64,000 bases of DNA. Source: Escherichia coli. Lineage in GTDB: Bacteria > Pseudomonadota > Gammaproteobacteria > Enterobacterales > Enterobacteriaceae. The position numbers and the translations under genes are program-made. The notes below the pieces were generated by a model. It did not search any database, was not told the origin of the DNA, and was given only the letters and a program-made list of their open reading frames with translations. The stretch lies in assembly GCF_013122565.1 (NCBI RefSeq), contig NZ_CP053258.1. One strand, given 5' to 3'. This document shows, one piece after another, positions 1-64,000 of this stretch; position 1 is the stretch's first letter, and the number at the start of each line of letters is the position of its first letter.

Positions 1-539
1 TTGCGCCGATGGCCAAAGCCTTGCATGACAGTTTCGGGATAGAAGTCGGCACGATGACGACCATTCATGCCTATACTGGCACCCAGTCACTGGTGGATGG
101 CCCGCGTGGTAAAGATTTACGTGCTTCACGCGCCGCGGCAGAAAATATCATTCCCCACACTACGGGGGCGGCAAAAGCCATTGGTCTGGTGATCCCGGAA
201 CTGAGCGGCAAACTGAAAGGTCATGCGCAACGCGTGCCGGTGAAAACAGGTTCGGTCACTGAACTGGTATCGATTCTCGGAAAAAAAGTGACTGCCGAAG
301 AGGTGAATAACGCACTTAAACAAGCAACCACCAATAACGAGTCATTTGGTTATACCGATGAAGAAATAGTCTCTTCCGATATCATTGGCAGCCATTTCGG
401 TTCGGTGTTTGATGCCACGCAAACGGAAATTACCGCCGTGGGCGATTTACAACTGGTGAAAACGGTCGCCTGGTACGATAACGAATATGGCTTCGTCACG
501 CAGCTTATTCGCACCCTCGAAAAATTCGCTAAACTCTGA
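1..539 (+). CDS. gapC: glyceraldehyde-3-phosphate dehydrogenase, C-terminal part (5' end lies outside the window)
   Basis: ORF 9..539 stays in frame to the window edge; translation is a GAPDH C-terminal catalytic domain; sits next to aldA as in K-12, where gapC is a pseudogene. Intactness of the whole gene cannot be judged here. Confidence 0.8.
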
Positions 540-580
540 CGCGCACAGGCGGAGGAAAAAACCTCCGCCTCTTTCACTCA

Positions 581-2020
581 TCAAGACTGTAAATAAACCA
601 CCTGGGTCTGCAGATATTCATGCAGGCCATGTTTACCATCTGCGCCGCCAATACCGGATTTACGCCATCCGGCGTGGAAGCCTTGCATAGCTTCGAAGTT
701 TTCACGGTTGATGTAAGTTTCACCAAACTTCAGCCCTTTAATGGCTTTCATCGCGACGTTCAGATTTTGGGTATAGATTGATGAGGTCAGGCCGTAATCA
801 CTGTCATTAGCCATTGAGATAGCATCTTCCAGCGTGTCAAATGCGACAACTGGCAGCACCGGGCCAAAGGTTTCCTCATGCATAATCGACATTTCCTGGC
901 GAACATCCAGCAGCAATGTCGGCGGATAATAATATCCTTTCCCCTCTACCGCTTTGCCACCCAACGCCACTCTCGCCCCTTCTTCTACTGCGCGCGCCAC
1001 TTTTTGCTCGACCCTTTCCAGCGCCGCGGCGTTAATCAACGGCCCCATCGCAATGTCGTTGCGTTCAGCGGGGTTACCAAATTGAACCGCCTGCATCGCT
1101 TCACCCAGCCGATTGACGAACTGATCATAAATGCCTTTCTGTACATAAACACGTTCTGCACAGTTACACACTTGCCCACTATTAATGACGCGTGAATCAA
1201 CGATGGCTTTGACTGCCAGTTCAAGATCGGCATCGTCCATTACGATAGCTGGTGCTTTACCACCCAATTCCAGACACACTTTAGTGATGTTTTTCGCCGC
1301 AGTCGCCATGATCTTCTCACCTGCAGAGACGCTGCCTGTCATACTGACCATTGCGACCTTTGGGTTACCCGCCAGTTCTTGCCCAACGGTTTCACCACGC
1401 CCCAGAACAAGGTTAAACACGCCGCGCGGAAGGCCTATTTCATCGACGATTTTGGCGAATGCAATCGCATTGTTTGGCGTAAATTCACTGGGTTTAATGA
1501 CGATGGTATTACCGGTCAAAAGAGCGGGAGCCATTTTGCGGGCAATGAGGAAGAACGGGAAGTTCCACGGCAGAATGCCGGTAGTCACGCCAAGTGCACG
1601 TTTAAACAGAAGAATATTTTCTCCTGGACGATCGCTTTGAATAATCTCGCCCTCGTAACGCCGTGCCCACTCCGCCATGTAATCGATATAGTCCGCAGTA
1701 AAAGCCACTTCGACTTCAGCCAGCTGCTGGATCTTGCCCCCTTCTTCAACAATCAGCGCACTGATTTCACTGGCGCGTTCGCGGATCCCGGCGGAGATTT
1801 TGCGCAACCAACTGGCGCGTTCAATGGCAGGCAACGCTTCCCATTCTGGTTGTGCACGTTCTGCTGCATCGATTGCCTTACGGGCATCCTCGGCCTGACC
1901 ATCGGGAATGCGGGAAATGACAGCCTCTGTAGCAGGGTTTACCACATCAATCCATGCGTCTCCACGCCAGGTAACAAACTGTCCATCAATATACATAGGA
2001 TGTTGAACGGGTACTGACAT
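581..2020 (-). CDS. aldA: lactaldehyde / aldehyde dehydrogenase A
   Basis: 479-aa ORF; N-terminus MSVPVQHPMYIDGQFV and length match AldA; aldehyde dehydrogenase family. Confidence 0.95.
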   Translation of the reverse strand: MSVPVQHPMYIDGQFVTWRGDAWIDVVNPATEAVISRIPDGQAEDARKAIDAAERAQPEWEALPAIERASWLRKISAGIRERASEISALIVEEGGKIQQLAEVEVAFTADYIDYMAEWARRYEGEIIQSDRPGENILLFKRALGVTTGILPWNFPFFLIARKMAPALLTGNTIVIKPSEFTPNNAIAFAKIVDEIGLPRGVFNLVLGRGETVGQELAGNPKVAMVSMTGSVSAGEKIMATAAKNITKVCLELGGKAPAIVMDDADLELAVKAIVDSRVINSGQVCNCAERVYVQKGIYDQFVNRLGEAMQAVQFGNPAERNDIAMGPLINAAALERVEQKVARAVEEGARVALGGKAVEGKGYYYPPTLLLDVRQEMSIMHEETFGPVLPVVAFDTLEDAISMANDSDYGLTSSIYTQNLNVAMKAIKGLKFGETYINRENFEAMQGFHAGWRKSGIGGADGKHGLHEYLQTQVVYLQS

Positions 2021-2216
2021 GGGCGACTCCTGTGATTTATATGTTTGTTTTTGGTAAATGCATTGTTAATTAACATCAATCATCAGAGAGACGGCATCGT
2101 GAAAGGACAATTCTGTGAAGGGCTTCATAAAAACAAGTGTAAAAGGAATAAAAGGCAGAAATAAAAGTCAGGAATCATGCCCGTTTGCAAACAAGTGGTT
2201 CACAAACGGGCAATTT

Positions 2217-3017
2217 TTAACGTAACGAGCGACTTTCCATCGCCTCGATGAGCACCGCATCGTGTTTAAGCGTTTGCCATGCCTGAATGACTTCTGCCGG
2301 AAAATCAACGTGAACGATAAAATCTCGCCCGCGGGGACCGTAGCCATCGCTATCATCGCGTAAACGCGGCAGCTCGCCAGTGAGTAGTGAGAGATAACGC
2401 TCAACCGGCCATAATCCTTGTAACTGATTAATAAAGATTACACTGTCTGCGTTATTTCCTAACTGAGGAACGAATCCGGGATAACTTAACCAGCGTGGTG
2501 CATCGGGATTGTCCCCGGTCATACGGCGGAACGTCGCCATCGTGCGCCGCTGCATGGTGGGGTCCTGTACAACGATAGCTGTGTGAACTCGTTCTACGGC
2601 CTGATTCAATAGCGCGATGCTAAAGCGTGCGTTTTCACCGCAGTTTGTTGACTGGTCTTCAATCCAGATTTTTTCATGCGGAATATGCCAGAACTGATGA
2701 GCGATATCCGCCAGGATGGTCGCTTCTGCTCTGCCAGTGGTGCGGATAGTGTTGTAGTGCGGATGCTGTGCGATGGCGCTATACAAAAAAGTTGTCGAGT
2801 GACCGATACCACCACTAATCAGTAAAGGAATTTGCTGATCGCGGGCAATCTTACATGCCGCATCGATAGTCGGCATAACCGCATTGCCTGCAAGGATCAC
2901 GCAATCGGCCTGATACGGCACCTCACCGGAGAAATCATCCTGCGCCAGCCACTGTCCGATAACATTTATGGCATCTATGGTTGCCGTCGAAAGCGTCGGA
3001 AACGGGGTATTGTTCAT
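2217..3017 (-). CDS. ydcF: DUF218-family protein YdcF
   Basis: 266-aa ORF between aldA and hrpA, same size and position as K-12 ydcF. Confidence 0.85.
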
Positions 3018-3231
3018 GGTTCCTCCTTATCGTTCCCTTAAGAATACTGCGTGAGATAATAGTGAGAAGCGGAGCACTCTGAAAGGAGGAAGTCGTATTT
3101 CCTTAACCGCCACTCCGCAAGCCTGACATATCTTTTAAGGAAATGCTGTAGATAAACATTATTCATCTTGCAGCAGAGAATTGTATTTTTCTGAATTCCT
3201 GAATTTTTGCCCTTACCGTTTTAGAATTAAT

Positions 3232-3264
3232 AAAAAACCCGGCGCTAAATGCTTACCGGGTTTT
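3232..3264 (-). terminator. intrinsic terminator downstream of hrpA
   Basis: Stem AAAACCCGG / CCGGGTTTT followed on the minus strand by a U-run, about 25 nt past the hrpA stop. Confidence 0.7.
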
Positions 3265-3288
3265 AGATTTATCAGGCAAATAGCCGCG

Positions 3289-6200
3289 TTAACCGCTAAT
3301 CTGCTCCATCGCCTGCAAAATACGCTTATCTGAAATCGGATAAGGTGTACCGAGTTGTTGGGCAAAATAGCTGACGCGCAGCTCTTCTATCATCCAGCGG
3401 ATCTCTTTCACGCCTTCATCCTCACGACGTGCGGGCGGGAGTTTGTTGATCCATTGCTGCCACGCCTGCTGGACGTTTTCGACTTTCAGCATCTGTGCAC
3501 GGTCGCGATGTGGATCAATCGCCAGTTTTTCCAGTCGTTTTTCAATCGCCTGCAAATATCGCAGCGTGTCGCCCAGCCGTTTGAAGCCGTTACCAGTCAC
3601 AAAACCGCGATACACCAACCCGCCCATCTGCGCTTTAATGTCAGAAAGCCCCAGCGCCATGGTCATATCCACCCGCCCTTTCAGACGTTTGTTGATATTG
3701 AACACCGCCGTAAGGATTTGCTCGACCTGCTTCGCAATATCCACCACCGTGTCATTCAGTTCGGCGCGCACTTTTTCATGCAGCGCAGCAAAGCCTTCTT
3801 CCGTCCAGACCGGGCCACCATTGGCGTCGATCAGTTGATCCACACCGCAGGAGATACAGTCGTCTATCAACTCCAGCACTTTGCCATACGGGTTAAAGTA
3901 CAGCCCCAGCTTGGCTTTGTTTGGTAACTTCTCATGCAAATACTTGATCGGCGATGGAATATTTAGCAGCAGTAGCCGGCGAAGACCGTTCCACATTGCC
4001 TGCTTTTGCTCCAGCGGGTTATCAAACAGTTTGATCGCCACACTGTCGCGCTCATCCACCAGCGCCGGCCACGCCTTCACTTTGTAGTTGCCGCGCTTCT
4101 GCTCGTAGCTTTCCGGCAGTTGCCCAAAACTCCAGATATGTAAGCCGCTCTGCTCGATACCGTCATCCGCCACCGCAGACAGCGTTTCCTGCACTTTGCC
4201 TTTCAGCGCATCTTTCAGATCTTGTAGCGAGCGCCCTTCTTTTAGCTTCTTGTTTTTGTCATCCACCACGCGGAAGGTGATTTTCAGGTGATCGGGCACC
4301 TGATCCCAGTGCCAGTCTTCGCGGTCAACGGTAACGCCGGTCATCCGCCGTAACTCGCGCTCAAGGCTGTCGAGCAACGGTAACTCCAGCGGTTTGACGC
4401 GGCCTAAAAACGCTTCGGCATAGTTTGGCGCAGGTACAAAATTACGGCGTACCGGTTTCGGCAACGATTTAATCAGAGCAATCACCAGTTCGCGGCGCAG
4501 ACCAGGGATCTGCCATTCAAACCCGCTTTCCTCAACCTGGTTAAGTAACGGCAGCGGAATATGTACGGTCACACCGTCCGCGTCCGCGCCTGGCTCAAAC
4601 TGATAGCTCAAACGCAGCTTGAGATTGCCCTGATGCCAGAAGTTCGGGTAATCCAGCTTGCTGATCTTTTCCGCCCCTTCTTTGATCAACATGCTCTTTT
4701 CAAAGTTGAGCAAATCAGGCGTTTCGCGGCTGACTTTTTTCCACCAGCTGTCGAAGTGACGAGCGGAGATTACATCGTGGCTGATGCGCTGGTCGTAGAA
4801 CTCAAACAGCGTTTCGTCATCAACCAGAATATCGCGGCGACGTGATTTGTGTTCAAGCTCTTCCACTTCGGCCCGCAGTTTCAGGTTTTCACGGAAGAAT
4901 GCGTGACGCGTCTGCCAGTCACCTTCCACCAGCGCGTGGCGAATAAAGAGTTCACGACATAACGCCGGATCGATCTGGCTGTAGTTGACCTTGCGCGCGG
5001 CAACAATCGGCAAACCATAAACGGTGACTTTTTCCGTTGCCATCACCGCGCCCTGCGCCCGTTCCCAGTGCGGTTCGCTGTAGGTACGTTTAATCAAATG
5101 CTGAGCGACGGGTTCCACCCATTCTGGATCGATGCGTGCCGCAATACGTCCCCACAGGCGGCTGGTTTCTACCAGTTCCGCCACCATTACCCATTTCGGC
5201 GGTTTTTTGAATAAACCTGAACCGGGGAAGATGGAGAAACGCGCGTTACGTGCGCCGGTATATTCTTGTTTATCGGCATCTTTCATGCCGATATGGGAAA
5301 GCAAACCCGTCAGCAACGCAATGTGAATTTCGCGATACTCCGCCGGTTCGCTGTTAACCGGAATGCCAAGCTCTTTCACCACCTGGCGCAACTGGGTGTA
5401 GATATCCTGCCATTCGCGCACGCGCAGATAGTTGAGATAATCGGTACGACACAGGCGACGGAAGGCGTTAGAAGAAAGCGCCTTTTGCTGCTCGCCAAGA
5501 TAATTCCACAGATTTACAAACGCGAGGAAGTCGGATTCTTTGTCGTGGAAGCGACGATGTTTTTCGTCCGATGCCTGCTGTTTGTCCATCGGACGTTCGC
5601 GCGGATCCTGAATGGAGAGCGCGGACGTGATAATCATCGCCTCACGCACGCAGCCATGTTTTTGCGCTTCCAGCACCATACGCGCCAGACGAGGGTCGAC
5701 AGGCAACTGCGAGAGCTGGCGACCGAGCGGCGTCAGTTTATAGGCGCTGGCCTGTTCATCAGTGGTGATCGCGCCCAGCTCTTCGAGCAGACGCACGCCA
5801 TCCTGGATATTGCGTTTATCCGGTGCTTCGACAAACGGGAACGCAGCGATATCGCCCAGCCCCAGCGCGGTCATCTGCAAAATAACCGAGGCCAGGTTGG
5901 TACGCAGAATCTCCGGATCGGTAAACTCCGGGCGCGAGAGGAAATCGTCTTCGGAATAGAGACGAATACAGATCCCTTCGGACACACGACCACAGCGGCC
6001 TTTACGCTGATTGGCAGACGCCTGGGAAATCGGCTCAATCGGCAAACGCTGCACTTTGGTGCGATAGCTGTAGCGGCTGATACGTGCTGTACCGGGGTCG
6101 ATAACGTATTTAATCCCCGGTACGGTCAGCGAGGTTTCCGCGACGTTGGTCGCCAGCACAATGCGTCGCCCGCTGTGCGACTGGAACACCCTATTTTGTT

Positions 6201-7191
6201 CGCTGTTCGAAAGCCGCGCATAAAGCGGCAAGATTTCGGTATGGCGTAAGTTCAGCTTGTTCAGCGCATCGGCGGTATCGCGGATTTCCCGCTCGCCGCT
6301 CATAAAGATCAGAATGTCGCCAGGGCTTTCCTGACTCAGTTCGTCTACGGCGTCAAAAATCGCCTGCAACTGATCGCGCTCGGTGTCATCGGCTTCTTCA
6401 ACTATCGGGCGATAGCGCACTTCCACCGGATAGGTCCGACCGGAGACTTCGATAATCGGCGCATTATTAAAGTGGCGCGAAAAGCGTTCCGGGTCGATAG
6501 TCGCGGAAGTGATAATGATTTTTAGGTCAGGACGCCGCGGCAGCAACTCTTTCAAATAGCCGAGCAGGAAATCGATATTCAGGCTACGTTCGTGCGCTTC
6601 GTCAATAATGATGGTGTCGTACTGCATCAGCAGGCGGTCTTGCTGGATCTCCGCCAGCAGGATACCGTCGGTCATCAGCTTGACCATCGTGTTATCACTT
6701 ACGTGATCGCTGAAACGCACTTTGTAACCGATGCAACCGCCCGGCTCCGTTTTCAGCTCTTCCGCAATACGGTTCGCCACTGTTCGTGCCGCCAGACGAC
6801 GCGGCTGGGTATGGCCGATCAGCCCTTTAATCCCACGCCCCAGTTCCATACAGATTTTCGGTAGCTGAGTCGTTTTACCGGAACCCGTTTCCCCCGCGAC
6901 GATCACTACCTGGTGGTCACGAATCGCTTCGAGTATGTCCTGCTTTTTCTGACTAACCGGCAAATTGTCCGGATAGGTAATTTCTGGTCGTGCCGCTTCA
7001 CGCAGCAGGACTTTTCCTGCCGCCTGGTCAATCTCTTTCGCCATCTCCTGGAAAATGGCCTGTTGTGCATCAGGATTTTTAACCTTCTTAACACCGTGCA
7101 GACGGCGAGAAAAACGCAGTCTGTCACGCAGCATCAGCGAATCCAGCCGCTGCTGCAAGGCAGTAAAGGTCAATTTTTGTTGTTCTGTCAT
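3289..7191 (-). CDS. hrpA: ATP-dependent RNA helicase HrpA (DEAH-box)
   Basis: 1300-aa ORF with Walker A GETGSGKT and DEAH motif (IIIDEAHERS). Confidence 0.95.
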   Translation of the reverse strand: MTEQQKLTFTALQQRLDSLMLRDRLRFSRRLHGVKKVKNPDAQQAIFQEMAKEIDQAAGKVLLREAARPEITYPDNLPVSQKKQDILEAIRDHQVVIVAGETGSGKTTQLPKICMELGRGIKGLIGHTQPRRLAARTVANRIAEELKTEPGGCIGYKVRFSDHVSDNTMVKLMTDGILLAEIQQDRLLMQYDTIIIDEAHERSLNIDFLLGYLKELLPRRPDLKIIITSATIDPERFSRHFNNAPIIEVSGRTYPVEVRYRPIVEEADDTERDQLQAIFDAVDELSQESPGDILIFMSGEREIRDTADALNKLNLRHTEILPLYARLSNSEQNRVFQSHSGRRIVLATNVAETSLTVPGIKYVIDPGTARISRYSYRTKVQRLPIEPISQASANQRKGRCGRVSEGICIRLYSEDDFLSRPEFTDPEILRTNLASVILQMTALGLGDIAAFPFVEAPDKRNIQDGVRLLEELGAITTDEQASAYKLTPLGRQLSQLPVDPRLARMVLEAQKHGCVREAMIITSALSIQDPRERPMDKQQASDEKHRRFHDKESDFLAFVNLWNYLGEQQKALSSNAFRRLCRTDYLNYLRVREWQDIYTQLRQVVKELGIPVNSEPAEYREIHIALLTGLLSHIGMKDADKQEYTGARNARFSIFPGSGLFKKPPKWVMVAELVETSRLWGRIAARIDPEWVEPVAQHLIKRTYSEPHWERAQGAVMATEKVTVYGLPIVAARKVNYSQIDPALCRELFIRHALVEGDWQTRHAFFRENLKLRAEVEELEHKSRRRDILVDDETLFEFYDQRISHDVISARHFDSWWKKVSRETPDLLNFEKSMLIKEGAEKISKLDYPNFWHQGNLKLRLSYQFEPGADADGVTVHIPLPLLNQVEESGFEWQIPGLRRELVIALIKSLPKPVRRNFVPAPNYAEAFLGRVKPLELPLLDSLERELRRMTGVTVDREDWHWDQVPDHLKITFRVVDDKNKKLKEGRSLQDLKDALKGKVQETLSAVADDGIEQSGLHIWSFGQLPESYEQKRGNYKVKAWPALVDERDSVAIKLFDNPLEQKQAMWNGLRRLLLLNIPSPIKYLHEKLPNKAKLGLYFNPYGKVLELIDDCISCGVDQLIDANGGPVWTEEGFAALHEKVRAELNDTVVDIAKQVEQILTAVFNINKRLKGRVDMTMALGLSDIKAQMGGLVYRGFVTGNGFKRLGDTLRYLQAIEKRLEKLAIDPHRDRAQMLKVENVQQAWQQWINKLPPARREDEGVKEIRWMIEELRVSYFAQQLGTPYPISDKRILQAMEQISG

Positions 7192-7382
7192 AACGTTAGT
7201 GGGCAGTAGGCTGCCTGATTAATTTTCTTTTAAATGATAGATATAGAGTACCACATCGCAGCTTTCTATGCGTTGTTCAATAAATTCGAACATAGGCTTC
7301 GATTTATTGCGCTATCTCTGTGGCAGGATTGTGAATAAAGTGTCAACAAGCAACGGGGCATCGCCCATTCAAACATCTATAA

Positions 7383-7997
<615 letters not shown>

Positions 7998-8011
7998 CCG
8001 GACACGATCTT

Positions 8012-8038
8012 GATGTGGACTGTAGTTCAGTCCACATC
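8012..8038. terminator. 10-bp-stem hairpin between convergent azoR and ynbD
   Basis: GATGTGGACT (8012..8021) pairs with AGTCCACATC (8029..8038); no clear U-run on either side, so its function as a terminator is uncertain. Confidence 0.45.
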
Positions 8039-8047
8039 TCAATCCAC

Positions 8048-11111
<3,064 letters not shown>

Positions 11112-11126
11112 TTTCTCTATTTTCCT

Positions 11127-12023
11127 TCAGTAACAGCAGTAGCGAATAAAATAAAAAAATACCGGAGCGGTGAAAATTAATGAGTCAATCCTGTCAAGGA
11201 GTCCGCCATGTCCTGGTAATAGTTTTCCACTATCTTTAACACCAATATCTCGTTTGATGGCTGACATCACTACATCGCCGCAAAAACCACTAATACCAAT
11301 TAACAAACCCGCTAATATTGCCTGTAATGTATTTAGCGGTGTCAGTAACGGTCCAATGATCATCGACGCTATCATGGTGGTGATTACGCCGCCGACCAGA
11401 CCTTCCAGCGTTTTTCCAGGGCTGACTTTGGGGACCACTTTTCTTCTGCCGCAGGATTTCCCCCATAAATACTGTGCAATATCGTTTGACTCGGTTAATG
11501 CCAAAAGAAATAACACCAGTAAGGCCCCGCCCTGGATATTTATGGATGGCAACATTAATAACCAGGCGGCATGACTCAAGGCGAAAACGGTCATTATCCA
11601 GCCCCAAAAAATGGCGCTCACGGTACGCAGAAAACCGGAGGGGTCACCCACAAAAACTCGCCAGGTGGCTAATATCAGAAACCCAGCCAAAGGTATAAAT
11701 AACAGAAACAGCTCAAAGCAATTAAAACCGATAAGCAAATAGTTAAGAGGAATAACCCAATATAACCACCGCGGAAAATGTACAGATATAAGCGTACAAT
11801 ATTCTTTCAATGCCAGAAAACTTATCAGCGCAAAAAACGTCAACGTCATCCAGCGTGGACCTGAAATCACCAGTGAAAAACAAATGACGATACCCCACCA
11901 GGTACGAATACGTAATGTAACTTCATCCCCTTTTCTCTCCGGTAACCGCCATACCAGAAAACGGTTTATCAGCGTTGCTAAAATTAACAACGCGAAAAGT
12001 GTTGCCAGAGACTTTTCCAGCAT
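11127..12023 (-). CDS. ynbB: CDP-diglyceride synthetase-like (CdsA family) membrane protein
   Basis: Longest ORF 11127..12059; internal start MLEKSLATLF at 12023 gives 298 aa as in K-12. The ATG overlaps the ynbA stop by 1 nt (TAATG). Confidence 0.8.
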   Translation of the reverse strand: MLEKSLATLFALLILATLINRFLVWRLPERKGDEVTLRIRTWWGIVICFSLVISGPRWMTLTFFALISFLALKEYCTLISVHFPRWLYWVIPLNYLLIGFNCFELFLLFIPLAGFLILATWRVFVGDPSGFLRTVSAIFWGWIMTVFALSHAAWLLMLPSINIQGGALLVLFLLALTESNDIAQYLWGKSCGRRKVVPKVSPGKTLEGLVGGVITTMIASMIIGPLLTPLNTLQAILAGLLIGISGFCGDVVMSAIKRDIGVKDSGKLLPGHGGLLDRIDSLIFTAPVFFYFIRYCCY

Positions 12024-12634
12024 TATCTTACAGCGCTCATAAGAAGCACACTCCGACAACGATTAATCGCAGTCCAGATAAGCAGAATTGAAGCAATGCT
12101 CCATAAAAGATTATTCCATTGCATCCACTGTGGATAAATGGCAACGGTCAGACCCCACAGACCAAATAATAACGCGCGATCGCTTTTGCCAAATGGACCG
12201 GCATAACTGCGAACACCGTTAATCGTCTGCGCGAGTAAACCACAATACTCGGTCAATATGGTGCAAAATAACATGAGTATCACGAGTGATGCGTTACTTT
12301 CCGGTAAAAATAAAAATGGTAAATAGAGCGCAATATCGGAAATAACATCGCCAGTCTCATTCAAAATCGCCCCCAGACGTGTTTGCTGGTTGCACTCACG
12401 CGCCAACATGCCATCCAGCGCATTGAGCGCCATACGGATAAAAAGCACGATGGGCAATAGCAAAAAGAGGATGGGTTGTGCCGCCAACATCAACAGCAAT
12501 CCGGTAAGAAGAGAAAGCGCCAGTGCATCAAGAGTGATGTGATTCGCTGTAACGTGGTGCTTATAAAGCCAAAACATCGTCGGCCTTAACAGCGACTGAA
12601 AGAGCGGTTTTATCTGGTAGAGCGTCATTATCAA
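12023..12634 (-). CDS. ynbA: CDP-alcohol phosphatidyltransferase family membrane protein
   Basis: 203-codon ORF, hydrophobic; first gene of the ynbABCD operon. The start may be 2 codons downstream (MTLYQ). Confidence 0.8.
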   Translation of the reverse strand: MIMTLYQIKPLFQSLLRPTMFWLYKHHVTANHITLDALALSLLTGLLLMLAAQPILFLLLPIVLFIRMALNALDGMLARECNQQTRLGAILNETGDVISDIALYLPFLFLPESNASLVILMLFCTILTEYCGLLAQTINGVRSYAGPFGKSDRALLFGLWGLTVAIYPQWMQWNNLLWSIASILLIWTAINRCRSVLLMSAVR

Positions 12635-12798
12635 TCCTTGATAATTCGGTTTGCGCTATGGTGCATCAATTCCCCTGACGGAGATATCGCAACACGCCGC
12701 TTCATTAAAAATTCAGAATATATCAAGGTATTGGGGACTCACCGTCAGGAATGATTATCCCCAATAAATCAAGTGGTTAAAAATTATTACGCTGTTAT

Positions 12799-15105
12799 TC
12801 AATACAACTCATCAAGTTTTCTCATCGCTTGTTCCCGTATTGCGCGCGTCTTACCGTTAAGCGCCAGCTGCCGAACTAAATCCAGTTCAGGGTTAACAAG
12901 CTCTAACGCCAGCAAAGGATCACGTTTCAGCCTCGCCTTTAATACATCAACTGGAAAACGGGGATTATTCATCGCCACAATCCACCACTCGGGATCAATT
13001 TCTGCCGCCAGTACTGCAGGCGGTGTGTGGCGGTTGTTAAGTGCGCCGAACTTGAAAAATGTGAGATTGCTTTTCGCCAGTGTACTCCACCATATACGAT
13101 CCGGTTGTTTTGCCAGTACATCCAGTTGTGCTAACGCATCGGGGTCTAGTGCATAATAAACACGTAACGCTTCGTTAACCTGCGCACGGGAACTGTTTTC
13201 CTGCCTCAGAAAAAACTTCGCCCAAATATCATTGCGTGGCGTGTTTTGCTGTAATTCCTTGAGAACAACAGCGGGTAAATTATCCCAACTAATTAATGCA
13301 CTCTCTAAAAAGTCCCAGTCGTCCGAACGTATCAGAGAGGTGGCATTTAATAGCATCTGGTCATCAACTTCACCGTAGCTGATAAGCTCAGACAAAATCA
13401 TATCAGCGCTGGTTTCATATGCAGCTGAATCTGCTTTGGGATTATTTTTCCGATGCGATAAAGCACGTTGCCAAATTTTTTGTTTCATTGACGTGCTCAG
13501 ATACTGATTTTTCGCCAGATTACTCCACCCCTCAGGATCGTTGAAACGTGTCAATAACCGTTGTAAAGCAGCGTCAGAGTGAATTACCTGCATATCCCGA
13601 CAGCAAAAGTAGGCAGGGGATTTTTTCTCCATCCTTTTAACAAAATTAAACTGTAAGTTATCTGGCAATGCTAAAAATAACACACGTATTAGATCATCGT
13701 CATTCTCGAATTTTTGGTATAAATATACTGCTATTTTGTCACTCTCTTGTGGCGTCATCCGCAACAATTGACCATGGTGTTTCATCTCTGCCAGCTTTGA
13801 CGCTAAGCTTGTGACAACATCGTTTGATGAATCGTTCGCCAACTGCATTGCCTGATTGTAGGTGAGTTGTCCTCCAGCACCGACCTGACGAATAGAGGAA
13901 TCATCACTGCGGATATAGCCATCAATAATGGATTCGGGCAATAACCACGCATCTTTATAAAGCTCCTGAATGATCATATCCCAATCTCTTTTCGCCAGAG
14001 TCATGACGATATCCAGAGGGAGATTTTCACGTAGCGCAAGATTCAACGGACCGACACCATCAGGTAGATGACTCATTCGCGTCATTATTTCGACAGAGAG
14101 CGGTTCACGGTCGAGCAACCCCAGAACAACAGGCTGGTAACCCAATTGCTGATCGGTCAACTCCAGAATCTCATTGTCAGGCATATATCTCGCCATACTT
14201 TCAATCGTTTGTCCATCATTGCTATTAATAAGTTGTTTGCGTAGGTTAGCTGAAATTCCTTTAAGCCTTGGGAGAGTTCGCATTATGGCAAGATCAAATG
14301 TCGCAATATCTCGTCCTTCAAATGCAGCAACGTTGCCTTCATCCAGCATTTGCAATTCCTGCACTAACTCAGGAGCAGGCTTAGGGCGAAACAGCGCTTC
14401 TTTTTTCATCAGATTACAGACATTCCCTGCCATGCGAATATTGCTTCGCTTAAAAATTTCTTTCAGAGCATCTTCATCATTTATTAGACCCCAATAATAT
14501 GCATCAGGATTTATTATCATCAGCGCTTTTTTGACATTTTCAGTGTCATTTTTGTCACTCGCACGGACCATGAATTCACTATTTGTCGAAGACGCAACAA
14601 CAGGTGCAATTATGTCATTGATAAATATCCCACGCGCATTAATACTCCCCTTAATTGTAGACGGATTATCGTAATATGAGTCGATAAATACCAGTCCACT
14701 TGCATTTATCGAACCGGTAATTAACAGTGGTGAATCCGTAACTATATTCGTTGCCGTCACGTTACCGAGAATAACCCATGGATTAGAAAGAGAGAAAGTG
14801 GAAATATTACCTTTGACTGTCAAATTGCCAAGAACAATCAATTTTTGATTACTCTCTATATTACCGTCTACCACTAAATCGCCACGATGCACTTTCCAGT
14901 CCGATGCAGATAAACCGAAGGGGACAAGATTCACGCTACTGTTGATAGCTTGTTCAACTTGTTGTTTATCTTCAGCGGTAGCCGCAGAAAAAAATGGTTC
15001 AATATCAACTGCATTTGCAACACATCGAAGGTCCGCCTGTACTGGAAGACTCAGCATAAACAGGGGAAGTAAACCTATCCAGCCGCAAATCCTGGCCTTA
15101 AACAT
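12799..15105 (-). CDS. ydbD: large secreted or periplasmic protein YdbD
   Basis: Longest ORF starts at GTG 15111; ATG at 15105 has a GGAG Shine-Dalgarno 5 nt upstream and gives 768 aa as in K-12; N-terminal signal-peptide-like segment. Confidence 0.8.
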   Translation of the reverse strand: MFKARICGWIGLLPLFMLSLPVQADLRCVANAVDIEPFFSAATAEDKQQVEQAINSSVNLVPFGLSASDWKVHRGDLVVDGNIESNQKLIVLGNLTVKGNISTFSLSNPWVILGNVTATNIVTDSPLLITGSINASGLVFIDSYYDNPSTIKGSINARGIFINDIIAPVVASSTNSEFMVRASDKNDTENVKKALMIINPDAYYWGLINDEDALKEIFKRSNIRMAGNVCNLMKKEALFRPKPAPELVQELQMLDEGNVAAFEGRDIATFDLAIMRTLPRLKGISANLRKQLINSNDGQTIESMARYMPDNEILELTDQQLGYQPVVLGLLDREPLSVEIMTRMSHLPDGVGPLNLALRENLPLDIVMTLAKRDWDMIIQELYKDAWLLPESIIDGYIRSDDSSIRQVGAGGQLTYNQAMQLANDSSNDVVTSLASKLAEMKHHGQLLRMTPQESDKIAVYLYQKFENDDDLIRVLFLALPDNLQFNFVKRMEKKSPAYFCCRDMQVIHSDAALQRLLTRFNDPEGWSNLAKNQYLSTSMKQKIWQRALSHRKNNPKADSAAYETSADMILSELISYGEVDDQMLLNATSLIRSDDWDFLESALISWDNLPAVVLKELQQNTPRNDIWAKFFLRQENSSRAQVNEALRVYYALDPDALAQLDVLAKQPDRIWWSTLAKSNLTFFKFGALNNRHTPPAVLAAEIDPEWWIVAMNNPRFPVDVLKARLKRDPLLALELVNPELDLVRQLALNGKTRAIREQAMRKLDELY

Positions 15106-15122
15106 ATGCACTCCATGCCATT

Positions 15123-15159
15123 AAAAAAGAAACAAAAGGGAAATGCATCTTTCCCTTTT
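15123..15159 (-). terminator. intrinsic terminator downstream of ydbC
   Basis: Stem AAAAGGGAAA / TTTCCCTTTT with a 6-nt loop, followed on the minus strand by GUUUCUUUUUU; ends 18 nt upstream of the ydbD ATG. Confidence 0.6.
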
Positions 15160-15168
15160 GTATATTCG

Positions 15169-16029
15169 TTATTCTCGCGAAATACCATCCAACGTAGACA
15201 ACACTTCCTCAGAAAGATGCAATTTTTCAGCAGCCATATTCTCCCGTAAATGCGCAACAGAAGACGTCCCTGGGATCAGCAAAATATTCGGTGAACGTTG
15301 TAACAGCCACGCCAGCGCCACCTGCATTGGTGTTGCACCCAGGCTCGCAGCAACATCGGAAAGCGTGGAGGATTGCAGCGGCGTAAAGCCCCCGAGCGGG
15401 AAGAACGGCACGTAGGCAATGCCATCGCGGGCCAAAGCATCAATCATTGCATCATCCGCACGATGAGCAATGTTGTATTCGTTTTGCACACAGACGATTT
15501 CGGTAATCTTACGCGCCTCTGCAACCTGCGTCGGTGTAACGTTGCTCAGACCAATATGTTTCACCAGGCCTTGTTGTTGCATCTCTGCCAGCACTGTCAG
15601 GCTGGCTTCAATCGAGCCTTCCGCTGGGCCATGACCATCCCCCATCATAATGCGCAAGTTAACCACATCCAGTACGTCCAGCCCGAGATTACGTAGATTA
15701 TCGTGCACCGCTTTTTGCAGCTCTGCCGGAGAAAAGGCAGGCAACCAGGATGCGTCCTCTCCACGCCGCGCACCAATTTTAGTGACAATTGTCAGGTCGT
15801 CAGAGTAAGGATAAAGCGCTTCGCGGATAATCTGATTGGTGACGTGCGGACCATAAAAGTCGCTGGTATCAATGTGATTGACGCCCAATGCCAGCGCCTC
15901 ACGCAGCACGGTAATAGCGACGTGGCGATCTCTTGGGGGGCCAAAAACCCCAGGACCTGCCAGTTGCATCGCGCCATAACCGAGACGGTTAACGGATTTT
16001 GTACCGAGAGTAAATGTATTGCTGCTCAT
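15169..16029 (-). CDS. ydbC: aldo-keto reductase
   Basis: 286-aa ORF with aldo-keto reductase fold sequence; position matches K-12 ydbC. Confidence 0.9.
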   Translation of the reverse strand: MSSNTFTLGTKSVNRLGYGAMQLAGPGVFGPPRDRHVAITVLREALALGVNHIDTSDFYGPHVTNQIIREALYPYSDDLTIVTKIGARRGEDASWLPAFSPAELQKAVHDNLRNLGLDVLDVVNLRIMMGDGHGPAEGSIEASLTVLAEMQQQGLVKHIGLSNVTPTQVAEARKITEIVCVQNEYNIAHRADDAMIDALARDGIAYVPFFPLGGFTPLQSSTLSDVAASLGATPMQVALAWLLQRSPNILLIPGTSSVAHLRENMAAEKLHLSEEVLSTLDGISRE

Positions 16030-16184
16030 CGCACCCTGCCCTGTAATAAAACGGATTAAGAAAAATCAGTATAGAAACGAAAAGAGATAAATAATGCGAA
16101 GGTGTAAACAAGATTGCTTGATGAGTTGCTCTGTTATCCTGAAAGACACCAAAACAAAACGCGTAAAGCGCCGCATCCGGCAAT

Positions 16185-16218
16185 AAAAAAACCGCAACCT
16201 GTATCAGCGTTGCGGTTT
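16185..16218 (-). terminator. intrinsic terminator downstream of ydbA
   Basis: Stem AACCGCAAC / GTTGCGGTT followed on the minus strand by a U-run (plus-strand A-run 16185..16190); a REP-like GCGCCGCATCCGGCA lies alongside. Confidence 0.7.
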
Positions 16219-16237
16219 AGGGATCACATGCTAAAAA

Positions 16238-19200
16238 TTAGAACGTTTTCTTGAAGTTCAGCATCACGCCTTTGTCGCTGATGCCGTCCTCTTTCCAGTT
16301 GTACGCATCCAGGTTCAGTGAGCTTTCTTTGCTGCTGTACTTCACGCCGACGCTTGCCAGGCTGTTGATGCCGCCACCCTTCTGACCGTCATCGACGTTA
16401 AAGTGCTGACTGCCTGCGCCTGCCAGGCTTGCCGTGCGCTGGCTCTTCGCGTAGCTCAGATTCGGCCCGCCTTCCAGCGTGGCGCTAGCGCTCCAGCCGT
16501 CTTTACCTGCGTAATCCAGTTTCAACCCGACGATGCTGTCCACCGCCGTTTCGCTGCCACTGTTCATATTCAGGTTAAAGTCTCCGGCATTGCGCTCCTG
16601 ATAGCCACCTTCCAGTGTGTGACGCAGTTTAACACCCGCATATGGCGTAACCTTCAGTCCTTCGCTCGGTTCGAAAGTCTTCGCCCCTTCGCTGCGGAAC
16701 TCCAGGTACTGCTGCTTCACGTCGGTATCAGCCGTTTTGTTTGTGTTGCTAAATGCAATCGAACGGCTGCTGTCAAGGTTGTGAACGTCATAACGCAATG
16801 CGTTATTCCAGTTCATGCCGTTGTCGAAGGACATCTGATGTTTCAGGCCAAAGAACTGGCTGTAGCCGCCGGTTACGCCGTTGTCGCCCGCTTTCTGCGC
16901 ACCATCGCCATCCAGACGCGCAATACCGTATTCCAGGCTCATGCTCTGGCTTTCGCTCAGGTCGATGGTTTTACGCAATGCCAGCATGTCGTACTCGGTA
17001 TTATTACCTAACTCGGCACGCGGATCGCCTTTCGCCACCACGTTGAACGCCAGACCATTGCCCACTTTCGGCGCGGCATCCGCCAGCATACTAAAGCGGT
17101 TGCTTAACACGCGCGCTTCACGGAACACCGTGGTCGCCAGGCTACCGCTGACCTGTTTCAGGGCGCTGTTCAGTTCGGCGGTGGTGCCAACGTTCAGGCT
17201 GGTATACAGCTCGTTGTTGGTGTAACCCGCATCCAGTGCCTTCGCGACGTCATTTACCGAAGCATCGGTTGCGACATCGGTGTAGGCATTTTTGCTCATG
17301 GTAACGTCAACGTTACCGTTGGCATCGGTGCTGCCTTTGGCGTTCCATACGACCGTAGAGGAAACGATGTTGTCCACACCGCTGATGTTTTCGCCTTTGA
17401 ATACATCGTTAACGACAACGGTGGTATCCGCTGTTCCTGCACTAAACCCGGCATTAACACTCACGTTGTCGCCAATCACCAGGTTATTCGCGCTGAGCGT
17501 ACCGGAACTCCCGTCGCTATTGGTACCGATGGTATAGTTGCTCAGCAGTTGCGGCGCATTTGAATCAGCAGGCGGGGTTGGAACATCACCTTGTGACGGC
17601 GTAGTTGATGCGTCTGGTACGGTGATATCCACAGTACCGTTGTGGTCGTTTTGTGTACCCGTTGTTCCAGGAGCATAAATATCGCATCCGGTATCACACA
17701 GCAGGTTAATTTCACCGTTGTTAATGATGGCTTTCGTTTGCCCACCAAACGCCCAGGAATTATCGGCATAGACATTAATCACACCCGTTTGCGTGTTATT
17801 AATTGTTGTTTCCCGACCATTGCCTTTAATACCAATTAAACCTTCGCCATTGGTTCCATCCTGTTGCCCCTGCTCAGTACCCACATTAATGGTGCCACTG
17901 TTCACCAACTGAACAACATAACTGGTTGTGCCGCCACTGATGCCCACCGCATTATCGCCCTGAACATTAATAACGCCAGCGTTAGCAAAGTTATAACCTC
18001 GTCCTAAATCAACCAACGGAGCCGCAGGGTTAATACCATTGATTACCCCTGTTTCTGTGTTCCAGATCCATTTACCTTTACTGTTCGAGCCAGTACTTTC
18101 GGTTTTGATCGCGCTGTAGCCATTTGTAGCCGTAATGGTTCCACGGTTAACCTGAGATACAGAATCCCCGGTTCTGGTTACATGAATAATCGCGTTTTCA
18201 CCGCCCGTTACCGCATTACCACTATTCGTCAGGGTCGCACCCGCTTCGTTGAAGAACAGGAAACTCCCGTTGATGAGTGATTGCCCATCTTCGGTCACCG
18301 TCATTTCACCGGTATTCACTACGTTCTGTTGATAGCTGTTGCCGGTAATTGAACCGCTGAACTCACCTTCGTTAAAGAAGGAAACCGCACCATTCAACGT
18401 AAGGAGATCTGTTGTCATGCTCCCGGTTTCACGGTTATAGATCGTGGTTTTGCTGTTAATACTGTCAACATCCAGGGTCCCACTATTCTCCAACCCTTGA
18501 GTGACACTCAGTTCGCCATTGATGGTCAGACTGGCATCAGGTTGGTTATATAACCAGCCGTTTGCATCAACATTGCCATTAAGCGTTTCATCTCCGTAGT
18601 TTGCCAGGTTATTAACAACGACAAAACCGTCGGTAGTTGTGGTTTTGCTGATGCTCTCCCCGCTACCAGACAACTCGCTAAGAACATCTTTGTCATCCGG
18701 CGTCACCCCCATATGGGAATCACTTTCATCCATTGGATTACCGAAAAGAGTAATTTTTCCGTAGTTGAGAATGGTACCGGTGCTATCTTTATAAAACGCC
18801 TGACCAATATCAGTATTAATATTAATCACACCATCCTGGTCATTAATGGCCAGACCACCTTGAATTGCCCCCATCGCGAACAACTGGTTATCTTGCTGCT
18901 TCGTCACACCCTCATCGGCGGTGAGATTGATCGTTCCCTGGTTGACAACGGTCCCGCCGCTCATCGCCAGCATACCAAAACCTTCGTTATTAACATTGAT
19001 GGTTCCGGTATTTAACCCACTGGCATCGCCATTTCCGATATCGGTTGACCCTACAACAACGCCACCGGACATAAGATAAGGATGGGGTGGTTGCCAGTAG
19101 GATTTACTAATGATATTGCCATCTTCATCAAGTTCGGGAACAAAACCATCGACATTGATTTCCCCGGCATTTGTCGCCGTGCCTTTAGATGCTGCAGCAG

Positions 19201-22200
19201 CATAGTTTCCCGCGCCTTGCAAATTAATGGTGGCGTCAGATTCATTCACTGTGATGCCGTAATCACTGGCCCACAGCCCGTAGTTGACACCGAAATACCA
19301 TTTCAGGGGGGATTCAGACATCCCGCCTGCGTATGCAGGTGTCGTTACAGAGATCAGATTAATAACCCCACCCGACGCATTCGTAACCTGAGAATTCTGG
19401 CCACGAGCACGCATTGTCCCCCCCCTGGAGAATTCCTCACCGCTAGGTTTGACATTAATAATTCCACTATTAGTGATATGTGCACCATTGTTAGCCGTCA
19501 TTAAATCCTGGCTATCCATTGTGTTAATCACACCTTTGTTTTCAACGCTGGACTGACTGCCAATAGCAGAAATAAGCGCACGTTCAAAGAAGAAAAAGTC
19601 GGTTTCCCTGGCTTTACTGGATATATCCGTTACAGCGTTTTCATCAAATATAACTTTTCCACCGTCCGCCACCGAGACCAACGTAAAGGCACCCAATTCC
19701 TGACGGGTATCCATTGTCGAATGACCACTAATGTTAACGGTATTGTCACCAATAACCGATACGCCATCTATAACATGTGCGGCGCTATCACCACTAATAT
19801 TAATACCGCCATCAATATTAACGGTATTCTTCTCGCCAGAAACAATTATGCCACTCACTAAATTTTCCTGGTGTAGCAGCTCCCCTTGTACGGTGATATC
19901 AACATGGCCACTAATATCTACAGTGTTATTTTTACCACTAATCGTTCCACCTGTTAATGCTGTGATTTGTGCATCAGGGTTATCGCCGAGGATGGAATTA
20001 ACATTGATGCTTCCGTCAACGCTAATATGGCTGTCATTACCCGTCAGACTGAAACCTGTAGCACCCGGCGCATTGCCCTCGCTGTCTGGTTGCTGGAATA
20101 CGTTAATATCGCCGCTTAATTGAACCTGTTCACGGTCACCCGCAATGGATACCCCAGTTCCGTACCGTGAAACATCAATTTCGCCCACGTTACCGAAAAC
20201 TTCATCATCACCATCAATCAGAATCCCCACAGAACCGGAATCCGTGACAACAATTTTGCCTTTATTACTTAACTGCGAGTTATTACCGGCAATATCAATA
20301 CCCGTTGCCCCTCCGCTGACGTAGAGGTCACCTTCCTGGCTAATTGTTGCATTGTGACCGGCAACTTTTGTCCCTACTGCATTCGCACCGTCAACCGTCA
20401 TATCCCCGGCGATATTCATCTCATTGCCATCGCCAGTGATGGTTATACCTGTGGCATTTTCACCCAAAATATTAAGATCATAGGTTGCCAGGGTTATACT
20501 ATTGTTGTCGCCGATAATCTCCATGCCAGTCGTATCGTCTTTAACCAGCATTGAGCCAGCAAGAGAAATACTGCTGCTGTCCCCGGTGATTTTTACACCA
20601 GTACCGCTATTTGTTGTGGTGATGTCTCCCACATTGACAAAGGTAGTATTATCACCATTGATTAACACGCCGTAGGGGTTTCCGTCACTGTCCGCCTGAC
20701 CTACATTGATATCACCAATGTTCATAAAGGTTGTTTGATCGCCATCCAGCAATACACCGATGGAAGTATCATCCACCACAGTAACATTACCCTTATTACT
20801 GACGAGAGTACCTTTACCCTCGGCGTCAATACCGTGTGCGCCACCGCTGACGTATAAATCACCCTGTTGCCTTACAATGGCATCTTCGCCGATAATTTTT
20901 GATCCCGTTGAATTTGCACCATCGACGGTCATGTCGCCTTTGATTTCAATGCGGGCATCATCCCCTGTAATCACACTCCCCGTGCCACCATTCGTGATTT
21001 CGACATCACCAACGGTGTTCAACGTAGTACGATCGCCATTGACAATAACGGCCGTACCACCATCGACATCTGTCTCACCATTATTAGTAATGGTGATATC
21101 GTCACCGGTAAGAATACCTACCACCGAACCTTCACCAATCGCGGTAGTTTGACCGTCGTTGTTCAGGGTGATGTCGTTACCGTCAACGTTTATCACAACG
21201 CCGCCATTCAGCGCGATGTTGCCGCCATGGTCGGTAATAGTGGCATCGTTAATATGGAAATGTTCGCCAGTTGTACCGTCTGCGGTGGTGAGTGACTCTA
21301 TGATTATTTCGATTTTTCCCGCTTCGTCATAGCGCCAGGTGGAGGTTCCGCTCGGATTGACGCCATTGAACGAAGCAGTGTTAGCCGCCTCGTCGACTAA
21401 CCAATCCTTTACGATTGTGGTAGTGCCGCCAGGTCCGGTAAGCGTATAGCTGCCATCGTCATTTTTGGTGTAGGTAAAGGTGGTATCACGTAATTTTAGG
21501 GTCTTCGCGTCCTGATCCCAGGTGACATCGTTTTTATAGACCACTGGATCGTGTTTAACTGGCGTGTCATCGCCACCGTCATCCGGGGTGTCATCGCCGC
21601 CATCATCTGGCGGGACGGGGGTGTCGCCGCCATCATCCGGCGGGACTGGTGTGTCGCCGCCATCATCCGGCGGGACTGGTGTATCACCGCCATCATCCGG
21701 CGGGACTGGTGTGTCGCCGCCATCATCCGGCGGGACTGGTGTGTCACCGCCATCATCCGGCGGGACAGGTGTATCACTGCCATCGTCTGGCGGGACTGGC
21801 GTGTCGCCGCCATCATCCGGCGGGATGGGTGTATCACCGCCATCATCCGGCGGGACGGGTGTATCACCGCCATCATCCGGCGGGACTGGCGTGTCGCCGC
21901 CATCATCCGGCGGGACGGGTGTATCACCACCATCATCCGGCGGGACTGGCGTGTCGCCGCCATCATCCGGCACCGGAGACGAATCGTCATGATGATTATT
22001 ATTATCGTGGAGTGCATATACTGCGACACCTGTGACTGCCGCTGCCAGCCCCACTGCAGCCCAGGGTAATAACTCATTATCTTCAACTGATTTACACTCT
22101 GCCGGCAGCTTTTCTAGCTGTTCTTTACTTAGTGATTTAATATTGGCCGGGCAGCTAATCTTGCTGGATTTACGAGATTCATCCGATGTTTCCGCTATCG

Positions 22201-22273
22201 ACGTATCTGCCGCCCATGTCTGGCTGCTTAACGCCATTGCAACACAGACACTGAGCAATTTTTTCCTTTGCAT
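16238..22273 (-). CDS. ydbA: autotransporter adhesin-like protein, intact 2011-aa form
   Basis: Uninterrupted 2011-codon ORF with signal peptide, N-terminal PDDGGDTPVP tandem repeats, long Gly/Thr/Asn-rich passenger region and C-terminal beta-barrel-like domain ending in F. The K-12 copy is split by IS elements (from memory). Confidence 0.85.
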   Translation of the reverse strand: MQRKKLLSVCVAMALSSQTWAADTSIAETSDESRKSSKISCPANIKSLSKEQLEKLPAECKSVEDNELLPWAAVGLAAAVTGVAVYALHDNNNHHDDSSPVPDDGGDTPVPPDDGGDTPVPPDDGGDTPVPPDDGGDTPVPPDDGGDTPIPPDDGGDTPVPPDDGSDTPVPPDDGGDTPVPPDDGGDTPVPPDDGGDTPVPPDDGGDTPVPPDDGGDTPVPPDDGGDDTPDDGGDDTPVKHDPVVYKNDVTWDQDAKTLKLRDTTFTYTKNDDGSYTLTGPGGTTTIVKDWLVDEAANTASFNGVNPSGTSTWRYDEAGKIEIIIESLTTADGTTGEHFHINDATITDHGGNIALNGGVVINVDGNDITLNNDGQTTAIGEGSVVGILTGDDITITNNGETDVDGGTAVIVNGDRTTLNTVGDVEITNGGTGSVITGDDARIEIKGDMTVDGANSTGSKIIGEDAIVRQQGDLYVSGGAHGIDAEGKGTLVSNKGNVTVVDDTSIGVLLDGDQTTFMNIGDINVGQADSDGNPYGVLINGDNTTFVNVGDITTTNSGTGVKITGDSSSISLAGSMLVKDDTTGMEIIGDNNSITLATYDLNILGENATGITITGDGNEMNIAGDMTVDGANAVGTKVAGHNATISQEGDLYVSGGATGIDIAGNNSQLSNKGKIVVTDSGSVGILIDGDDEVFGNVGEIDVSRYGTGVSIAGDREQVQLSGDINVFQQPDSEGNAPGATGFSLTGNDSHISVDGSINVNSILGDNPDAQITALTGGTISGKNNTVDISGHVDITVQGELLHQENLVSGIIVSGEKNTVNIDGGINISGDSAAHVIDGVSVIGDNTVNISGHSTMDTRQELGAFTLVSVADGGKVIFDENAVTDISSKARETDFFFFERALISAIGSQSSVENKGVINTMDSQDLMTANNGAHITNSGIINVKPSGEEFSRGGTMRARGQNSQVTNASGGVINLISVTTPAYAGGMSESPLKWYFGVNYGLWASDYGITVNESDATINLQGAGNYAAAASKGTATNAGEINVDGFVPELDEDGNIISKSYWQPPHPYLMSGGVVVGSTDIGNGDASGLNTGTINVNNEGFGMLAMSGGTVVNQGTINLTADEGVTKQQDNQLFAMGAIQGGLAINDQDGVININTDIGQAFYKDSTGTILNYGKITLFGNPMDESDSHMGVTPDDKDVLSELSGSGESISKTTTTDGFVVVNNLANYGDETLNGNVDANGWLYNQPDASLTINGELSVTQGLENSGTLDVDSINSKTTIYNRETGSMTTDLLTLNGAVSFFNEGEFSGSITGNSYQQNVVNTGEMTVTEDGQSLINGSFLFFNEAGATLTNSGNAVTGGENAIIHVTRTGDSVSQVNRGTITATNGYSAIKTESTGSNSKGKWIWNTETGVINGINPAAPLVDLGRGYNFANAGVINVQGDNAVGISGGTTSYVVQLVNSGTINVGTEQGQQDGTNGEGLIGIKGNGRETTINNTQTGVINVYADNSWAFGGQTKAIINNGEINLLCDTGCDIYAPGTTGTQNDHNGTVDITVPDASTTPSQGDVPTPPADSNAPQLLSNYTIGTNSDGSSGTLSANNLVIGDNVSVNAGFSAGTADTTVVVNDVFKGENISGVDNIVSSTVVWNAKGSTDANGNVDVTMSKNAYTDVATDASVNDVAKALDAGYTNNELYTSLNVGTTAELNSALKQVSGSLATTVFREARVLSNRFSMLADAAPKVGNGLAFNVVAKGDPRAELGNNTEYDMLALRKTIDLSESQSMSLEYGIARLDGDGAQKAGDNGVTGGYSQFFGLKHQMSFDNGMNWNNALRYDVHNLDSSRSIAFSNTNKTADTDVKQQYLEFRSEGAKTFEPSEGLKVTPYAGVKLRHTLEGGYQERNAGDFNLNMNSGSETAVDSIVGLKLDYAGKDGWSASATLEGGPNLSYAKSQRTASLAGAGSQHFNVDDGQKGGGINSLASVGVKYSSKESSLNLDAYNWKEDGISDKGVMLNFKKTF
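21571..21972 (-). repeat. tandem array of about 13 30-bp repeats inside ydbA (encoding PDDGGDTPVP units)
   Basis: Twelve near-identical head-to-tail 30-bp units (CATCATCCGGCGGGACTGGTGTGTCGCCGC on the plus strand) from 21601 to 21960, plus degenerate flanking units; in frame with ydbA. Confidence 0.95.
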
Positions 22274-22674
22274 ATGAAATTCCTCATAAATAGATGCTTA
22301 CGCAGCCCAGATAAACTGCACAGGGTTAAATAGTTAAAAATATTCGAAATCTGGATATTGTTTTTAACAGAATAAATATATTGATTTAGTGAATGTATTT
22401 ATTCATTAAGTCAATATATCTTTTCTTTAATTTATATTTTTAACGCATTTATTTCAACTTAAAATATGGCGTAATTGAGATTAAATCCGATAACACCGAT
22501 GAATTAAATAATGCAATTAATTCATGAAATAAATAAATTATCATGTGAATGAAGCATTCATCATCGGCATCTATATGAAATTAAATGAAAAATAATTCTC
22601 TATAGCATTGCAGTTAATATTGAATATTTCAGGAGGTACAACCAGGCAGATTTTTCTCGACGAATACCGACTTA

Positions 22675-23001
22675 TTATTTTTGCAACCACATTCCGTTTA
22701 TCCCGCGAATGTATTCTCCCGGCTTAGCTTTTGCTACCAGTTTCTGCCCCGCCAATTTTTCCACTTCCGCAACCGGCAGATTATTTTTCATGGCGAGTTG
22801 TTGATAGCTCTTATTACGCGATTCATTAATCCTTTTGACTAACATCTGTGTTTCGGTATCCGCCTTTAATGCAACCAGATAACCATTATACGTTTCGCCA
22901 ACACGCCCCTGAGTTCGAGCGTCATCCAGCGTCAGAGCCATCGCACTGGTGCTAAATAAGGCATTAATGACAAAACACAGTATTAAACTTCTCTTCATCA
23001 T
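22675..23001 (-). CDS. ydbL: DUF1318-family periplasmic protein
   Basis: Longest ORF is 134 aa; internal start MMKRSLILCF followed by a signal peptide gives 108 aa as in K-12. Confidence 0.75.
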   Translation of the reverse strand: MMKRSLILCFVINALFSTSAMALTLDDARTQGRVGETYNGYLVALKADTETQMLVKRINESRNKSYQQLAMKNNLPVAEVEKLAGQKLVAKAKPGEYIRGINGMWLQK

Positions 23002-23005
23002 CGCC

Positions 23006-23191
23006 TCAGAAAAGATCGCTACGAGTTTCAAGCAGCTCTTCGACATCTTTGTCTGCCTTGATGATGATCTCATGCTCAATTTTAACGTTCATATTGATAG
23101 TGATCGGTTCCTTAGGTGCAGCGACTTCAATGCGAGGCGTACAGCCAACCAGCATAAAAGATGACGTCAACGCAGCCAGTAAAATTTTCAT
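23006..23191 (-). CDS. ynbE: small lipoprotein YnbE
   Basis: 61-aa ORF with lipobox LVGC; start overlaps the ydbH stop by 4 nt. Confidence 0.8.
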   Translation of the reverse strand: MKILLAALTSSFMLVGCTPRIEVAAPKEPITINMNVKIEHEIIIKADKDVEELLETRSDLF

Positions 23192-25827
23192 TGTTTTTCC
23201 TCACACTCTTTTCCTTGCGGACAGTCATTTCCCGGCAGACGTGCGTTCTGCTCCAACCATGCCTGGAGATTATCGCCAAAGCGTAAACTGCGCCACAGCG
23301 TAAAAATATTCTCTTCATGATGGTAATTAAGGTTTACCGTACCGCTTTTACCATCAACGCGACTGGTACCTGTAATGTTGGCCTGCATGGTTAATAAACC
23401 GAGATTATCTAAATTAATATTTGTCGATGAACGGCTAATTTCCATATAGCGCAACCAGTTAATTGCTGAACCCGCAGTCATATTGTCTTTCACCACCGCA
23501 TCTGCGGTGTCTTTATCCAGCCGCAAGGTCATTGGCCCGCTATTTGCCAGCCAACCATCTTTCACAATCCATTTTTCGTTGTTTAGCCATAACGGCAATG
23601 CACCACTAAATGCCCCGGACATGGCGAATTGTTTCGGATTGATGGCGCTAACCAGTTCGCTGGATGAGAGATTATTCAGCCGCAACAGCGCCGGGTCATG
23701 TTGCGGCATACGTAATTGTTTCATCAGCACGTTACCGCCTAACACATCGACGCTAACATCAGTCAACAGCAATGGTTCTTCTTCTGTCCACGGATAGCGC
23801 CCTTGCAAATCAGCCGTAATATTTTTCGCTGTCACCAGATTAATCACTTCGGCAATTCGCAACGTAACGGGGCCGCGAGTCCCCAGATGCCAGGCTCCAT
23901 CGGCAAAACGGAAAGGCAGGACAAAATCGACACCGTTAACCTGATTATCTGGCATCCAGGCACTACCGCCTTTCAACACGCCGTGCCCTCCCGCGCGGAA
24001 TCCTTGTTCAGGCGCAGCAGAAAATGCAACCTGAGCATACAGTTCACCATCGCGTAAGTTCATCTTCCAGTCGGGTGGCACCAGCGGCTGGAATACAGTC
24101 AGTGATTGTTTAGGCCACCAGGCGTTACCGCGCAGACGAATACCGTCCCAGCGACCATTTACCCGAACCGGGCCAATCTCACCAGCATGTAAATCGCCTT
24201 TAAAGAGGAAATAGGTAGGATCGCGCCCATCGACACTAAATTTTAAGGTTGATGGCGGTAACAGACTGCCGCCAGTGAACAGCGTTTGCCCGGCGTCCAG
24301 TGACAGCGCGCCGCTGAAGGAGGGATGCTGTGCGTCACGTACCCAGACGACGGGCTTGTCGAGAATTAGTCGCGGCTTTTCTACCGTCATCGTACCGTAT
24401 TGTAACTGGTCGAAACCGGTGGAGAGATCGGTCAGCGTAATCGTGCTGTCATGCCACTCACCTTTTCCTGCGACATCCCAGGTGGCATTCATCGGTGTAA
24501 AACTGCCTTTTCCCCAGTAGCGCCACTGCCAGCGGCCAGCGTCAGGGAGAAAATCATTCGCCAGCCCATCCATATGCAGCACGAAATCGCCCAGTTCATT
24601 TTCATGCGCCTGCAAGATGGCCTGCAAACGTCCGTCAACACCACGTTGGGTGACTTTTACACCCGCTAAAGGCCAGCGGATTTCATCGATGTCCAGCGAA
24701 TCGATGACTCTTCCCTTCGAACGTAATAACGCGCCTGGCTCAAAGGCTAACGTTGGGTCAGTCAGACTTCCACTTAGCTGCGCGGGTAAGCGGGCATATA
24801 AAATGAGGTCCGCCTGTTTCGCTTCACCGGTCAGCTGCAGAGGCAGCTGACTGTTATCCATGCTTAATTTTCCTGGGCCAAAATTAAGCACCGCGTTGCC
24901 CTTACCCGCTTGCCCCTGGGTCAGCACACTCAGTCGTCCGCTGACCACTGCGTTCTCGATACCTGCCTGCCAGTTGTCGACTTTGACACCCAGTCGTCCA
25001 CTCAAAGGAAAACCTACATACGGCCAGCTCCAGCGACCATCGCTTACCGTCAATTGTTGACGAGTAATTTGCCACGGCAAATCGAGCAACGGATCGCCGT
25101 TATCCCGTGCCAGCACAATCAATTGCCCGCTATTTTCCTGCCAGTCCAGCTCGGCATCCACCAGTGACGGTTCCTGCGGCAAGTTTAACGTCGCAGTAGC
25201 ATGCCCACTTACAGGAAGTCCATCCGGCACTAGCGGCATAGTAAATTCCCCCACCAGTTTTACCGGCGGCTGATTTTCAAACGCGGCGACATCCAGTTCG
25301 CTGACTGTAAGTTGTTGCCCTTTCAACTGGCCTTGAAATTTAACTTTTTCGCCCTGATAACGCAGTTGCTGGATATCAGAGGTTAATGCGAGAGAGAGTT
25401 TTCCCTGCCATTCCTGCCAAGGAGAAAAAATCAGTTTATCGATATTGATCCAGGTGTTAGGCAGCATGGACTGCCACTGCGCGAGGGTTTTTGGAGCGGC
25501 TGGCGATTGCTCCGTCTGCGGCAATTTCGCCAGACAAGCAGAATCAAGTTCTACCGTGCCGACGTTCAATAACCAGCGGCTGGGATGTGAAAGGCTGGCG
25601 TTGGTGATATGCGCAAGCTGACAATCTCCCACCAGATAACGGAGATCGGGAATGATTAAACCTTTACGCGTAATGCGTGGGCTTTCATCTAATGCAATAC
25701 GTGTCCCGAGCGGTAGCCAGATGCCCGCCAGCGTGGGAACCCACAGCCCGAGCGTCATCAGCAGCGTCAACGGCACAAGAATAATCAGTAATAACAGCGC
25801 GAGAACGGCTTTATATTTACCCAGCAT
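23188..25827 (-). CDS. ydbH: AsmA-like envelope protein YdbH
   Basis: 879-aa ORF with N-terminal membrane anchor; first gene of the ydbH-ynbE-ydbL operon. Confidence 0.85.
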   Translation of the reverse strand: MLGKYKAVLALLLLIILVPLTLLMTLGLWVPTLAGIWLPLGTRIALDESPRITRKGLIIPDLRYLVGDCQLAHITNASLSHPSRWLLNVGTVELDSACLAKLPQTEQSPAAPKTLAQWQSMLPNTWINIDKLIFSPWQEWQGKLSLALTSDIQQLRYQGEKVKFQGQLKGQQLTVSELDVAAFENQPPVKLVGEFTMPLVPDGLPVSGHATATLNLPQEPSLVDAELDWQENSGQLIVLARDNGDPLLDLPWQITRQQLTVSDGRWSWPYVGFPLSGRLGVKVDNWQAGIENAVVSGRLSVLTQGQAGKGNAVLNFGPGKLSMDNSQLPLQLTGEAKQADLILYARLPAQLSGSLTDPTLAFEPGALLRSKGRVIDSLDIDEIRWPLAGVKVTQRGVDGRLQAILQAHENELGDFVLHMDGLANDFLPDAGRWQWRYWGKGSFTPMNATWDVAGKGEWHDSTITLTDLSTGFDQLQYGTMTVEKPRLILDKPVVWVRDAQHPSFSGALSLDAGQTLFTGGSLLPPSTLKFSVDGRDPTYFLFKGDLHAGEIGPVRVNGRWDGIRLRGNAWWPKQSLTVFQPLVPPDWKMNLRDGELYAQVAFSAAPEQGFRAGGHGVLKGGSAWMPDNQVNGVDFVLPFRFADGAWHLGTRGPVTLRIAEVINLVTAKNITADLQGRYPWTEEEPLLLTDVSVDVLGGNVLMKQLRMPQHDPALLRLNNLSSSELVSAINPKQFAMSGAFSGALPLWLNNEKWIVKDGWLANSGPMTLRLDKDTADAVVKDNMTAGSAINWLRYMEISRSSTNINLDNLGLLTMQANITGTSRVDGKSGTVNLNYHHEENIFTLWRSLRFGDNLQAWLEQNARLPGNDCPQGKECEEKQ

Positions 25828-26034
25828 GGGTAGTTAATATCCTGATTTAGCGAAAAATTAAGCATTCAATACGGGTATTGTGGCATGTTTAACCGTTCAG
25901 TTGAAGGTTGCGCCTACACTAAGCATAGTTGTTGATGAATTTTTCAATATCACCATGACTTTCAATTATATTTGAAATTTTGTAAAATATTTTTAGTAGC
26001 TTAAATGTGATTCAACATCACTGGAGAAAGTCTT

Positions 26035-27024
26035 ATGAAACTCGCCGTTTATAGCACAAAACAGTACGACAAGAAGTACCTGCAACAGGTGAACGAGTCC
26101 TTTGGCTTTGAGCTGGAATTTTTTGACTTTCTGCTGACGGAAAAAACCGCTAAAACTGCCAATGGCTGCGAAGCGGTATGTATTTTCGTAAACGATGACG
26201 GCAGCCGCCCGGTGCTGGAAGAGCTGAAAAAGCACGGCGTTAAATATATCGCCCTGCGCTGTGCCGGTTTCAATAACGTCGACCTTGACGCGGCAAAAGA
26301 ACTGGGGCTGAAAGTAGTCCGTGTTCCAGCCTATGATCCAGAAGCCGTTGCTGAACACGCCATCGGTATGATGATGACGCTGAACCGCCGTATTCACCGC
26401 GCGTATCAGCGTACCCGTGACGCTAACTTCTCTCTGGAAGGTCTGACCGGCTTTACTATGTATGGCAAAACGGCAGGCGTTATCGGTACCGGTAAAATCG
26501 GTGTGGCGATGCTGCGCATTCTGAAAGGTTTTGGTATGCGTCTGCTGGCGTTCGATCCGTATCCAAGTGCGGCGGCGCTGGAACTCGGTGTGGAGTATGT
26601 CGATCTGCCAACCCTGTTCTCTGAATCAGACGTTATCTCTCTGCACTGCCCACTGACACCGGAAAACTACCATCTGTTGAACGAAGCCGCCTTCGATCAG
26701 ATGAAAAATGGTGTGATGATCGTCAATACCAGTCGCGGTGCATTGATTGATTCTCAGGCGGCAATTGAAGCGCTGAAAAATCAGAAAATTGGTTCGTTGG
26801 GTATGGACGTGTATGAGAACGAACGCGATCTGTTCTTTGAAGATAAATCCAACGACGTAATTCAGGATGACGTATTCCGTCGCCTGTCTGCCTGCCACAA
26901 CGTGCTGTTTACCGGGCACCAGGCATTCCTGACAGCAGAAGCTCTGACCAGTATTTCTCAGACTACGCTGCAAAACTTAAGCAATCTGGAAAAAGGCGAA
27001 ACCTGCCCGAACGAACTGGTTTAA
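26035..27024 (+). CDS. ldhA: fermentative D-lactate dehydrogenase
   Basis: 329-aa ORF of the D-isomer 2-hydroxyacid dehydrogenase family with NAD-binding GxGxxG (GVIGTGKIG). Confidence 0.95.
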   Translation: MKLAVYSTKQYDKKYLQQVNESFGFELEFFDFLLTEKTAKTANGCEAVCIFVNDDGSRPVLEELKKHGVKYIALRCAGFNNVDLDAAKELGLKVVRVPAYDPEAVAEHAIGMMMTLNRRIHRAYQRTRDANFSLEGLTGFTMYGKTAGVIGTGKIGVAMLRILKGFGMRLLAFDPYPSAAALELGVEYVDLPTLFSESDVISLHCPLTPENYHLLNEAAFDQMKNGVMIVNTSRGALIDSQAAIEALKNQKIGSLGMDVYENERDLFFEDKSNDVIQDDVFRRLSACHNVLFTGHQAFLTAEALTSISQTTLQNLSNLEKGETCPNELV

Positions 27025-27031
27025 TCTTGCC

Positions 27032-27058
27032 GCTCCCCTGCATTCCAGGGGAGCTTAT
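27032..27058 (+). terminator. hairpin downstream of ldhA
   Basis: 9-bp stem GCTCCCCTG / CAGGGGAGC with a 5-nt loop, followed by TTATTC (weak U tract). Confidence 0.5.
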
Positions 27059-27134
27059 TCAGATAATCCCCAAAGACCTTTCATCCTCTATTCTTAAAAT
27101 AGCCCTGAGTCAGAAACTGTAATTGAGAACCACA

Positions 27135-27557
27135 ATGAAGAAAGTAGCCGCGCTTGTTGCGCTCAGCCTGCTGATGGCGGGATGTGTAAGTAATGACAAA
27201 ATTGCTGTAACGCCAGAACAGTTACAGCATCATCGTTTTGTGCTGGAAAGCGTAAACGGTAAGCCCGTGACCAGCGATAAAAATCCGCCAGAAATCAGCT
27301 TTGGTGAAAAAATGATGATTTCCGGCAGCATGTGTAACCGCTTTAGCGGTGAAGGCAAACTGTCTAATGGTGAACTGACCGCCAAAGGGCTGGCCATGAC
27401 CCGTATGATGTGCGCTAACCCGCAGCTTAATGAACTCGATAACACCATTAGCGAAATGCTGAAAGAAGGTGCACAAGTGGATCTGACCGCGAACCAGTTA
27501 ACGCTGGCAACCGCGAAACAGACATTAACTTATAAGCTAGCGGATTTAATGAATTAA
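27135..27557 (+). CDS. hslJ: heat-shock lipoprotein HslJ
   Basis: Longest ORF starts at TTG 27123; ATG at 27135 (MKKVAALVAL...) gives 140 aa; lipobox MAGC. Confidence 0.8.
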   Translation: MKKVAALVALSLLMAGCVSNDKIAVTPEQLQHHRFVLESVNGKPVTSDKNPPEISFGEKMMISGSMCNRFSGEGKLSNGELTAKGLAMTRMMCANPQLNELDNTISEMLKEGAQVDLTANQLTLATAKQTLTYKLADLMN

Positions 27558-27820
27558 TAGCTGCCACAGCTTCCGGCGGCAAGTGACTGTTCGCTACAGC
27601 GTTTGCCGTTGGGTAATGCACACATCCCAATCGCCGTACCATCCAGTTGACGGGCAACAGAAAGCGAACCGCCGATCATTGCACAATTTGCTTCTCCACT
27701 ACTGGACATCGACGCTTTTAAACCTGGCGCTACGTGCGCCGCAGTCGCCTGCTGAACAGGTTCACTACTACACGCCGACAACAATAAAGCGGCACCCCCT
27801 ACCCAAAACGCTGCTCGCAT
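27554..27820 (-). CDS. ydbJ: small lipoprotein YdbJ (DUF333)
   Basis: 88-aa ORF with signal peptide and lipobox LSAC; converges on hslJ with a 4-nt overlap. Confidence 0.7.
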   Translation of the reverse strand: MRAAFWVGGAALLLSACSSEPVQQATAAHVAPGLKASMSSSGEANCAMIGGSLSVARQLDGTAIGMCALPNGKRCSEQSLAAGSCGSY

Positions 27821-28093
27821 CTTTTCTTCCTCTGATCTTCAAGCCAAACGACACCGCCATAAATAATAGGCAGCACAGAGGGCGACGTCGAGAGCTGTCC
27901 TGCGCGTTGCCCCGCATTTTTACTTTTTTATGGCTATTTTTTTGCCCTCTGTTTGATCAAAACATTCATTACGCTGATGTGGGGGACACAAAAGCGAAAA
28001 TGCAGAAGAAAGCCATTTGCTAAAATTGAAAGATTACTACTGGGCGCGCAGCAATTTCGTGCGCCCCTCATTTGCGCAATGTAAGGGTGTCAT

Positions 28094-31000
28094 ATGATTA
28101 CTATTGACGGTAATGGCGCGGTTGCTTCGGTGGCGTTTCGCACCAGTGAAGTTATCGCCATCTACCCTATTACCCCCAGTTCCACGATGGCAGAACAGGC
28201 AGATGCCTGGGCCGGAAACGGCTTAAAGAACGTTTGGGGAGACACACCACGCGTGGTTGAAATGCAGTCGGAAGCGGGTGCTATCGCTACCGTGCATGGC
28301 GCTTTGCAGACGGGTGCCCTTTCAACATCGTTTACGTCATCGCAGGGTTTGCTGCTGATGATACCGACGCTGTACAAACTGGCAGGCGAACTCACACCGT
28401 TTGTCCTGCATGTAGCGGCACGTACCGTTGCCACACATGCACTCTCTATTTTTGGCGATCATTCCGACGTTATGGCGGTGCGCCAGACGGGTTGCGCGAT
28501 GTTGTGTGCAGCAAACGTCCAGGAAGCGCAAGACTTTGCTCTCATTTCGCAAATCGCGACGCTGAAAAGCCGCGTGCCATTTATTCATTTCTTTGATGGT
28601 TTCCGCACGTCCCACGAAATCAATAAAATTGTCCCGCTGGCCGATGACACGATTCTTGATCTCATGCCGCAGGCCGAAATTGATGCTCATCGCGCCCGGG
28701 CGCTCAACCCGGAACATCCGGTGATCCGCGGTACGTCCGCCAATCCTGACACTTATTTCCAGTCACGCGAAGCCACCAACCCATGGTACAACGCAGTCTA
28801 TGACCATGTTGAACAGGCGATGAATGATTTCGCTGCCGCGACAGGTCGTCAGTATCAGCCGTTTGAGTATTACGGGCATCCGCAAGCGGAACGGGTGATA
28901 ATCCTGATGGGCTCTGCCATTGGCACCTGTGAAGAAGTGGTTGATGAATTGCTAACCCGTGGCGAAAAAGTCGGCGTGCTGAAAGTTCGCCTGTACCGCC
29001 CCTTCTCCGCCAAACACTTGCTACAAGCTCTGCCGGGATCCGTACGCAGCGTGGCGGTACTGGACAGAACCAAAGAACCCGGTGCCCAGGCAGAACCGCT
29101 CTATCTGGATGTAATGACCGCACTGGCAGAAGCCTTTAATAATGGCGAGCGCGAAACTCTGCCCCGTGTCATTGGTGGGCGCTATGGTCTTTCATCCAAA
29201 GAATTTGGCCCGGACTGTGTACTGGCGGTATTTGCCGAGCTCAACGAGGCTAAACCGAAAGCACGCTTTACGGTTGGTATTTACGATGATGTAACCAATC
29301 TGTCACTACCGTTGCCGGAAAACACCCTGCCAAACTCGGCGAAACTTGAAGCCTTGTTTTATGGCCTTGGTAGTGATGGCAGCGTTTCCGCGACCAAAAA
29401 CAATATCAAGATTATCGGTAATTCCACGCCGTGGTACGCACAGGGCTATTTTGTTTACGACTCCAAAAAGGCGGGCGGCCTGACAGTTTCTCACCTTCGC
29501 GTGAGCGAACAGCCGATTCGTTCCGCTTATCTCATTTCCCAGGCTGATTTTGTTGGCTGCCACCAGTTGCAGTTTATCGATAAATATCAGATGGCTGAGC
29601 GTTTAAAACCTGGCGGCATTTTCCTGCTCAACACGCCATACAGCGCAGATGAAGTGTGGTCGCGCTTGCCGCAAGAAGTTCAGGCCGTGCTAAACCAGAA
29701 AAAAGCGCGCTTCTATGTGATTAACGCAGCGAAAATCGCCCGCGAATGTGGGCTGGCGGCCCGTATTAATACCGTCATGCAGATGGCTTTTTTCCATCTG
29801 ACGCAAATTCTGCCTGGCGATAGCGCCCTCGCAGAATTGCAGGGTGCGATTGCCAAAAGTTACAGTAGCAAAGGCCAGGATCTGGTGGAGCGCAACTGGC
29901 AGGCTCTGGCGCTGGCGCGTGAATCCGTAGAAGAAGTTCCGTTGCAGCCGGTTAATCCGCACAGCGCCAGTCGACCGCCTGTGGTTTCCGATGCCGCTCC
30001 TGATTTCGTGAAAACCGTAACCGCTGCGATGCTCGCCGGGCTTGGTGATGCCCTCCCCGTTTCGGCGCTGCCGCCAGACGGCACCTGGCCGATGGGCACC
30101 ACGCGCTGGGAAAAACGCAATATCGCCGAAGAGATCCCCATCTGGAAAGAGGAACTCTGTACCCAATGTAACCACTGCGTCGCTGCTTGCCCACACTCCG
30201 CTATTCGCGCAAAAGTGGTACCACCTGAAGCGATGGAAAACGCCCCTGCCAGCCTGCATTCGCTGGATGTGAAATCGCGTGATATGCGCGGGCAGAAATA
30301 TGTCTTGCAGGTGGCACCGGAAGATTGCACCGGTTGTAACCTGTGCGTCGAAGTTTGCCCGGCGAAAGACCGTCAGAATCCAGAGATTAAAGCCATCAAT
30401 ATGATGTCTCGCCTGGAACATGTCGAAGAAGAGAAAATCAATTACGATTTCTTCCTCAACCTGCCAGAAATCGACCGTAGCAAACTGGAACGTATTGATA
30501 TTCGTACATCGCAGCTGATTACACCGCTGTTTGAATATTCCGGTGCTTGTTCCGGTTGTGGCGAGACGCCGTATATTAAATTGCTGACTCAGCTCTATGG
30601 CGACCGGATGTTGATCGCTAACGCCACCGGCTGTTCTTCAATTTATGGCGGTAACCTGCCCTCCACACCGTATACTACCGATGCCAATGGTCGTGGACCG
30701 GCATGGGCGAACTCGCTGTTTGAAGATAACGCCGAATTTGGCCTGGGTTTCCGCCTGACGGTCGATCAACACCGTGTCCGGGTGCTGCGTCTGCTGGATC
30801 AATTTGCCGATAAAATCCCTGCGGAATTACTGACGGCGTTGAAATCAGACGCTACGCCAGAGGTTCGTCGAGAACAGGTCGCAGCTTTACGCCAGCAACT
30901 CAACGATGTTGCCGAAGCACATGAACTGCTGCGTGACGCAGATGCTCTGGTGGAAAAATCAATCTGGCTGATTGGTGGCGACGGCTGGGCTTACGATATC

Positions 31001-31618
31001 GGCTTTGGCGGTCTGGATCATGTATTGAGTTTGACGGAAAACGTCAACATTCTGGTGCTGGATACGCAATGCTATTCCAACACCGGTGGTCAGGCGTCGA
31101 AAGCGACACCGCTGGGTGCAGTAACTAAGTTCGGCGAGCACGGCAAACGTAAAGCGCGTAAAGATCTTGGCGTCAGTATGATGATGTACGGTCATGTTTA
31201 TGTGGCGCAGATTTCTCTCGGCGCGCAGCTGAACCAGACGGTGAAAGCGATTCAGGAAGCGGAAGCGTATCCGGGACCATCGCTTGTCATTGCTTATAGC
31301 CCGTGTGAAGAGCATGGTTACGATCTGGCTCTCAGCCACGACCAGATGCGCCAACTCACTGCTACCGGCTTCTGGCCGCTATATCGCTTCGATCCTCGTC
31401 GTGCCGATGAAGGCAAACTGCCGCTGGCGCTGGATTCACGCCCGCCGTCAGAAGCACTGGAAGAAACGTTACTTCATGAGCAGCGTTTCCGTCGTCTGAA
31501 TTCGCAGCAGCCAGAAGTGGCAGAACAGTTATGGAAAGATGCTGCAGCTGATTTGCAAAAACGCTATGACTTCCTGGCACAAATGGCCGGAAAAGCGGAA
31601 AAAAGCAACACCGATTAA
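28094..31618 (+). CDS. pfo: pyruvate:flavodoxin oxidoreductase
   Basis: 1174-aa ORF with two ferredoxin-type 4Fe-4S Cys clusters (CxxCxxCxxxCP) and a TPP-binding C-terminal domain; also known as ydbK. Confidence 0.95.
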   Translation: MITIDGNGAVASVAFRTSEVIAIYPITPSSTMAEQADAWAGNGLKNVWGDTPRVVEMQSEAGAIATVHGALQTGALSTSFTSSQGLLLMIPTLYKLAGELTPFVLHVAARTVATHALSIFGDHSDVMAVRQTGCAMLCAANVQEAQDFALISQIATLKSRVPFIHFFDGFRTSHEINKIVPLADDTILDLMPQAEIDAHRARALNPEHPVIRGTSANPDTYFQSREATNPWYNAVYDHVEQAMNDFAAATGRQYQPFEYYGHPQAERVIILMGSAIGTCEEVVDELLTRGEKVGVLKVRLYRPFSAKHLLQALPGSVRSVAVLDRTKEPGAQAEPLYLDVMTALAEAFNNGERETLPRVIGGRYGLSSKEFGPDCVLAVFAELNEAKPKARFTVGIYDDVTNLSLPLPENTLPNSAKLEALFYGLGSDGSVSATKNNIKIIGNSTPWYAQGYFVYDSKKAGGLTVSHLRVSEQPIRSAYLISQADFVGCHQLQFIDKYQMAERLKPGGIFLLNTPYSADEVWSRLPQEVQAVLNQKKARFYVINAAKIARECGLAARINTVMQMAFFHLTQILPGDSALAELQGAIAKSYSSKGQDLVERNWQALALARESVEEVPLQPVNPHSASRPPVVSDAAPDFVKTVTAAMLAGLGDALPVSALPPDGTWPMGTTRWEKRNIAEEIPIWKEELCTQCNHCVAACPHSAIRAKVVPPEAMENAPASLHSLDVKSRDMRGQKYVLQVAPEDCTGCNLCVEVCPAKDRQNPEIKAINMMSRLEHVEEEKINYDFFLNLPEIDRSKLERIDIRTSQLITPLFEYSGACSGCGETPYIKLLTQLYGDRMLIANATGCSSIYGGNLPSTPYTTDANGRGPAWANSLFEDNAEFGLGFRLTVDQHRVRVLRLLDQFADKIPAELLTALKSDATPEVRREQVAALRQQLNDVAEAHELLRDADALVEKSIWLIGGDGWAYDIGFGGLDHVLSLTENVNILVLDTQCYSNTGGQASKATPLGAVTKFGEHGKRKARKDLGVSMMMYGHVYVAQISLGAQLNQTVKAIQEAEAYPGPSLVIAYSPCEEHGYDLALSHDQMRQLTATGFWPLYRFDPRRADEGKLPLALDSRPPSEALEETLLHEQRFRRLNSQQPEVAEQLWKDAAADLQKRYDFLAQMAGKAEKSNTD

Positions 31619-31646
31619 ATGCACTGGATAAGGATTATCCAATTCT

Positions 31647-31685
31647 AAAAAAAAGCCCGGACGACTGTTCGGGCTTGTCTTTTTA
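31647..31685. terminator. bidirectional intrinsic terminator shared by pfo and micC
   Basis: A8 - GCCCGGACGACTGTTCGGGC - TTGTCTTTTT: a GC-rich hairpin flanked by an A-run and a T-rich run. Confidence 0.8.
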
Positions 31686-31756
31686 TATGTTAGAAAATCA
31701 GTGGCAATGCAATGGCCCAACAGAAAATAAAATCTGTGACAATAAAGGCATATAAC
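31647..31756 (-). ncRNA. micC: MicC small regulatory RNA (OmpC-repressing)
   Basis: Minus strand begins GTTATATGCCTTTATTGTCACAGATTTTATTTTCTG and ends in a GC hairpin plus U8, matching the MicC sequence as I recall it; lies between pfo and ompN. Confidence 0.8.
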
Positions 31757-31983
31757 CCGCGCAGAATAACGTATAGCAAATTAAAAGTATAATTTTTATT
31801 TTGTATGTATTATCTTCGATACATTCACCAGACTTATTATCATTTCAGAAGAATTATTTGATTAAGGTTTTACTTAAGGCGTAACAAATGATATTTATCG
31901 GCTAACTGAACTTCTCCTTTAGGATGTTTTCACTCCCCGAAATGGGGATAAAAGGCAAATAAAATAACTAAAGGATTTATTCA

Positions 31984-33117
31984 ATGAAAAGCAAAGTACT
32001 GGCACTTTTAATTCCTGCCCTGCTCGCCGCAGGTGCTGCACATGCAGCCGAAGTTTATAATAAAGACGGCAATAAATTAGATCTGTATGGCAAAGTTGAT
32101 GGCCTGCATTATTTTTCTGATAATTCAGCGAAAGATGGCGACCAGAGCTATGCGCGTCTGGGTTTTAAAGGCGAAACCCAAATTAACGATCAACTTACTG
32201 GCTACGGTCAATGGGAATACAATATTCAGGCAAACAACACTGAATCTTCAAAAAACCAGTCATGGACCCGTCTGGCATTTGCCGGACTGAAATTTGCAGA
32301 TTACGGTTCTTTCGATTACGGACGTAATTATGGCGTAATGTACGACATCGAAGGCTGGACCGATATGCTGCCTGAATTTGGCGGTGACTCTTATACCAAT
32401 GCAGACAACTTTATGACTGGTCGTGCCAATGGCGTCGCGACTTATCGTAATACTGATTTCTTCGATCTGGTAAATGGTCTGAACTTCGCGGTGCAGTATC
32501 AAGGTAACAACGAAGGTGCCAGTAATGGTCAGGAAGGCACCAACAACGGACGTGATGTTCGCCATGAAAACGGTGACGGCTGGGGTCTTTCCACAACATA
32601 TGATTTAGGCATGGGCTTTAGCGCTGGTGCGGCATACACCTCATCTGACCGCACCAATGACCAGGTTAACCATACTGCGGCAGGTGGTGATAAAGCAGAC
32701 GCGTGGACTGCTGGGCTAAAATACGATGCTAACAATATTTACCTGGCAACCATGTATTCAGAAACGCGTAATATGACCCCGTTTGGCGACAGCGATTATG
32801 CAGTTGCGAACAAAACCCAGAACTTTGAAGTTACTGCACAATACCAGTTTGATTTTGGTCTGCGTCCGGCAGTCTCTTTCCTGATGTCTAAAGGCCGTGA
32901 CCTTCACGCTGCCGGTGGTGCAGACAACCCGGCAGGTGTTGATGATAAAGATCTGGTTAAATACGCCGATGTTGGCGCAACTTACTATTTCAATAAAAAC
33001 ATGTCCACCTATGTTGACTATAAAATCAACCTGTTGGATGAAGATGACAGTTTCTACGCTGCCAACGGCATCTCTACCGATGATATTGTTGCTTTAGGTC
33101 TGGTTTATCAGTTCTAA
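31984..33117 (+). CDS. ompN: outer-membrane porin OmpN
   Basis: 377-aa ORF with signal peptide, general porin (OmpC/OmpF family) sequence and C-terminal YQF. Confidence 0.9.
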
Positions 33118-33125
33118 ATCCTCCT

Positions 33126-33149
33126 GCCCGCTGTTTTGGCGGGCTTTTT
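33126..33149 (+). terminator. intrinsic terminator of ompN
   Basis: Stem GCCCGC / GCGGGC with loop TGTTTTG, followed by T5. Confidence 0.8.
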
Positions 33150-33176
33150 CTGCTTATTCTTCCTCCTTTGATCTAA

Positions 33177-33692
<516 letters not shown>

Positions 33693-33699
33693 CACTAAC

Positions 33700-33724
33700 G
33701 CCCGCACATTGCTGCGGGCTTTTT
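33700..33724 (+). terminator. intrinsic terminator of uspF
   Basis: Stem GCCCGCA / TGCGGGC followed by T5, 8 nt after the uspF stop. Confidence 0.8.
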
Positions 33725-33867
33725 GATTCATTTCGCAAATGTGCTGACATTTTCCCCTCTAATCCGTACCATACACGCCACAGTTTTTATATCAGATTTC
33801 TTATGCTGGGCGTTCCGGCATGACGCATACTCTTCTGATGCCATATAACGAATTGAGTCGCTTTTAA

Positions 33868-34803
33868 ATGTCGCAAAATCAAGAAATTAGCAAGAAAGAA
33901 CAATACAATCTGAACAAATTACAAAAACGCCTGCGTCGTAACGTGGGCGAAGCCATAGCTGACTTCAATATGATTGAAGAAGGCGATCGCATCATGGTTT
34001 GCCTCTCCGGGGGTAAAGACAGCTATACCATGCTGGAGATTCTGCGCAATTTGCAGCAAAGCGCGCCAATCAATTTTTCACTGGTGGCTGTTAACCTCGA
34101 TCAAAAGCAACCGGGCTTCCCGGAACACGTTCTGCCCGAGTATCTTGAAAAGCTGGGCGTTGAGTACAAGATTGTTGAAGAGAACACTTACGGTATCGTG
34201 AAAGAGAAGATTCCAGAGGGCAAAACCACTTGCTCACTGTGTTCTCGGCTACGTCGCGGTATCCTTTATCGCACCGCAACGGAACTGGGGGCGACGAAGA
34301 TCGCGTTGGGCCACCATCGTGACGATATCCTGCAAACGTTGTTCTTAAATATGTTCTACGGCGGCAAGATGAAAGGTATGCCTCCGAAACTGATGAGCGA
34401 TGATGGCAAACATATCGTTATTCGTCCACTGGCCTACTGCCGCGAGAAAGATATTCAGCGATTTGCCGATGCAAAAGCGTTCCCGATTATTCCGTGCAAC
34501 CTGTGCGGTTCACAGCCTAACCTGCAACGACAAGTGATTGCTGACATGTTGCGTGACTGGGATAAACGTTATCCGGGGCGTATCGAGACGATGTTCAGCG
34601 CGATGCAGAATGTGGTGCCGTCGCATCTGTGCGATACCGACCTGTTCGATTTTAAAGGCATTACCCACGGTTCTGAAGTGGTTAACGGCGGTGATCTGGC
34701 GTTTGATCGCGAAGAGATCCCACTACAACCGGCGGGCTGGCAGCCTGAAGAAGATGAAAATCAGTTGGATGAGTTACGGCTGAATGTGGTTGAAGTGAAA
34801 TAA
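33868..34803 (+). CDS. ttcA: tRNA 2-thiocytidine biosynthesis protein TtcA
   Basis: 311-aa ORF with PP-loop SGGKDS and CxxC motifs. Confidence 0.9.
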
Positions 34804-34810
34804 CCAGGAT

Positions 34811-34884
34811 AGCGCCCGATGCGCAAGCGTATCGGGCTACTCTAATGGAGGCCGGATAAGACGCGGCCAGCGTCGCATCCGGCA
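34811..34884. repeat. REP/BIME element between convergent ttcA and dbpA
   Basis: Two imperfect palindromic units (GCGCCCGATGCGCAAGCGTATCGGGC and GGCCGGATAAGACGCGGCCAGCGTCGCATCCGGC), typical enterobacterial REP sequences. Confidence 0.8.
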
Positions 34885-34931
34885 ATCCCGAATAAGATGT
34901 TTACTCTTGCACCCGGCAATTCAACATCTCA

Positions 34932-36305
34932 TTATTTTAATAACCGCACCCGGCACGTTTTTCCTTTAATCTTCCCGCCCTGTAACTGTTTCCATGCTTT
35001 ATGAGCAACAGCCTGACGGACCGCGACATAGACATGCGCCGGATGCACGGCGATTTTGCCAATATCTGCGCCATCAAGCCCGATATCTCCTGTCAGTGCA
35101 CCTAATATATCACCCGGGCGCATTTTGGCTTTTTTCCCGCCATCGATACACAACGTTGCCATTTCTGCTTCCAGCGTCACAATGGAACTATTAGCTGGCG
35201 GCGTTTGCCAGTTAAGTGTTATCTGCAACATGTCAGAAATGATATTGGCCCGCTGTGCTTCTTCCGGAGCACAGAAACTGATCGCCAGACCGCTATTTCC
35301 TGCACGAGCTGTACGACCGATGCGATGTACATGAACTTCAGGGTCCCACGCCAGCTCAAAGTTCACCACCAGCTCAAGCGATTTAATATCCAGACCACGC
35401 GCAGCAACATCAGTCGCGACCAGTACACGGGCGCTACCGTTAGCAAAACGTACCAGGGTCTGATCGCGATCGCGTTGCTCCAGATCGCCATGTAACGACA
35501 ATGCGCTTTGCCCTACTTCATTCAGCGCGTCACACACAGCCTGGCAATCTTTTTTGGTGTTACAAAACACCACACAAGACGATGGCTGATGCAAACTTAA
35601 TAACCGTTGCAACAGAGGAATTTTGCCCTTGCTGGAGGTCTCATAAAATTGTTGTTCAATAGGCGGCAGTGCATCTGTTGTGTCTATTTCAATCGCCAAA
35701 GCATCGCGTTGCACTCGTCCGCTGATTGCAGCGATGGCTTCCGGCCAGGTTGCCGAAAACAGAAGCGTCTGTCGAGATGCTGGCGCAAAACGGATGACAT
35801 CATCAATGGCATCGCTAAATCCCATATCCAGCATGCGGTCGGCCTCATCCATCACCAAAGTATTCAGCGCATCCAGTGATACCGTGCCTTTTTGCAAGTG
35901 ATCCAGCAAACGACCCGGCGTTGCCACGATAATATGCGGCGCATGTTGCAACGAATCACGCTGCATACCGAACGGTTGACCACCGCACAACGTCAAAATT
36001 TTGGTATTTGGCAGAAAACGCGCCAGCCGACGCAATTCACCTGCCACCTGATCCGCCAGTTCACGCGTAGGACACAGCACTAAAGCCTGGGTTTGAAATA
36101 GCGACGCATCAATTTGCTGTAACAAGCCGAGGCCAAAAGCCGCCGTTTTGCCGCTGCCGGTTTTCGCCTGCACGCGAACATCTTTTCCGGCAAGGATCGC
36201 CGGAAGCGCGGCGGCCTGCACCGGCGTCATAGTTAAATAACCCAACTCATTAAGGTTCGTGAGTTGGGCGGGAGGCAAAACATTCAGGGTAGAAAAAGCG
36301 GTCAC
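34932..36305 (-). CDS. dbpA: ATP-dependent RNA helicase DbpA (DEAD-box)
   Basis: 457-aa ORF with Walker A AKTGSGKT and DEAD motif (VMDEADRMLD); starts with GTG at 36305. Confidence 0.95.
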   Translation of the reverse strand: MTAFSTLNVLPPAQLTNLNELGYLTMTPVQAAALPAILAGKDVRVQAKTGSGKTAAFGLGLLQQIDASLFQTQALVLCPTRELADQVAGELRRLARFLPNTKILTLCGGQPFGMQRDSLQHAPHIIVATPGRLLDHLQKGTVSLDALNTLVMDEADRMLDMGFSDAIDDVIRFAPASRQTLLFSATWPEAIAAISGRVQRDALAIEIDTTDALPPIEQQFYETSSKGKIPLLQRLLSLHQPSSCVVFCNTKKDCQAVCDALNEVGQSALSLHGDLEQRDRDQTLVRFANGSARVLVATDVAARGLDIKSLELVVNFELAWDPEVHVHRIGRTARAGNSGLAISFCAPEEAQRANIISDMLQITLNWQTPPANSSIVTLEAEMATLCIDGGKKAKMRPGDILGALTGDIGLDGADIGKIAVHPAHVYVAVRQAVAHKAWKQLQGGKIKGKTCRVRLLK

Positions 36306-36334
36306 AATCTATTCTCGTGGTCATCGACGCAAAG

Positions 36335-36508
36335 TTAGCAGGCGCGTATCCTCGCAGATCTACGCTCACGATGCGACAATTTAATCGGTTCTTCATCGGG
36401 TGGTGGGTCAGGCATGGGTTGCGGGCGAGGGATCGGATCGGGCACTGGAACAGGATCGCCAGGAATCGGTTCAGGGACAGGAATTTGCAAATAAATAAGT
36501 GTCGTCAT
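36335..36508 (-). CDS. candidate 57-aa proline-rich small ORF upstream of dbpA
   Basis: ATG at 36508 preceded by GGAGGG with a 4-nt spacer; translation MTTLIYLQIPVPEPIPGDPVPVPDPIPRPQPMPDPPPDEEPIKLSHRERRSARIRAC; stop 29 nt before the dbpA GTG. Below the 60-aa cutoff of the supplied ORF track. Confidence 0.35.
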   Translation of the reverse strand: MTTLIYLQIPVPEPIPGDPVPVPDPIPRPQPMPDPPPDEEPIKLSHRERRSARIRAC

Positions 36509-36565
36509 ATTTCCCTCCGGTCATTGGGTGGACTCTTAAAGGGTAGACGCTGATAAATAACAGGC

Positions 36566-36687
36566 AAAAAAAAGCCGACTCATCAAAGTCGGCGTCGTAC
36601 GAATCAATTGTGCTATGCAGTAATTCAAAAAAGGAAGTAAGACAATATGGAGCGCAACGCCCATCGCTTGACGTTGCATTCACCTGC
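36566..36687 (-). ncRNA. fnrS: FnrS small regulatory RNA (FNR-activated)
   Basis: Minus strand reads GCAGGTGAATGCAACGTCAAGCGATGGGCG ... GCCGACTTTGATGAGTCGGC + T8, about 122 nt, matching FnrS as I recall it; lies between zntB and dbpA with an FNR box at about -42. Confidence 0.85.
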
Positions 36688-36722
36688 AAGGGAGATATTG
36701 CCCTGAATGGGTAGAGAGTTTA

Positions 36723-36736
36723 TTGACTTCGCTCAA
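36723..36736 (-). promoter_or_regulatory. FNR-binding site upstream of fnrS
   Basis: TTGAC-N4-CTCAA (consensus TTGAT-N4-ATCAA) centred about 42 bp upstream of the inferred FnrS 5' end. Confidence 0.7.
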
Positions 36737-36782
36737 ACTTTGCGGCGTTTTTGTATACAGACAGCCGGAAAAATTGCTTTTG

Positions 36783-37787
<1,005 letters not shown>

Positions 37788-38020
37788 TTATTTTGTAGTC
37801 TAGCCTTCTGGCCCTGTTACGCAACATCTCATCACCCCATTACCCTGAAATGATTAATAAAATTCTGTCTAAATTGAATACAAAAAGCAAAATGCTTTTC
37901 CGTATACAAACCGTGTGAAGTGTTAAATAGCGTCTATCATTATCAGAATTATCTGATCATATGACGTGGCTTTTTTGCGATCGGATAACAACAAAAATTG
38001 ATAAAAATAACGGGATCTCA

Positions 38021-39253
38021 ATGATTACGCACAACTTCAATACCCTGGACTTACTCACCAGTCCTGTCTGGATCGTTTCGCCCTTTGAGGAACAGTTAAT
38101 TTATGCCAATAGCGCGGCGCGACTGTTGATGCAAGACCTCACGTTTAGTCAGCTACGAACCGGACCCTATTCCGTCTCCTCACAAAAAGAACTGCCGAAA
38201 TACCTCTCCGATCTGCAAAACCAACACGATATTATCGAAATCCTCACCGTTCAGCGTAAAGAAGAGGAAACAGCATTAAGCTGTCGGCTTGTTTTGCGAA
38301 AGCTGACAGAAGCAGAACCGGTAATTATTTTCGAAGGTATCGAAGCGCCGGCAACGCTGGGTTTAAAAGCCAGCCGCTCGGCAAATTATCAGCGCAAAAA
38401 ACAAGGTTTTTATGCGCGTTTTTTTCTGACTAACTCTGCACCAATGTTGTTGATTGACCCCTCACGAGATGGCCAAATCGTCGATGCTAACCTCGCCGCG
38501 CTCAATTTCTATGGTTATAACCATGAAACGATGTGCCAGAAACATACCTGGGAAATTAATATGCTCGGGCGTCGCGTCATGCCTATCATGCATGAAATTT
38601 CGCATTTACCCGGTGGTCATAAACCTTTGAATTTTGTTCATAAACTGGCGGATGGTTCTACTCGTCATGTGCAGACCTATGCCGGGCCGATTGAAATTTA
38701 TGGCGACAAGCTCATGTTATGTATTGTGCATGATATTACTGAGCAAAAACGGCTGGAGGAGCAGCTGGAACATGCTGCTCACCATGACGCGATGACCGGA
38801 TTACTGAATCGGCGACAGTTTTATCACATTACCGAGCCAGGCCAAATGCAGCACCTCGCCATCGCTCAGGATTACAGCTTGTTGCTCATCGACACCGATC
38901 GTTTTAAACACATTAACGATCTCTATGGGCATTCTAAAGGTGATGAGGTGTTATGCGCCCTCGCCCGCACCCTCGAAAGTTGCGCTCGTAAAGGCGATTT
39001 GGTGTTTCGTTGGGGAGGCGAAGAGTTTGTCTTATTGCTACCAAGGACCCCACTGGATACCGCGCTTTCGCTGGCTGAAACTATCCGTGTAAGCGTGGCA
39101 AAAGTGAGTATTTCGGGCTTACCACGCTTTACCGTCAGCATTGGTGTGGCGCATCACGAAGGAAATGAAAGCATCGATGAACTGTTTAAACGCGTTGATG
39201 ATGCTTTGTATCGGGCGAAAAATGATGGACGCAACCGCGTGCTGGCGGCATAA
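38021..39253 (+). CDS. dgcM: diguanylate cyclase with PAS and GGDEF domains
   Basis: Longest ORF starts at 37961; ATG at 38021 (MITHNFNTL...) gives 410 aa; GGEEF active-site motif present. Confidence 0.85.
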   Translation: MITHNFNTLDLLTSPVWIVSPFEEQLIYANSAARLLMQDLTFSQLRTGPYSVSSQKELPKYLSDLQNQHDIIEILTVQRKEEETALSCRLVLRKLTEAEPVIIFEGIEAPATLGLKASRSANYQRKKQGFYARFFLTNSAPMLLIDPSRDGQIVDANLAALNFYGYNHETMCQKHTWEINMLGRRVMPIMHEISHLPGGHKPLNFVHKLADGSTRHVQTYAGPIEIYGDKLMLCIVHDITEQKRLEEQLEHAAHHDAMTGLLNRRQFYHITEPGQMQHLAIAQDYSLLLIDTDRFKHINDLYGHSKGDEVLCALARTLESCARKGDLVFRWGGEEFVLLLPRTPLDTALSLAETIRVSVAKVSISGLPRFTVSIGVAHHEGNESIDELFKRVDDALYRAKNDGRNRVLAA

Positions 39254-39273
39254 GCCGCGGATGCGTCTCGAGA

Positions 39274-39837
39274 TCAACGGCTGCGCTTAGCGTGGCGCTC
39301 CCAGTTTTCTTGCTTCGCCTGCGCCGTTTTACGTAGTGCGACGTAACACGCCCCGCTGCCGCCATGATGCGGTAGCGCGGTGCAATATGCCTGAACATCA
39401 TCAAATTCGGTCAGCCAGCGCGCCACATAGCTGCGGACAATATTGGCATGTGATTTATCATCCCGCCCTTTACCATGAATAATCAGCACGTTACGCAAAC
39501 CATCCGCCAGGGCTTGTTGAATGAAACTGAACACCATTTTGCGGCACTCTTCCACCGGCTGGCGCAAAAGATTCAGGCTCGCCTGTTGCGGATATTTACC
39601 ACTACGCAGCTTATCCAGCACCCCATGTTGCAACCCTTCCCGCCGAAACTCCAGCGGCTGACTTAGCGGGATAATGTCGAGAAATCCGGTAGTGAGGAAA
39701 TTATCAAGCTGCAGCGTGTCGATACGCTGTGGCGCACGTTGGTTACGCGTGGGATGCCAGTGGACATCGGTAGCACGTTTCAGCGGCTGGACATCTTCCA
39801 TGGCGTCAAGAAACAGCGATTTGTCGTCAAGGTTCAT
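39274..39837 (-). CDS. smrA: Smr-domain DNA endonuclease
   Basis: 187-aa ORF with Smr-domain sequence; position matches K-12 ydaL/smrA. Confidence 0.8.
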   Translation of the reverse strand: MNLDDKSLFLDAMEDVQPLKRATDVHWHPTRNQRAPQRIDTLQLDNFLTTGFLDIIPLSQPLEFRREGLQHGVLDKLRSGKYPQQASLNLLRQPVEECRKMVFSFIQQALADGLRNVLIIHGKGRDDKSHANIVRSYVARWLTEFDDVQAYCTALPHHGGSGACYVALRKTAQAKQENWERHAKRSR

Positions 39838-40064
39838 GTTACATCCTCCCGCAATTAAGAGCGCGATATGATAACCAGACCGGGTCGGTCCAACAACGTA
39901 TTACCCAAATTTCCAGTAATAAGTTCCAAATATTGCCGATATTTTAAGCAAAATGCTTATGCATGATTATTCATTCATGATATTAATAATGTAACTTATA
40001 TTTTCGTGAAATCTGTCACTGAAGAAAATTGGCAACTAAAGGTTAAAACCGTTATAACACAGTC

Positions 40065-40158
40065 ACCGGCGCAGAGGAGACAATGCCGGATTTAAGACGC
40101 GGATGCACTGCTGTGTGTACTGTAGAGTCTGGCGGATGTCGACAGACTCTATTTTTTT
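40065..40158 (+). ncRNA. mcaS: McaS small regulatory RNA
   Basis: Plus strand ACCGGCGCAGAGGAGACAATGCCGGATTTAAGACGCGGATGCACTGCTGTGTGTACTGTAGAGTCTGGCGGATGTCGACAGACTCT + T7 matches McaS (IsrA) as I recall it; terminator ends 8 nt from the abgR stop. Confidence 0.75.
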
Positions 40159-40166
40159 ATGCAGTT

Positions 40167-41075
40167 TTAACTTTGCAGATAGCCGCATTCTCGCCGGAAT
40201 TGCGTGATTAATGACGCGGTCAGTGGTGTCTGGCGACTATCACGCCGCTGAATCAAATAATAGGCCGCTTTCGGTAAAATTTCGCTAACCGGCAACATCA
40301 CCAGCCCCTGTCCGTGCAAGGGATCGCAGCCCATTTCTTCAGGCAGTATGCTGAGAAAATCGCTTTTTGCCACCAGACTGATACAGGCTGAGAACGTCTC
40401 GCAGACTACACCGACCTGTGGCATTTGCGCCTGATCGTCAAGCAATTCACTCAACTGTTTGTAGTAGCTGCCGTGTGGCGTCGGCATTGTCCAGCTGTAA
40501 TCCAGTAACTGTTTGATCGAACGGGCACCAATGGCGGGATGTCCCGGGCGGCAAAAGATCGCGAATTGCTTTTCCAGTAATTTCTCAAAAGTAAATTCGT
40601 GGTCGTACGGTCCCTGATAATAGGTATTGATGGTGAAATCCAATTCTCCCTGACGCAATTCATTAATCATCGACACCAGTTGCCCTTCCATAATGCGTAC
40701 TTTTACCTGCGGATGCTGCTGATGAAAACGAGATATGACAGCTGGCATCAGACTGCGGGAAATACTGGCCCCCATGCCGATATTAATCTGCCCTGCCAGT
40801 TGCCCTTGTCGTTGGCGAATATCCTCGTGGGCTGCGCGCAGCTCTTCAAGAATAAGACTGGCGTGCTGATAAAAACTTTCACCGGCATCAGTTAACGTCA
40901 CGCCTTTACTACGGCGAAAAAAGAGTTGCGCCGCCAACCCTTCTTCCAGCTCCTGAATAGATTTACTCAGTGCCGGTTGCGACATATTCAACATTCGGCT
41001 CGCTCCGCGAATGCTGCCCTGACGAGCCACTTCAACAAAAGCCCGAATTTGATGAATTTTTACCTGTAAAGCCAT
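40167..41075 (-). CDS. abgR: LysR-family transcriptional regulator of the abg operon
   Basis: 302-aa ORF with N-terminal LysR HTH; divergent from abgA. Confidence 0.9.
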   Translation of the reverse strand: MALQVKIHQIRAFVEVARQGSIRGASRMLNMSQPALSKSIQELEEGLAAQLFFRRSKGVTLTDAGESFYQHASLILEELRAAHEDIRQRQGQLAGQINIGMGASISRSLMPAVISRFHQQHPQVKVRIMEGQLVSMINELRQGELDFTINTYYQGPYDHEFTFEKLLEKQFAIFCRPGHPAIGARSIKQLLDYSWTMPTPHGSYYKQLSELLDDQAQMPQVGVVCETFSACISLVAKSDFLSILPEEMGCDPLHGQGLVMLPVSEILPKAAYYLIQRRDSRQTPLTASLITQFRRECGYLQS

Positions 41076-41250
41076 GACGCCACCGATAACCGTTATTTAT
41101 CAGACCAAAGAAACTGGCATCTACTTTAATGCAGATGATTGTGTCAGGGTAATTTATGAACGGTTAAAACTGTGAAAAATCAGTTAGTGATAAGTAAAAA
41201 CTATCGCTACGTGAACCGGGTCACACTTTTTACTGATGACGGGAAAGGTT

Positions 41251-42561
41251 ATGGAGTCTTTGAATCAATTTGTTAATTCGCTTGCCCCAACATTATCGCA
41301 CTGGCGACGTGATTTTCATCACTATGCAGAGTCTGGCTGGGTGGAATTCCGCACTGCCACCCTTGTTGCGGAAGAATTGCACCAGCTCGGCTATTCACTG
41401 GCGCTGGGTCGCGAAGTAGTTAATGAAAGTAGCCGGATGGGATTACCTGATGAATTCACTCTACAACGCGAATTCGAACGCGCTCGTCAACAGGGTGCGC
41501 TAGCACAATGGATTGCGGCGTTTGAAGGTGGTTTCACTGGTATCGTCGCCACCCTGGATACCGGTCGCCCCGGTCCGGTGATGGCTTTCCGTGTCGATAT
41601 GGACGCGCTGGATCTCAGTGAAGAGCAGGATGTCAGCCATCGCCCCTACCGCGACGGTTTTGCGTCATGTAACGCCGGAATGATGCATGCCTGTGGTCAT
41701 GATGGACATACCGCCATTGGGCTTGGGCTGGCGCATACCCTTAAACAGTTCGAGTCCGGACTACATGGCGTCATCAAACTGATTTTTCAGCCTGCAGAGG
41801 AAGGTACGCGTGGCGCGCGGGCGATGGTCGATGCAGGTGTCGTAGATGATGTTGATTATTTTACTGCCGTGCACATTGGCACTGGCGTACCTGCGGGCAC
41901 CGTGGTGTGCGGCAGTGATAATTTTATGGCAACCACCAAATTTGACGCGCACTTCACCGGGACCGCCGCTCACGCAGGCGCAAAACCAGAAGACGGTCAC
42001 AATGCCTTGTTGGCGGCAGCACAAGCAACTCTTGCACTACATGCAATCGCCCCGCACAGCGAAGGAGCTTCCAGAGTAAACGTGGGCGTTATGCAGGCAG
42101 GAAGCGGTCGTAATGTTGTTCCTGCCTCGGCGTTGCTGAAAGTGGAAACACGCGGGGCCAGCGACGTCATTAATCAATATGTTTTTGACCGTGCACAACA
42201 AGCGATTCAGGGCGCAGCAACCATGTATGGTGTCGGCGTTGAAACTCGTCTGATGGGTGCAGCTACCGCCAGTTCTCCTTCGCCGCAATGGGTCGCATGG
42301 TTGCAAAGTCAGGCGGCTCAGGTCGCGGGGGTCAATCAGGCCATTGAACGTGTTGAAGCGCCTGCGGGTTCCGAAGATGCCACATTAATGATGGCCCGCG
42401 TGCAGCAACATCAAGGGCAAGCCTCCTACGTGGTGTTTGGCACGCAACTGGCGGCAGGTCATCACAACGAAAAATTCGATTTTGACGAGCAGGTTCTCGC
42501 TATTGCCGTCGAAACGCTGGCGCGCACCGCGCTCAATTTTCCCTGGACGCGAGGTATCTGA
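41251..42561 (+). CDS. abgA: p-aminobenzoyl-glutamate hydrolase subunit A (M20 peptidase)
   Basis: ATG at 41251 preceded by GGGAAAGG; 436 aa; M20 peptidase sequence. Confidence 0.9.
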   Translation: MESLNQFVNSLAPTLSHWRRDFHHYAESGWVEFRTATLVAEELHQLGYSLALGREVVNESSRMGLPDEFTLQREFERARQQGALAQWIAAFEGGFTGIVATLDTGRPGPVMAFRVDMDALDLSEEQDVSHRPYRDGFASCNAGMMHACGHDGHTAIGLGLAHTLKQFESGLHGVIKLIFQPAEEGTRGARAMVDAGVVDDVDYFTAVHIGTGVPAGTVVCGSDNFMATTKFDAHFTGTAAHAGAKPEDGHNALLAAAQATLALHAIAPHSEGASRVNVGVMQAGSGRNVVPASALLKVETRGASDVINQYVFDRAQQAIQGAATMYGVGVETRLMGAATASSPSPQWVAWLQSQAAQVAGVNQAIERVEAPAGSEDATLMMARVQQHQGQASYVVFGTQLAAGHHNEKFDFDEQVLAIAVETLARTALNFPWTRGI

Positions 42562-44006
42562 TGCAGGAAATCTATCGTTTTATCGACGATGCGATTGAAG
42601 CCGATCGCCAACGTTATACCGATATTGCCGATCAAATCTGGGATCATCCAGAAACACGTTTTGAAGAGTTCTGGTCAGCGGAGCATCTGGCTTCGGCGCT
42701 GGAATCTGCAGGCTTCACCGTTACCCGCAACGTAGGCAATATCCCAAATGCCTTTATTGCTTCGTTTGGTCAAGGCAAACCGGTTATCGCCCTGCTGGGG
42801 GAATATGACGCCCTGGCAGGTTTAAGTCAGCGAGCAGGTTGCGCGCAACCTACATCCGTGACGCCCGGTGAAAATGGTCACGGTTGCGGACACAATTTGC
42901 TGGGAACCGCCGCCTTTGCCGCTGCAATAGCCGTCAAGAAATGGCTGGAACAATATGGGCAAGGCGGCACAGTGCGCTTTTATGGTTGTCCTGGCGAAGA
43001 AGGCGGCTCGGGTAAAACGTTCATGGTCCGCGAGGGGGTATTTGATGATGTGGATGCGGCACTCACCTGGCACCCGGAAGCCTTTGCCGGTATGTTCAAT
43101 ACCCGCACGCTGGCAAACATTCAGGCATCATGGCGCTTTAAAGGGATCGCAGCACATGCCGCAAATTCCCCTCATTTGGGACGCAGCGCCCTTGATGCCG
43201 TAACGTTGATGACCACTGGCACCAACTTCCTCAACGAACATATTATTGAAAAAGCGCGCGTACACTATGCCATCACAAATAGCGGCGGGATCTCGCCCAA
43301 CGTGGTCCAGGCGCAGGCAGAAGTGCTTTATCTTATCCGCGCCCCCGAAATGACCGACGTGCAGCATATTTATGATCGGGTCGCCAAAATCGCCGAAGGT
43401 GCGGCATTGATGACCGAAACCAAGGTTGAATGCCGCTTCGACAAAGCCTGTTCCAGTTATCTCCCGAATCGCACCTTAGAAAATGCCATGTACAGAGCCC
43501 TATCCCATTTTGGTACCCCGGAATGGAACTCCGAAGAACTGGCTTTTGCGAAACAAATTCAGGCTACGCTCACCCCCAACGATCGGCAAAACAGTCTGAA
43601 TAATATCGCCGCAACCGGTGGCGAAAACGGCAAGGCTTTTGCACTACGTCATCGTGAAACGGTACTGGCGAATGAAGTCGCGCCATATGCCGCCACCGAT
43701 AACGTGCTTGCGGCATCGACTGATGTCGGCGACGTCAGTTGGAAACTTCCAGTTGCCCAGTGTTTCAGCCCCTGTTTTGCCGTCGGTACACCACTACATA
43801 CGTGGCAACTGGTTAGCCAGGGGCGAACATCTATTGCTCATAAAGGAATGCTGCTGGCGGCGAAAACTATGGCAGCAACCACAGTCAATCTCTTCATTGA
43901 TTCAGGGCTATTGCAACAATGCCAACAAGAGCATCAGCAAGTAACGGACACGCAACCGTATCACTGCCCTATCCCGAAAAACGTGACACCGTCACCTTTA
44001 AAATAA
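42561..44006 (+). CDS. abgB: p-aminobenzoyl-glutamate hydrolase subunit B (M20 peptidase)
   Basis: 481-aa ORF; start overlaps the abgA stop (ATGA-type coupling). Confidence 0.9.
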   Translation: MQEIYRFIDDAIEADRQRYTDIADQIWDHPETRFEEFWSAEHLASALESAGFTVTRNVGNIPNAFIASFGQGKPVIALLGEYDALAGLSQRAGCAQPTSVTPGENGHGCGHNLLGTAAFAAAIAVKKWLEQYGQGGTVRFYGCPGEEGGSGKTFMVREGVFDDVDAALTWHPEAFAGMFNTRTLANIQASWRFKGIAAHAANSPHLGRSALDAVTLMTTGTNFLNEHIIEKARVHYAITNSGGISPNVVQAQAEVLYLIRAPEMTDVQHIYDRVAKIAEGAALMTETKVECRFDKACSSYLPNRTLENAMYRALSHFGTPEWNSEELAFAKQIQATLTPNDRQNSLNNIAATGGENGKAFALRHRETVLANEVAPYAATDNVLAASTDVGDVSWKLPVAQCFSPCFAVGTPLHTWQLVSQGRTSIAHKGMLLAAKTMAATTVNLFIDSGLLQQCQQEHQQVTDTQPYHCPIPKNVTPSPLK

Positions 44007-44042
44007 CAACAACAACGCAAACACAACAACCGAGGAATGCCC

Positions 44043-45569
44043 ATGAGTATGTCATCCATACCGTCATCCTCCCAATCCGGGAAGCTCTATGGCTGGGTCG
44101 AAAGAATTGGTAACAAGGTTCCCCATCCTTTTTTGCTCTTTATCTATTTGATTATCGTACTCATGGTGACGACGGCAATTTTGTCGGCCTTTGGCGTCAG
44201 TGCGAAAAACCCGACCGATGGTACGCCAGTGGTGGTGAAAAACCTGCTCAGTGTGGAAGGATTACACTGGTTTTTACCCAATGTTATTAAAAACTTTAGC
44301 GGTTTTGCTCCACTTGGTGCGATCCTGGCGCTGGTTTTAGGTGCCGGTCTGGCGGAGCGCGTCGGCTTACTGCCAGCGCTAATGGTTAAAATGGCATCGC
44401 ATGTTAATGCCCGCTACGCCAGTTATATGGTGCTGTTTATTGCTTTTTTCAGCCACATTTCTTCCGATGCGGCGTTAGTGATCATGCCACCGATGGGTGC
44501 GCTGATTTTTCTGGCGGTGGGCAGGCATCCAGTTGCAGGTTTACTGGCTGCCATTGCAGGCGTAGGTTGCGGCTTTACGGCTAATTTACTGATTGTCACA
44601 ACCGACGTGTTGCTGTCGGGGATCAGCACGGAAGCGGCAGCTGCGTTCAATCCGCAAATGCACGTCAGTGTAATTGATAACTGGTATTTTATGGCCAGCT
44701 CCGTAGTCGTACTGACGATTGTTGGCGGCCTGATAACCGACAAAATCATCGAGCCACGGTTAGGTCAATGGCAGGGAAACAGCGATGAGAAACTGCAGAC
44801 ATTGACCGAAAGTCAGCGTTTTGGTTTACGCATAGCAGGTGTCGTATCGCTACTTTTTATTGCTGCGATCGCGCTGATGGTGATCCCGGAAAACGGGATA
44901 TTGCGCGATCCGATTAATCACACCGTGATGCCATCACCCTTTATTAAAGGTATCGTGCCACTGATCATTCTTTTTTTCTTTGTGGTCTCGCTGGCTTATG
45001 GCATCGCTACCCGCACAATTCGACGTCAGGCGGATTTACCGCATTTAATGATTGAACCGATGAAAGAGATGGCGGGATTTATCGTGATGGTTTTTCCCCT
45101 CGCCCAGTTTGTCGCCATGTTTAACTGGAGCAACATGGGGAAATTCATCGCCGTGGGGCTGACCGATATACTGGAAAGTTCAGGGCTTAGCGGCATCCCG
45201 GCGTTTGTCGGTCTGGCGTTGCTTTCCTCTTTCTTATGCATGTTTATCGCCAGCGGTTCCGCAATCTGGTCGATTCTGGCCCCCATTTTCGTACCAATGT
45301 TTATGCTACTTGGCTTTCACCCGGCATTTGCGCAAATCCTCTTTCGTATTGCCGACTCATCCGTATTGCCTTTAGCGCCAGTATCTCCTTTTGTTCCACT
45401 GTTTCTTGGATTCCTGCAACGCTACAAACCAGACGCGAAACTGGGTACTTACTATTCGTTAGTCTTGCCCTATCCGCTTATCTTTTTGGTGGTATGGCTG
45501 CTGATGTTGCTGGCGTGGTATCTTGTGGGCCTGCCGATAGGTCCGGGGATTTACCCACGTTTGTCTTAA
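44043..45569 (+). CDS. abgT: p-aminobenzoyl-glutamate transporter (AbgT family)
   Basis: Polytopic membrane protein; ATG at 44043 has a GAGGA Shine-Dalgarno 6 nt upstream and gives 508 aa. Confidence 0.9.
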
Positions 45570-45579
45570 GAGAGAACGG

Positions 45580-46095
45580 ATGCTGAGATTACTTGAAGAA
45601 AAAATTGCCACGCCACTGGGTCCACTGTGGGTGATTTGCGATGAGCAATTTCGCCTGCGGGCGGTTGAATGGGAAGAGTACAGCGAACGCATGGTGCAGC
45701 TGCTGGACATCCATTATCGCAAAGAAGGCTATGAGCGCATTTCTGCCACCAATCCAGGCGGTTTAAGCGACAAGCTTCGTGAATATTTTGCCGGTAATCT
45801 TAGCATTATTGATACGCTTCCCACTGCTACGGGGGGGACGCCATTTCAGCGCGAAGTCTGGAAAACACTACGCACTATCCCCTGCGGGCAGGTAATGCAT
45901 TACGGCGAACTGGCTGAGCAATTGGGCCGTCCTGGCGCGGCGCGTGCCGTTGGTGCGGCAAACGGATCGAATCCCATCAGCATCGTCGTACCTTGCCATC
46001 GGGTTATTGGCCGAAACGGCACCATGACCGGATATGCAGGCGGAGTTCAGCGAAAAGAGTGGTTATTGCGCCATGAAGGTTATCTTTTGCTGTAA
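45580..46095 (+). CDS. ogt: methylated-DNA--protein-cysteine methyltransferase
   Basis: 171-aa ORF with active-site PCHRV motif. Confidence 0.9.
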
Positions 46096-46256
46096 ACATT
46101 AAACAATTTGTGCCAGCTTGTTCACACTTTTATGTAAAGTTACCCTTAACAACTTAAGGGTTTTCAAATAGATAGACATATATTTACATCTAATATCGGA
46201 ATTCTCTGCTGTTAAGGTTTGCTTAGACTTACTTGCTCCCTAAAAAGATGTTAAAA

Positions 46257-46270
46257 TTGACAAATATCAA
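46257..46270 (+). promoter_or_regulatory. FNR-binding site in the fnr promoter (autoregulation)
   Basis: TTGAC-AAAT-ATCAA, a near-consensus FNR box 20 nt upstream of the fnr ATG. Confidence 0.7.
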
Positions 46271-46289
46271 TTACGGCTTGAGCAGACCT

Positions 46290-47042
46290 ATGATCCCGGA
46301 AAAGCGAATTATACGGCGCATTCAGTCTGGCGGTTGTGCTATCCATTGCCAGGATTGCAGCATCAGCCAGCTTTGCATCCCGTTCACACTCAACGAACAT
46401 GAGCTTGATCAGCTTGATAATATCATTGAGCGGAAGAAGCCTATTCAGAAAGGCCAGACGCTGTTTAAGGCTGGTGATGAACTTAAATCGCTTTATGCCA
46501 TCCGCTCCGGTACGATTAAAAGTTATACCATCACTGAGCAAGGCGACGAGCAAATCACTGGTTTCCATTTAGCAGGCGACCTGGTGGGATTTGACGCCAT
46601 CGGCAGCGGCCATCACCCGAGCTTCGCGCAGGCGCTGGAAACCTCGATGGTATGTGAAATCCCGTTCGAAACGCTGGACGATTTGTCCGGTAAAATGCCG
46701 AATCTGCGTCAGCAGATGATGCGTCTGATGAGCGGTGAAATCAAAGGCGATCAGGACATGATCCTGCTGTTGTCGAAGAAAAATGCCGAGGAACGTCTGG
46801 CTGCATTCATCTACAACTTGTCCCGTCGTTTTGCCCAACGCGGCTTCTCCCCTCGTGAATTCCGCCTGACGATGACTCGTGGCGATATCGGTAACTATCT
46901 GGGCCTGACGGTAGAAACCATCAGCCGTCTGCTGGGTCGCTTCCAGAAAAGCGGTATGCTGGCAGTCAAAGGTAAATACATCACCATCGAAAATAACGAT
47001 GCGCTGGCCCAGCTTGCTGGTCATACGCGTAACGTTGCCTGA
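46290..47042 (+). CDS. fnr: fumarate/nitrate reduction transcriptional regulator FNR
   Basis: Longest ORF starts at TTG 46233; ATG at 46290 ([24 protein letters not shown]...) gives the 250-aa FNR with its N-terminal Cys cluster and C-terminal HTH. Confidence 0.95.
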
Positions 47043-47193
47043 TTTTTCCGCATAACTCACTATCCTTCTGTCATATCATTAAATTTTTCTGATTTATTGA
47101 TCTGGCAGAAGGTTCATCACTGTTTCATTCACCAGATATGGGTTAATCTTTTAATTACAAACTGCGTTGACAGTTGTTGTAAGGAGACCCTGT

Positions 47194-48144
47194 ATGGCTA
47201 TGTATCAGAACATGCTCGTTGTTATCGATCCTAACCAGGACGACCAACCAGCATTGCGGCGAGCTGTTTATTTACATCAACGGATTGGTGGCAAAATTAA
47301 AGCCTTTTTGCCGATCTATGACTTCTCATACGAAATGACCACCCTGCTCTCCCCGGACGAACGTACCGCTATGCGTCAGGGCGTCATCAGCCAGCGTACA
47401 GCCTGGATCCACGAGCAGGCAAAATATTATCTCAATGCTGGCGTTCCCATTGAAATTAAAGTGGTCTGGCATAACCGTCCTTTCGAAGCCATCATTCAGG
47501 AAGTGATCAGCGGCGGGCACGATTTGGTGCTAAAAATGGCGCACCAACATGACCGTCTGGAAGCGGTGATTTTTACGCCAACGGACTGGCATCTGTTACG
47601 CAAATGCCCAAGCCCGGTATGGATGGTGAAAGACCAGCCGTGGCCGGAAGGGGGTAAGGCGCTGGTGGCGGTGAATCTCGCCAGTGAAGAGCCGTATCAT
47701 AATGCGCTCAATGAAAAACTGGTCAAAGAGACGATCGAACTGGCAGAACAAGTCAACCATACCGAAGTTCATCTGGTTGGCGCTTACCCAGTAACGCCAA
47801 TTAATATCGCGATTGAACTGCCGGAATTTGATCCGAGCGTTTATAACGATGCCATTCGTGGGCAACATTTGCTGGCAATGAAAGCTCTGCGGCAGAAATT
47901 CGGCATTAATGAAAACATGACGCACGTAGAAAAAGGTCTGCCAGAAGAGGTGATTCCTGATTTGGCGGAGCACTTACAGGCGGGGATTGTGGTTCTGGGC
48001 ACGGTCGGACGCACCGGTATTTCAGCAGCATTCCTCGGCAACACGGCGGAACAGGTGATTGATCATCTTCGCTGCGATCTGTTGGTCATTAAACCTGACC
48101 AGTATCAGACACCCGTTGAACTGGATGACGAAGAAGACGATTAA
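47194..48144 (+). CDS. uspE: universal stress protein E (tandem Usp domains)
   Basis: ATG at 47194 preceded by AAGGAGA; 316 aa. Confidence 0.9.
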
Positions 48145-48165
48145 CGACTCTTCAATAACTGACAA

Positions 48166-48192
48166 GGCCCGAGTTATCGGGCCTATTTTTTA
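48166..48192 (+). terminator. intrinsic terminator of uspE
   Basis: Stem GGCCCGA / TCGGGCC with loop GTTA, followed by TATTTTTTA. Confidence 0.8.
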
Positions 48193-48193
48193 C

Positions 48194-48451
48194 TTACTGC
48201 TCTTCGCCGCCAAGGAAATAAATTCCCAACGGGATTGCCAGCAACACAGTAAAGACCAGGCTATAAACAAAAATCATCGATGACTGAATCACATACATTG
48301 ATGTCGTCCACTCAGACAGCGGAATATTGTACTGTTCTATAACGCCGCCGATAGTCGCGCGAGTCACAACCGACGCCGCAATAATGAAAACCGCCAACAA
48401 ACCAAAGAGAAATTTCTTCCCTTTCGCTGACTTCAGTTTCGCCATAATCAT
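48194..48451 (-). CDS. ynaJ: small inner-membrane protein YnaJ
   Basis: 85-aa ORF with two predicted transmembrane helices. Confidence 0.75.
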   Translation of the reverse strand: MIMAKLKSAKGKKFLFGLLAVFIIAASVVTRATIGGVIEQYNIPLSEWTTSMYVIQSSMIFVYSLVFTVLLAIPLGIYFLGGEEQ

Positions 48452-48694
48452 GATGTAATCCTTGTGCAGACAAATTTCTTGTTACCTAAACGTAACAATA
48501 CCATGACATTTCACCGTTGTCTGCTCTGAAAAGCTCACCTCTTAGCTGGATTTACAATCAACGCATTGATTAGTTAGCTAATGTTGCTACTTCCTTCCCT
48601 GACTATTGATGATCTGAATGAATTGTCGCGGTAAAATAGCCCCGCCAGGGGTTTCCGGCATGACGACAATTATCTGGAGGAGCCTGATAAAACA

Positions 48695-49726
48695 ATGATC
48701 GCTGAACTGTTTACAAATAATGCGCTTAATCTGGTCATTATTTTCGGTAGCTGCGCAGCATTGATTCTGATGAGCTTTTGGTTTCGCCGCGGAAATCGTA
48801 AAAGAAAAGGCTTTTTATTCCATGCGGTGCAATTTTTAATCTACACCATAATTATCAGTGCTGTTGGTAGCATTATTAATTATGTTATAGAAAACTATAA
48901 ACTCAAATTTATCACCCCAGGCGTTATCGATTTTATCTGTACGTCCCTGATTGCGGTTATTCTGACGATTAAGCTATTTTTGCTGATTAATCAGTTTGAA
49001 AAACAGCAGATTAAAAAAGGTCGCGATATCACCAGTGCGCGGATTATGTCGCGCATTATCAAAATCACCATTATTGTGGTGCTTGTTCTGCTTTATGGCG
49101 AACATTTCGGCATGAGCCTTTCTGGCTTGTTGACCTTTGGTGGTATTGGTGGTCTGGCTGTCGGTATGGCCGGTAAAGATATTTTGAGTAACTTCTTTTC
49201 CGGGATCATGCTCTATTTCGACCGTCCTTTTAGTATTGGCGACTGGATCCGTTCACCGGACAGAAATATCGAAGGTACAGTAGCGGAAATTGGCTGGCGA
49301 ATTACCAAGATTACGACTTTTGATAATCGTCCATTGTACGTACCGAACTCGCTGTTTTCGTCGATCAGCGTAGAAAACCCAGGACGAATGACCAACCGGC
49401 GCATTACCACGACCATTGGTTTACGTTATGAGGATGCGGCAAAAGTGGGCGTTATTGTCGAAGCCGTACGTGAGATGCTGAAAAATCACCCGGCCATTGA
49501 CCAGCGACAAACCTTACTGGTTTATTTCAACCAGTTTGCTGACTCCTCATTGAATATTATGGTTTATTGCTTTACCAAAACCACGGTATGGGCTGAATGG
49601 CTTGCTGCACAGCAAGACGTTTATTTGAAGATTATCGATATTGTACAGTCACACGGCGCGGACTTTGCCTTCCCCAGCCAGACGCTGTATATGGATAACA
49701 TTACACCGCCGGACCAGGGTCGCTAA
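48695..49726 (+). CDS. ynaI: MscS-family mechanosensitive channel
   Basis: 343-aa ORF with N-terminal transmembrane helices and an MscS-like beta domain. Confidence 0.85.
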
Positions 49727-49736
49727 ATCAGACATC

Positions 49737-49766
49737 ACTGGCGTTATCCACAAGGGTAACGCCAGT
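49737..49766. terminator. 10-bp-stem hairpin between convergent ynaI and mppA
   Basis: ACTGGCGTTA pairs with TAACGCCAGT, loop of 10 nt; likely a bidirectional terminator. Confidence 0.55.
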
Positions 49767-49776
49767 TCCCATCACA

Positions 49777-51390
49777 TCAATGCTTCACAATATACATAGT
49801 CCGACTGTACGCCACATCTTCCGGGTTATTAATGGGATAACCTTTCAGCCACGGCTTGATTAATCGTCCATTGGTATATTGATAAATTGGTGCAATCGGT
49901 GCTTGCTCCATGAGGATTTTTTCTGCCGCATTGTAATCGGCATTACGCGCTTTAACGGTATTTTCCGTTGATGCCTGGGCCAGTACTTTGTCGTATGCCG
50001 GATTGTTAAAGCGTGAAATATTTCCTGAATGCGTTGACGTTAATAATGTCAGGAAAGTGGAGGGTTCATTATAATCCCCTACCCACGAGGCTCGGATAAC
50101 ATCAAAATTGCCGGTGTTACGGCTATCGATATAGGTTTTCCATTCCTGATTTTGCAATTTAACATCTACGCCAAGGTTCTTTTTCCACATCGATGCTACA
50201 GCAATCGCAATTTTTTGATGGTTTTCTGAAGTGTTATACAAAAGCGTCAGCTTCAGCGGTTTTTGCGGACCATAACCAGCTGCGCTCAACAAAGTTTTTG
50301 CCTGCGCATTCAGTTCTTCCTGACTCATTTGTTCAAACGGCGAAGGCTCCGGCGTAAAACCGGCAGTAACATCTGGTGTAAAATGCCACGCTGGCTTTTC
50401 ACCCGTCCCCAACACTTTTTCGGTCATCAGGCGGCGATCTATCGTCATACTTAATGCCAGACGAACGCGCTGATCTGCCGTCGGCCCTTTTTGCGTGTTA
50501 AACGCATAATAATAGGTCCCGAGCTGCGGCGGCGTATAAACCTGCCCCGGAATATCCTTCAACAGCTTCTGATACATATTTTTCGGGAAGGATTCGGTGA
50601 TATCAATATCCCCCGCGAGATAACGCTTAGTGGCTGCGGATTCCTGATTAATTGGCAGGAAGGTCACTTTTTGCAGCACCGTTTTGGCGTTATCCCAATA
50701 ATGGGTATTCGGTACCACGACCAGTTTTTCATTGACTACGCGCTCTTTAAGAACATAAGCGCCATTACCGATCAGATTTCCGGGTTTCGTCCACTCTTTA
50801 CTGCTTTCTACGTTGGCTTTTTGCACCGGGAAGAAGGCAAAGTTAGCGGTTAAATTCACAAACCACGGCAACGGTTTATCAAGCTGGATTTTCAAAGTAT
50901 GGGCATCAACTGCGGTGACGCCAAGCTGGTCAGGCGCGGCTTTACCATCAATAATCGCCTGTGCGTTGTTGATTCCCGCCAGCGCGGCAAACCATGCAAA
51001 TGGCGACAATGTTTTTGGGTCCACCAGACGTTGCCAGCTGTAGACAAAATCTTGCGCCGTTACCGGTGTGCCATCCGCCCATTTTGCGTTATCGCGCAGG
51101 GTAAAAGTCCAGATACGGTTGTCATTACTTTTCCACTGAGTCGCAACGCCGGGGACAATCTCCCCTTTCTCGTTCTGATTCACCAGTCCTTCAAACAGAT
51201 CGCGAATGACCTGAATCTCTGGCAGGCCCACGGCTTTAGCGGGATCCAGCGACGCAGGCTCATCTTTAATGTGGCGCACCAGCTCCTGCTTCTCTGCCAG
51301 TACTGTGCCGCTCGGAACTTCTGCAGCATACGAAAGAGAAATGCTGCTGACCAACAGCGCACAACACGTGACTGAAACAGAGTGCTTCAT
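49777..51390 (-). CDS. mppA: periplasmic murein tripeptide-binding protein
   Basis: Longest ORF is 544 aa; ATG at 51390 (MKHSVSVT...) preceded by AGAGGGA gives 537 aa; signal peptide; OppA-like solute-binding protein. Confidence 0.9.
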   Translation of the reverse strand: MKHSVSVTCCALLVSSISLSYAAEVPSGTVLAEKQELVRHIKDEPASLDPAKAVGLPEIQVIRDLFEGLVNQNEKGEIVPGVATQWKSNDNRIWTFTLRDNAKWADGTPVTAQDFVYSWQRLVDPKTLSPFAWFAALAGINNAQAIIDGKAAPDQLGVTAVDAHTLKIQLDKPLPWFVNLTANFAFFPVQKANVESSKEWTKPGNLIGNGAYVLKERVVNEKLVVVPNTHYWDNAKTVLQKVTFLPINQESAATKRYLAGDIDITESFPKNMYQKLLKDIPGQVYTPPQLGTYYYAFNTQKGPTADQRVRLALSMTIDRRLMTEKVLGTGEKPAWHFTPDVTAGFTPEPSPFEQMSQEELNAQAKTLLSAAGYGPQKPLKLTLLYNTSENHQKIAIAVASMWKKNLGVDVKLQNQEWKTYIDSRNTGNFDVIRASWVGDYNEPSTFLTLLTSTHSGNISRFNNPAYDKVLAQASTENTVKARNADYNAAEKILMEQAPIAPIYQYTNGRLIKPWLKGYPINNPEDVAYSRTMYIVKH

Positions 51391-51572
51391 AAGTTTCCCT
51401 CTAACCGACATTAAAATTGATGCGTAATTATTTGTTTCGCCTTAAAGAAATGCAAACAACTTCCATCAAAAAAGTGATACAAGATCGATAACATAGCGTT
51501 GAAGAAAAGGATTTGATAATCCGCAAAATTTGCACAACACTGCCTGTAATACTTCCTGAACCAGAGACGATC

Positions 51573-52301
51573 ATGACCGTAACCCGCCCACGCGCCGAAC
51601 GCGGCGCATTTCCGCCCGGAACAGAACATTACGGACGTTCATTATTGGGCGCGCCGTTAATCTGGTTTCCGGCCCCTGCAGCCAGTCGCGAAAGTGGTTT
51701 GATACTGGCTGGCACTCACGGTGATGAAAACTCTTCGGTCGTCACGCTCTCCTGTGCTCTGCGGACTTTGACACCGTCTTTGCGCCGCCATCATGTGGTG
51801 CTGTGTGTGAATCCTGACGGCTGCCAGTTGGGGTTACGGGCCAATGCTAATGGTGTGGATTTAAACAGAAACTTTCCTGCGGCGAACTGGAAGGAAGGTG
51901 AAACGGTTTATCGCTGGAACAGCGCCGCTGAAGAACGTGATGTTGTATTACTGACAGGTGACAAACCTGGCTCCGAACCTGAAACCCAGGCGCTGTGCCA
52001 GCTTATACACCGCATTCAACCTGCCTGGGTGGTCTCATTCCACGATCCACTGGCTTGTATTGAAGATCCCAGACACAGCGAATTAGGCGAATGGCTGGCC
52101 CAGGCGTTTGAATTGCCTCTGGTAACCAGCGTCGGTTATGAAACGCCTGGCTCTTTCGGCAGTTGGTGTGCAGATCTCAACTTGCATTGCATCACCGCAG
52201 AGTTTCCGCCCATCTCCTCCGACGAAGCCAGCGAAAAATATCTCTTTGCGATGGCAAACTTGCTGCGCTGGCATCCTAAAGATGCAATTCGCCCGTCGTG
52301 A
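51573..52301 (+). CDS. mpaA: murein peptide amidase A (zinc carboxypeptidase-like)
   Basis: Longest ORF starts at 51513; ATG at 51573 (MTVTRPRAERG...) gives 242 aa; 3' end overlaps convergent ycjG by 26 nt. Confidence 0.85.
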   Translation: MTVTRPRAERGAFPPGTEHYGRSLLGAPLIWFPAPAASRESGLILAGTHGDENSSVVTLSCALRTLTPSLRRHHVVLCVNPDGCQLGLRANANGVDLNRNFPAANWKEGETVYRWNSAAEERDVVLLTGDKPGSEPETQALCQLIHRIQPAWVVSFHDPLACIEDPRHSELGEWLAQAFELPLVTSVGYETPGSFGSWCADLNLHCITAEFPPISSDEASEKYLFAMANLLRWHPKDAIRPS

Positions 52302-53241
52302 ACTGAAGCGCCGGTTCCACATCTACCGCCAGCCAGGTCGGTCCGTCAAGATCGGCGAAACTGACCTGCGGCACCAGCGGTAAAGCGGCGCTAATGGCAC
52401 GAGAGGTACACAACATGCAGCCCAGCATCAGACGAAAACCTTGTGCACGTGCTTCAGTCGCCAGCGCCAGCGCTTCCGTCAGACCGCCGGTTTTATCGAG
52501 CTTAATGTTAACCATCTCATAGCGCCCTTTCAGCGCCTTCAGATTGCTACGAGTATGACAACTTTCATCAGCACAAATCGGCAACGGATGAATAAAATTC
52601 TCCAGCGCCGCATCGTCCTGCGCAGGAAGCGGTTGTTCAAGCATCGCAACGCCTAAATCCGCCAATAGCTGGCAACGCGCCGCCAACCCTTCTGCACGCC
52701 AGGATTCATTTGCGTCAACGATCAGCGTGGCATCGGGCACAGCTGTGCGAATTGCCACCATCCGCTCACTGATAAGATGGTTATCCAGCTTCACTTTCAG
52801 TAATTTCGCGCCTGCCTGCCAGAGTGTTGATGCACTATTGGCCATCTGATCAGGCGTACCGATGACTACCGTCTGGGCAGTGGTGACTGTCTCGGGAAGC
52901 GTTATGCCGATCAAATCAGCCAGCGTTTGCTGCTGTTTTCGCGCCGCCAGATCCCACAATGCACAATCCAGCGCATTACGTGCTGCGCCGGCAGGGAGAA
53001 TTTTTTGCAACTCCTCCCGTGTCAGCCCTTTCTCTAATTGCGGCACGACGCTTATAATTTGCGCCATTACCGAGGCATCACTTTCTCCATAACGCGGATA
53101 CGGCGTGCATTCACCGGTGCCTTTAATACCCTCTTCTTCCAGTTCAACCACCACCACGCGCGCTTCACTGCGACTTCCCCGGGCAATCACAAACGGGGTA
53201 TGTAAGGGCCAGGCTTCCTCAAATACCTTAACGGTTCTCAT
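52276..53241 (-). CDS. ycjG: L-Ala-D/L-Glu epimerase (enolase superfamily)
   Basis: Longest ORF is 335 aa; ATG at 53241 (MRTVKVFEE...) gives 321 aa. Confidence 0.85.
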   Translation of the reverse strand: MRTVKVFEEAWPLHTPFVIARGSRSEARVVVVELEEEGIKGTGECTPYPRYGESDASVMAQIISVVPQLEKGLTREELQKILPAGAARNALDCALWDLAARKQQQTLADLIGITLPETVTTAQTVVIGTPDQMANSASTLWQAGAKLLKVKLDNHLISERMVAIRTAVPDATLIVDANESWRAEGLAARCQLLADLGVAMLEQPLPAQDDAALENFIHPLPICADESCHTRSNLKALKGRYEMVNIKLDKTGGLTEALALATEARAQGFRLMLGCMLCTSRAISAALPLVPQVSFADLDGPTWLAVDVEPALQFTTGELHL

Positions 53242-53359
53242 CTTTACTCCTTGTTGTCGCGGTGGTCTGCGGATTAAGCGCAAATAGCGTTTGCTGTGTT
53301 ATTGACAGTTAGCATAAACTAGGTGTGACGTTAACTATATGTAAACAGGAAAGATAATC

Positions 53360-53863
53360 ATGTCACAAACCGTTCATTTCCAGGGCAACCCGGTTACAGT
53401 CGCCAACTCCATCCCGCAGACGGGTAGCAAAGCGCAGACTTTTACTCTCGTGGCAAAAGATCTGTCTGACGTCACCCTCGGTCAGTTTGCGGGTAAACGC
53501 AAAGTGCTGAACATTTTCCCGAGTATTGATACCGGTGTTTGCGCCGCATCAGTACGTAAGTTTAACCAACTGGCAACCGAGATCGACAACACCGTTGTGC
53601 TGTGTATCTCTGCCGATCTGCCGTTCGCCCAGTCTCGTTTCTGCGGCGCAGAAGGTCTGAACAACGTTATCACCCTCTCCACTTTCCGTAACGCTGAATT
53701 TCTGCAAGCCTACGGTGTGGCAATTGCTGATGGCCCACTGAAAGGTCTGGCAGCGCGTGCCGTTGTGGTTATTGATGAAAATGACAACGTGATTTTCAGC
53801 CAGCTGGTGGATGAAATCACCACCGAGCCGGATTACGAAGCAGCTCTGGCTGTACTGCGCTAA
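53360..53863 (+). CDS. tpx: thiol peroxidase
   Basis: 167-aa ORF starting [20 protein letters not shown] with peroxidatic Cys motif (SIDTGVC). Confidence 0.95.
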
Positions 53864-53871
53864 ACAACTGT

Positions 53872-53910
53872 GCCGTTCACTGAATCACCACCGGTGAACG
53901 GCAGTTTTTT
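53872..53910 (+). terminator. intrinsic terminator of tpx
   Basis: Stem GCCGTTCAC (53872..53880) / GTGAACGGC (53894..53902), then AG + T6 (53905..53910), 9 nt after the tpx stop. Confidence 0.85.
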
Positions 53911-54017
53911 GATCTACCAGTCCCACTATTTTCCAGAGTTCCTGCCACTATTCCCCCTAACCGTTGTGCATTAAGATTGCTCTTTGCCAATATTGGCCCA
54001 GCGGAGTGATGACTATT

Positions 54018-56060
54018 ATGGATGATAAACAAATTACGGTCTGGCTTAAACACAATTGCTGTTCAACGGACATTCCTGCCATTGCCGAGGCACTAACGAA
54101 CCATGCAGAATGGCTTTTAGAGCTAGCGCCAGATCCTATTGAACAAGGTAGTTCATGTTTACCGCCGACAGCTGCAGCCGGTATTTTTCTTGGCGCAGCG
54201 GCGATGGTTCACTGCGGCGAGGCTAGTGGTGCAGAAACCTGGCTCGAAGCAGCCATTACTGATTACCATTTCTTTAATCCAAATGGATATAGTTCATGGA
54301 GAGGCAGTACGCCTGTTTTTACAGCATTATCGCGTTACCCGGCATTAAGAATGGTGTTATTTAACGCCGCTTGCGCAATGGAAGACTGGAATAAAGCATC
54401 CGCTGTTCTTGAATCGCTTTTCCATGCCAGCGATGTCCCGGAAGATAACCCTGTCGCCCCAAATTTTACCCCTTATGCGCTGAAAGCGTTTATCGCGGAT
54501 TACCACCCGTTAGGACCAGCTCATTATGATGAAACCTGGTTGCTGGCAAAACAAGCGTGGTTAATTAATGCGAGCGTTCTGGATGAGCGAACCTGCAATA
54601 CCTGGAAGCAATATACCCGCCACTTGCGCCATTTGATCCACAATGCACAGTTTGCCGATGCGCTCTCTTTTGTACGCAGTAAAAAAGAACCGTTAAATCA
54701 TATCCATACCTACTCAGACTTTTATCTGTATGCGATTGGTTTATTTTCTTATACTGGTCAGCTAAATGAAGCGCTGACCTGGATAAAACAGTTAATCCAC
54801 AACAATGATGGTCATTTCTGTGATCTTTTCGTTTCAACTGGCAAAGAGCGCCGAATAAAGCCTGAACTTAGTACCTTGCTGAATAATCTCTTGCACAGCG
54901 CAGAGTTTCAGGCGTTGCAGGATAAATATCTCACCGTCGGACATGATGTTGTGCATTCTGGTCCCTTCATGTCAGTTTATGAAAAGGTTCTTGGCGGAAA
55001 GTCCCGAAAGCGCTGCGCGATTAGTCGAAAATTAATCTCGCCCGGCGAAGCGGTTTATGAATATCGTCAGCTGGATAGTGTGGCATATATTGCAGCGAAA
55101 GCGGCCTTTCAGGCATCTGCGCTAAATAATATCGCCCTCCGGCATACAAATGATAGTTATCAGTGGCAGGATTTTGCCGCCCAATGGCCTCGTCGGGGTG
55201 CGCTTTCTCACCCGGATATTGCCCGTTATATGTTTGAGCGCCAGAAAGGGAAATGTTTTGATGCCGCAGAGTTTATTCAACTGATTGCCGAACCGTTTGT
55301 CTTTCCGATGCGTTTCAGATGGGTTGCCGGGTTGTCCTTTGAATTACATCAGTACCCGGATGCCTATTTCGTAAATGACAATATGGCGGGTGAATTTGTT
55401 AATCTCTGCTGGATGGCTATAAAATGCGGACATGCTGGCGACATTTTTAAACAACTGGCGAAGGAGTCGCATGACGTTGCCGACCCTATTTACGCTATGC
55501 TCGCCACGTTTGACCGCGCTGATTGCCGCAGCGCTGCCGCCGCGCACTTTGGACGACCGGAGCTTGCGGAAATAATGGCGCTGGCTTTCAGTTCGAGGTT
55601 ATCGCTCGACAGCGTCCTTACCATCGCTGAGTTTGGTAAAAATCAGCCGCGCTTTTCACATGCGTTGGCAACGGCCCTCCTGCGTTACAACCTGCACATC
55701 TACTCAAACTATATGCCGCAGGTTAACTGGTTCCTTCAGGGGCTGGAACACTATGCTTTGGCAAAAGGCGGTCAACTTTTAAATTTCTTTGTGCATATTC
55801 CAGAACAAATTCCCGTTCTGGCGACCATGCTGGAACATGGCGTATTAGTGCGTGGGATCGGTGAAGGTGCCTATGATGGTTATGATAATTCAGCAAATTC
55901 ATTTCATCATGCCGCCGTGATGCACTGCCTCACGCACGCGCCGGAAAAAGTTCGCTACTGGATGGAAACACCCTGGATTCAGAACTATTTAGTGAATGCG
56001 CCGCTGCGTCAAACGGCGCGCCATGTGGAAGCCTGGCATAAAAAGTTTGGCATCAAATGA
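54018..56060 (+). CDS. uncharacterized ~680-aa protein with no recognisable motif, encoded on an insertion between tpx and tyrR
   Basis: Uninterrupted ORF (longest form from TTG 53964, 698 codons); ATG at 54018 sits about 7 nt after a GGAGTGAT Shine-Dalgarno-like sequence (alternative ATG at 54009). No Walker A, HTH, signal peptide or nuclease motif seen; rare codons CGA and ATA are used; bounded by the tpx terminator and an inverted repeat at the tyrR 3' end. Confidence 0.7.
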   Translation: MDDKQITVWLKHNCCSTDIPAIAEALTNHAEWLLELAPDPIEQGSSCLPPTAAAGIFLGAAAMVHCGEASGAETWLEAAITDYHFFNPNGYSSWRGSTPVFTALSRYPALRMVLFNAACAMEDWNKASAVLESLFHASDVPEDNPVAPNFTPYALKAFIADYHPLGPAHYDETWLLAKQAWLINASVLDERTCNTWKQYTRHLRHLIHNAQFADALSFVRSKKEPLNHIHTYSDFYLYAIGLFSYTGQLNEALTWIKQLIHNNDGHFCDLFVSTGKERRIKPELSTLLNNLLHSAEFQALQDKYLTVGHDVVHSGPFMSVYEKVLGGKSRKRCAISRKLISPGEAVYEYRQLDSVAYIAAKAAFQASALNNIALRHTNDSYQWQDFAAQWPRRGALSHPDIARYMFERQKGKCFDAAEFIQLIAEPFVFPMRFRWVAGLSFELHQYPDAYFVNDNMAGEFVNLCWMAIKCGHAGDIFKQLAKESHDVADPIYAMLATFDRADCRSAAAAHFGRPELAEIMALAFSSRLSLDSVLTIAEFGKNQPRFSHALATALLRYNLHIYSNYMPQVNWFLQGLEHYALAKGGQLLNFFVHIPEQIPVLATMLEHGVLVRGIGEGAYDGYDNSANSFHHAAVMHCLTHAPEKVRYWMETPWIQNYLVNAPLRQTARHVEAWHKKFGIK

Positions 56061-56068
56061 ACGTTGCC

Positions 56069-56089
56069 GCTGCGCCTGAACGGCGCAGC
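56069..56089. terminator. inverted repeat between the inserted ORF and the tyrR 3' end
   Basis: 8-bp stem GCTGCGCC / GGCGCAGC with loop TGAAC, between the ORF stop (56060) and the tyrR stop (56098); no U-run, so terminator function is uncertain. Confidence 0.4.
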
Positions 56090-56097
56090 CAGCACAA

Positions 56098-57639
56098 TCA
56101 CTCTTCGCTTTTCTTCTGGTTTAAGCCATATTCCCGCAACTTATTGGCAATCGCGGTATGTGAAACACCGAGACGTTTTGCCAGTTTGCGCGTGCTGGGA
56201 TAATTGCGATAAAGCTGAGTTAATACCGAGCGTTCAAAACGGCTGGTAATTTCGTCCAGCGAACCTTCCATCGCATCTTCGCCCACGGCTACCGTTGCGG
56301 CGTCATAATCAGGCAACAAAATATCCTGAGGACGCAGCTCATAACCGTCCAGTTGTGTCAGTGCGCGATAGATAGCGTTCTTTAACTGCCGCACATTTCC
56401 CGGCCACGCATAACGCGTAAGTACAGTATTCAGGTCAGCGGCCAGTTTCGGACGCGGCACGCCCTGCTCGTCGGCAAAGCGGGCGACGAACAGCTCAGTT
56501 AACGGCATGATGTCCTGCGGACAGTCACGTAGCGGTGGCAGATTGAGCGTCAACACGTTCAGACGATAATAGAGATCTTCACGGAACATGCCTTTTTGCA
56601 CCAGTTCGACCAGATTTTTCTGCGTAGCGCAAATCACCCGCACATCGACATGCACCTCATGGTCTTCGCCAACCCGACGGAAAGTGCCATCATTAAGGAA
56701 ACGCAGTAATTTCGCCTGCATCCGTGGTGACATTTCCCCTATTTCATCCAACAGCACCGAACCACCGTTCGCCTGCTCAAAGAATCCTTTCTTCCCTTCC
56801 GGAGCATGACCAAACAGTTCACTCTCGACCGCATCTTCCGGTATAGACGCACAGTTCAGCGCCAGGTAAGGTTTGCCCGCTCTGGGGCTTGCCTGATGGC
56901 AGGCGTAGGCAAAGAGATCTTTACCTGTACCTGTGTCACCCGTAATCAGCAGCGGCGCGCTTAGCATCGCCAGTTTCTGCGCCTGTTCGACAACGTGCTT
57001 CATTTTCGGGCTGACGGCGACAATTTGACTGAAGGCGCTGACGTCCTGGGCGGCGACATTTTGCAACTGGCGGCCCATACGAATCGTTGATCGCAACATC
57101 ACCACCGCACCGGTCAGGACGTGTTGAGCATTTTCATCCTGAAGATAAACAGGCGTAATCTCCATCAGGAAATTCTGCCCATTAATAACGACATGCTCGT
57201 TATGCGAATCTTGCGGTTCGCTTTCCAGCCAACGTAAAAAATTAAAGCCGTTAATCAATTGTGCGGCGGTATGGTTGCGCAGGCGATCCAATTTTTGCCC
57301 AAAAAGCTGACAGCTCGCCGGGTTCGCCATATCCACTTTGCTTTTCATATCGACAGAGAGCACAGGTTCGGGCAACGCCTCCAGTAACGCGCTCAACGCC
57401 AGATGCTCACGTTCGGAAGGCATCCACGGGACAGTACGCACATCGGTAACACCTGCAATACGGCGTATTTCGGCCATCAGACTGCTGAAACTCTCAAACT
57501 CCAGTTCAGCAAAATTGAGGTAGATTCGCCCAATGGGATCAATCTCAATACCGCGTAAATCAATGCCTCTTAGCACGAGTAGATCGAGTAATTCGCGGGT
57601 CAGACCGAGTCGGTCTTCACAAAAGACTTCCAGACGCAT
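56098..57639 (-). CDS. tyrR: transcriptional regulator TyrR (sigma-54 activator family)
   Basis: Longest ORF starts at TTG 57666; ATG at 57639 (MRLEVFCEDRLGLTREL...) gives 513 aa; AAA+ motif GDTGTGKD and C-terminal HTH. Confidence 0.95.
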   Translation of the reverse strand: MRLEVFCEDRLGLTRELLDLLVLRGIDLRGIEIDPIGRIYLNFAELEFESFSSLMAEIRRIAGVTDVRTVPWMPSEREHLALSALLEALPEPVLSVDMKSKVDMANPASCQLFGQKLDRLRNHTAAQLINGFNFLRWLESEPQDSHNEHVVINGQNFLMEITPVYLQDENAQHVLTGAVVMLRSTIRMGRQLQNVAAQDVSAFSQIVAVSPKMKHVVEQAQKLAMLSAPLLITGDTGTGKDLFAYACHQASPRAGKPYLALNCASIPEDAVESELFGHAPEGKKGFFEQANGGSVLLDEIGEMSPRMQAKLLRFLNDGTFRRVGEDHEVHVDVRVICATQKNLVELVQKGMFREDLYYRLNVLTLNLPPLRDCPQDIMPLTELFVARFADEQGVPRPKLAADLNTVLTRYAWPGNVRQLKNAIYRALTQLDGYELRPQDILLPDYDAATVAVGEDAMEGSLDEITSRFERSVLTQLYRNYPSTRKLAKRLGVSHTAIANKLREYGLNQKKSEE

Positions 57640-57709
57640 GGGAACCTTCACCTGAAAAAAGAACAATTAATATGATGATATGACACTATTTGAATAGCAG
57701 GAAGGTTTC

Positions 57710-57727
57710 TGTCAACAATCATTGACA
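57710..57727 (-). promoter_or_regulatory. TyrR-box-like palindrome upstream of tyrR
   Basis: TGTCAA-N6-TTGACA (consensus TGTAAA-N6-TTTACA) about 70-90 nt upstream of the tyrR ATG; tyrR is known to be autoregulated. Confidence 0.5.
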
Positions 57728-57786
57728 CAAAGACGGAAAAACGGGCACTTCGGCGTAAAGATATCCGGTCAGCACCCGATATTGCA

Positions 57787-58848
57787 TTATTTTTCGCTGG
57801 GCGTTTTGCCTTTTTGCAGCGTTTCTTTCACCTGACCGATAAGCTGACGACGGAAATCCCCAAGGCGAGGTTTGTCATCGTCAATCCACGGCAGCGGGCG
57901 GCAAAGCTCCATAGCTTTAATCCCGAGTCGTGCCGTCAGAAGTCCAGCACCAATTCCCTGAGCTGCGCGGGTAGACAAACGAGCAGCGAGATCTTGCGAC
58001 ATCCAGTCCATCCCCACTTCGCGCACCAGTTCGCTGGCTCCGGCGAAAGCGATATTCAGCAATACCAGCTTGAACAGGCGCAAACGGCTGTAATACCCCA
58101 GTTCAATGCCATACAGCGTGGCGATGCGATTAATCAAACGCAGATTGCGCCAGGCGATAAATGCCATATCCACTAGCGCCAGCGGGCTGACCGCAATCAT
58201 CAACGTTGATTCCGCTGCCGAACGGCTGATTTCGCGCCGCGCCTGGGCATCTAAAACTGGCTGGACCAAATGCGCATACAAACTGACCACTTCACGGTCG
58301 TTTTGCGTTTCATGGATTGAGGCATACCAGCGTTGCAGCGCCGGATGTGACTGATCGATGCCCGCCTTCTGCGCCAGTTTTTCGCAAAATGCGCGGCCTT
58401 TGCCGGTTCCGTGGCTATGCAATAAATCACGCGCTTCGTCGCGTTCATGGGCGCGCTGTCGCAAGCGCCATAAGCGCCGCCACTCTGTTACCACGGAACC
58501 TACGCCAGCGCCGATAATCAATGCCCCAGCGGCACATCCACCCAGCGCTACCCAGTCCTGGGTTTGCCAGGCATTCATTGTCCACTGTATACCCTGCCCG
58601 ACAACGCTTGCGCCAAACAGAGCCAGCCCGCCCATCACCATTTTGCGCCACAGGCTGCGTTTCGGACGTAACGCTGCGTCCATTACCGCTTCGACTTGCC
58701 CCTCTTCTTCCTGCGCTTCATCGAGCGTGGCCGGGGCAAAATTTTGCGCCTGATTTTCGTCAAAGGTCTGCTGCGCCCTGAATTTTGGATTCTGATCGAC
58801 CTCCAGCGGACCGTCGAAATCAATACGTGGTTTTAACGGTTCGGTCAT
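57787..58848 (-). CDS. ycjF: inner-membrane protein YcjF (DUF697/UPF0283)
   Basis: 353-aa ORF with central hydrophobic segments; start overlaps the ycjX stop by 4 nt. Confidence 0.8.
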
Positions 58849-60242
58849 CGCAATTTATCTCCTATTAAAAATTCCAGCGCAGCATCAAGACGAATATGCG
58901 GTAGTGGTTTGTCGACATCCATCACCTGCGGACGAAATGCCTCAAACTGGAAGCCTTGCTTATCCCAGAACGCCTGACCAGGCAAACGTGCGGGAACTTC
59001 GCCAGGATAAACAGTGAGCGGTGCGCCATCGCTGAGTCGATTACCGCGCAGCGCCGGGATTTTCTCACCGTTAACATCAATAATGCCGCTGGTGGTCGCC
59101 TGAACTGACGCCAGCCCCAGGCAGTCCATGCTGATCCCTTCGAACGCCGCATTTTGCCAGGCATCCTGAATCAGTTGTTGCAGTAATGAAACCATATTAG
59201 CGTGCTGATCGATGGTCACATGGTCCGCTTTAGTAGCAGCAAACAATAGCTTATCGATAACCGGCGAAAACAAACGCCGGAACAGGGTACGCTGCCCGTA
59301 GTGAAAACTTTGCATCAGCTGCGTCAGCGCCAGACGCATATCATTAAATGCCTGTGGCCCACTGTTGAGAGGTTGCAGGCAGTCCACCAGCACAATCTGG
59401 CGGTCAAAGCGCAGAAAATGATTCTTATAGAACCCCTTCACCACCTTCTCGCAATAATAATTAAAGCGCTCGCGCAGCATTCCGGCATTGGTATGCTTGT
59501 CGGCCTGCGCCAGTTTGGACTCACCCCAGACATCGACATCCGGCCACGGGAAGAATTGCAGCGCGGGCGCACCTGCCATATCTCCCGGCAAGACAAAGCG
59601 CCCAGGCTGAATAAAGTGCAGCCCCTGCTGTTTACAGTGGTGGAGATAATCAGTCCAGGCGGTGGCAATGTCTGCCAGCCGGTTTTCGTCGGCAGGCGCT
59701 AGCGGGTCCAGCCCTTCGCACATCATTCGCCATTTCGCCGACCACACGCCGCGCTGACCATTGAGTAAGCCCGTCATCTGGCGCGACCAGCTTAAATAGT
59801 CCTGCGCCAGCATCGGCAGGTCGAGCAACCATTCGCCGGGATAATCCACAATCTCCAGATACAGCGTGGAGGTGTCCTTAAAGTGGCGTAGCAGCGAATC
59901 GTTCGATTTAAAACGTAACGCCAGGCGAATTTCGCTGACGCCGCGCGTTGGCGTTGGCCAGGCGGGTGGATTGCCGTACAGCTGCGCCAGCCCTTCATCA
60001 TAGGTGAAGCGCGGAATGCCAAAGTCACGCTGGGGAATGCGTTTTACGCCCAGCAGGCGCTCTTCACGCACCGCGCTTAACAGCGGCAAACGTGCTCCGG
60101 CGTGAATATTGAGCAACTGATTGACCATCGCAGTGATAAACGCCGTTTTGCCGCTGCGGCTAAGTCCGGTTACGGCGAGGCGCAGATGTCTGTCGACACC
60201 CCGATTCACCAGCGCATTAAGTTCATTTTTAAGTCGCTTCAT
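58845..60242 (-). CDS. ycjX: P-loop NTPase YcjX (DUF463)
   Basis: Longest ORF is 507 aa; ATG at 60242 ([12 protein letters not shown]...) gives 465 aa; Walker A GLSRSGKT. Confidence 0.85.
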
Positions 60243-60394
60243 TGCTGTCCTGTGCTGCTCTGAAGACCAGAAAAACATGTGTAAGGATACAAATGTGGGG
60301 GCCATGCCATTGATTATCAACTGGCCCGTGTTGTCATCCACGGACGAACTCCATAAGATGTGCACCATTCACGTTCGGACGGAGTTCCTTATCT

Positions 60395-61393
60395 ATGTCC
60401 CCTACTATTTATGATATCGCCAGGGTTGCGGGCGTATCAAAATCTACCGTATCACGCGTGCTGAATAAGCAAACTAATATCTCCCCGGAAGCGCGCGAAA
60501 AAGTGTTACGGGCCATTGAAGAATTAGAGTATCAACCAAACAAGCTGGCCCGTGCGCTCACCTCTTCCGGTTTTGATGCGATTATGGTTATTTCTACCCG
60601 TTCCACGAAAACCACGGCGGGTAATCCTTTTTTCTCTGAAGTTCTACATGCCATCACCGCCAAAGCTGAAGAAGAAGGTTTCGACGTGATATTGCAAACG
60701 TCGCACAATCCTGCGGAAGACTTACAAAAATGTGAAAGCAAAATTAAGCAGAAAATGATTAAAGGCATTATTATGCTAAGTTCGCCAGCGGATGAGTCAT
60801 TTTTTGCCCAACTCGATAAATACGATATTCCGGTGGTGGTAATTGGCAAAGTTGAAGGTCAATATGCCCATGTTTATTCTGTCGATACCGATAATTTTGG
60901 CGACAGCATTGCGCTAACCGATGCGTTAATTGAAAGTGGGCATCAAAATATTGCCTGCCTTCATGCACCGCTTGATGTCCATGTTTCGGTTGATCGGGTT
61001 AATGGTTATAAGCAGAGTCTGGAAGATCATAATATTGCAGTGCGTGATGAATGGATCGTTGATGGCGGTTATACCCATGAAACAGCACTGCAAGCAGCAC
61101 GGCAATTATTAAGTCAGTCACCGTTGCCAGAAGCCGTATTTGCCACTGACAGTCTGAAATTAATGAGTATTTATCGTGCGGCGGCAGAGAAAAATATTGC
61201 TATTCCGCAGCAGTTAGCGGTGGTGGGTTATAGTAATGAAACGCTGTCGTTTATTTTAACGCCTGCACCAGGCGGCATCGATGTCCCGACGCAGGAGTTA
61301 GGGCAACAAAGCTGTGAGTTATTATTCCGCTTAATTGCCGGAAAACCGTCACCACAAAATATTACCGTTGCCACGCATATGACGCTGAAATAA
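60395..61393 (+). CDS. ycjW: LacI-family transcriptional repressor
   Basis: 332-aa ORF with N-terminal LacI-type HTH ([21 protein letters not shown]) and a periplasmic-binding-protein-like sugar-binding core. Confidence 0.85.
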
Positions 61394-61415
61394 ATACCAG
61401 CTACCTTGCCTGAAT

Positions 61416-61490
61416 GCCGGATGCGATGCTGGCGCATCTTATCCGGCCTACATTTATAGACCGGATAAAGTACTCGCGCCGCATCCGGCA
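61416..61490. repeat. REP/BIME element between convergent ycjW and ompG
   Basis: GCCGGATGCGATGCTGGCGCATCTTATCCGGCC and GACCGGATAAAGTACTCGCGCCGCATCCGGCA palindromic units. Confidence 0.8.
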
Positions 61491-61503
61491 ATTTAACCCA
61501 TTA

Positions 61504-62409
61504 TCAGAACGAGTAATTTACGCCGACACCTGCATAATGGAATTTATCGCTGTCGCCTTCGTCGTGATTCTGCCACTCAAACGCGTATTCCAGCGAAACG
61601 GAAAGTCCGTTCTGGAAATCATAACCGTAAAATAAACCCACACGGTTAAAATCATGGCCTTCACGTTCAATATCATCCTGCCAGTCCCAGTTACTCCAGC
61701 GATCCAGCCCAATGCGTGTATACGGCGTCACCGAGTGGTTGCCGAGCGTCAGCGGCAAATAGGCGCGAATTTCTTGCGTGGAAAACTCACCGTTATTGCG
61801 GCTGTCGTCCATATTGAAGCCGCGCTCGAGATAATAGTTCACTCGCAAAGCAACCGTTTCGTTGAAGGTATATTGCAGACCTGTTTCCGTTTCTACACGG
61901 GTATCAGCGTAACCGGTCGTGTCCAGATCGTTGGCAAATTTATACATCGACAACCAACCGTTGAAACGTAAATCGTCAGTCAGTTTCACATCCCAGTCTG
62001 GCGCGATTTTCCAGCGCTGCATATTCGCCGTGTCTTTACCCGGTTCATCAACGTAGTGATAACCATAATTACGGAAACCGCCGGTCAGGCCGAAACTGAA
62101 ATCATCGCTTTCGAGGAACTGATAATGCACCTCCAGCTCCGGGCGATCAAACCACGTTCCACGTTTACCCGCGCTATAATCTACCGGCCCTTCCTGATAA
62201 TAGGCCAAAGAAATTCTCCACGGCCCGTTGGCAGCATTAAAATAGACAGAAGGCTCCGCCAGCCCATCCATATCTTCGCCATAACCCTCGACGTTTTCTA
62301 TTTCGTACATCGCGCCGATATTAAAGTGCCAGTCATTCTTTTCCTCTGCCTGTGCGCAGGCCATTCCCGCACACATCACCAGTGCGGTACAGGGTAATAA
62401 CTTTTTCAT
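61504..62409 (-). CDS. ompG: outer-membrane porin OmpG
   Basis: 301-aa ORF with signal peptide, beta-barrel-like alternating aromatic pattern and C-terminal F. Confidence 0.9.
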   Translation of the reverse strand: MKKLLPCTALVMCAGMACAQAEEKNDWHFNIGAMYEIENVEGYGEDMDGLAEPSVYFNAANGPWRISLAYYQEGPVDYSAGKRGTWFDRPELEVHYQFLESDDFSFGLTGGFRNYGYHYVDEPGKDTANMQRWKIAPDWDVKLTDDLRFNGWLSMYKFANDLDTTGYADTRVETETGLQYTFNETVALRVNYYLERGFNMDDSRNNGEFSTQEIRAYLPLTLGNHSVTPYTRIGLDRWSNWDWQDDIEREGHDFNRVGLFYGYDFQNGLSVSLEYAFEWQNHDEGDSDKFHYAGVGVNYSF

Positions 62410-62453
62410 TATTGTTCCTTGTATTATCCTGGGGGAATGCCTTCCCCCTGTAT

Positions 62454-63536
62454 TTAGCGAATTGCTATTTCCGTTTCTGCATCAAAGAAATGACATTTAG
62501 TCATATCAAAATGAATAGTGATATTTTCTCCTGCATGATAATCATTCAACGCACCAGCACGGACCACTAACTCGTGCCCCCCAACCGTGGTGTAGAGCAT
62601 AAATTCCGCACCGGTTAATTCTGCCACGCTAATTTTGGCGGAAATCTTATTTTCCTCTTGCGCGTCCGGATGAATATCTTCCGGGCGTATTCCCATCACG
62701 ATGGGCTTATGCAAACTTTCCTGTGTTTTCAGAACCGCTAATTTCTCTTCGGGAATGGTTAATTTAAGCGTTTCCGTAACGAATTTATCGCCATCGATCG
62801 TGCCACGAATAAAATTCATCGCCGGTGATCCAATAAATCCGGCAACAAACATATTCGCTGGTTGGTTATAAACCGTTTTCGGCGCACCAACTTGCTGAAC
62901 AATCCCATCCTTCATAATCACAATCCGCGTCGCCATGGTCATCGCTTCGGTCTGATCGTGGGTCACGTAGATCATGGTGGTATTCAGCTTCTGGTGCAGC
63001 TTGCTGATCTCTGCGCGCATTTGCACGCGCAGCTTGGCATCAAGGTTAGAGAGCGGTTCATCCATTAAAAACACGCCCGCTTCGCGCACAATCGCCCGCC
63101 CGAGCGCCACACGCTGGCGTTGCCCGCCGGAAAGCGCGCCCGGCTTGCGTTTCAGGTACTCTCGCAGGCCGAGAATTTGCGCCGCCCAGTTCACCCGCTC
63201 ATCAATCACCTCTTTGGCGATTTTTTGCATCTTCAGGCCAAACGCCATGTTGTCGTAGACCGTCATATGCGGATACAGCGCATAGTTCTGGAACACCATC
63301 GCGATATTGCGCTCTTTAGCCGGAACGTCATTCATTCGTTTGCCGTCGATCAACAGATCGCCGCCGCTGATCTCCTCAAGCCCGGCAATCATGCGAAGGG
63401 TGGTCGACTTACCGCAGCCTGACGGGCCGACAAACACGATGAACTCTTTATCGGCAATTTCCAGGTTGAAGTCCTTCACCACATGCACCTGGTTATCGTA
63501 GATTTTTTGAATATGTTGTAACGAAAGCTGTGCCAT
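62454..63536 (-). CDS. ycjV: ABC transporter ATP-binding protein (MalK-like), intact
   Basis: 360-aa ORF with Walker A GPSGCGKST, signature LSGGQRQR and Walker B VFLMDEP plus a C-terminal regulatory domain; the K-12 copy is truncated (from memory). Confidence 0.85.
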   Translation of the reverse strand: MAQLSLQHIQKIYDNQVHVVKDFNLEIADKEFIVFVGPSGCGKSTTLRMIAGLEEISGGDLLIDGKRMNDVPAKERNIAMVFQNYALYPHMTVYDNMAFGLKMQKIAKEVIDERVNWAAQILGLREYLKRKPGALSGGQRQRVALGRAIVREAGVFLMDEPLSNLDAKLRVQMRAEISKLHQKLNTTMIYVTHDQTEAMTMATRIVIMKDGIVQQVGAPKTVYNQPANMFVAGFIGSPAMNFIRGTIDGDKFVTETLKLTIPEEKLAVLKTQESLHKPIVMGIRPEDIHPDAQEENKISAKISVAELTGAEFMLYTTVGGHELVVRAGALNDYHAGENITIHFDMTKCHFFDAETEIAIR

Positions 63537-63549
63537 GTTGATTCCTTTG

Positions 63550-64000
63550 CTATACGTTTTGCCAGAAGGCCGATAACCGCGGCCAGGTCAGGGAGTCCGT
63601 TGAGGGCAACAGTAATTGCGCCCCGGTTAAGCCCGCGCCGATCCCCACCGAGCGCATACCGCTGGCGTTAATGGCGTCAATGCCCGCCTGCGCATCTTCA
63701 ATGCCGATACATGCCTGCGGCGGCACGCCCAGCCCGGCACAGGCAGCGAGAAAGATTTCCGGATCCGGTTTCGAGTTTTTAAGTTGGGAAGCATCCGCGC
63801 AGAAGGTGAAAAACTCGCGCAGCTCCAGCGCCGCTAAAATCGTCGGCGCATTCAGGGAGACGGAAGCCAGCCCTACCGGAATCTGCTGTGCACGGAGCTC
63901 TGCCAGCAAATTGCGAATACCGGGCAGCACAGCATTAACCGTCAGCTCGCGCAGTGAGTGGACGTAAAGCAGATTTTTGCGATACGCCAGTTGCGCCCGC
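63550..64000 (-). CDS. ycjU: beta-phosphoglucomutase-like HAD hydrolase, C-terminal part (5' end lies outside the window)
   Basis: Reading frame open from 63550 to the window edge; HAD-family C-terminal motifs ([11 protein letters not shown]); position matches K-12 ycjU. Confidence 0.75.

Follow-up and report, generated by a model that had tools for sequence, protein, structure and literature searches.

In Escherichia coli K-12, the convergent genes tpx and tyrR lie 43 bp apart. In the window analyzed here, a stretch of 64,000 nucleotides from E. coli contig NZ_CP053258.1 (assembly GCF_013122565.1), the same genes are set apart by about 2.2 kb of sequence that carries a single uncharacterized open reading frame (ORF). 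Is this a real gene, how did it come to occupy a core-genome intergenic site, and what might its product do?

A single-gene segment in place of the tpx-tyrR spacer

Comparison of the window flanks with K-12 by BLAST showed that homology stops at position 53857 and restarts at 56100, i.e., that 54 bp of the K-12 spacer region are replaced by 2242 bp of unrelated sequence. The 3' ends of both genes fall within the boundaries of the segment. Here tpx (53360..53863, plus strand) ends in VLR* instead of the VLKA* of K-12, and tyrR, which is on the minus strand and ends at 56098, has a TGA stop codon instead of TAA. In the sequence as read and in a three-way alignment, neither junction resembles the other or the K-12 spacer. 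The features of the locus are the following:

53858..56099, no strand: segment absent from K-12-type E. coli (BLAST of the flanks and genome survey)
53871..53909, plus strand: tpx intrinsic terminator with a 12-bp stem, a 9-nt loop and a T6 tail (RNA fold and sequence)
54018..56060, plus strand: ORF of 680 aa, WP_171459435.1 / QJU24355.1, "hypothetical protein" (ORF list, homologues, dN/dS, AlphaFold2)
56063..56093, no strand: GC-rich hairpin between the stop codons of the ORF and of tyrR, with a U-tract on neither strand (RNA fold and sequence)
56100..56250, minus strand: divergent stretch in the last part of tyrR, next to the segment, a recombination scar (mismatches relative to K-12)

The initial annotation of this DNA had described a single-gene insertion of about 2.2 kb between genes described as convergent and only a few tens of bp apart in K-12, and both points agree with the comparison. 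It had also placed the ORF exactly where we find it, with 680 aa when read from the ATG at 54018 or 698 codons from a TTG at 53964; the ATG agrees with the N-termini of all homologues. As it noted, the ORFs of 53858..56099 include no integrase, transposase or partner gene, and we met no adjacent transposase or integrase in this interval that would mark the cargo of a mobile element (IS, integron or integrative island). The tpx terminator that it reported is real. The stem at 53871..53903, followed by T6, folds at -19.9 kcal/mol (z = -4.45), and none of 200 shuffled sequences was equally stable; a consensus scan missed it because its loop exceeds 8 nt. The hairpin at 56063..56093 folds at -19.7 kcal/mol on the plus strand and at -24.5 kcal/mol on the minus strand. 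In the stretch that leads from the tpx terminator to the start of the ORF, no strong sigma-70 promoter was predicted.

Distribution and evolution of the gene in E. coli

The survey of the tpx-tyrR junction proposed in the initial annotation was run on 5426 complete E. coli genomes, with a query that ran from tpx through the ORF to tyrR; genomes covering at least 80% of it were called carriers. The full-length segment was found at this site in 30 genomes (around 0.6%), and two further genomes have a partial copy disrupted by an IS. The segment-free genomes among those listed have the K-12-type arrangement of 1213 bp. The family is represented in pathogenic and commensal E. coli and in many Salmonella serovars, and the E. 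coli copies are always annotated as "hypothetical protein".

Ten of the 32 E. coli copies are apparently disrupted: six are annotated as two ORFs, with a +1 frameshift confirmed in one of them, and four contain an IS600 within the gene, which is a secondary insertion. The other 22 copies, among them the one in the window, are intact along their 2043 nt. Among the E. coli alleles, dN/dS is 0.28-0.46 (around 0.3) at dS values of up to 0.15, compared with 0.01-0.05 for tyrR. These ratios, together with full-length homologues that are 49-90% identical, argue against a chance reading frame. They indicate a real gene, under selection that is purifying but relaxed. The possibility, raised in the initial annotation, of a degraded remnant lacking conservation among strains is at odds with the 22 intact copies and with these ratios.

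GC content is 47.9%, and GC3 is 46.5%, compared with a GC3 of 52-61% in the six neighboring genes. In every carrier checked, the first ~150 bp of the tyrR 3' end beside the segment are 5-7% divergent, with 7-10 mismatches per 150 bp relative to K-12 in five out of five carriers. Farther into tyrR, the mismatches drop to 0-2 in three of the five and remain high in the other two. The lower GC3 and the divergent tract bear out the horizontal arrival that had been proposed from codon usage. Within E. coli, the segment has spread through homologous recombination of its flanks. The locus is a clean example of a lone accessory gene that moves through a core-genome intergenic site purely by this process.

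A family with a conserved C-terminal helical domain

The 680-aa protein has no match in Pfam, NCBIfam, PADLOC or PHROGs, and none of the defence models of PADLOC-DB 2.0 is matched at E <= 1. Among 55 family members and 14 atypical or long ones, the only informative Pfam matches were ankyrin repeats, in two proteins. The earlier statement that the protein matches no family holds for these databases but not for its repeats, since the family profile detects TPR/PPR-like repeats at aa 196-264. A profile search revealed 120 related clusters, scattered over phyla, among 1.84 billion representative proteins, and a second, word-indexed search with a 55-sequence profile added nothing. Relatives occur in Salmonella and other enterobacteria, rhizobia, Planctomycetes, Bacteroidota, Listeria and spirochaetes, with full-length conservation down to 24% identity across phyla. 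The insertion site of the gene differs between lineages. A scan of 100,044 species genomes with a narrow alignment gave two matches, both in rhizobial-type loci, and tblastn against plasmids gave one record; no family member was found in 50,697 phage genomes or in IMG/VR. A match to Legionella RidL among PDB sequences (9-sequence profile, E ~0.1) was treated as noise. A literature search on the tpx-tyrR site and on DUF4034 (see below) found nothing relevant.

The AlphaFold2 model of the protein (pLDDT 90.0, pTM 0.91) is an all-helical solenoid apart from three short hairpin strands (residues 317-324, 345-351 and 356-360). An earlier AlphaFold model built from 9 sequences (pLDDT 59.7) was set aside. 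Model and alignments delimit the following regions:

54018..54932, plus strand: N-terminal helical-repeat region, aa 1-305 (model secondary structure, profile matches)
54603..54809, plus strand: TPR/PPR-like repeats, aa 196-264 (sequence profile)
54966..55097, plus strand: small beta-hairpin module, aa 317-360, with the block GGKxRKRCAxSxxxIxPG that includes C333 and G343 (model and conservation)
55098..56057, plus strand: family-defining, all-helical C-terminal domain, aa 361-680, with the blocks DPIYAMLATF and RYNLHxYSNYxPQVxW

The N-terminal region is the least conserved part of the protein: mean pairwise identity is 0.58 over aa 1-190 and 0.45 over aa 191-305, compared with 0.69 over aa 401-680. 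It is missing in family members of ~500 aa, whose profile matches begin near residue 190, and Pfam finds ankyrin repeats (Ank_2) in its place in two of the 55 members. Tandem helix-turn-helix repeats, as in a TPR-like alpha-solenoid, are recognized by both profile and structure comparison. However, only ~110-140 residues align with TPR/PPR proteins and the remainder is unlike a canonical TPR array; on the single ORF sequence, the Pfam TPR models stay below significance (TPR_19, E = 5.8). A fold search with the full-length model gave no structural match for the C-terminal domain outside the family.

Conservation across the family falls mainly on Gly, Pro and aromatic residues, together with C333, D489 and R545. 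C333, which is invariant in the full-length subfamily, is 87-93% conserved over the family as a whole. The His- and Cys-containing motifs stressed in the initial annotation are not conserved. One of them, HNCCSTD near the N-terminus, is no functional motif, since it is not conserved even among the E. coli alleles. The family alignment has no invariant set of residues of catalytic type, and we recognized no effector domain (nuclease, NADase, protease or pore). On this model, the protein has an all-helical fold without a recognizable catalytic domain. A candidate catalytic pair, C333/H560, was set aside: H560 is 82-89% conserved and lies outside the invariant or near-invariant set of the full-length subfamily.

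Gene neighborhoods of the relatives

In 4 of 19 independent genomic contexts, as a raw count, the family gene stands within an array of established immunity families (TsiV/DUF3396, Tli4_C, SMI1/KNR4, DUF1963, ankyrin). [quoted passage not shown] In Salmonella (loci L001-L005), the surroundings of the family gene comprise IS remnants and, 2.4 kb upstream and in the same orientation, a TsiV/DUF3396 gene. In an environmental proteobacterium (L017), there are four TsiV genes, a Tox-PAAR-like gene and two orphan toxin tips, and the family gene begins 2 nt past the last TsiV gene. An enterobacterial island located after hrpA (L010, L011, L015) encodes an ankyrin protein and three tandem paralogues of ~280 aa; a Tli4_C gene follows 65 bp downstream of the family gene in L015, and in L010 this neighbor is fragmented and the family gene intact. 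The Sinorhizobium plasmid pBSY16_2 carries a ~25-kb array with two SMI1/KNR4 genes, two DUF1963 genes and one DUF3396 gene. The family also forms tandem paralogues, a hallmark of immunity genes (PMC3482391) that corresponds to homogeneous polyimmunity: in L006-L009, a split P0003-like copy is directly followed by P0008, with ~58% identity. The gene pair upstream in L006 had been considered as functional partners, which was rejected when it proved to be the two halves of this second, split copy.

In the remaining 15 contexts, the family members are lone genes, mostly among housekeeping genes, e.g., after minCDE (L029) or between malM and ubiC; other neighbors are metal-resistance, PEPCK, SDR and ABC-transporter genes. 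Five of the contexts, all of the lone-gene type, came from a metagenome scan. A gene for the type I restriction subunit HsdR is located ~5 kb away from one relative. An AbiEii/DUF6088 pair was seen near one of the metagenomic relatives, the scan not specifying which locus. The window contains no toxin gene, and in none of the 19 contexts does a complete toxin gene stand directly upstream of the family gene, as it does where an immunity gene follows its cognate toxin gene and shares a transcript with it.

A possible role in immunity to interbacterial toxins

The function of the protein had been considered entirely unassigned. The neighborhoods of its relatives suggest a known kind of function, immunity to interbacterial toxins. 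We tentatively propose that the ORF encodes a stand-alone "orphan" immunity protein that would neutralize a cytoplasmic interbacterial toxin by binding it, a reading that we regard as quite possible, if somewhat short of probable. The helical solenoid would be a cytoplasmic, non-enzymatic protein protecting the cell from toxins injected by rivals through type VI or other polymorphic-toxin systems. It would bind the incoming toxin stoichiometrically, either occluding the active site or keeping the toxin away from its target. Core binding would fall to the conserved C-terminal domain, and the exchangeable N-terminal repeats (TPR-like here, ankyrin in some relatives) would offer an accessory surface for binding or stabilization. 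Since other cells would encode the cognate toxin, the gene could do without a partner.

We favor this proposal because relatives lie in arrays with known immunity families in four independent lineages, because of the tandem paralogues in L006-L009, and because the all-alpha repeat fold resembles those of Imm-HEAT and Imm-Ank, two classes listed among immunity proteins (PMC3482391). The lack of an invariant catalytic-type residue set in the alignment and the accessory-gene behavior (patchy spread, dN/dS around 0.3, 10 of 32 E. coli copies apparently disrupted) point the same way, and an intracellular toxin could not persist as a lone gene. Against it, 680 aa are far above the typical size of immunity proteins, the C-terminal domain is unusually conserved for an arms-race surface, recognized immunity genes occur in only 4 of the 19 contexts while most relatives are lone genes, and a strong sigma-70 promoter prediction is missing. 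Some of the co-location could be passive, because accessory genes tend to gather in the same variable regions. The missing upstream toxin lowers the claim without excluding it, because orphan immunity genes need no such gene. If the proposal is right, this is a previously unnamed family of large immunity proteins, with a C-terminal fold matching nothing known; it would add to the catalogue that predicts resistance in competition among gut bacteria and would point to the existence of a cognate toxin. If it is wrong, the family is still a well-folded orphan domain spanning phyla, cheap to test in K-12.

Other roles have to be weighed against toxin immunity. The protein may serve outside conflicts, as a helical-repeat scaffold, an adaptor or a chaperone-like factor whose presence in the arrays is passive co-location. 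This would suit the TPR-type fold, which is typical of scaffolds, the good conservation of the C-terminal domain, and the 15 of 19 contexts in which the gene stands alone among housekeeping genes. We nevertheless find this rather unlikely for a gene that is very sporadic even within a species (0.6% of E. coli), is apparently disrupted in about one-third of its E. coli copies, has a different insertion site in each lineage, and lies immediately beside immunity genes in two of them (gaps of 2 nt to TsiV in L017 and of 65 nt to Tli4_C in L015). Alternatively, the ~320-residue pan-bacterial domain of unseen fold and its interchangeable TPR/ankyrin sensor repeats could form a new stand-alone conflict module, a single protein that would detect and counter a toxin, a phage component or another foreign factor by an undescribed mechanism; we consider this unlikely. 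A single-gene anti-phage or abortive-infection protein, whose repeats would sense a phage component and whose C-terminal domain would execute the response, would fit the exchangeable TPR-like or ankyrin repeats on a conserved C-terminal domain, the patchy, horizontally spread distribution, and the HsdR and AbiEii/DUF6088 genes near one relative each. Yet there is no PADLOC match at E <= 1, no recognizable effector domain or invariant catalytic residues, and no family member in the 50,697 phage genomes and IMG/VR, and the recognizable neighbors are toxin-immunity genes rather than defence systems, which makes such a role distinctly unlikely.

The same arrays could also be read the other way round, with the protein as a cargo effector that is secreted by a T6SS, or as an adaptor or chaperone of effectors, stranded in E. 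coli without its secretion system. Relatives do lie within T6SS effector-immunity arrays, the order in L015 (family gene, then Tli4_C) is that of effector and immunity gene, and ~680 aa are closer to the size of effectors than to that of immunity proteins. But the protein lacks both a toxin domain and any trafficking domain (PAAR, VgrG, Hcp, Rhs, MIX or other), and its all-helical model is not the alpha/beta-hydrolase fold expected of a Tle4 lipase. Moreover, the family gene is intact beside the fragmented Tli4_C of L010 and in many genomes without an adjacent immunity gene, evolves under purifying selection in E. coli, where it stands alone, and occurs in Listeria, a Gram-positive that is not known to have a T6SS. 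We regard this reading as very unlikely. No more credible is a decaying remnant that is currently functionless in E. coli. It would account for the 10 of 32 apparently disrupted copies (six two-ORF annotations, four IS600), for a dN/dS of around 0.3, much higher than in the flanking genes, and for the lack of a strong predicted promoter, but not for 22 copies, including the one in the window, that are intact over 2043 nt, for a dN/dS that stays clearly under 1 where dS reaches 0.15, or for full-length conservation across phyla down to 24% identity. Tle4, the lipase partner of Tli4, has an alpha/beta-hydrolase fold with a GxSxG catalytic serine; a Tle4-type identity, raised by the Tli4_C gene of L015, was rejected given the all-helical model and the absence of a hydrolase match in Pfam.

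Comparison with known families

The proposed immunity protein resembles the Imm-HEAT and Imm-Ank classes (Zhang et al. 2012, PMC3482391) in its all-alpha repeats, with ankyrin-containing variants in the family, in its heterogeneous polyimmunity loci, in its sporadic pan-bacterial spread, and in a cytoplasmic location, which is presumed for the ORF protein. Unlike them, the family matches none of the Pfam Imm families by sequence or profile, and no adjacent cognate toxin was found for it; the protein, at ~680 aa, has a conserved C-terminal domain of ~320 aa without an outside structural match. TsiV is a same-strand neighbor of the family in three independent lineages but differs in length and fold. 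Homology to TsiV/DUF3396 was rejected, there being no Pfam match and an hhalign probability of 0.2% between the family and the TsiV of L017. In E. coli, the population pattern of the ORF matches that of the orphan immunity genes and acquired interbacterial defence (AID) clusters of gut Bacteroidales, which lack the cognate toxin and are horizontally transferred, fast-evolving and strain-variable (bioRxiv 10.1101/471110; 10.1101/2025.05.03.651265). However, AID clusters comprise many genes on mobile elements with recombinases, and their protection has been demonstrated, whereas the ORF is a single gene, free of mobility genes, that reached its core-genome intergenic site by homologous recombination and whose protective role is a proposal.

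In length, the protein is similar to DUF4034 (PF13226), an Enterobacteriaceae family of ~703 aa that is itself uncharacterized. This identity was rejected, with no Pfam match for the ORF protein and 55 members, and so was homology, both with the single sequence and in a profile-profile comparison of the family with 14 DUF4034 proteins (probability 0.25%). A DUF4034 protein is encoded in the same Salmonella island as the family gene (L001-L005), and two AFDB relatives of the family bear the label "DUF4034 domain-containing".

A single-gene segment between tpx and tyrR

The interval between tpx and tyrR carries one long open reading frame, placed there by the initial annotation and recovered by our ORF list.

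Features of the junction (ORF list)
53360..53863, + strand, tpx
53964/54018..56060, + strand, single long ORF; 680 aa from the ATG at 54018
ends at 56098, - strand, tyrR

All homologues have N-termini that agree with the ATG at 54018. As stated in the initial annotation, K-12 has tpx and tyrR as close convergent neighbors, with a spacing of 43 bp. By BLAST, the homology of the flanks to K-12 ends at 53857 and 56100. Hence, 2242 bp stand in place of 54 bp of unrelated sequence, and the replaced stretch takes in the final tpx codons and the stop codon of tyrR. RNA folding bears out the intrinsic terminator proposed for tpx, which is strong (12-bp stem, T6 tail, -19.9 kcal/mol, z = -4.45), and a second hairpin, GC-rich and without a U-tract, lies between the stops of the ORF and tyrR. 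The ORF list of the segment contains no transposase, integrase, or second gene, in line with the earlier description, and no strong sigma-70 promoter is predicted between the tpx terminator and the start codon. The compositional check proposed at that stage gave a GC content of 47.9% for the ORF, with a GC3 of 46.5% versus 52-61% in neighboring genes.

Distribution, selection, and origin in E. coli

To survey the junction, we searched 5426 complete E. coli genomes with a query that ran from tpx through the ORF to tyrR, requiring at least 80% coverage. The flanks matched in 5415 genomes, and only 30 reached this coverage and thus have the full-length segment; two more have an IS-disrupted part of it. 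The gene is always annotated as "hypothetical protein". There are two allele groups, 16 copies with 95-99% identity to the window and 16 with 90-95%. Of the 32 copies, ten appear to be disrupted: four have IS600 in them, and the annotation splits each of the other six into two ORFs. In strain 2014C-3011, the one checked among the six, an A-run at nt 266 contains a +1 frameshift. The intact alleles have a dN/dS of 0.28-0.46 (at dS 0.04-0.15), versus 0.007-0.049 for the flanking tyrR. Hence, the ORF is under purifying selection, much weaker than that on its neighbors.

In every carrier examined, the first ~150 bp of tyrR beside the segment (56100..56250) are 5-7% divergent, with 7-10 mismatches per 150 bp relative to K-12 (carrier loci L023-L026). 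Further on, divergence is at background level in three strains and still high in two; the tract is >1.4 kb long in strains 24A16CRGN010 and EC42405. Homologous recombination in the flanks, bringing in DNA from a diverged donor, would leave such a mosaic. It supports the horizontal acquisition put forward in the initial annotation, without any mobile element. The shared mismatches, together with a tyrR dS between carriers of up to 0.21, suggest a donor outside mainstream E. coli.

A rare family with a well-folded orphan domain

The exact protein record is WP_171459435.1. As a single sequence, it had no match in Pfam, NCBIfam, PADLOC, or PHROGs (best Pfam hit TPR_19, E = 5.8). A word-indexed search of 5.8 billion proteins gave 8 clusters, full length and 49-90% identical, from E. 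coli, Salmonella enterica, and unnamed proteins of public sequencing-run or metagenome assemblies. When 1.84 billion cluster representatives were searched exhaustively with a profile, 120 clusters matched at E <= 1e-3, 88 of them reaching 1e-10; the family is therefore real, though very rare. A scan of 100,044 species-representative genomes gave only two hits, both in alphaproteobacteria, and the family was not found in 50,697 phage genomes or in IMG/VR. Its members have about 680-720 aa, like the window protein, or are shorter (about 480-540 aa), with the first ~190 residues missing; a third form, seen in two clusters, has ankyrin repeats at the N-terminus.

With 55 sequences, AlphaFold2 gave a confident model (pLDDT 90.0, pTM 0.91).

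Domains of the window protein (AlphaFold2 model)
Residues 1-305, helical repeats
Residues 317-360, small beta-hairpin module
Residues 361-680, all-helical domain, the most conserved part

Foldseek against AFDB50 retrieved 24 proteins, all uncharacterized family members, from Rhizobium, Azorhizobium, Pigmentiphaga, Saltatorellus (Planctomycetes), Dyadobacter, Rikenella, Desulfovibrio, Listeria, Leptospira, and others. Beyond the family there were only TPR matches with TM <0.2, so in this search with the full-length model the C-terminal domain has no detectable structural relative outside it. The claim that the protein fits no known family stands as far as a named family or any Imm, Tox, or defense model is concerned, and is qualified by the sole class assignment encountered, to the TPR-like superfamily (residues ~196-264). 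Homology to TsiV was tested and rejected, as was membership in DUF4034 at the profile-profile level, although UniProt so labels two of the AFDB relatives. Conservation falls chiefly on Gly, Pro, and aromatic positions. No member of the full-length subfamily differs at C333, D489, or R545, and the conservation of H560 is only 82-89%; nothing among the conserved residues resembles a catalytic constellation. The motifs highlighted earlier are not conserved, and HNCCSTD varies even among E. coli alleles, but the reported lack of an N-terminal signal peptide holds. The attraction of the family is a well-folded orphan domain that spans phyla and is simple to test in K-12.

Genomic neighborhoods and possible function

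We examined 19 independent contexts, E. coli included, and found established interbacterial-toxin immunity families in four (raw count). TseV and TsiV are experimentally established T6SS effector/immunity pairs (PMC9635880). In L017, from an environmental proteobacterium, the family gene begins 2 nt past the last of four TsiV genes. In Salmonella, it lies in an island found on hundreds of contigs, with a TsiV/DUF3396 gene 2.4 kb upstream on the same strand, IS1 and DDE remnants, and a DUF1266-DUF4034 operon on the opposite strand. In the enterobacterial island downstream of hrpA (L010, L011, L015), a Tli4_C-domain gene lies 65 bp 3' of the family gene, followed by an ankyrin-repeat protein and then by three ~280-aa paralogues in tandem; this island shares one 140-aa gene with that of Salmonella. 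Plasmid pBSY16_2 of Sinorhizobium sp. RAC02, the only match among 72,556 plasmids, has a ~25-kb array with the family gene, two SMI1/KNR4 (SUKH), two DUF1963 (which we take to be an immunity-associated family), one DUF3396, two YcxB genes, and many hypotheticals. Zhang et al. 2012 (PMC3482391) describe the "heterogeneous polyimmunity locus", a type that this array fits. A fifth context, L006-L009, contains a tandem pair of family paralogues, one split in two; its adjoining genes were rejected as partners, being the halves of the split copy. In the other 14 contexts, E. coli among them, the gene stands alone between unrelated, mostly housekeeping genes. No adjacent cognate toxin was found in any of the 19.

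The function had been called entirely unassigned, yet these neighborhoods point to a known kind. We tentatively favor, at somewhat less than even chances, a putative stand-alone (orphan) immunity protein, which would bind a toxin acting in the cytoplasm and so neutralize it. This reading draws on the embedding of family genes directly in immunity arrays of four unrelated lineages, tandem paralogy, the substitution of ankyrin for the N-terminal repeats in two members, the lack of catalytic residues, the accessory-gene population pattern, and the survival of the gene on its own, by which an intracellular toxin is ruled out. It also draws on the all-helical repeat fold, which resembles the Imm-HEAT and Imm-Ank classes; repeat-type immunity proteins would be the closest known proteins in working. 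In its behavior the gene is akin to the orphan immunity genes and AID clusters of gut bacteria; the family is new and, with the same reservation, of a known kind by function. Against this count the mostly uninformative contexts, the absence of an adjacent toxin, the unusual size of the protein and conservation of its core domain, and the lack of a predicted strong promoter.

Most contexts would favor a scaffold role outside conflict, which we consider unlikely given the extreme patchiness and frequent inactivation of the gene. The architecture would also suit single-gene anti-phage defense, but with no PADLOC match, effector domain, or phage association this is quite improbable. A T6SS effector or adaptor would be consistent with the gene order with Tli4_C in L015; it is very improbable, given the all-helical fold, the absence of a trafficking domain, and the intact state of the gene where Tli4_C has decayed and where immunity genes are absent. 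The degraded remnant envisaged in the initial annotation, without function or conservation, is hardly credible, being contradicted by a dN/dS well below 1 and by homologues across phyla.

Other observations

Several clusters near these loci deserve mention.

Gene clusters adjoining family loci
L001 (Salmonella enterica), 13114..17878, - strand, four-gene operon adjoining the family gene: 400 aa, DUF1266 (238 aa), DUF4034 (703 aa), 239 aa
L034 (pBSY16_2, 59.5-70 kb), 1543..12031, five genes flanking the polyimmunity array: AAA ATPase, DUF5682, DUF4132, VWA, SWIM zinc finger

The DUF4034 protein of L001 has counterparts at 62-84% identity in Klebsiella, Citrobacter, Kluyvera, Leminorella, and Serratia, and at 37% in Yersinia; no mention of DUF4034 was found in the literature searched. 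In L017, 782..6999 is a textbook orphan-cassette array: a Tox-PAAR-like ORF precedes two orphan toxin tips of 205 and 228 aa. The end of this ORF recurs as the first 29 residues of the tips, and behind each tip lies a TsiV gene. Neither tip matches VRR-Nuc in Pfam. The ~280-aa paralogues form homogeneous arrays downstream of the family gene (L010 13321..15971, L015 10148..12287); unannotated, mutually 28-35% identical, and with a faint RHS_repeat match on one, they are probably another unnamed immunity family. In locus L032, an AAA_5 ATPase gene stops 8 nt upstream of the family gene. In L018 (4845..9142) and L019, an ankyrin-fused member comes after a 675-aa RCC1/WD40 beta-propeller protein; the contig belongs to assembly GCA_040777305.1, with very high contig numbering, and the ankyrin and RCC1 repeats are a hint that the bacterium is associated with eukaryotes.

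The window differs from K-12 elsewhere. At 16238..22273 (- strand), an intact 2010-aa autotransporter-adhesin ORF matches NCBIfam auto_BigA with 2049 bits, where the curated cut-off is 3400. Its K-12 counterpart, ydbA, is a pseudogene interrupted by an IS, and the window strain may keep a functional copy of this adhesin. At ~49777..51450, where K-12 homology on the left begins only at 51448, an OppA/MppA-like substrate-binding-protein gene (49777..51411, - strand) directly adjoins mpaA; in K-12, a pseudogene fragment, ycjY, and pgrR occupy this position. This is a second presence/absence difference close to the tpx-tyrR segment.

Follow-up and report, generated by a model that had tools for sequence, protein, structure and literature searches.

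Sequence Comparison Places the Full-Length ycjV ATPase Gene of Escherichia coli as the Ancestral State and the K-12 Pseudogene as a Derived Exception

Introduction

The enzymes of the ycj operon of Escherichia coli include the kojibiose phosphorylase YcjT, the beta-phosphoglucomutase YcjU, the glucosylglycerate phosphorylase YcjM, and YcjQRS, which accomplish the conversion of gulosides to glucosides. Under laboratory conditions, K-12 keeps ompG and the ycj operon silent, and genes that are all intact may therefore still be cryptic. A sequence-only reading of a 64,000-nucleotide stretch of E. coli DNA (hereafter the window, meaning the whole stretch analysed) had noticed a full-length ycjV ATPase gene, took the K-12 copy to be truncated, and proposed that the ycj sugar-catabolism cluster may be functional in this strain. 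Here we ask whether the gene is intact, where the K-12 lesion lies, which of the two states is ancestral, and what an intact ATPase would mean for sugar uptake.

Results

The ycjV Gene of the Window

Translation of the window ycjV revealed zero internal stops across its 360 codons, and a Shine-Dalgarno sequence is positioned before the ATG with a spacing of 6 nt (Table 1). The gene is located between ycjU (pgmB) and ompG on the same strand, with ycjW convergent, and this place marks it as orthologous to the ycjV of the ycjMNOPQRSTUV-ompG operon. Both the uninterrupted ATPase frame and the two flanking genes, ompG and the ycjU phosphoglucomutase, are therefore as the sequence-only reading had described them. 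The three neighbours in the window (ompG, ycjW, and the ycjU part) are all open, and their products share 98–99% of residues with those of K-12.

The arrangement is common in the species. A search with 1.7 kb around ycjV found a match in 5,006 of 5,426 complete E. coli genomes. The matched stretch covered genes annotated as ABC transporter ATP-binding protein, pgmB, and ompG in all of the E. coli records sampled. Nucleotide identity between the window ycjV and annotated E. coli ycjV was 96.8–98.4%, the window allele thus differing by 1.6–3.2% from those compared, in keeping with its probable origin in a divergent lineage. An exact look-up of the window YcjV protein matched a single public contig (Logan assembly SRR11451224, locus L003). 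In its architecture, context, and sequence, ycjV shows no departure from the family; it is a known gene in a known, common state, and its presence here is already known biology.

Table 1. Features of the ycjV locus, given in window coordinates or in residues (aa) of YcjV.
Feature	Position	Strand	Basis and remarks
ycjV CDS, 360 aa, intact, ATG to TAA	62454..63536	(-)	ORF list, translation, Pfam, alignments
Shine-Dalgarno AAGGA	63543..63547	(-)	Direct sequence reading; within the 13-nt gap following the ycjU stop
Walker A GPSGCGKST	aa 37-45		Meets GxxGxGK[ST]
Q-loop VFQNYALYP, Q83	aa 81-89		
ABC signature LSGGQRQR	aa 135-142		
Walker B VFLMDEP	aa 155-161		
D-loop SNLD	aa 163-166		Just past the ABC_tran core, at lower window coordinates
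H-loop YVTHDQ, H193	aa 190-195		Just past the ABC_tran core, at lower window coordinates
ABC_tran (PF00005) ATPase core, aa 21-162	63051..63476	(-)	Pfam, 111.2 bits vs cut-off 25
C-terminal MalK-type regulatory domain	62484..62831	(-)	OB_MalK + TOBE_2; tail conserved with MsmX
G6 homopolymer (CCCCCC on + strand), gene nt 955-960	62577..62582	(-)	Alignment, translations, sequence; K-12 has G5
ycjU/pgmB 3' part, beta-phosphoglucomutase	63550..64000	(-)	Open to window edge; matches K-12 YcjU residues 70-219
ompG, monomeric porin, 301 aa, intact, last operon gene	61504..62409	(-)	296/301 identical to K-12 OmpG
ycjW, LacI-family repressor, 332 aa, intact	60395..61393	(+)	327/332 identical to K-12 YcjW; role from PMC6599011
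7-bp GC-rich hairpin GGGGGAA-loop-TTCCCCC, ycjV-ompG spacer	62431..62448		Sequence

Domains and Relatives of YcjV

All the nucleotide-binding motifs named in the earlier reading (Walker A, LSGGQRQR, Walker B, and H-loop) were located in YcjV, and the assignment of an ABC nucleotide-binding domain is supported both by the complete set of motifs and by a score above the Pfam gathering threshold. The MalK-like C-terminal regulatory domain that it had proposed was likewise recovered, with OB_MalK (PF17912, aa 236–288) at 54.7 bits against a cut-off of 27 and TOBE_2 (PF08402, aa 282–351) at 39.6 bits against a cut-off of 21. With OB_MalK and TOBE following the nucleotide-binding domain, YcjV belongs to the MalK/UgpC/MsmX-type (CUT1 type) ATPases. 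It reached the cut-off of NCBIfam PRK11650 (UgpC-type; 486.9 vs 432 bits), and its score under the MalK equivalog NF008233 was 433.1 bits, below the cut-off of 568 bits, which indicates that YcjV is a paralogue of MalK and not MalK proper.

E. coli MalK (1Q12 and others), the ATPase of the maltose importer, combines a nucleotide-binding domain with OB_MalK/TOBE as YcjV does (E = 9e-101), although the two proteins are paralogues and not orthologues. The best solved relative was Bacillus subtilis MsmX (6YIR), with residues 1–360 aligned (E = 5e-149), the same domain order, and a conserved C-terminal tail. MsmX is an orphan multitask ATPase that serves several sugar importers, whereas ycjV sits within its own operon, and E. 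coli YcjV was unable to replace MsmX in B. subtilis (PMC7658222).

Within the species, the 13E0780 protein (WP_000057977.1) is encoded by the same gene in the same position between pgmB and ompG, is also 360 aa long, and differs from the window YcjV by three amino acid changes, A75E, G273E, and N297K (window residue last). The full-length E. coli YcjV WP_000057985.1, the allele that Leisico et al. 2020 worked with (PMC7658222), has 360 aa like that of the window. ATP hydrolysis was reported for this protein, which is near-identical to the window YcjV (PMC7658222).

The K-12 Frameshift

Alignment of the window gene with K-12 ycjV, a check put forward with the original claim, placed the lesion in the G6 run listed in Table 1, where a 1-bp deletion has removed one G of six. 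In the K-12 derivative NEB5-alpha (locus L001), ycjV measures 1,082 nt and carries the PGAP flag of a 'frameshifted' pseudogene. The truncation ascribed to K-12 was thus correct, and the possibility that K-12 ycjV might be equally intact, which would have spoken against the claim, is not borne out. The K-12 pseudogene (b1318) is orthologous to the window gene, with 34 nucleotide differences over 1,083 positions, three of them amino acid changing after frame repair, and its downstream fragment was once called ymjB.

In the K-12 frame, two wrong residues are followed by a stop after codon 322, and residues 321–360 (40 residues) are lost. These residues lie within TOBE_2, and their conservation extends to MsmX ('FDM.K.HFFD.ETE..IR'). 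The window copy is not of this K-12 type: it has six G residues, and its frame is open to codon 360. In K-12 engineering, ycjV is routinely treated as a 'pseudogene' and serves as a neutral site for integration (PMC10380740).

Frequency of the Two States and Selection on ycjV

To count both states across the species, we used an 89-nt probe at the G-run (G6) and its 88-nt K-12 version (G5) on 5,426 complete E. coli genomes. The locus was carried by 4,995 of these, leaving ~8% without it; 3,060 of the 4,995 matched the G6 probe exactly and 367 matched the G5 probe exactly. Rows sampled at even intervals through the ranking indicated that the remainder are mainly single-base variants keeping the 89-nt length, and in that sample rows spanning 88 nt were about as numerous as the 367 exact G5 matches. 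By this count, about 92% of the complete E. coli genomes with the locus are full length at the G-run site. The G5 share is only ~7%, and nearly all of the 60 G5 records listed are K-12 laboratory derivatives.

Since most E. coli with the locus carry ycjV intact, its presence does not set this strain apart. The proposal that the cluster may be functional stands in its hedged form, given the full-length ycjV and the intact operon described below for L003, while the distinctiveness implied by it does not, with ~92% of copies intact.

The loss of one G was found on three haplotypes, namely K-12, 2014C-3051 (21 nt from K-12), and 08-00022 (5 nt). The latter two are wild isolates whose ycjV is annotated as frameshifted, as in K-12. 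Recurrence of G5 on the wild haplotypes would reflect either slippage at the homopolymer or assembly error; with the slip present on three haplotypes, this run could be a hotspot at which function is lost repeatedly.

Comparison with ten other alleles, all of 360 aa except that of K-12, gave dN/dS values of 0.013–0.059 relative to the window allele. A 32-nt ycjV pattern searched on GTDB representatives matched Escherichia sp. E1V33, E. whittamii, Pseudocitrobacter vendiensis, and a Citrobacter MAG, and all eleven other copies from non-K-12 E. coli, other Escherichia, the Citrobacter MAG, and Pseudocitrobacter have 360 codons. The substitution pattern clearly points to purifying selection maintaining ycjV. 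On these comparisons, the intact gene is the ancestral form, and K-12 is a derived exception that arose by a one-base slip in the G6 run.

Separately, the operon DNA of P. vendiensis (L010), the Citrobacter sp. MAG (L008), and E1V33 (L009) is 93–97% identical to that of the window lineage. In E1V33, ycjV-ompG is 97.2% identical to the window and the adjoining ycjW-ycjX only 92.5%. Such a pattern points to the ycj cluster having been exchanged horizontally or recombined; for the MAG, mis-binning is a further possibility.

The Remainder of the Operon

Across the entire 2,579-bp overlap, L003 and the window share 100% identity, and the two may come from the same strain. On L003, each of ycjN, O, P, Q, R, S, T, U, V, and ompG matches its K-12 counterpart in length and is free of internal stops, and the operon proteins are 98–99.7% identical to those of K-12. 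The genes ycjN, ycjO, and ycjP are thus intact there in the same operon, outside the window. For ycjM, the gene was called at its full 559 aa; the last 357 codons were read directly, and the first 202 come from the gene call. An inactivating change elsewhere in ycjMNOPQRSTUV would have counted against a functional cluster, and none was present from ycjN to ompG on L003. An exact YcjT protein look-up for the 5' end of ycjM and the promoter of this lineage returned no record, and the YcjN look-up yielded only relatives at 98.5–99%.

The hairpin in the ycjV-ompG spacer was considered as an intrinsic terminator and rejected, as it has no T-run in the operon direction; this is consistent with published ompG co-transcription. 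Downstream, REP-like palindromic repeats (GCCGGATGCGGCG... / ...CGCATCCGGC) occupy the convergent ycjW-ompG gap (window 61394-61503). L003 ends at window 61422, where the repeat probably broke the assembly.

Regulation by YcjW

YcjW represses ycjM-V-ompG, kojibiose releases it from DNA in vitro, and deletion of ycjW in K-12 'massively' derepresses the operon (PMC6599011). ChIP-seq placed YcjW at two sites, one upstream of ycjM and one inside the 3' end of ycjT (PMC6599011). The 14-mer TGGGACCGCTACCA is identical at both of these sites in K-12 (L001 15926-15939 and 25854-25867), and on this ground we take it as the probable YcjW operator. In L003 (9298-9311) the 14-mer lies 17 bp upstream of ycjU, and it is present in every other locus fetched; within the window, no copy was found at up to two mismatches. 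Its position before ycjU implies a putative second regulated entry point ahead of ycjU-ycjV-ompG. On the sequence evidence, the cluster appears complete, sequence-competent, and still regulated in the window lineage, as in most E. coli.

Discussion

Proposed Function of the Intact ATPase

We consider it very probable that the window ycjV is a wild-type, functional allele encoding the dimer ATPase of the YcjNOP type I ABC sugar importer, with K-12 as the derived exception. Expression of the window YcjV, its assembly with YcjOP, its substrate, and its phenotype are inferred, and the likely pathway outlined here is put together from papers that each treat single proteins of the operon. In such a pathway, an alpha-glucoside-type substrate would cross the outer membrane via OmpG and would be bound by the lipoprotein binding protein YcjN. 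A YcjV dimer docked on the permeases YcjO and YcjP would then drive uptake by ATP hydrolysis, and the imported sugar would be degraded by YcjT, YcjU, YcjM, and YcjQRS, with YcjW holding the whole operon off until an inducer arrives. The fold of YcjN, a lipidated substrate-binding protein, resembles that of maltose-binding protein, and the purified protein displayed no thermal shift with any sugar screened, kojibiose and maltose included (PMC11543891).

Alternative Explanations

An unlikely but serious alternative is that ycjV is intact and the cluster is nonetheless cryptic in this strain, either because YcjW represses it permanently or because the niche offers no substrate, in which case the intact gene would make no phenotypic difference. 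Such a view draws on the strong repression in K-12, where deleting ycjW left growth on kojibiose no better (PMC6599011), on the failure of YcjN to bind any tested sugar (PMC11543891), and on the absence of the locus from ~8% of complete E. coli genomes (4,995 of 5,426 carry it). It is harder to reconcile with dN/dS values of 0.01–0.06 across Escherichia, Citrobacter, and Pseudocitrobacter, which show that selection keeps the protein, or with the 360-aa gene found in all eleven other non-K-12 loci fetched. The conserved candidate operator, together with its repressor, also points to regulated use and not to decay. Strong purifying selection speaks against decay but is no proof of use in this strain.

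We find it doubtful that the integrity of ycjV is irrelevant, such that the 322-aa product of K-12, or a MalK/UgpC paralogue, energises YcjNOP and gives both types of strain equal transport capacity. The K-12 frameshift occurs at codon 320, past all the catalytic motifs, and leaves the ATPase core complete; moreover, one MsmX/MsmK-type ATPase is common to several importers in Firmicutes (PMC7658222). Yet the 40 lost residues belong to the TOBE_2 fold, are conserved to MsmX, and are under purifying selection, and a truncation inside a beta-sandwich domain would usually be destabilising. Nor does kojibiose support growth of K-12 when it is the only source of carbon (PMC6599011).

That the G6 run acts as a slip-strand on/off switch, with the window displaying the 'on' phase of a phase-variable ycjV, is very improbable: the change from G6 to G5 on three haplotypes (K-12, 2014C-3051, and 08-00022), all annotated as frameshifted, would fit such a switch, but six bases make a short run for a contingency locus, G5 occurs in only ~7% of genomes and seldom outside K-12 (the records listed being mostly one laboratory lineage), and long-read homopolymer assembly errors could explain the few wild cases.

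Consequences for K-12 Growth

The reading of the window ycjV as a functional wild-type allele adds little for the window itself, where an intact copy matters little, since RefSeq annotation and the literature already treat an intact ycjV as the species norm and class that of K-12 as pseudogenic. Forward value lies solely in a possible link to K-12 growth. When kojibiose was the only source of carbon, K-12 did not grow, and deletion of ycjW was of no help (PMC6599011). The G6 to G5 slip in ycjV, and not a lack of enzyme or induction, could explain why K-12 does not use kojibiose or related glucosides, an idea that we regard as speculative and rather unlikely to hold; if it were true, strains with an intact ycjV, that of the window included, could use kojibiose or related glucosides. 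The papers on the ycj operon that we read make no such link between the failure of K-12 to grow on kojibiose and the ycjV frameshift. Since ycj physiology comes almost entirely from K-12, in which the ATPase is truncated, the negative growth result on kojibiose may not generalise.

Divergence of the Window and an Insertion between tpx and tyrR

Compared with the best of the 5,426 complete E. coli genomes, the window is 96.3–97.7% identical over 25-kb pieces, and its first 25 kb reach 86–88% coverage in the best complete genomes. Such low best-genome identity suggests that the lineage is poorly represented among complete genomes, and the window, which none of the GTDB representatives recovered with the ycjV pattern matched, probably belongs to a divergent lineage of E. 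coli sensu lato, for which cryptic clade I is no more than a guess. A 2.2-kb insertion is located between tpx and tyrR (window 53864-56097), where K-12 has 44 bp. It holds one 698-aa ORF (53964..56060, + strand), for which searches of Pfam, NCBIfam, and PADLOC gave no match. The insertion occurs in only 32 of the 5,426 complete E. coli genomes, in which the ORF is annotated as 'hypothetical protein', and its GC content of 0.43–0.51 is lower than that of its flanks.
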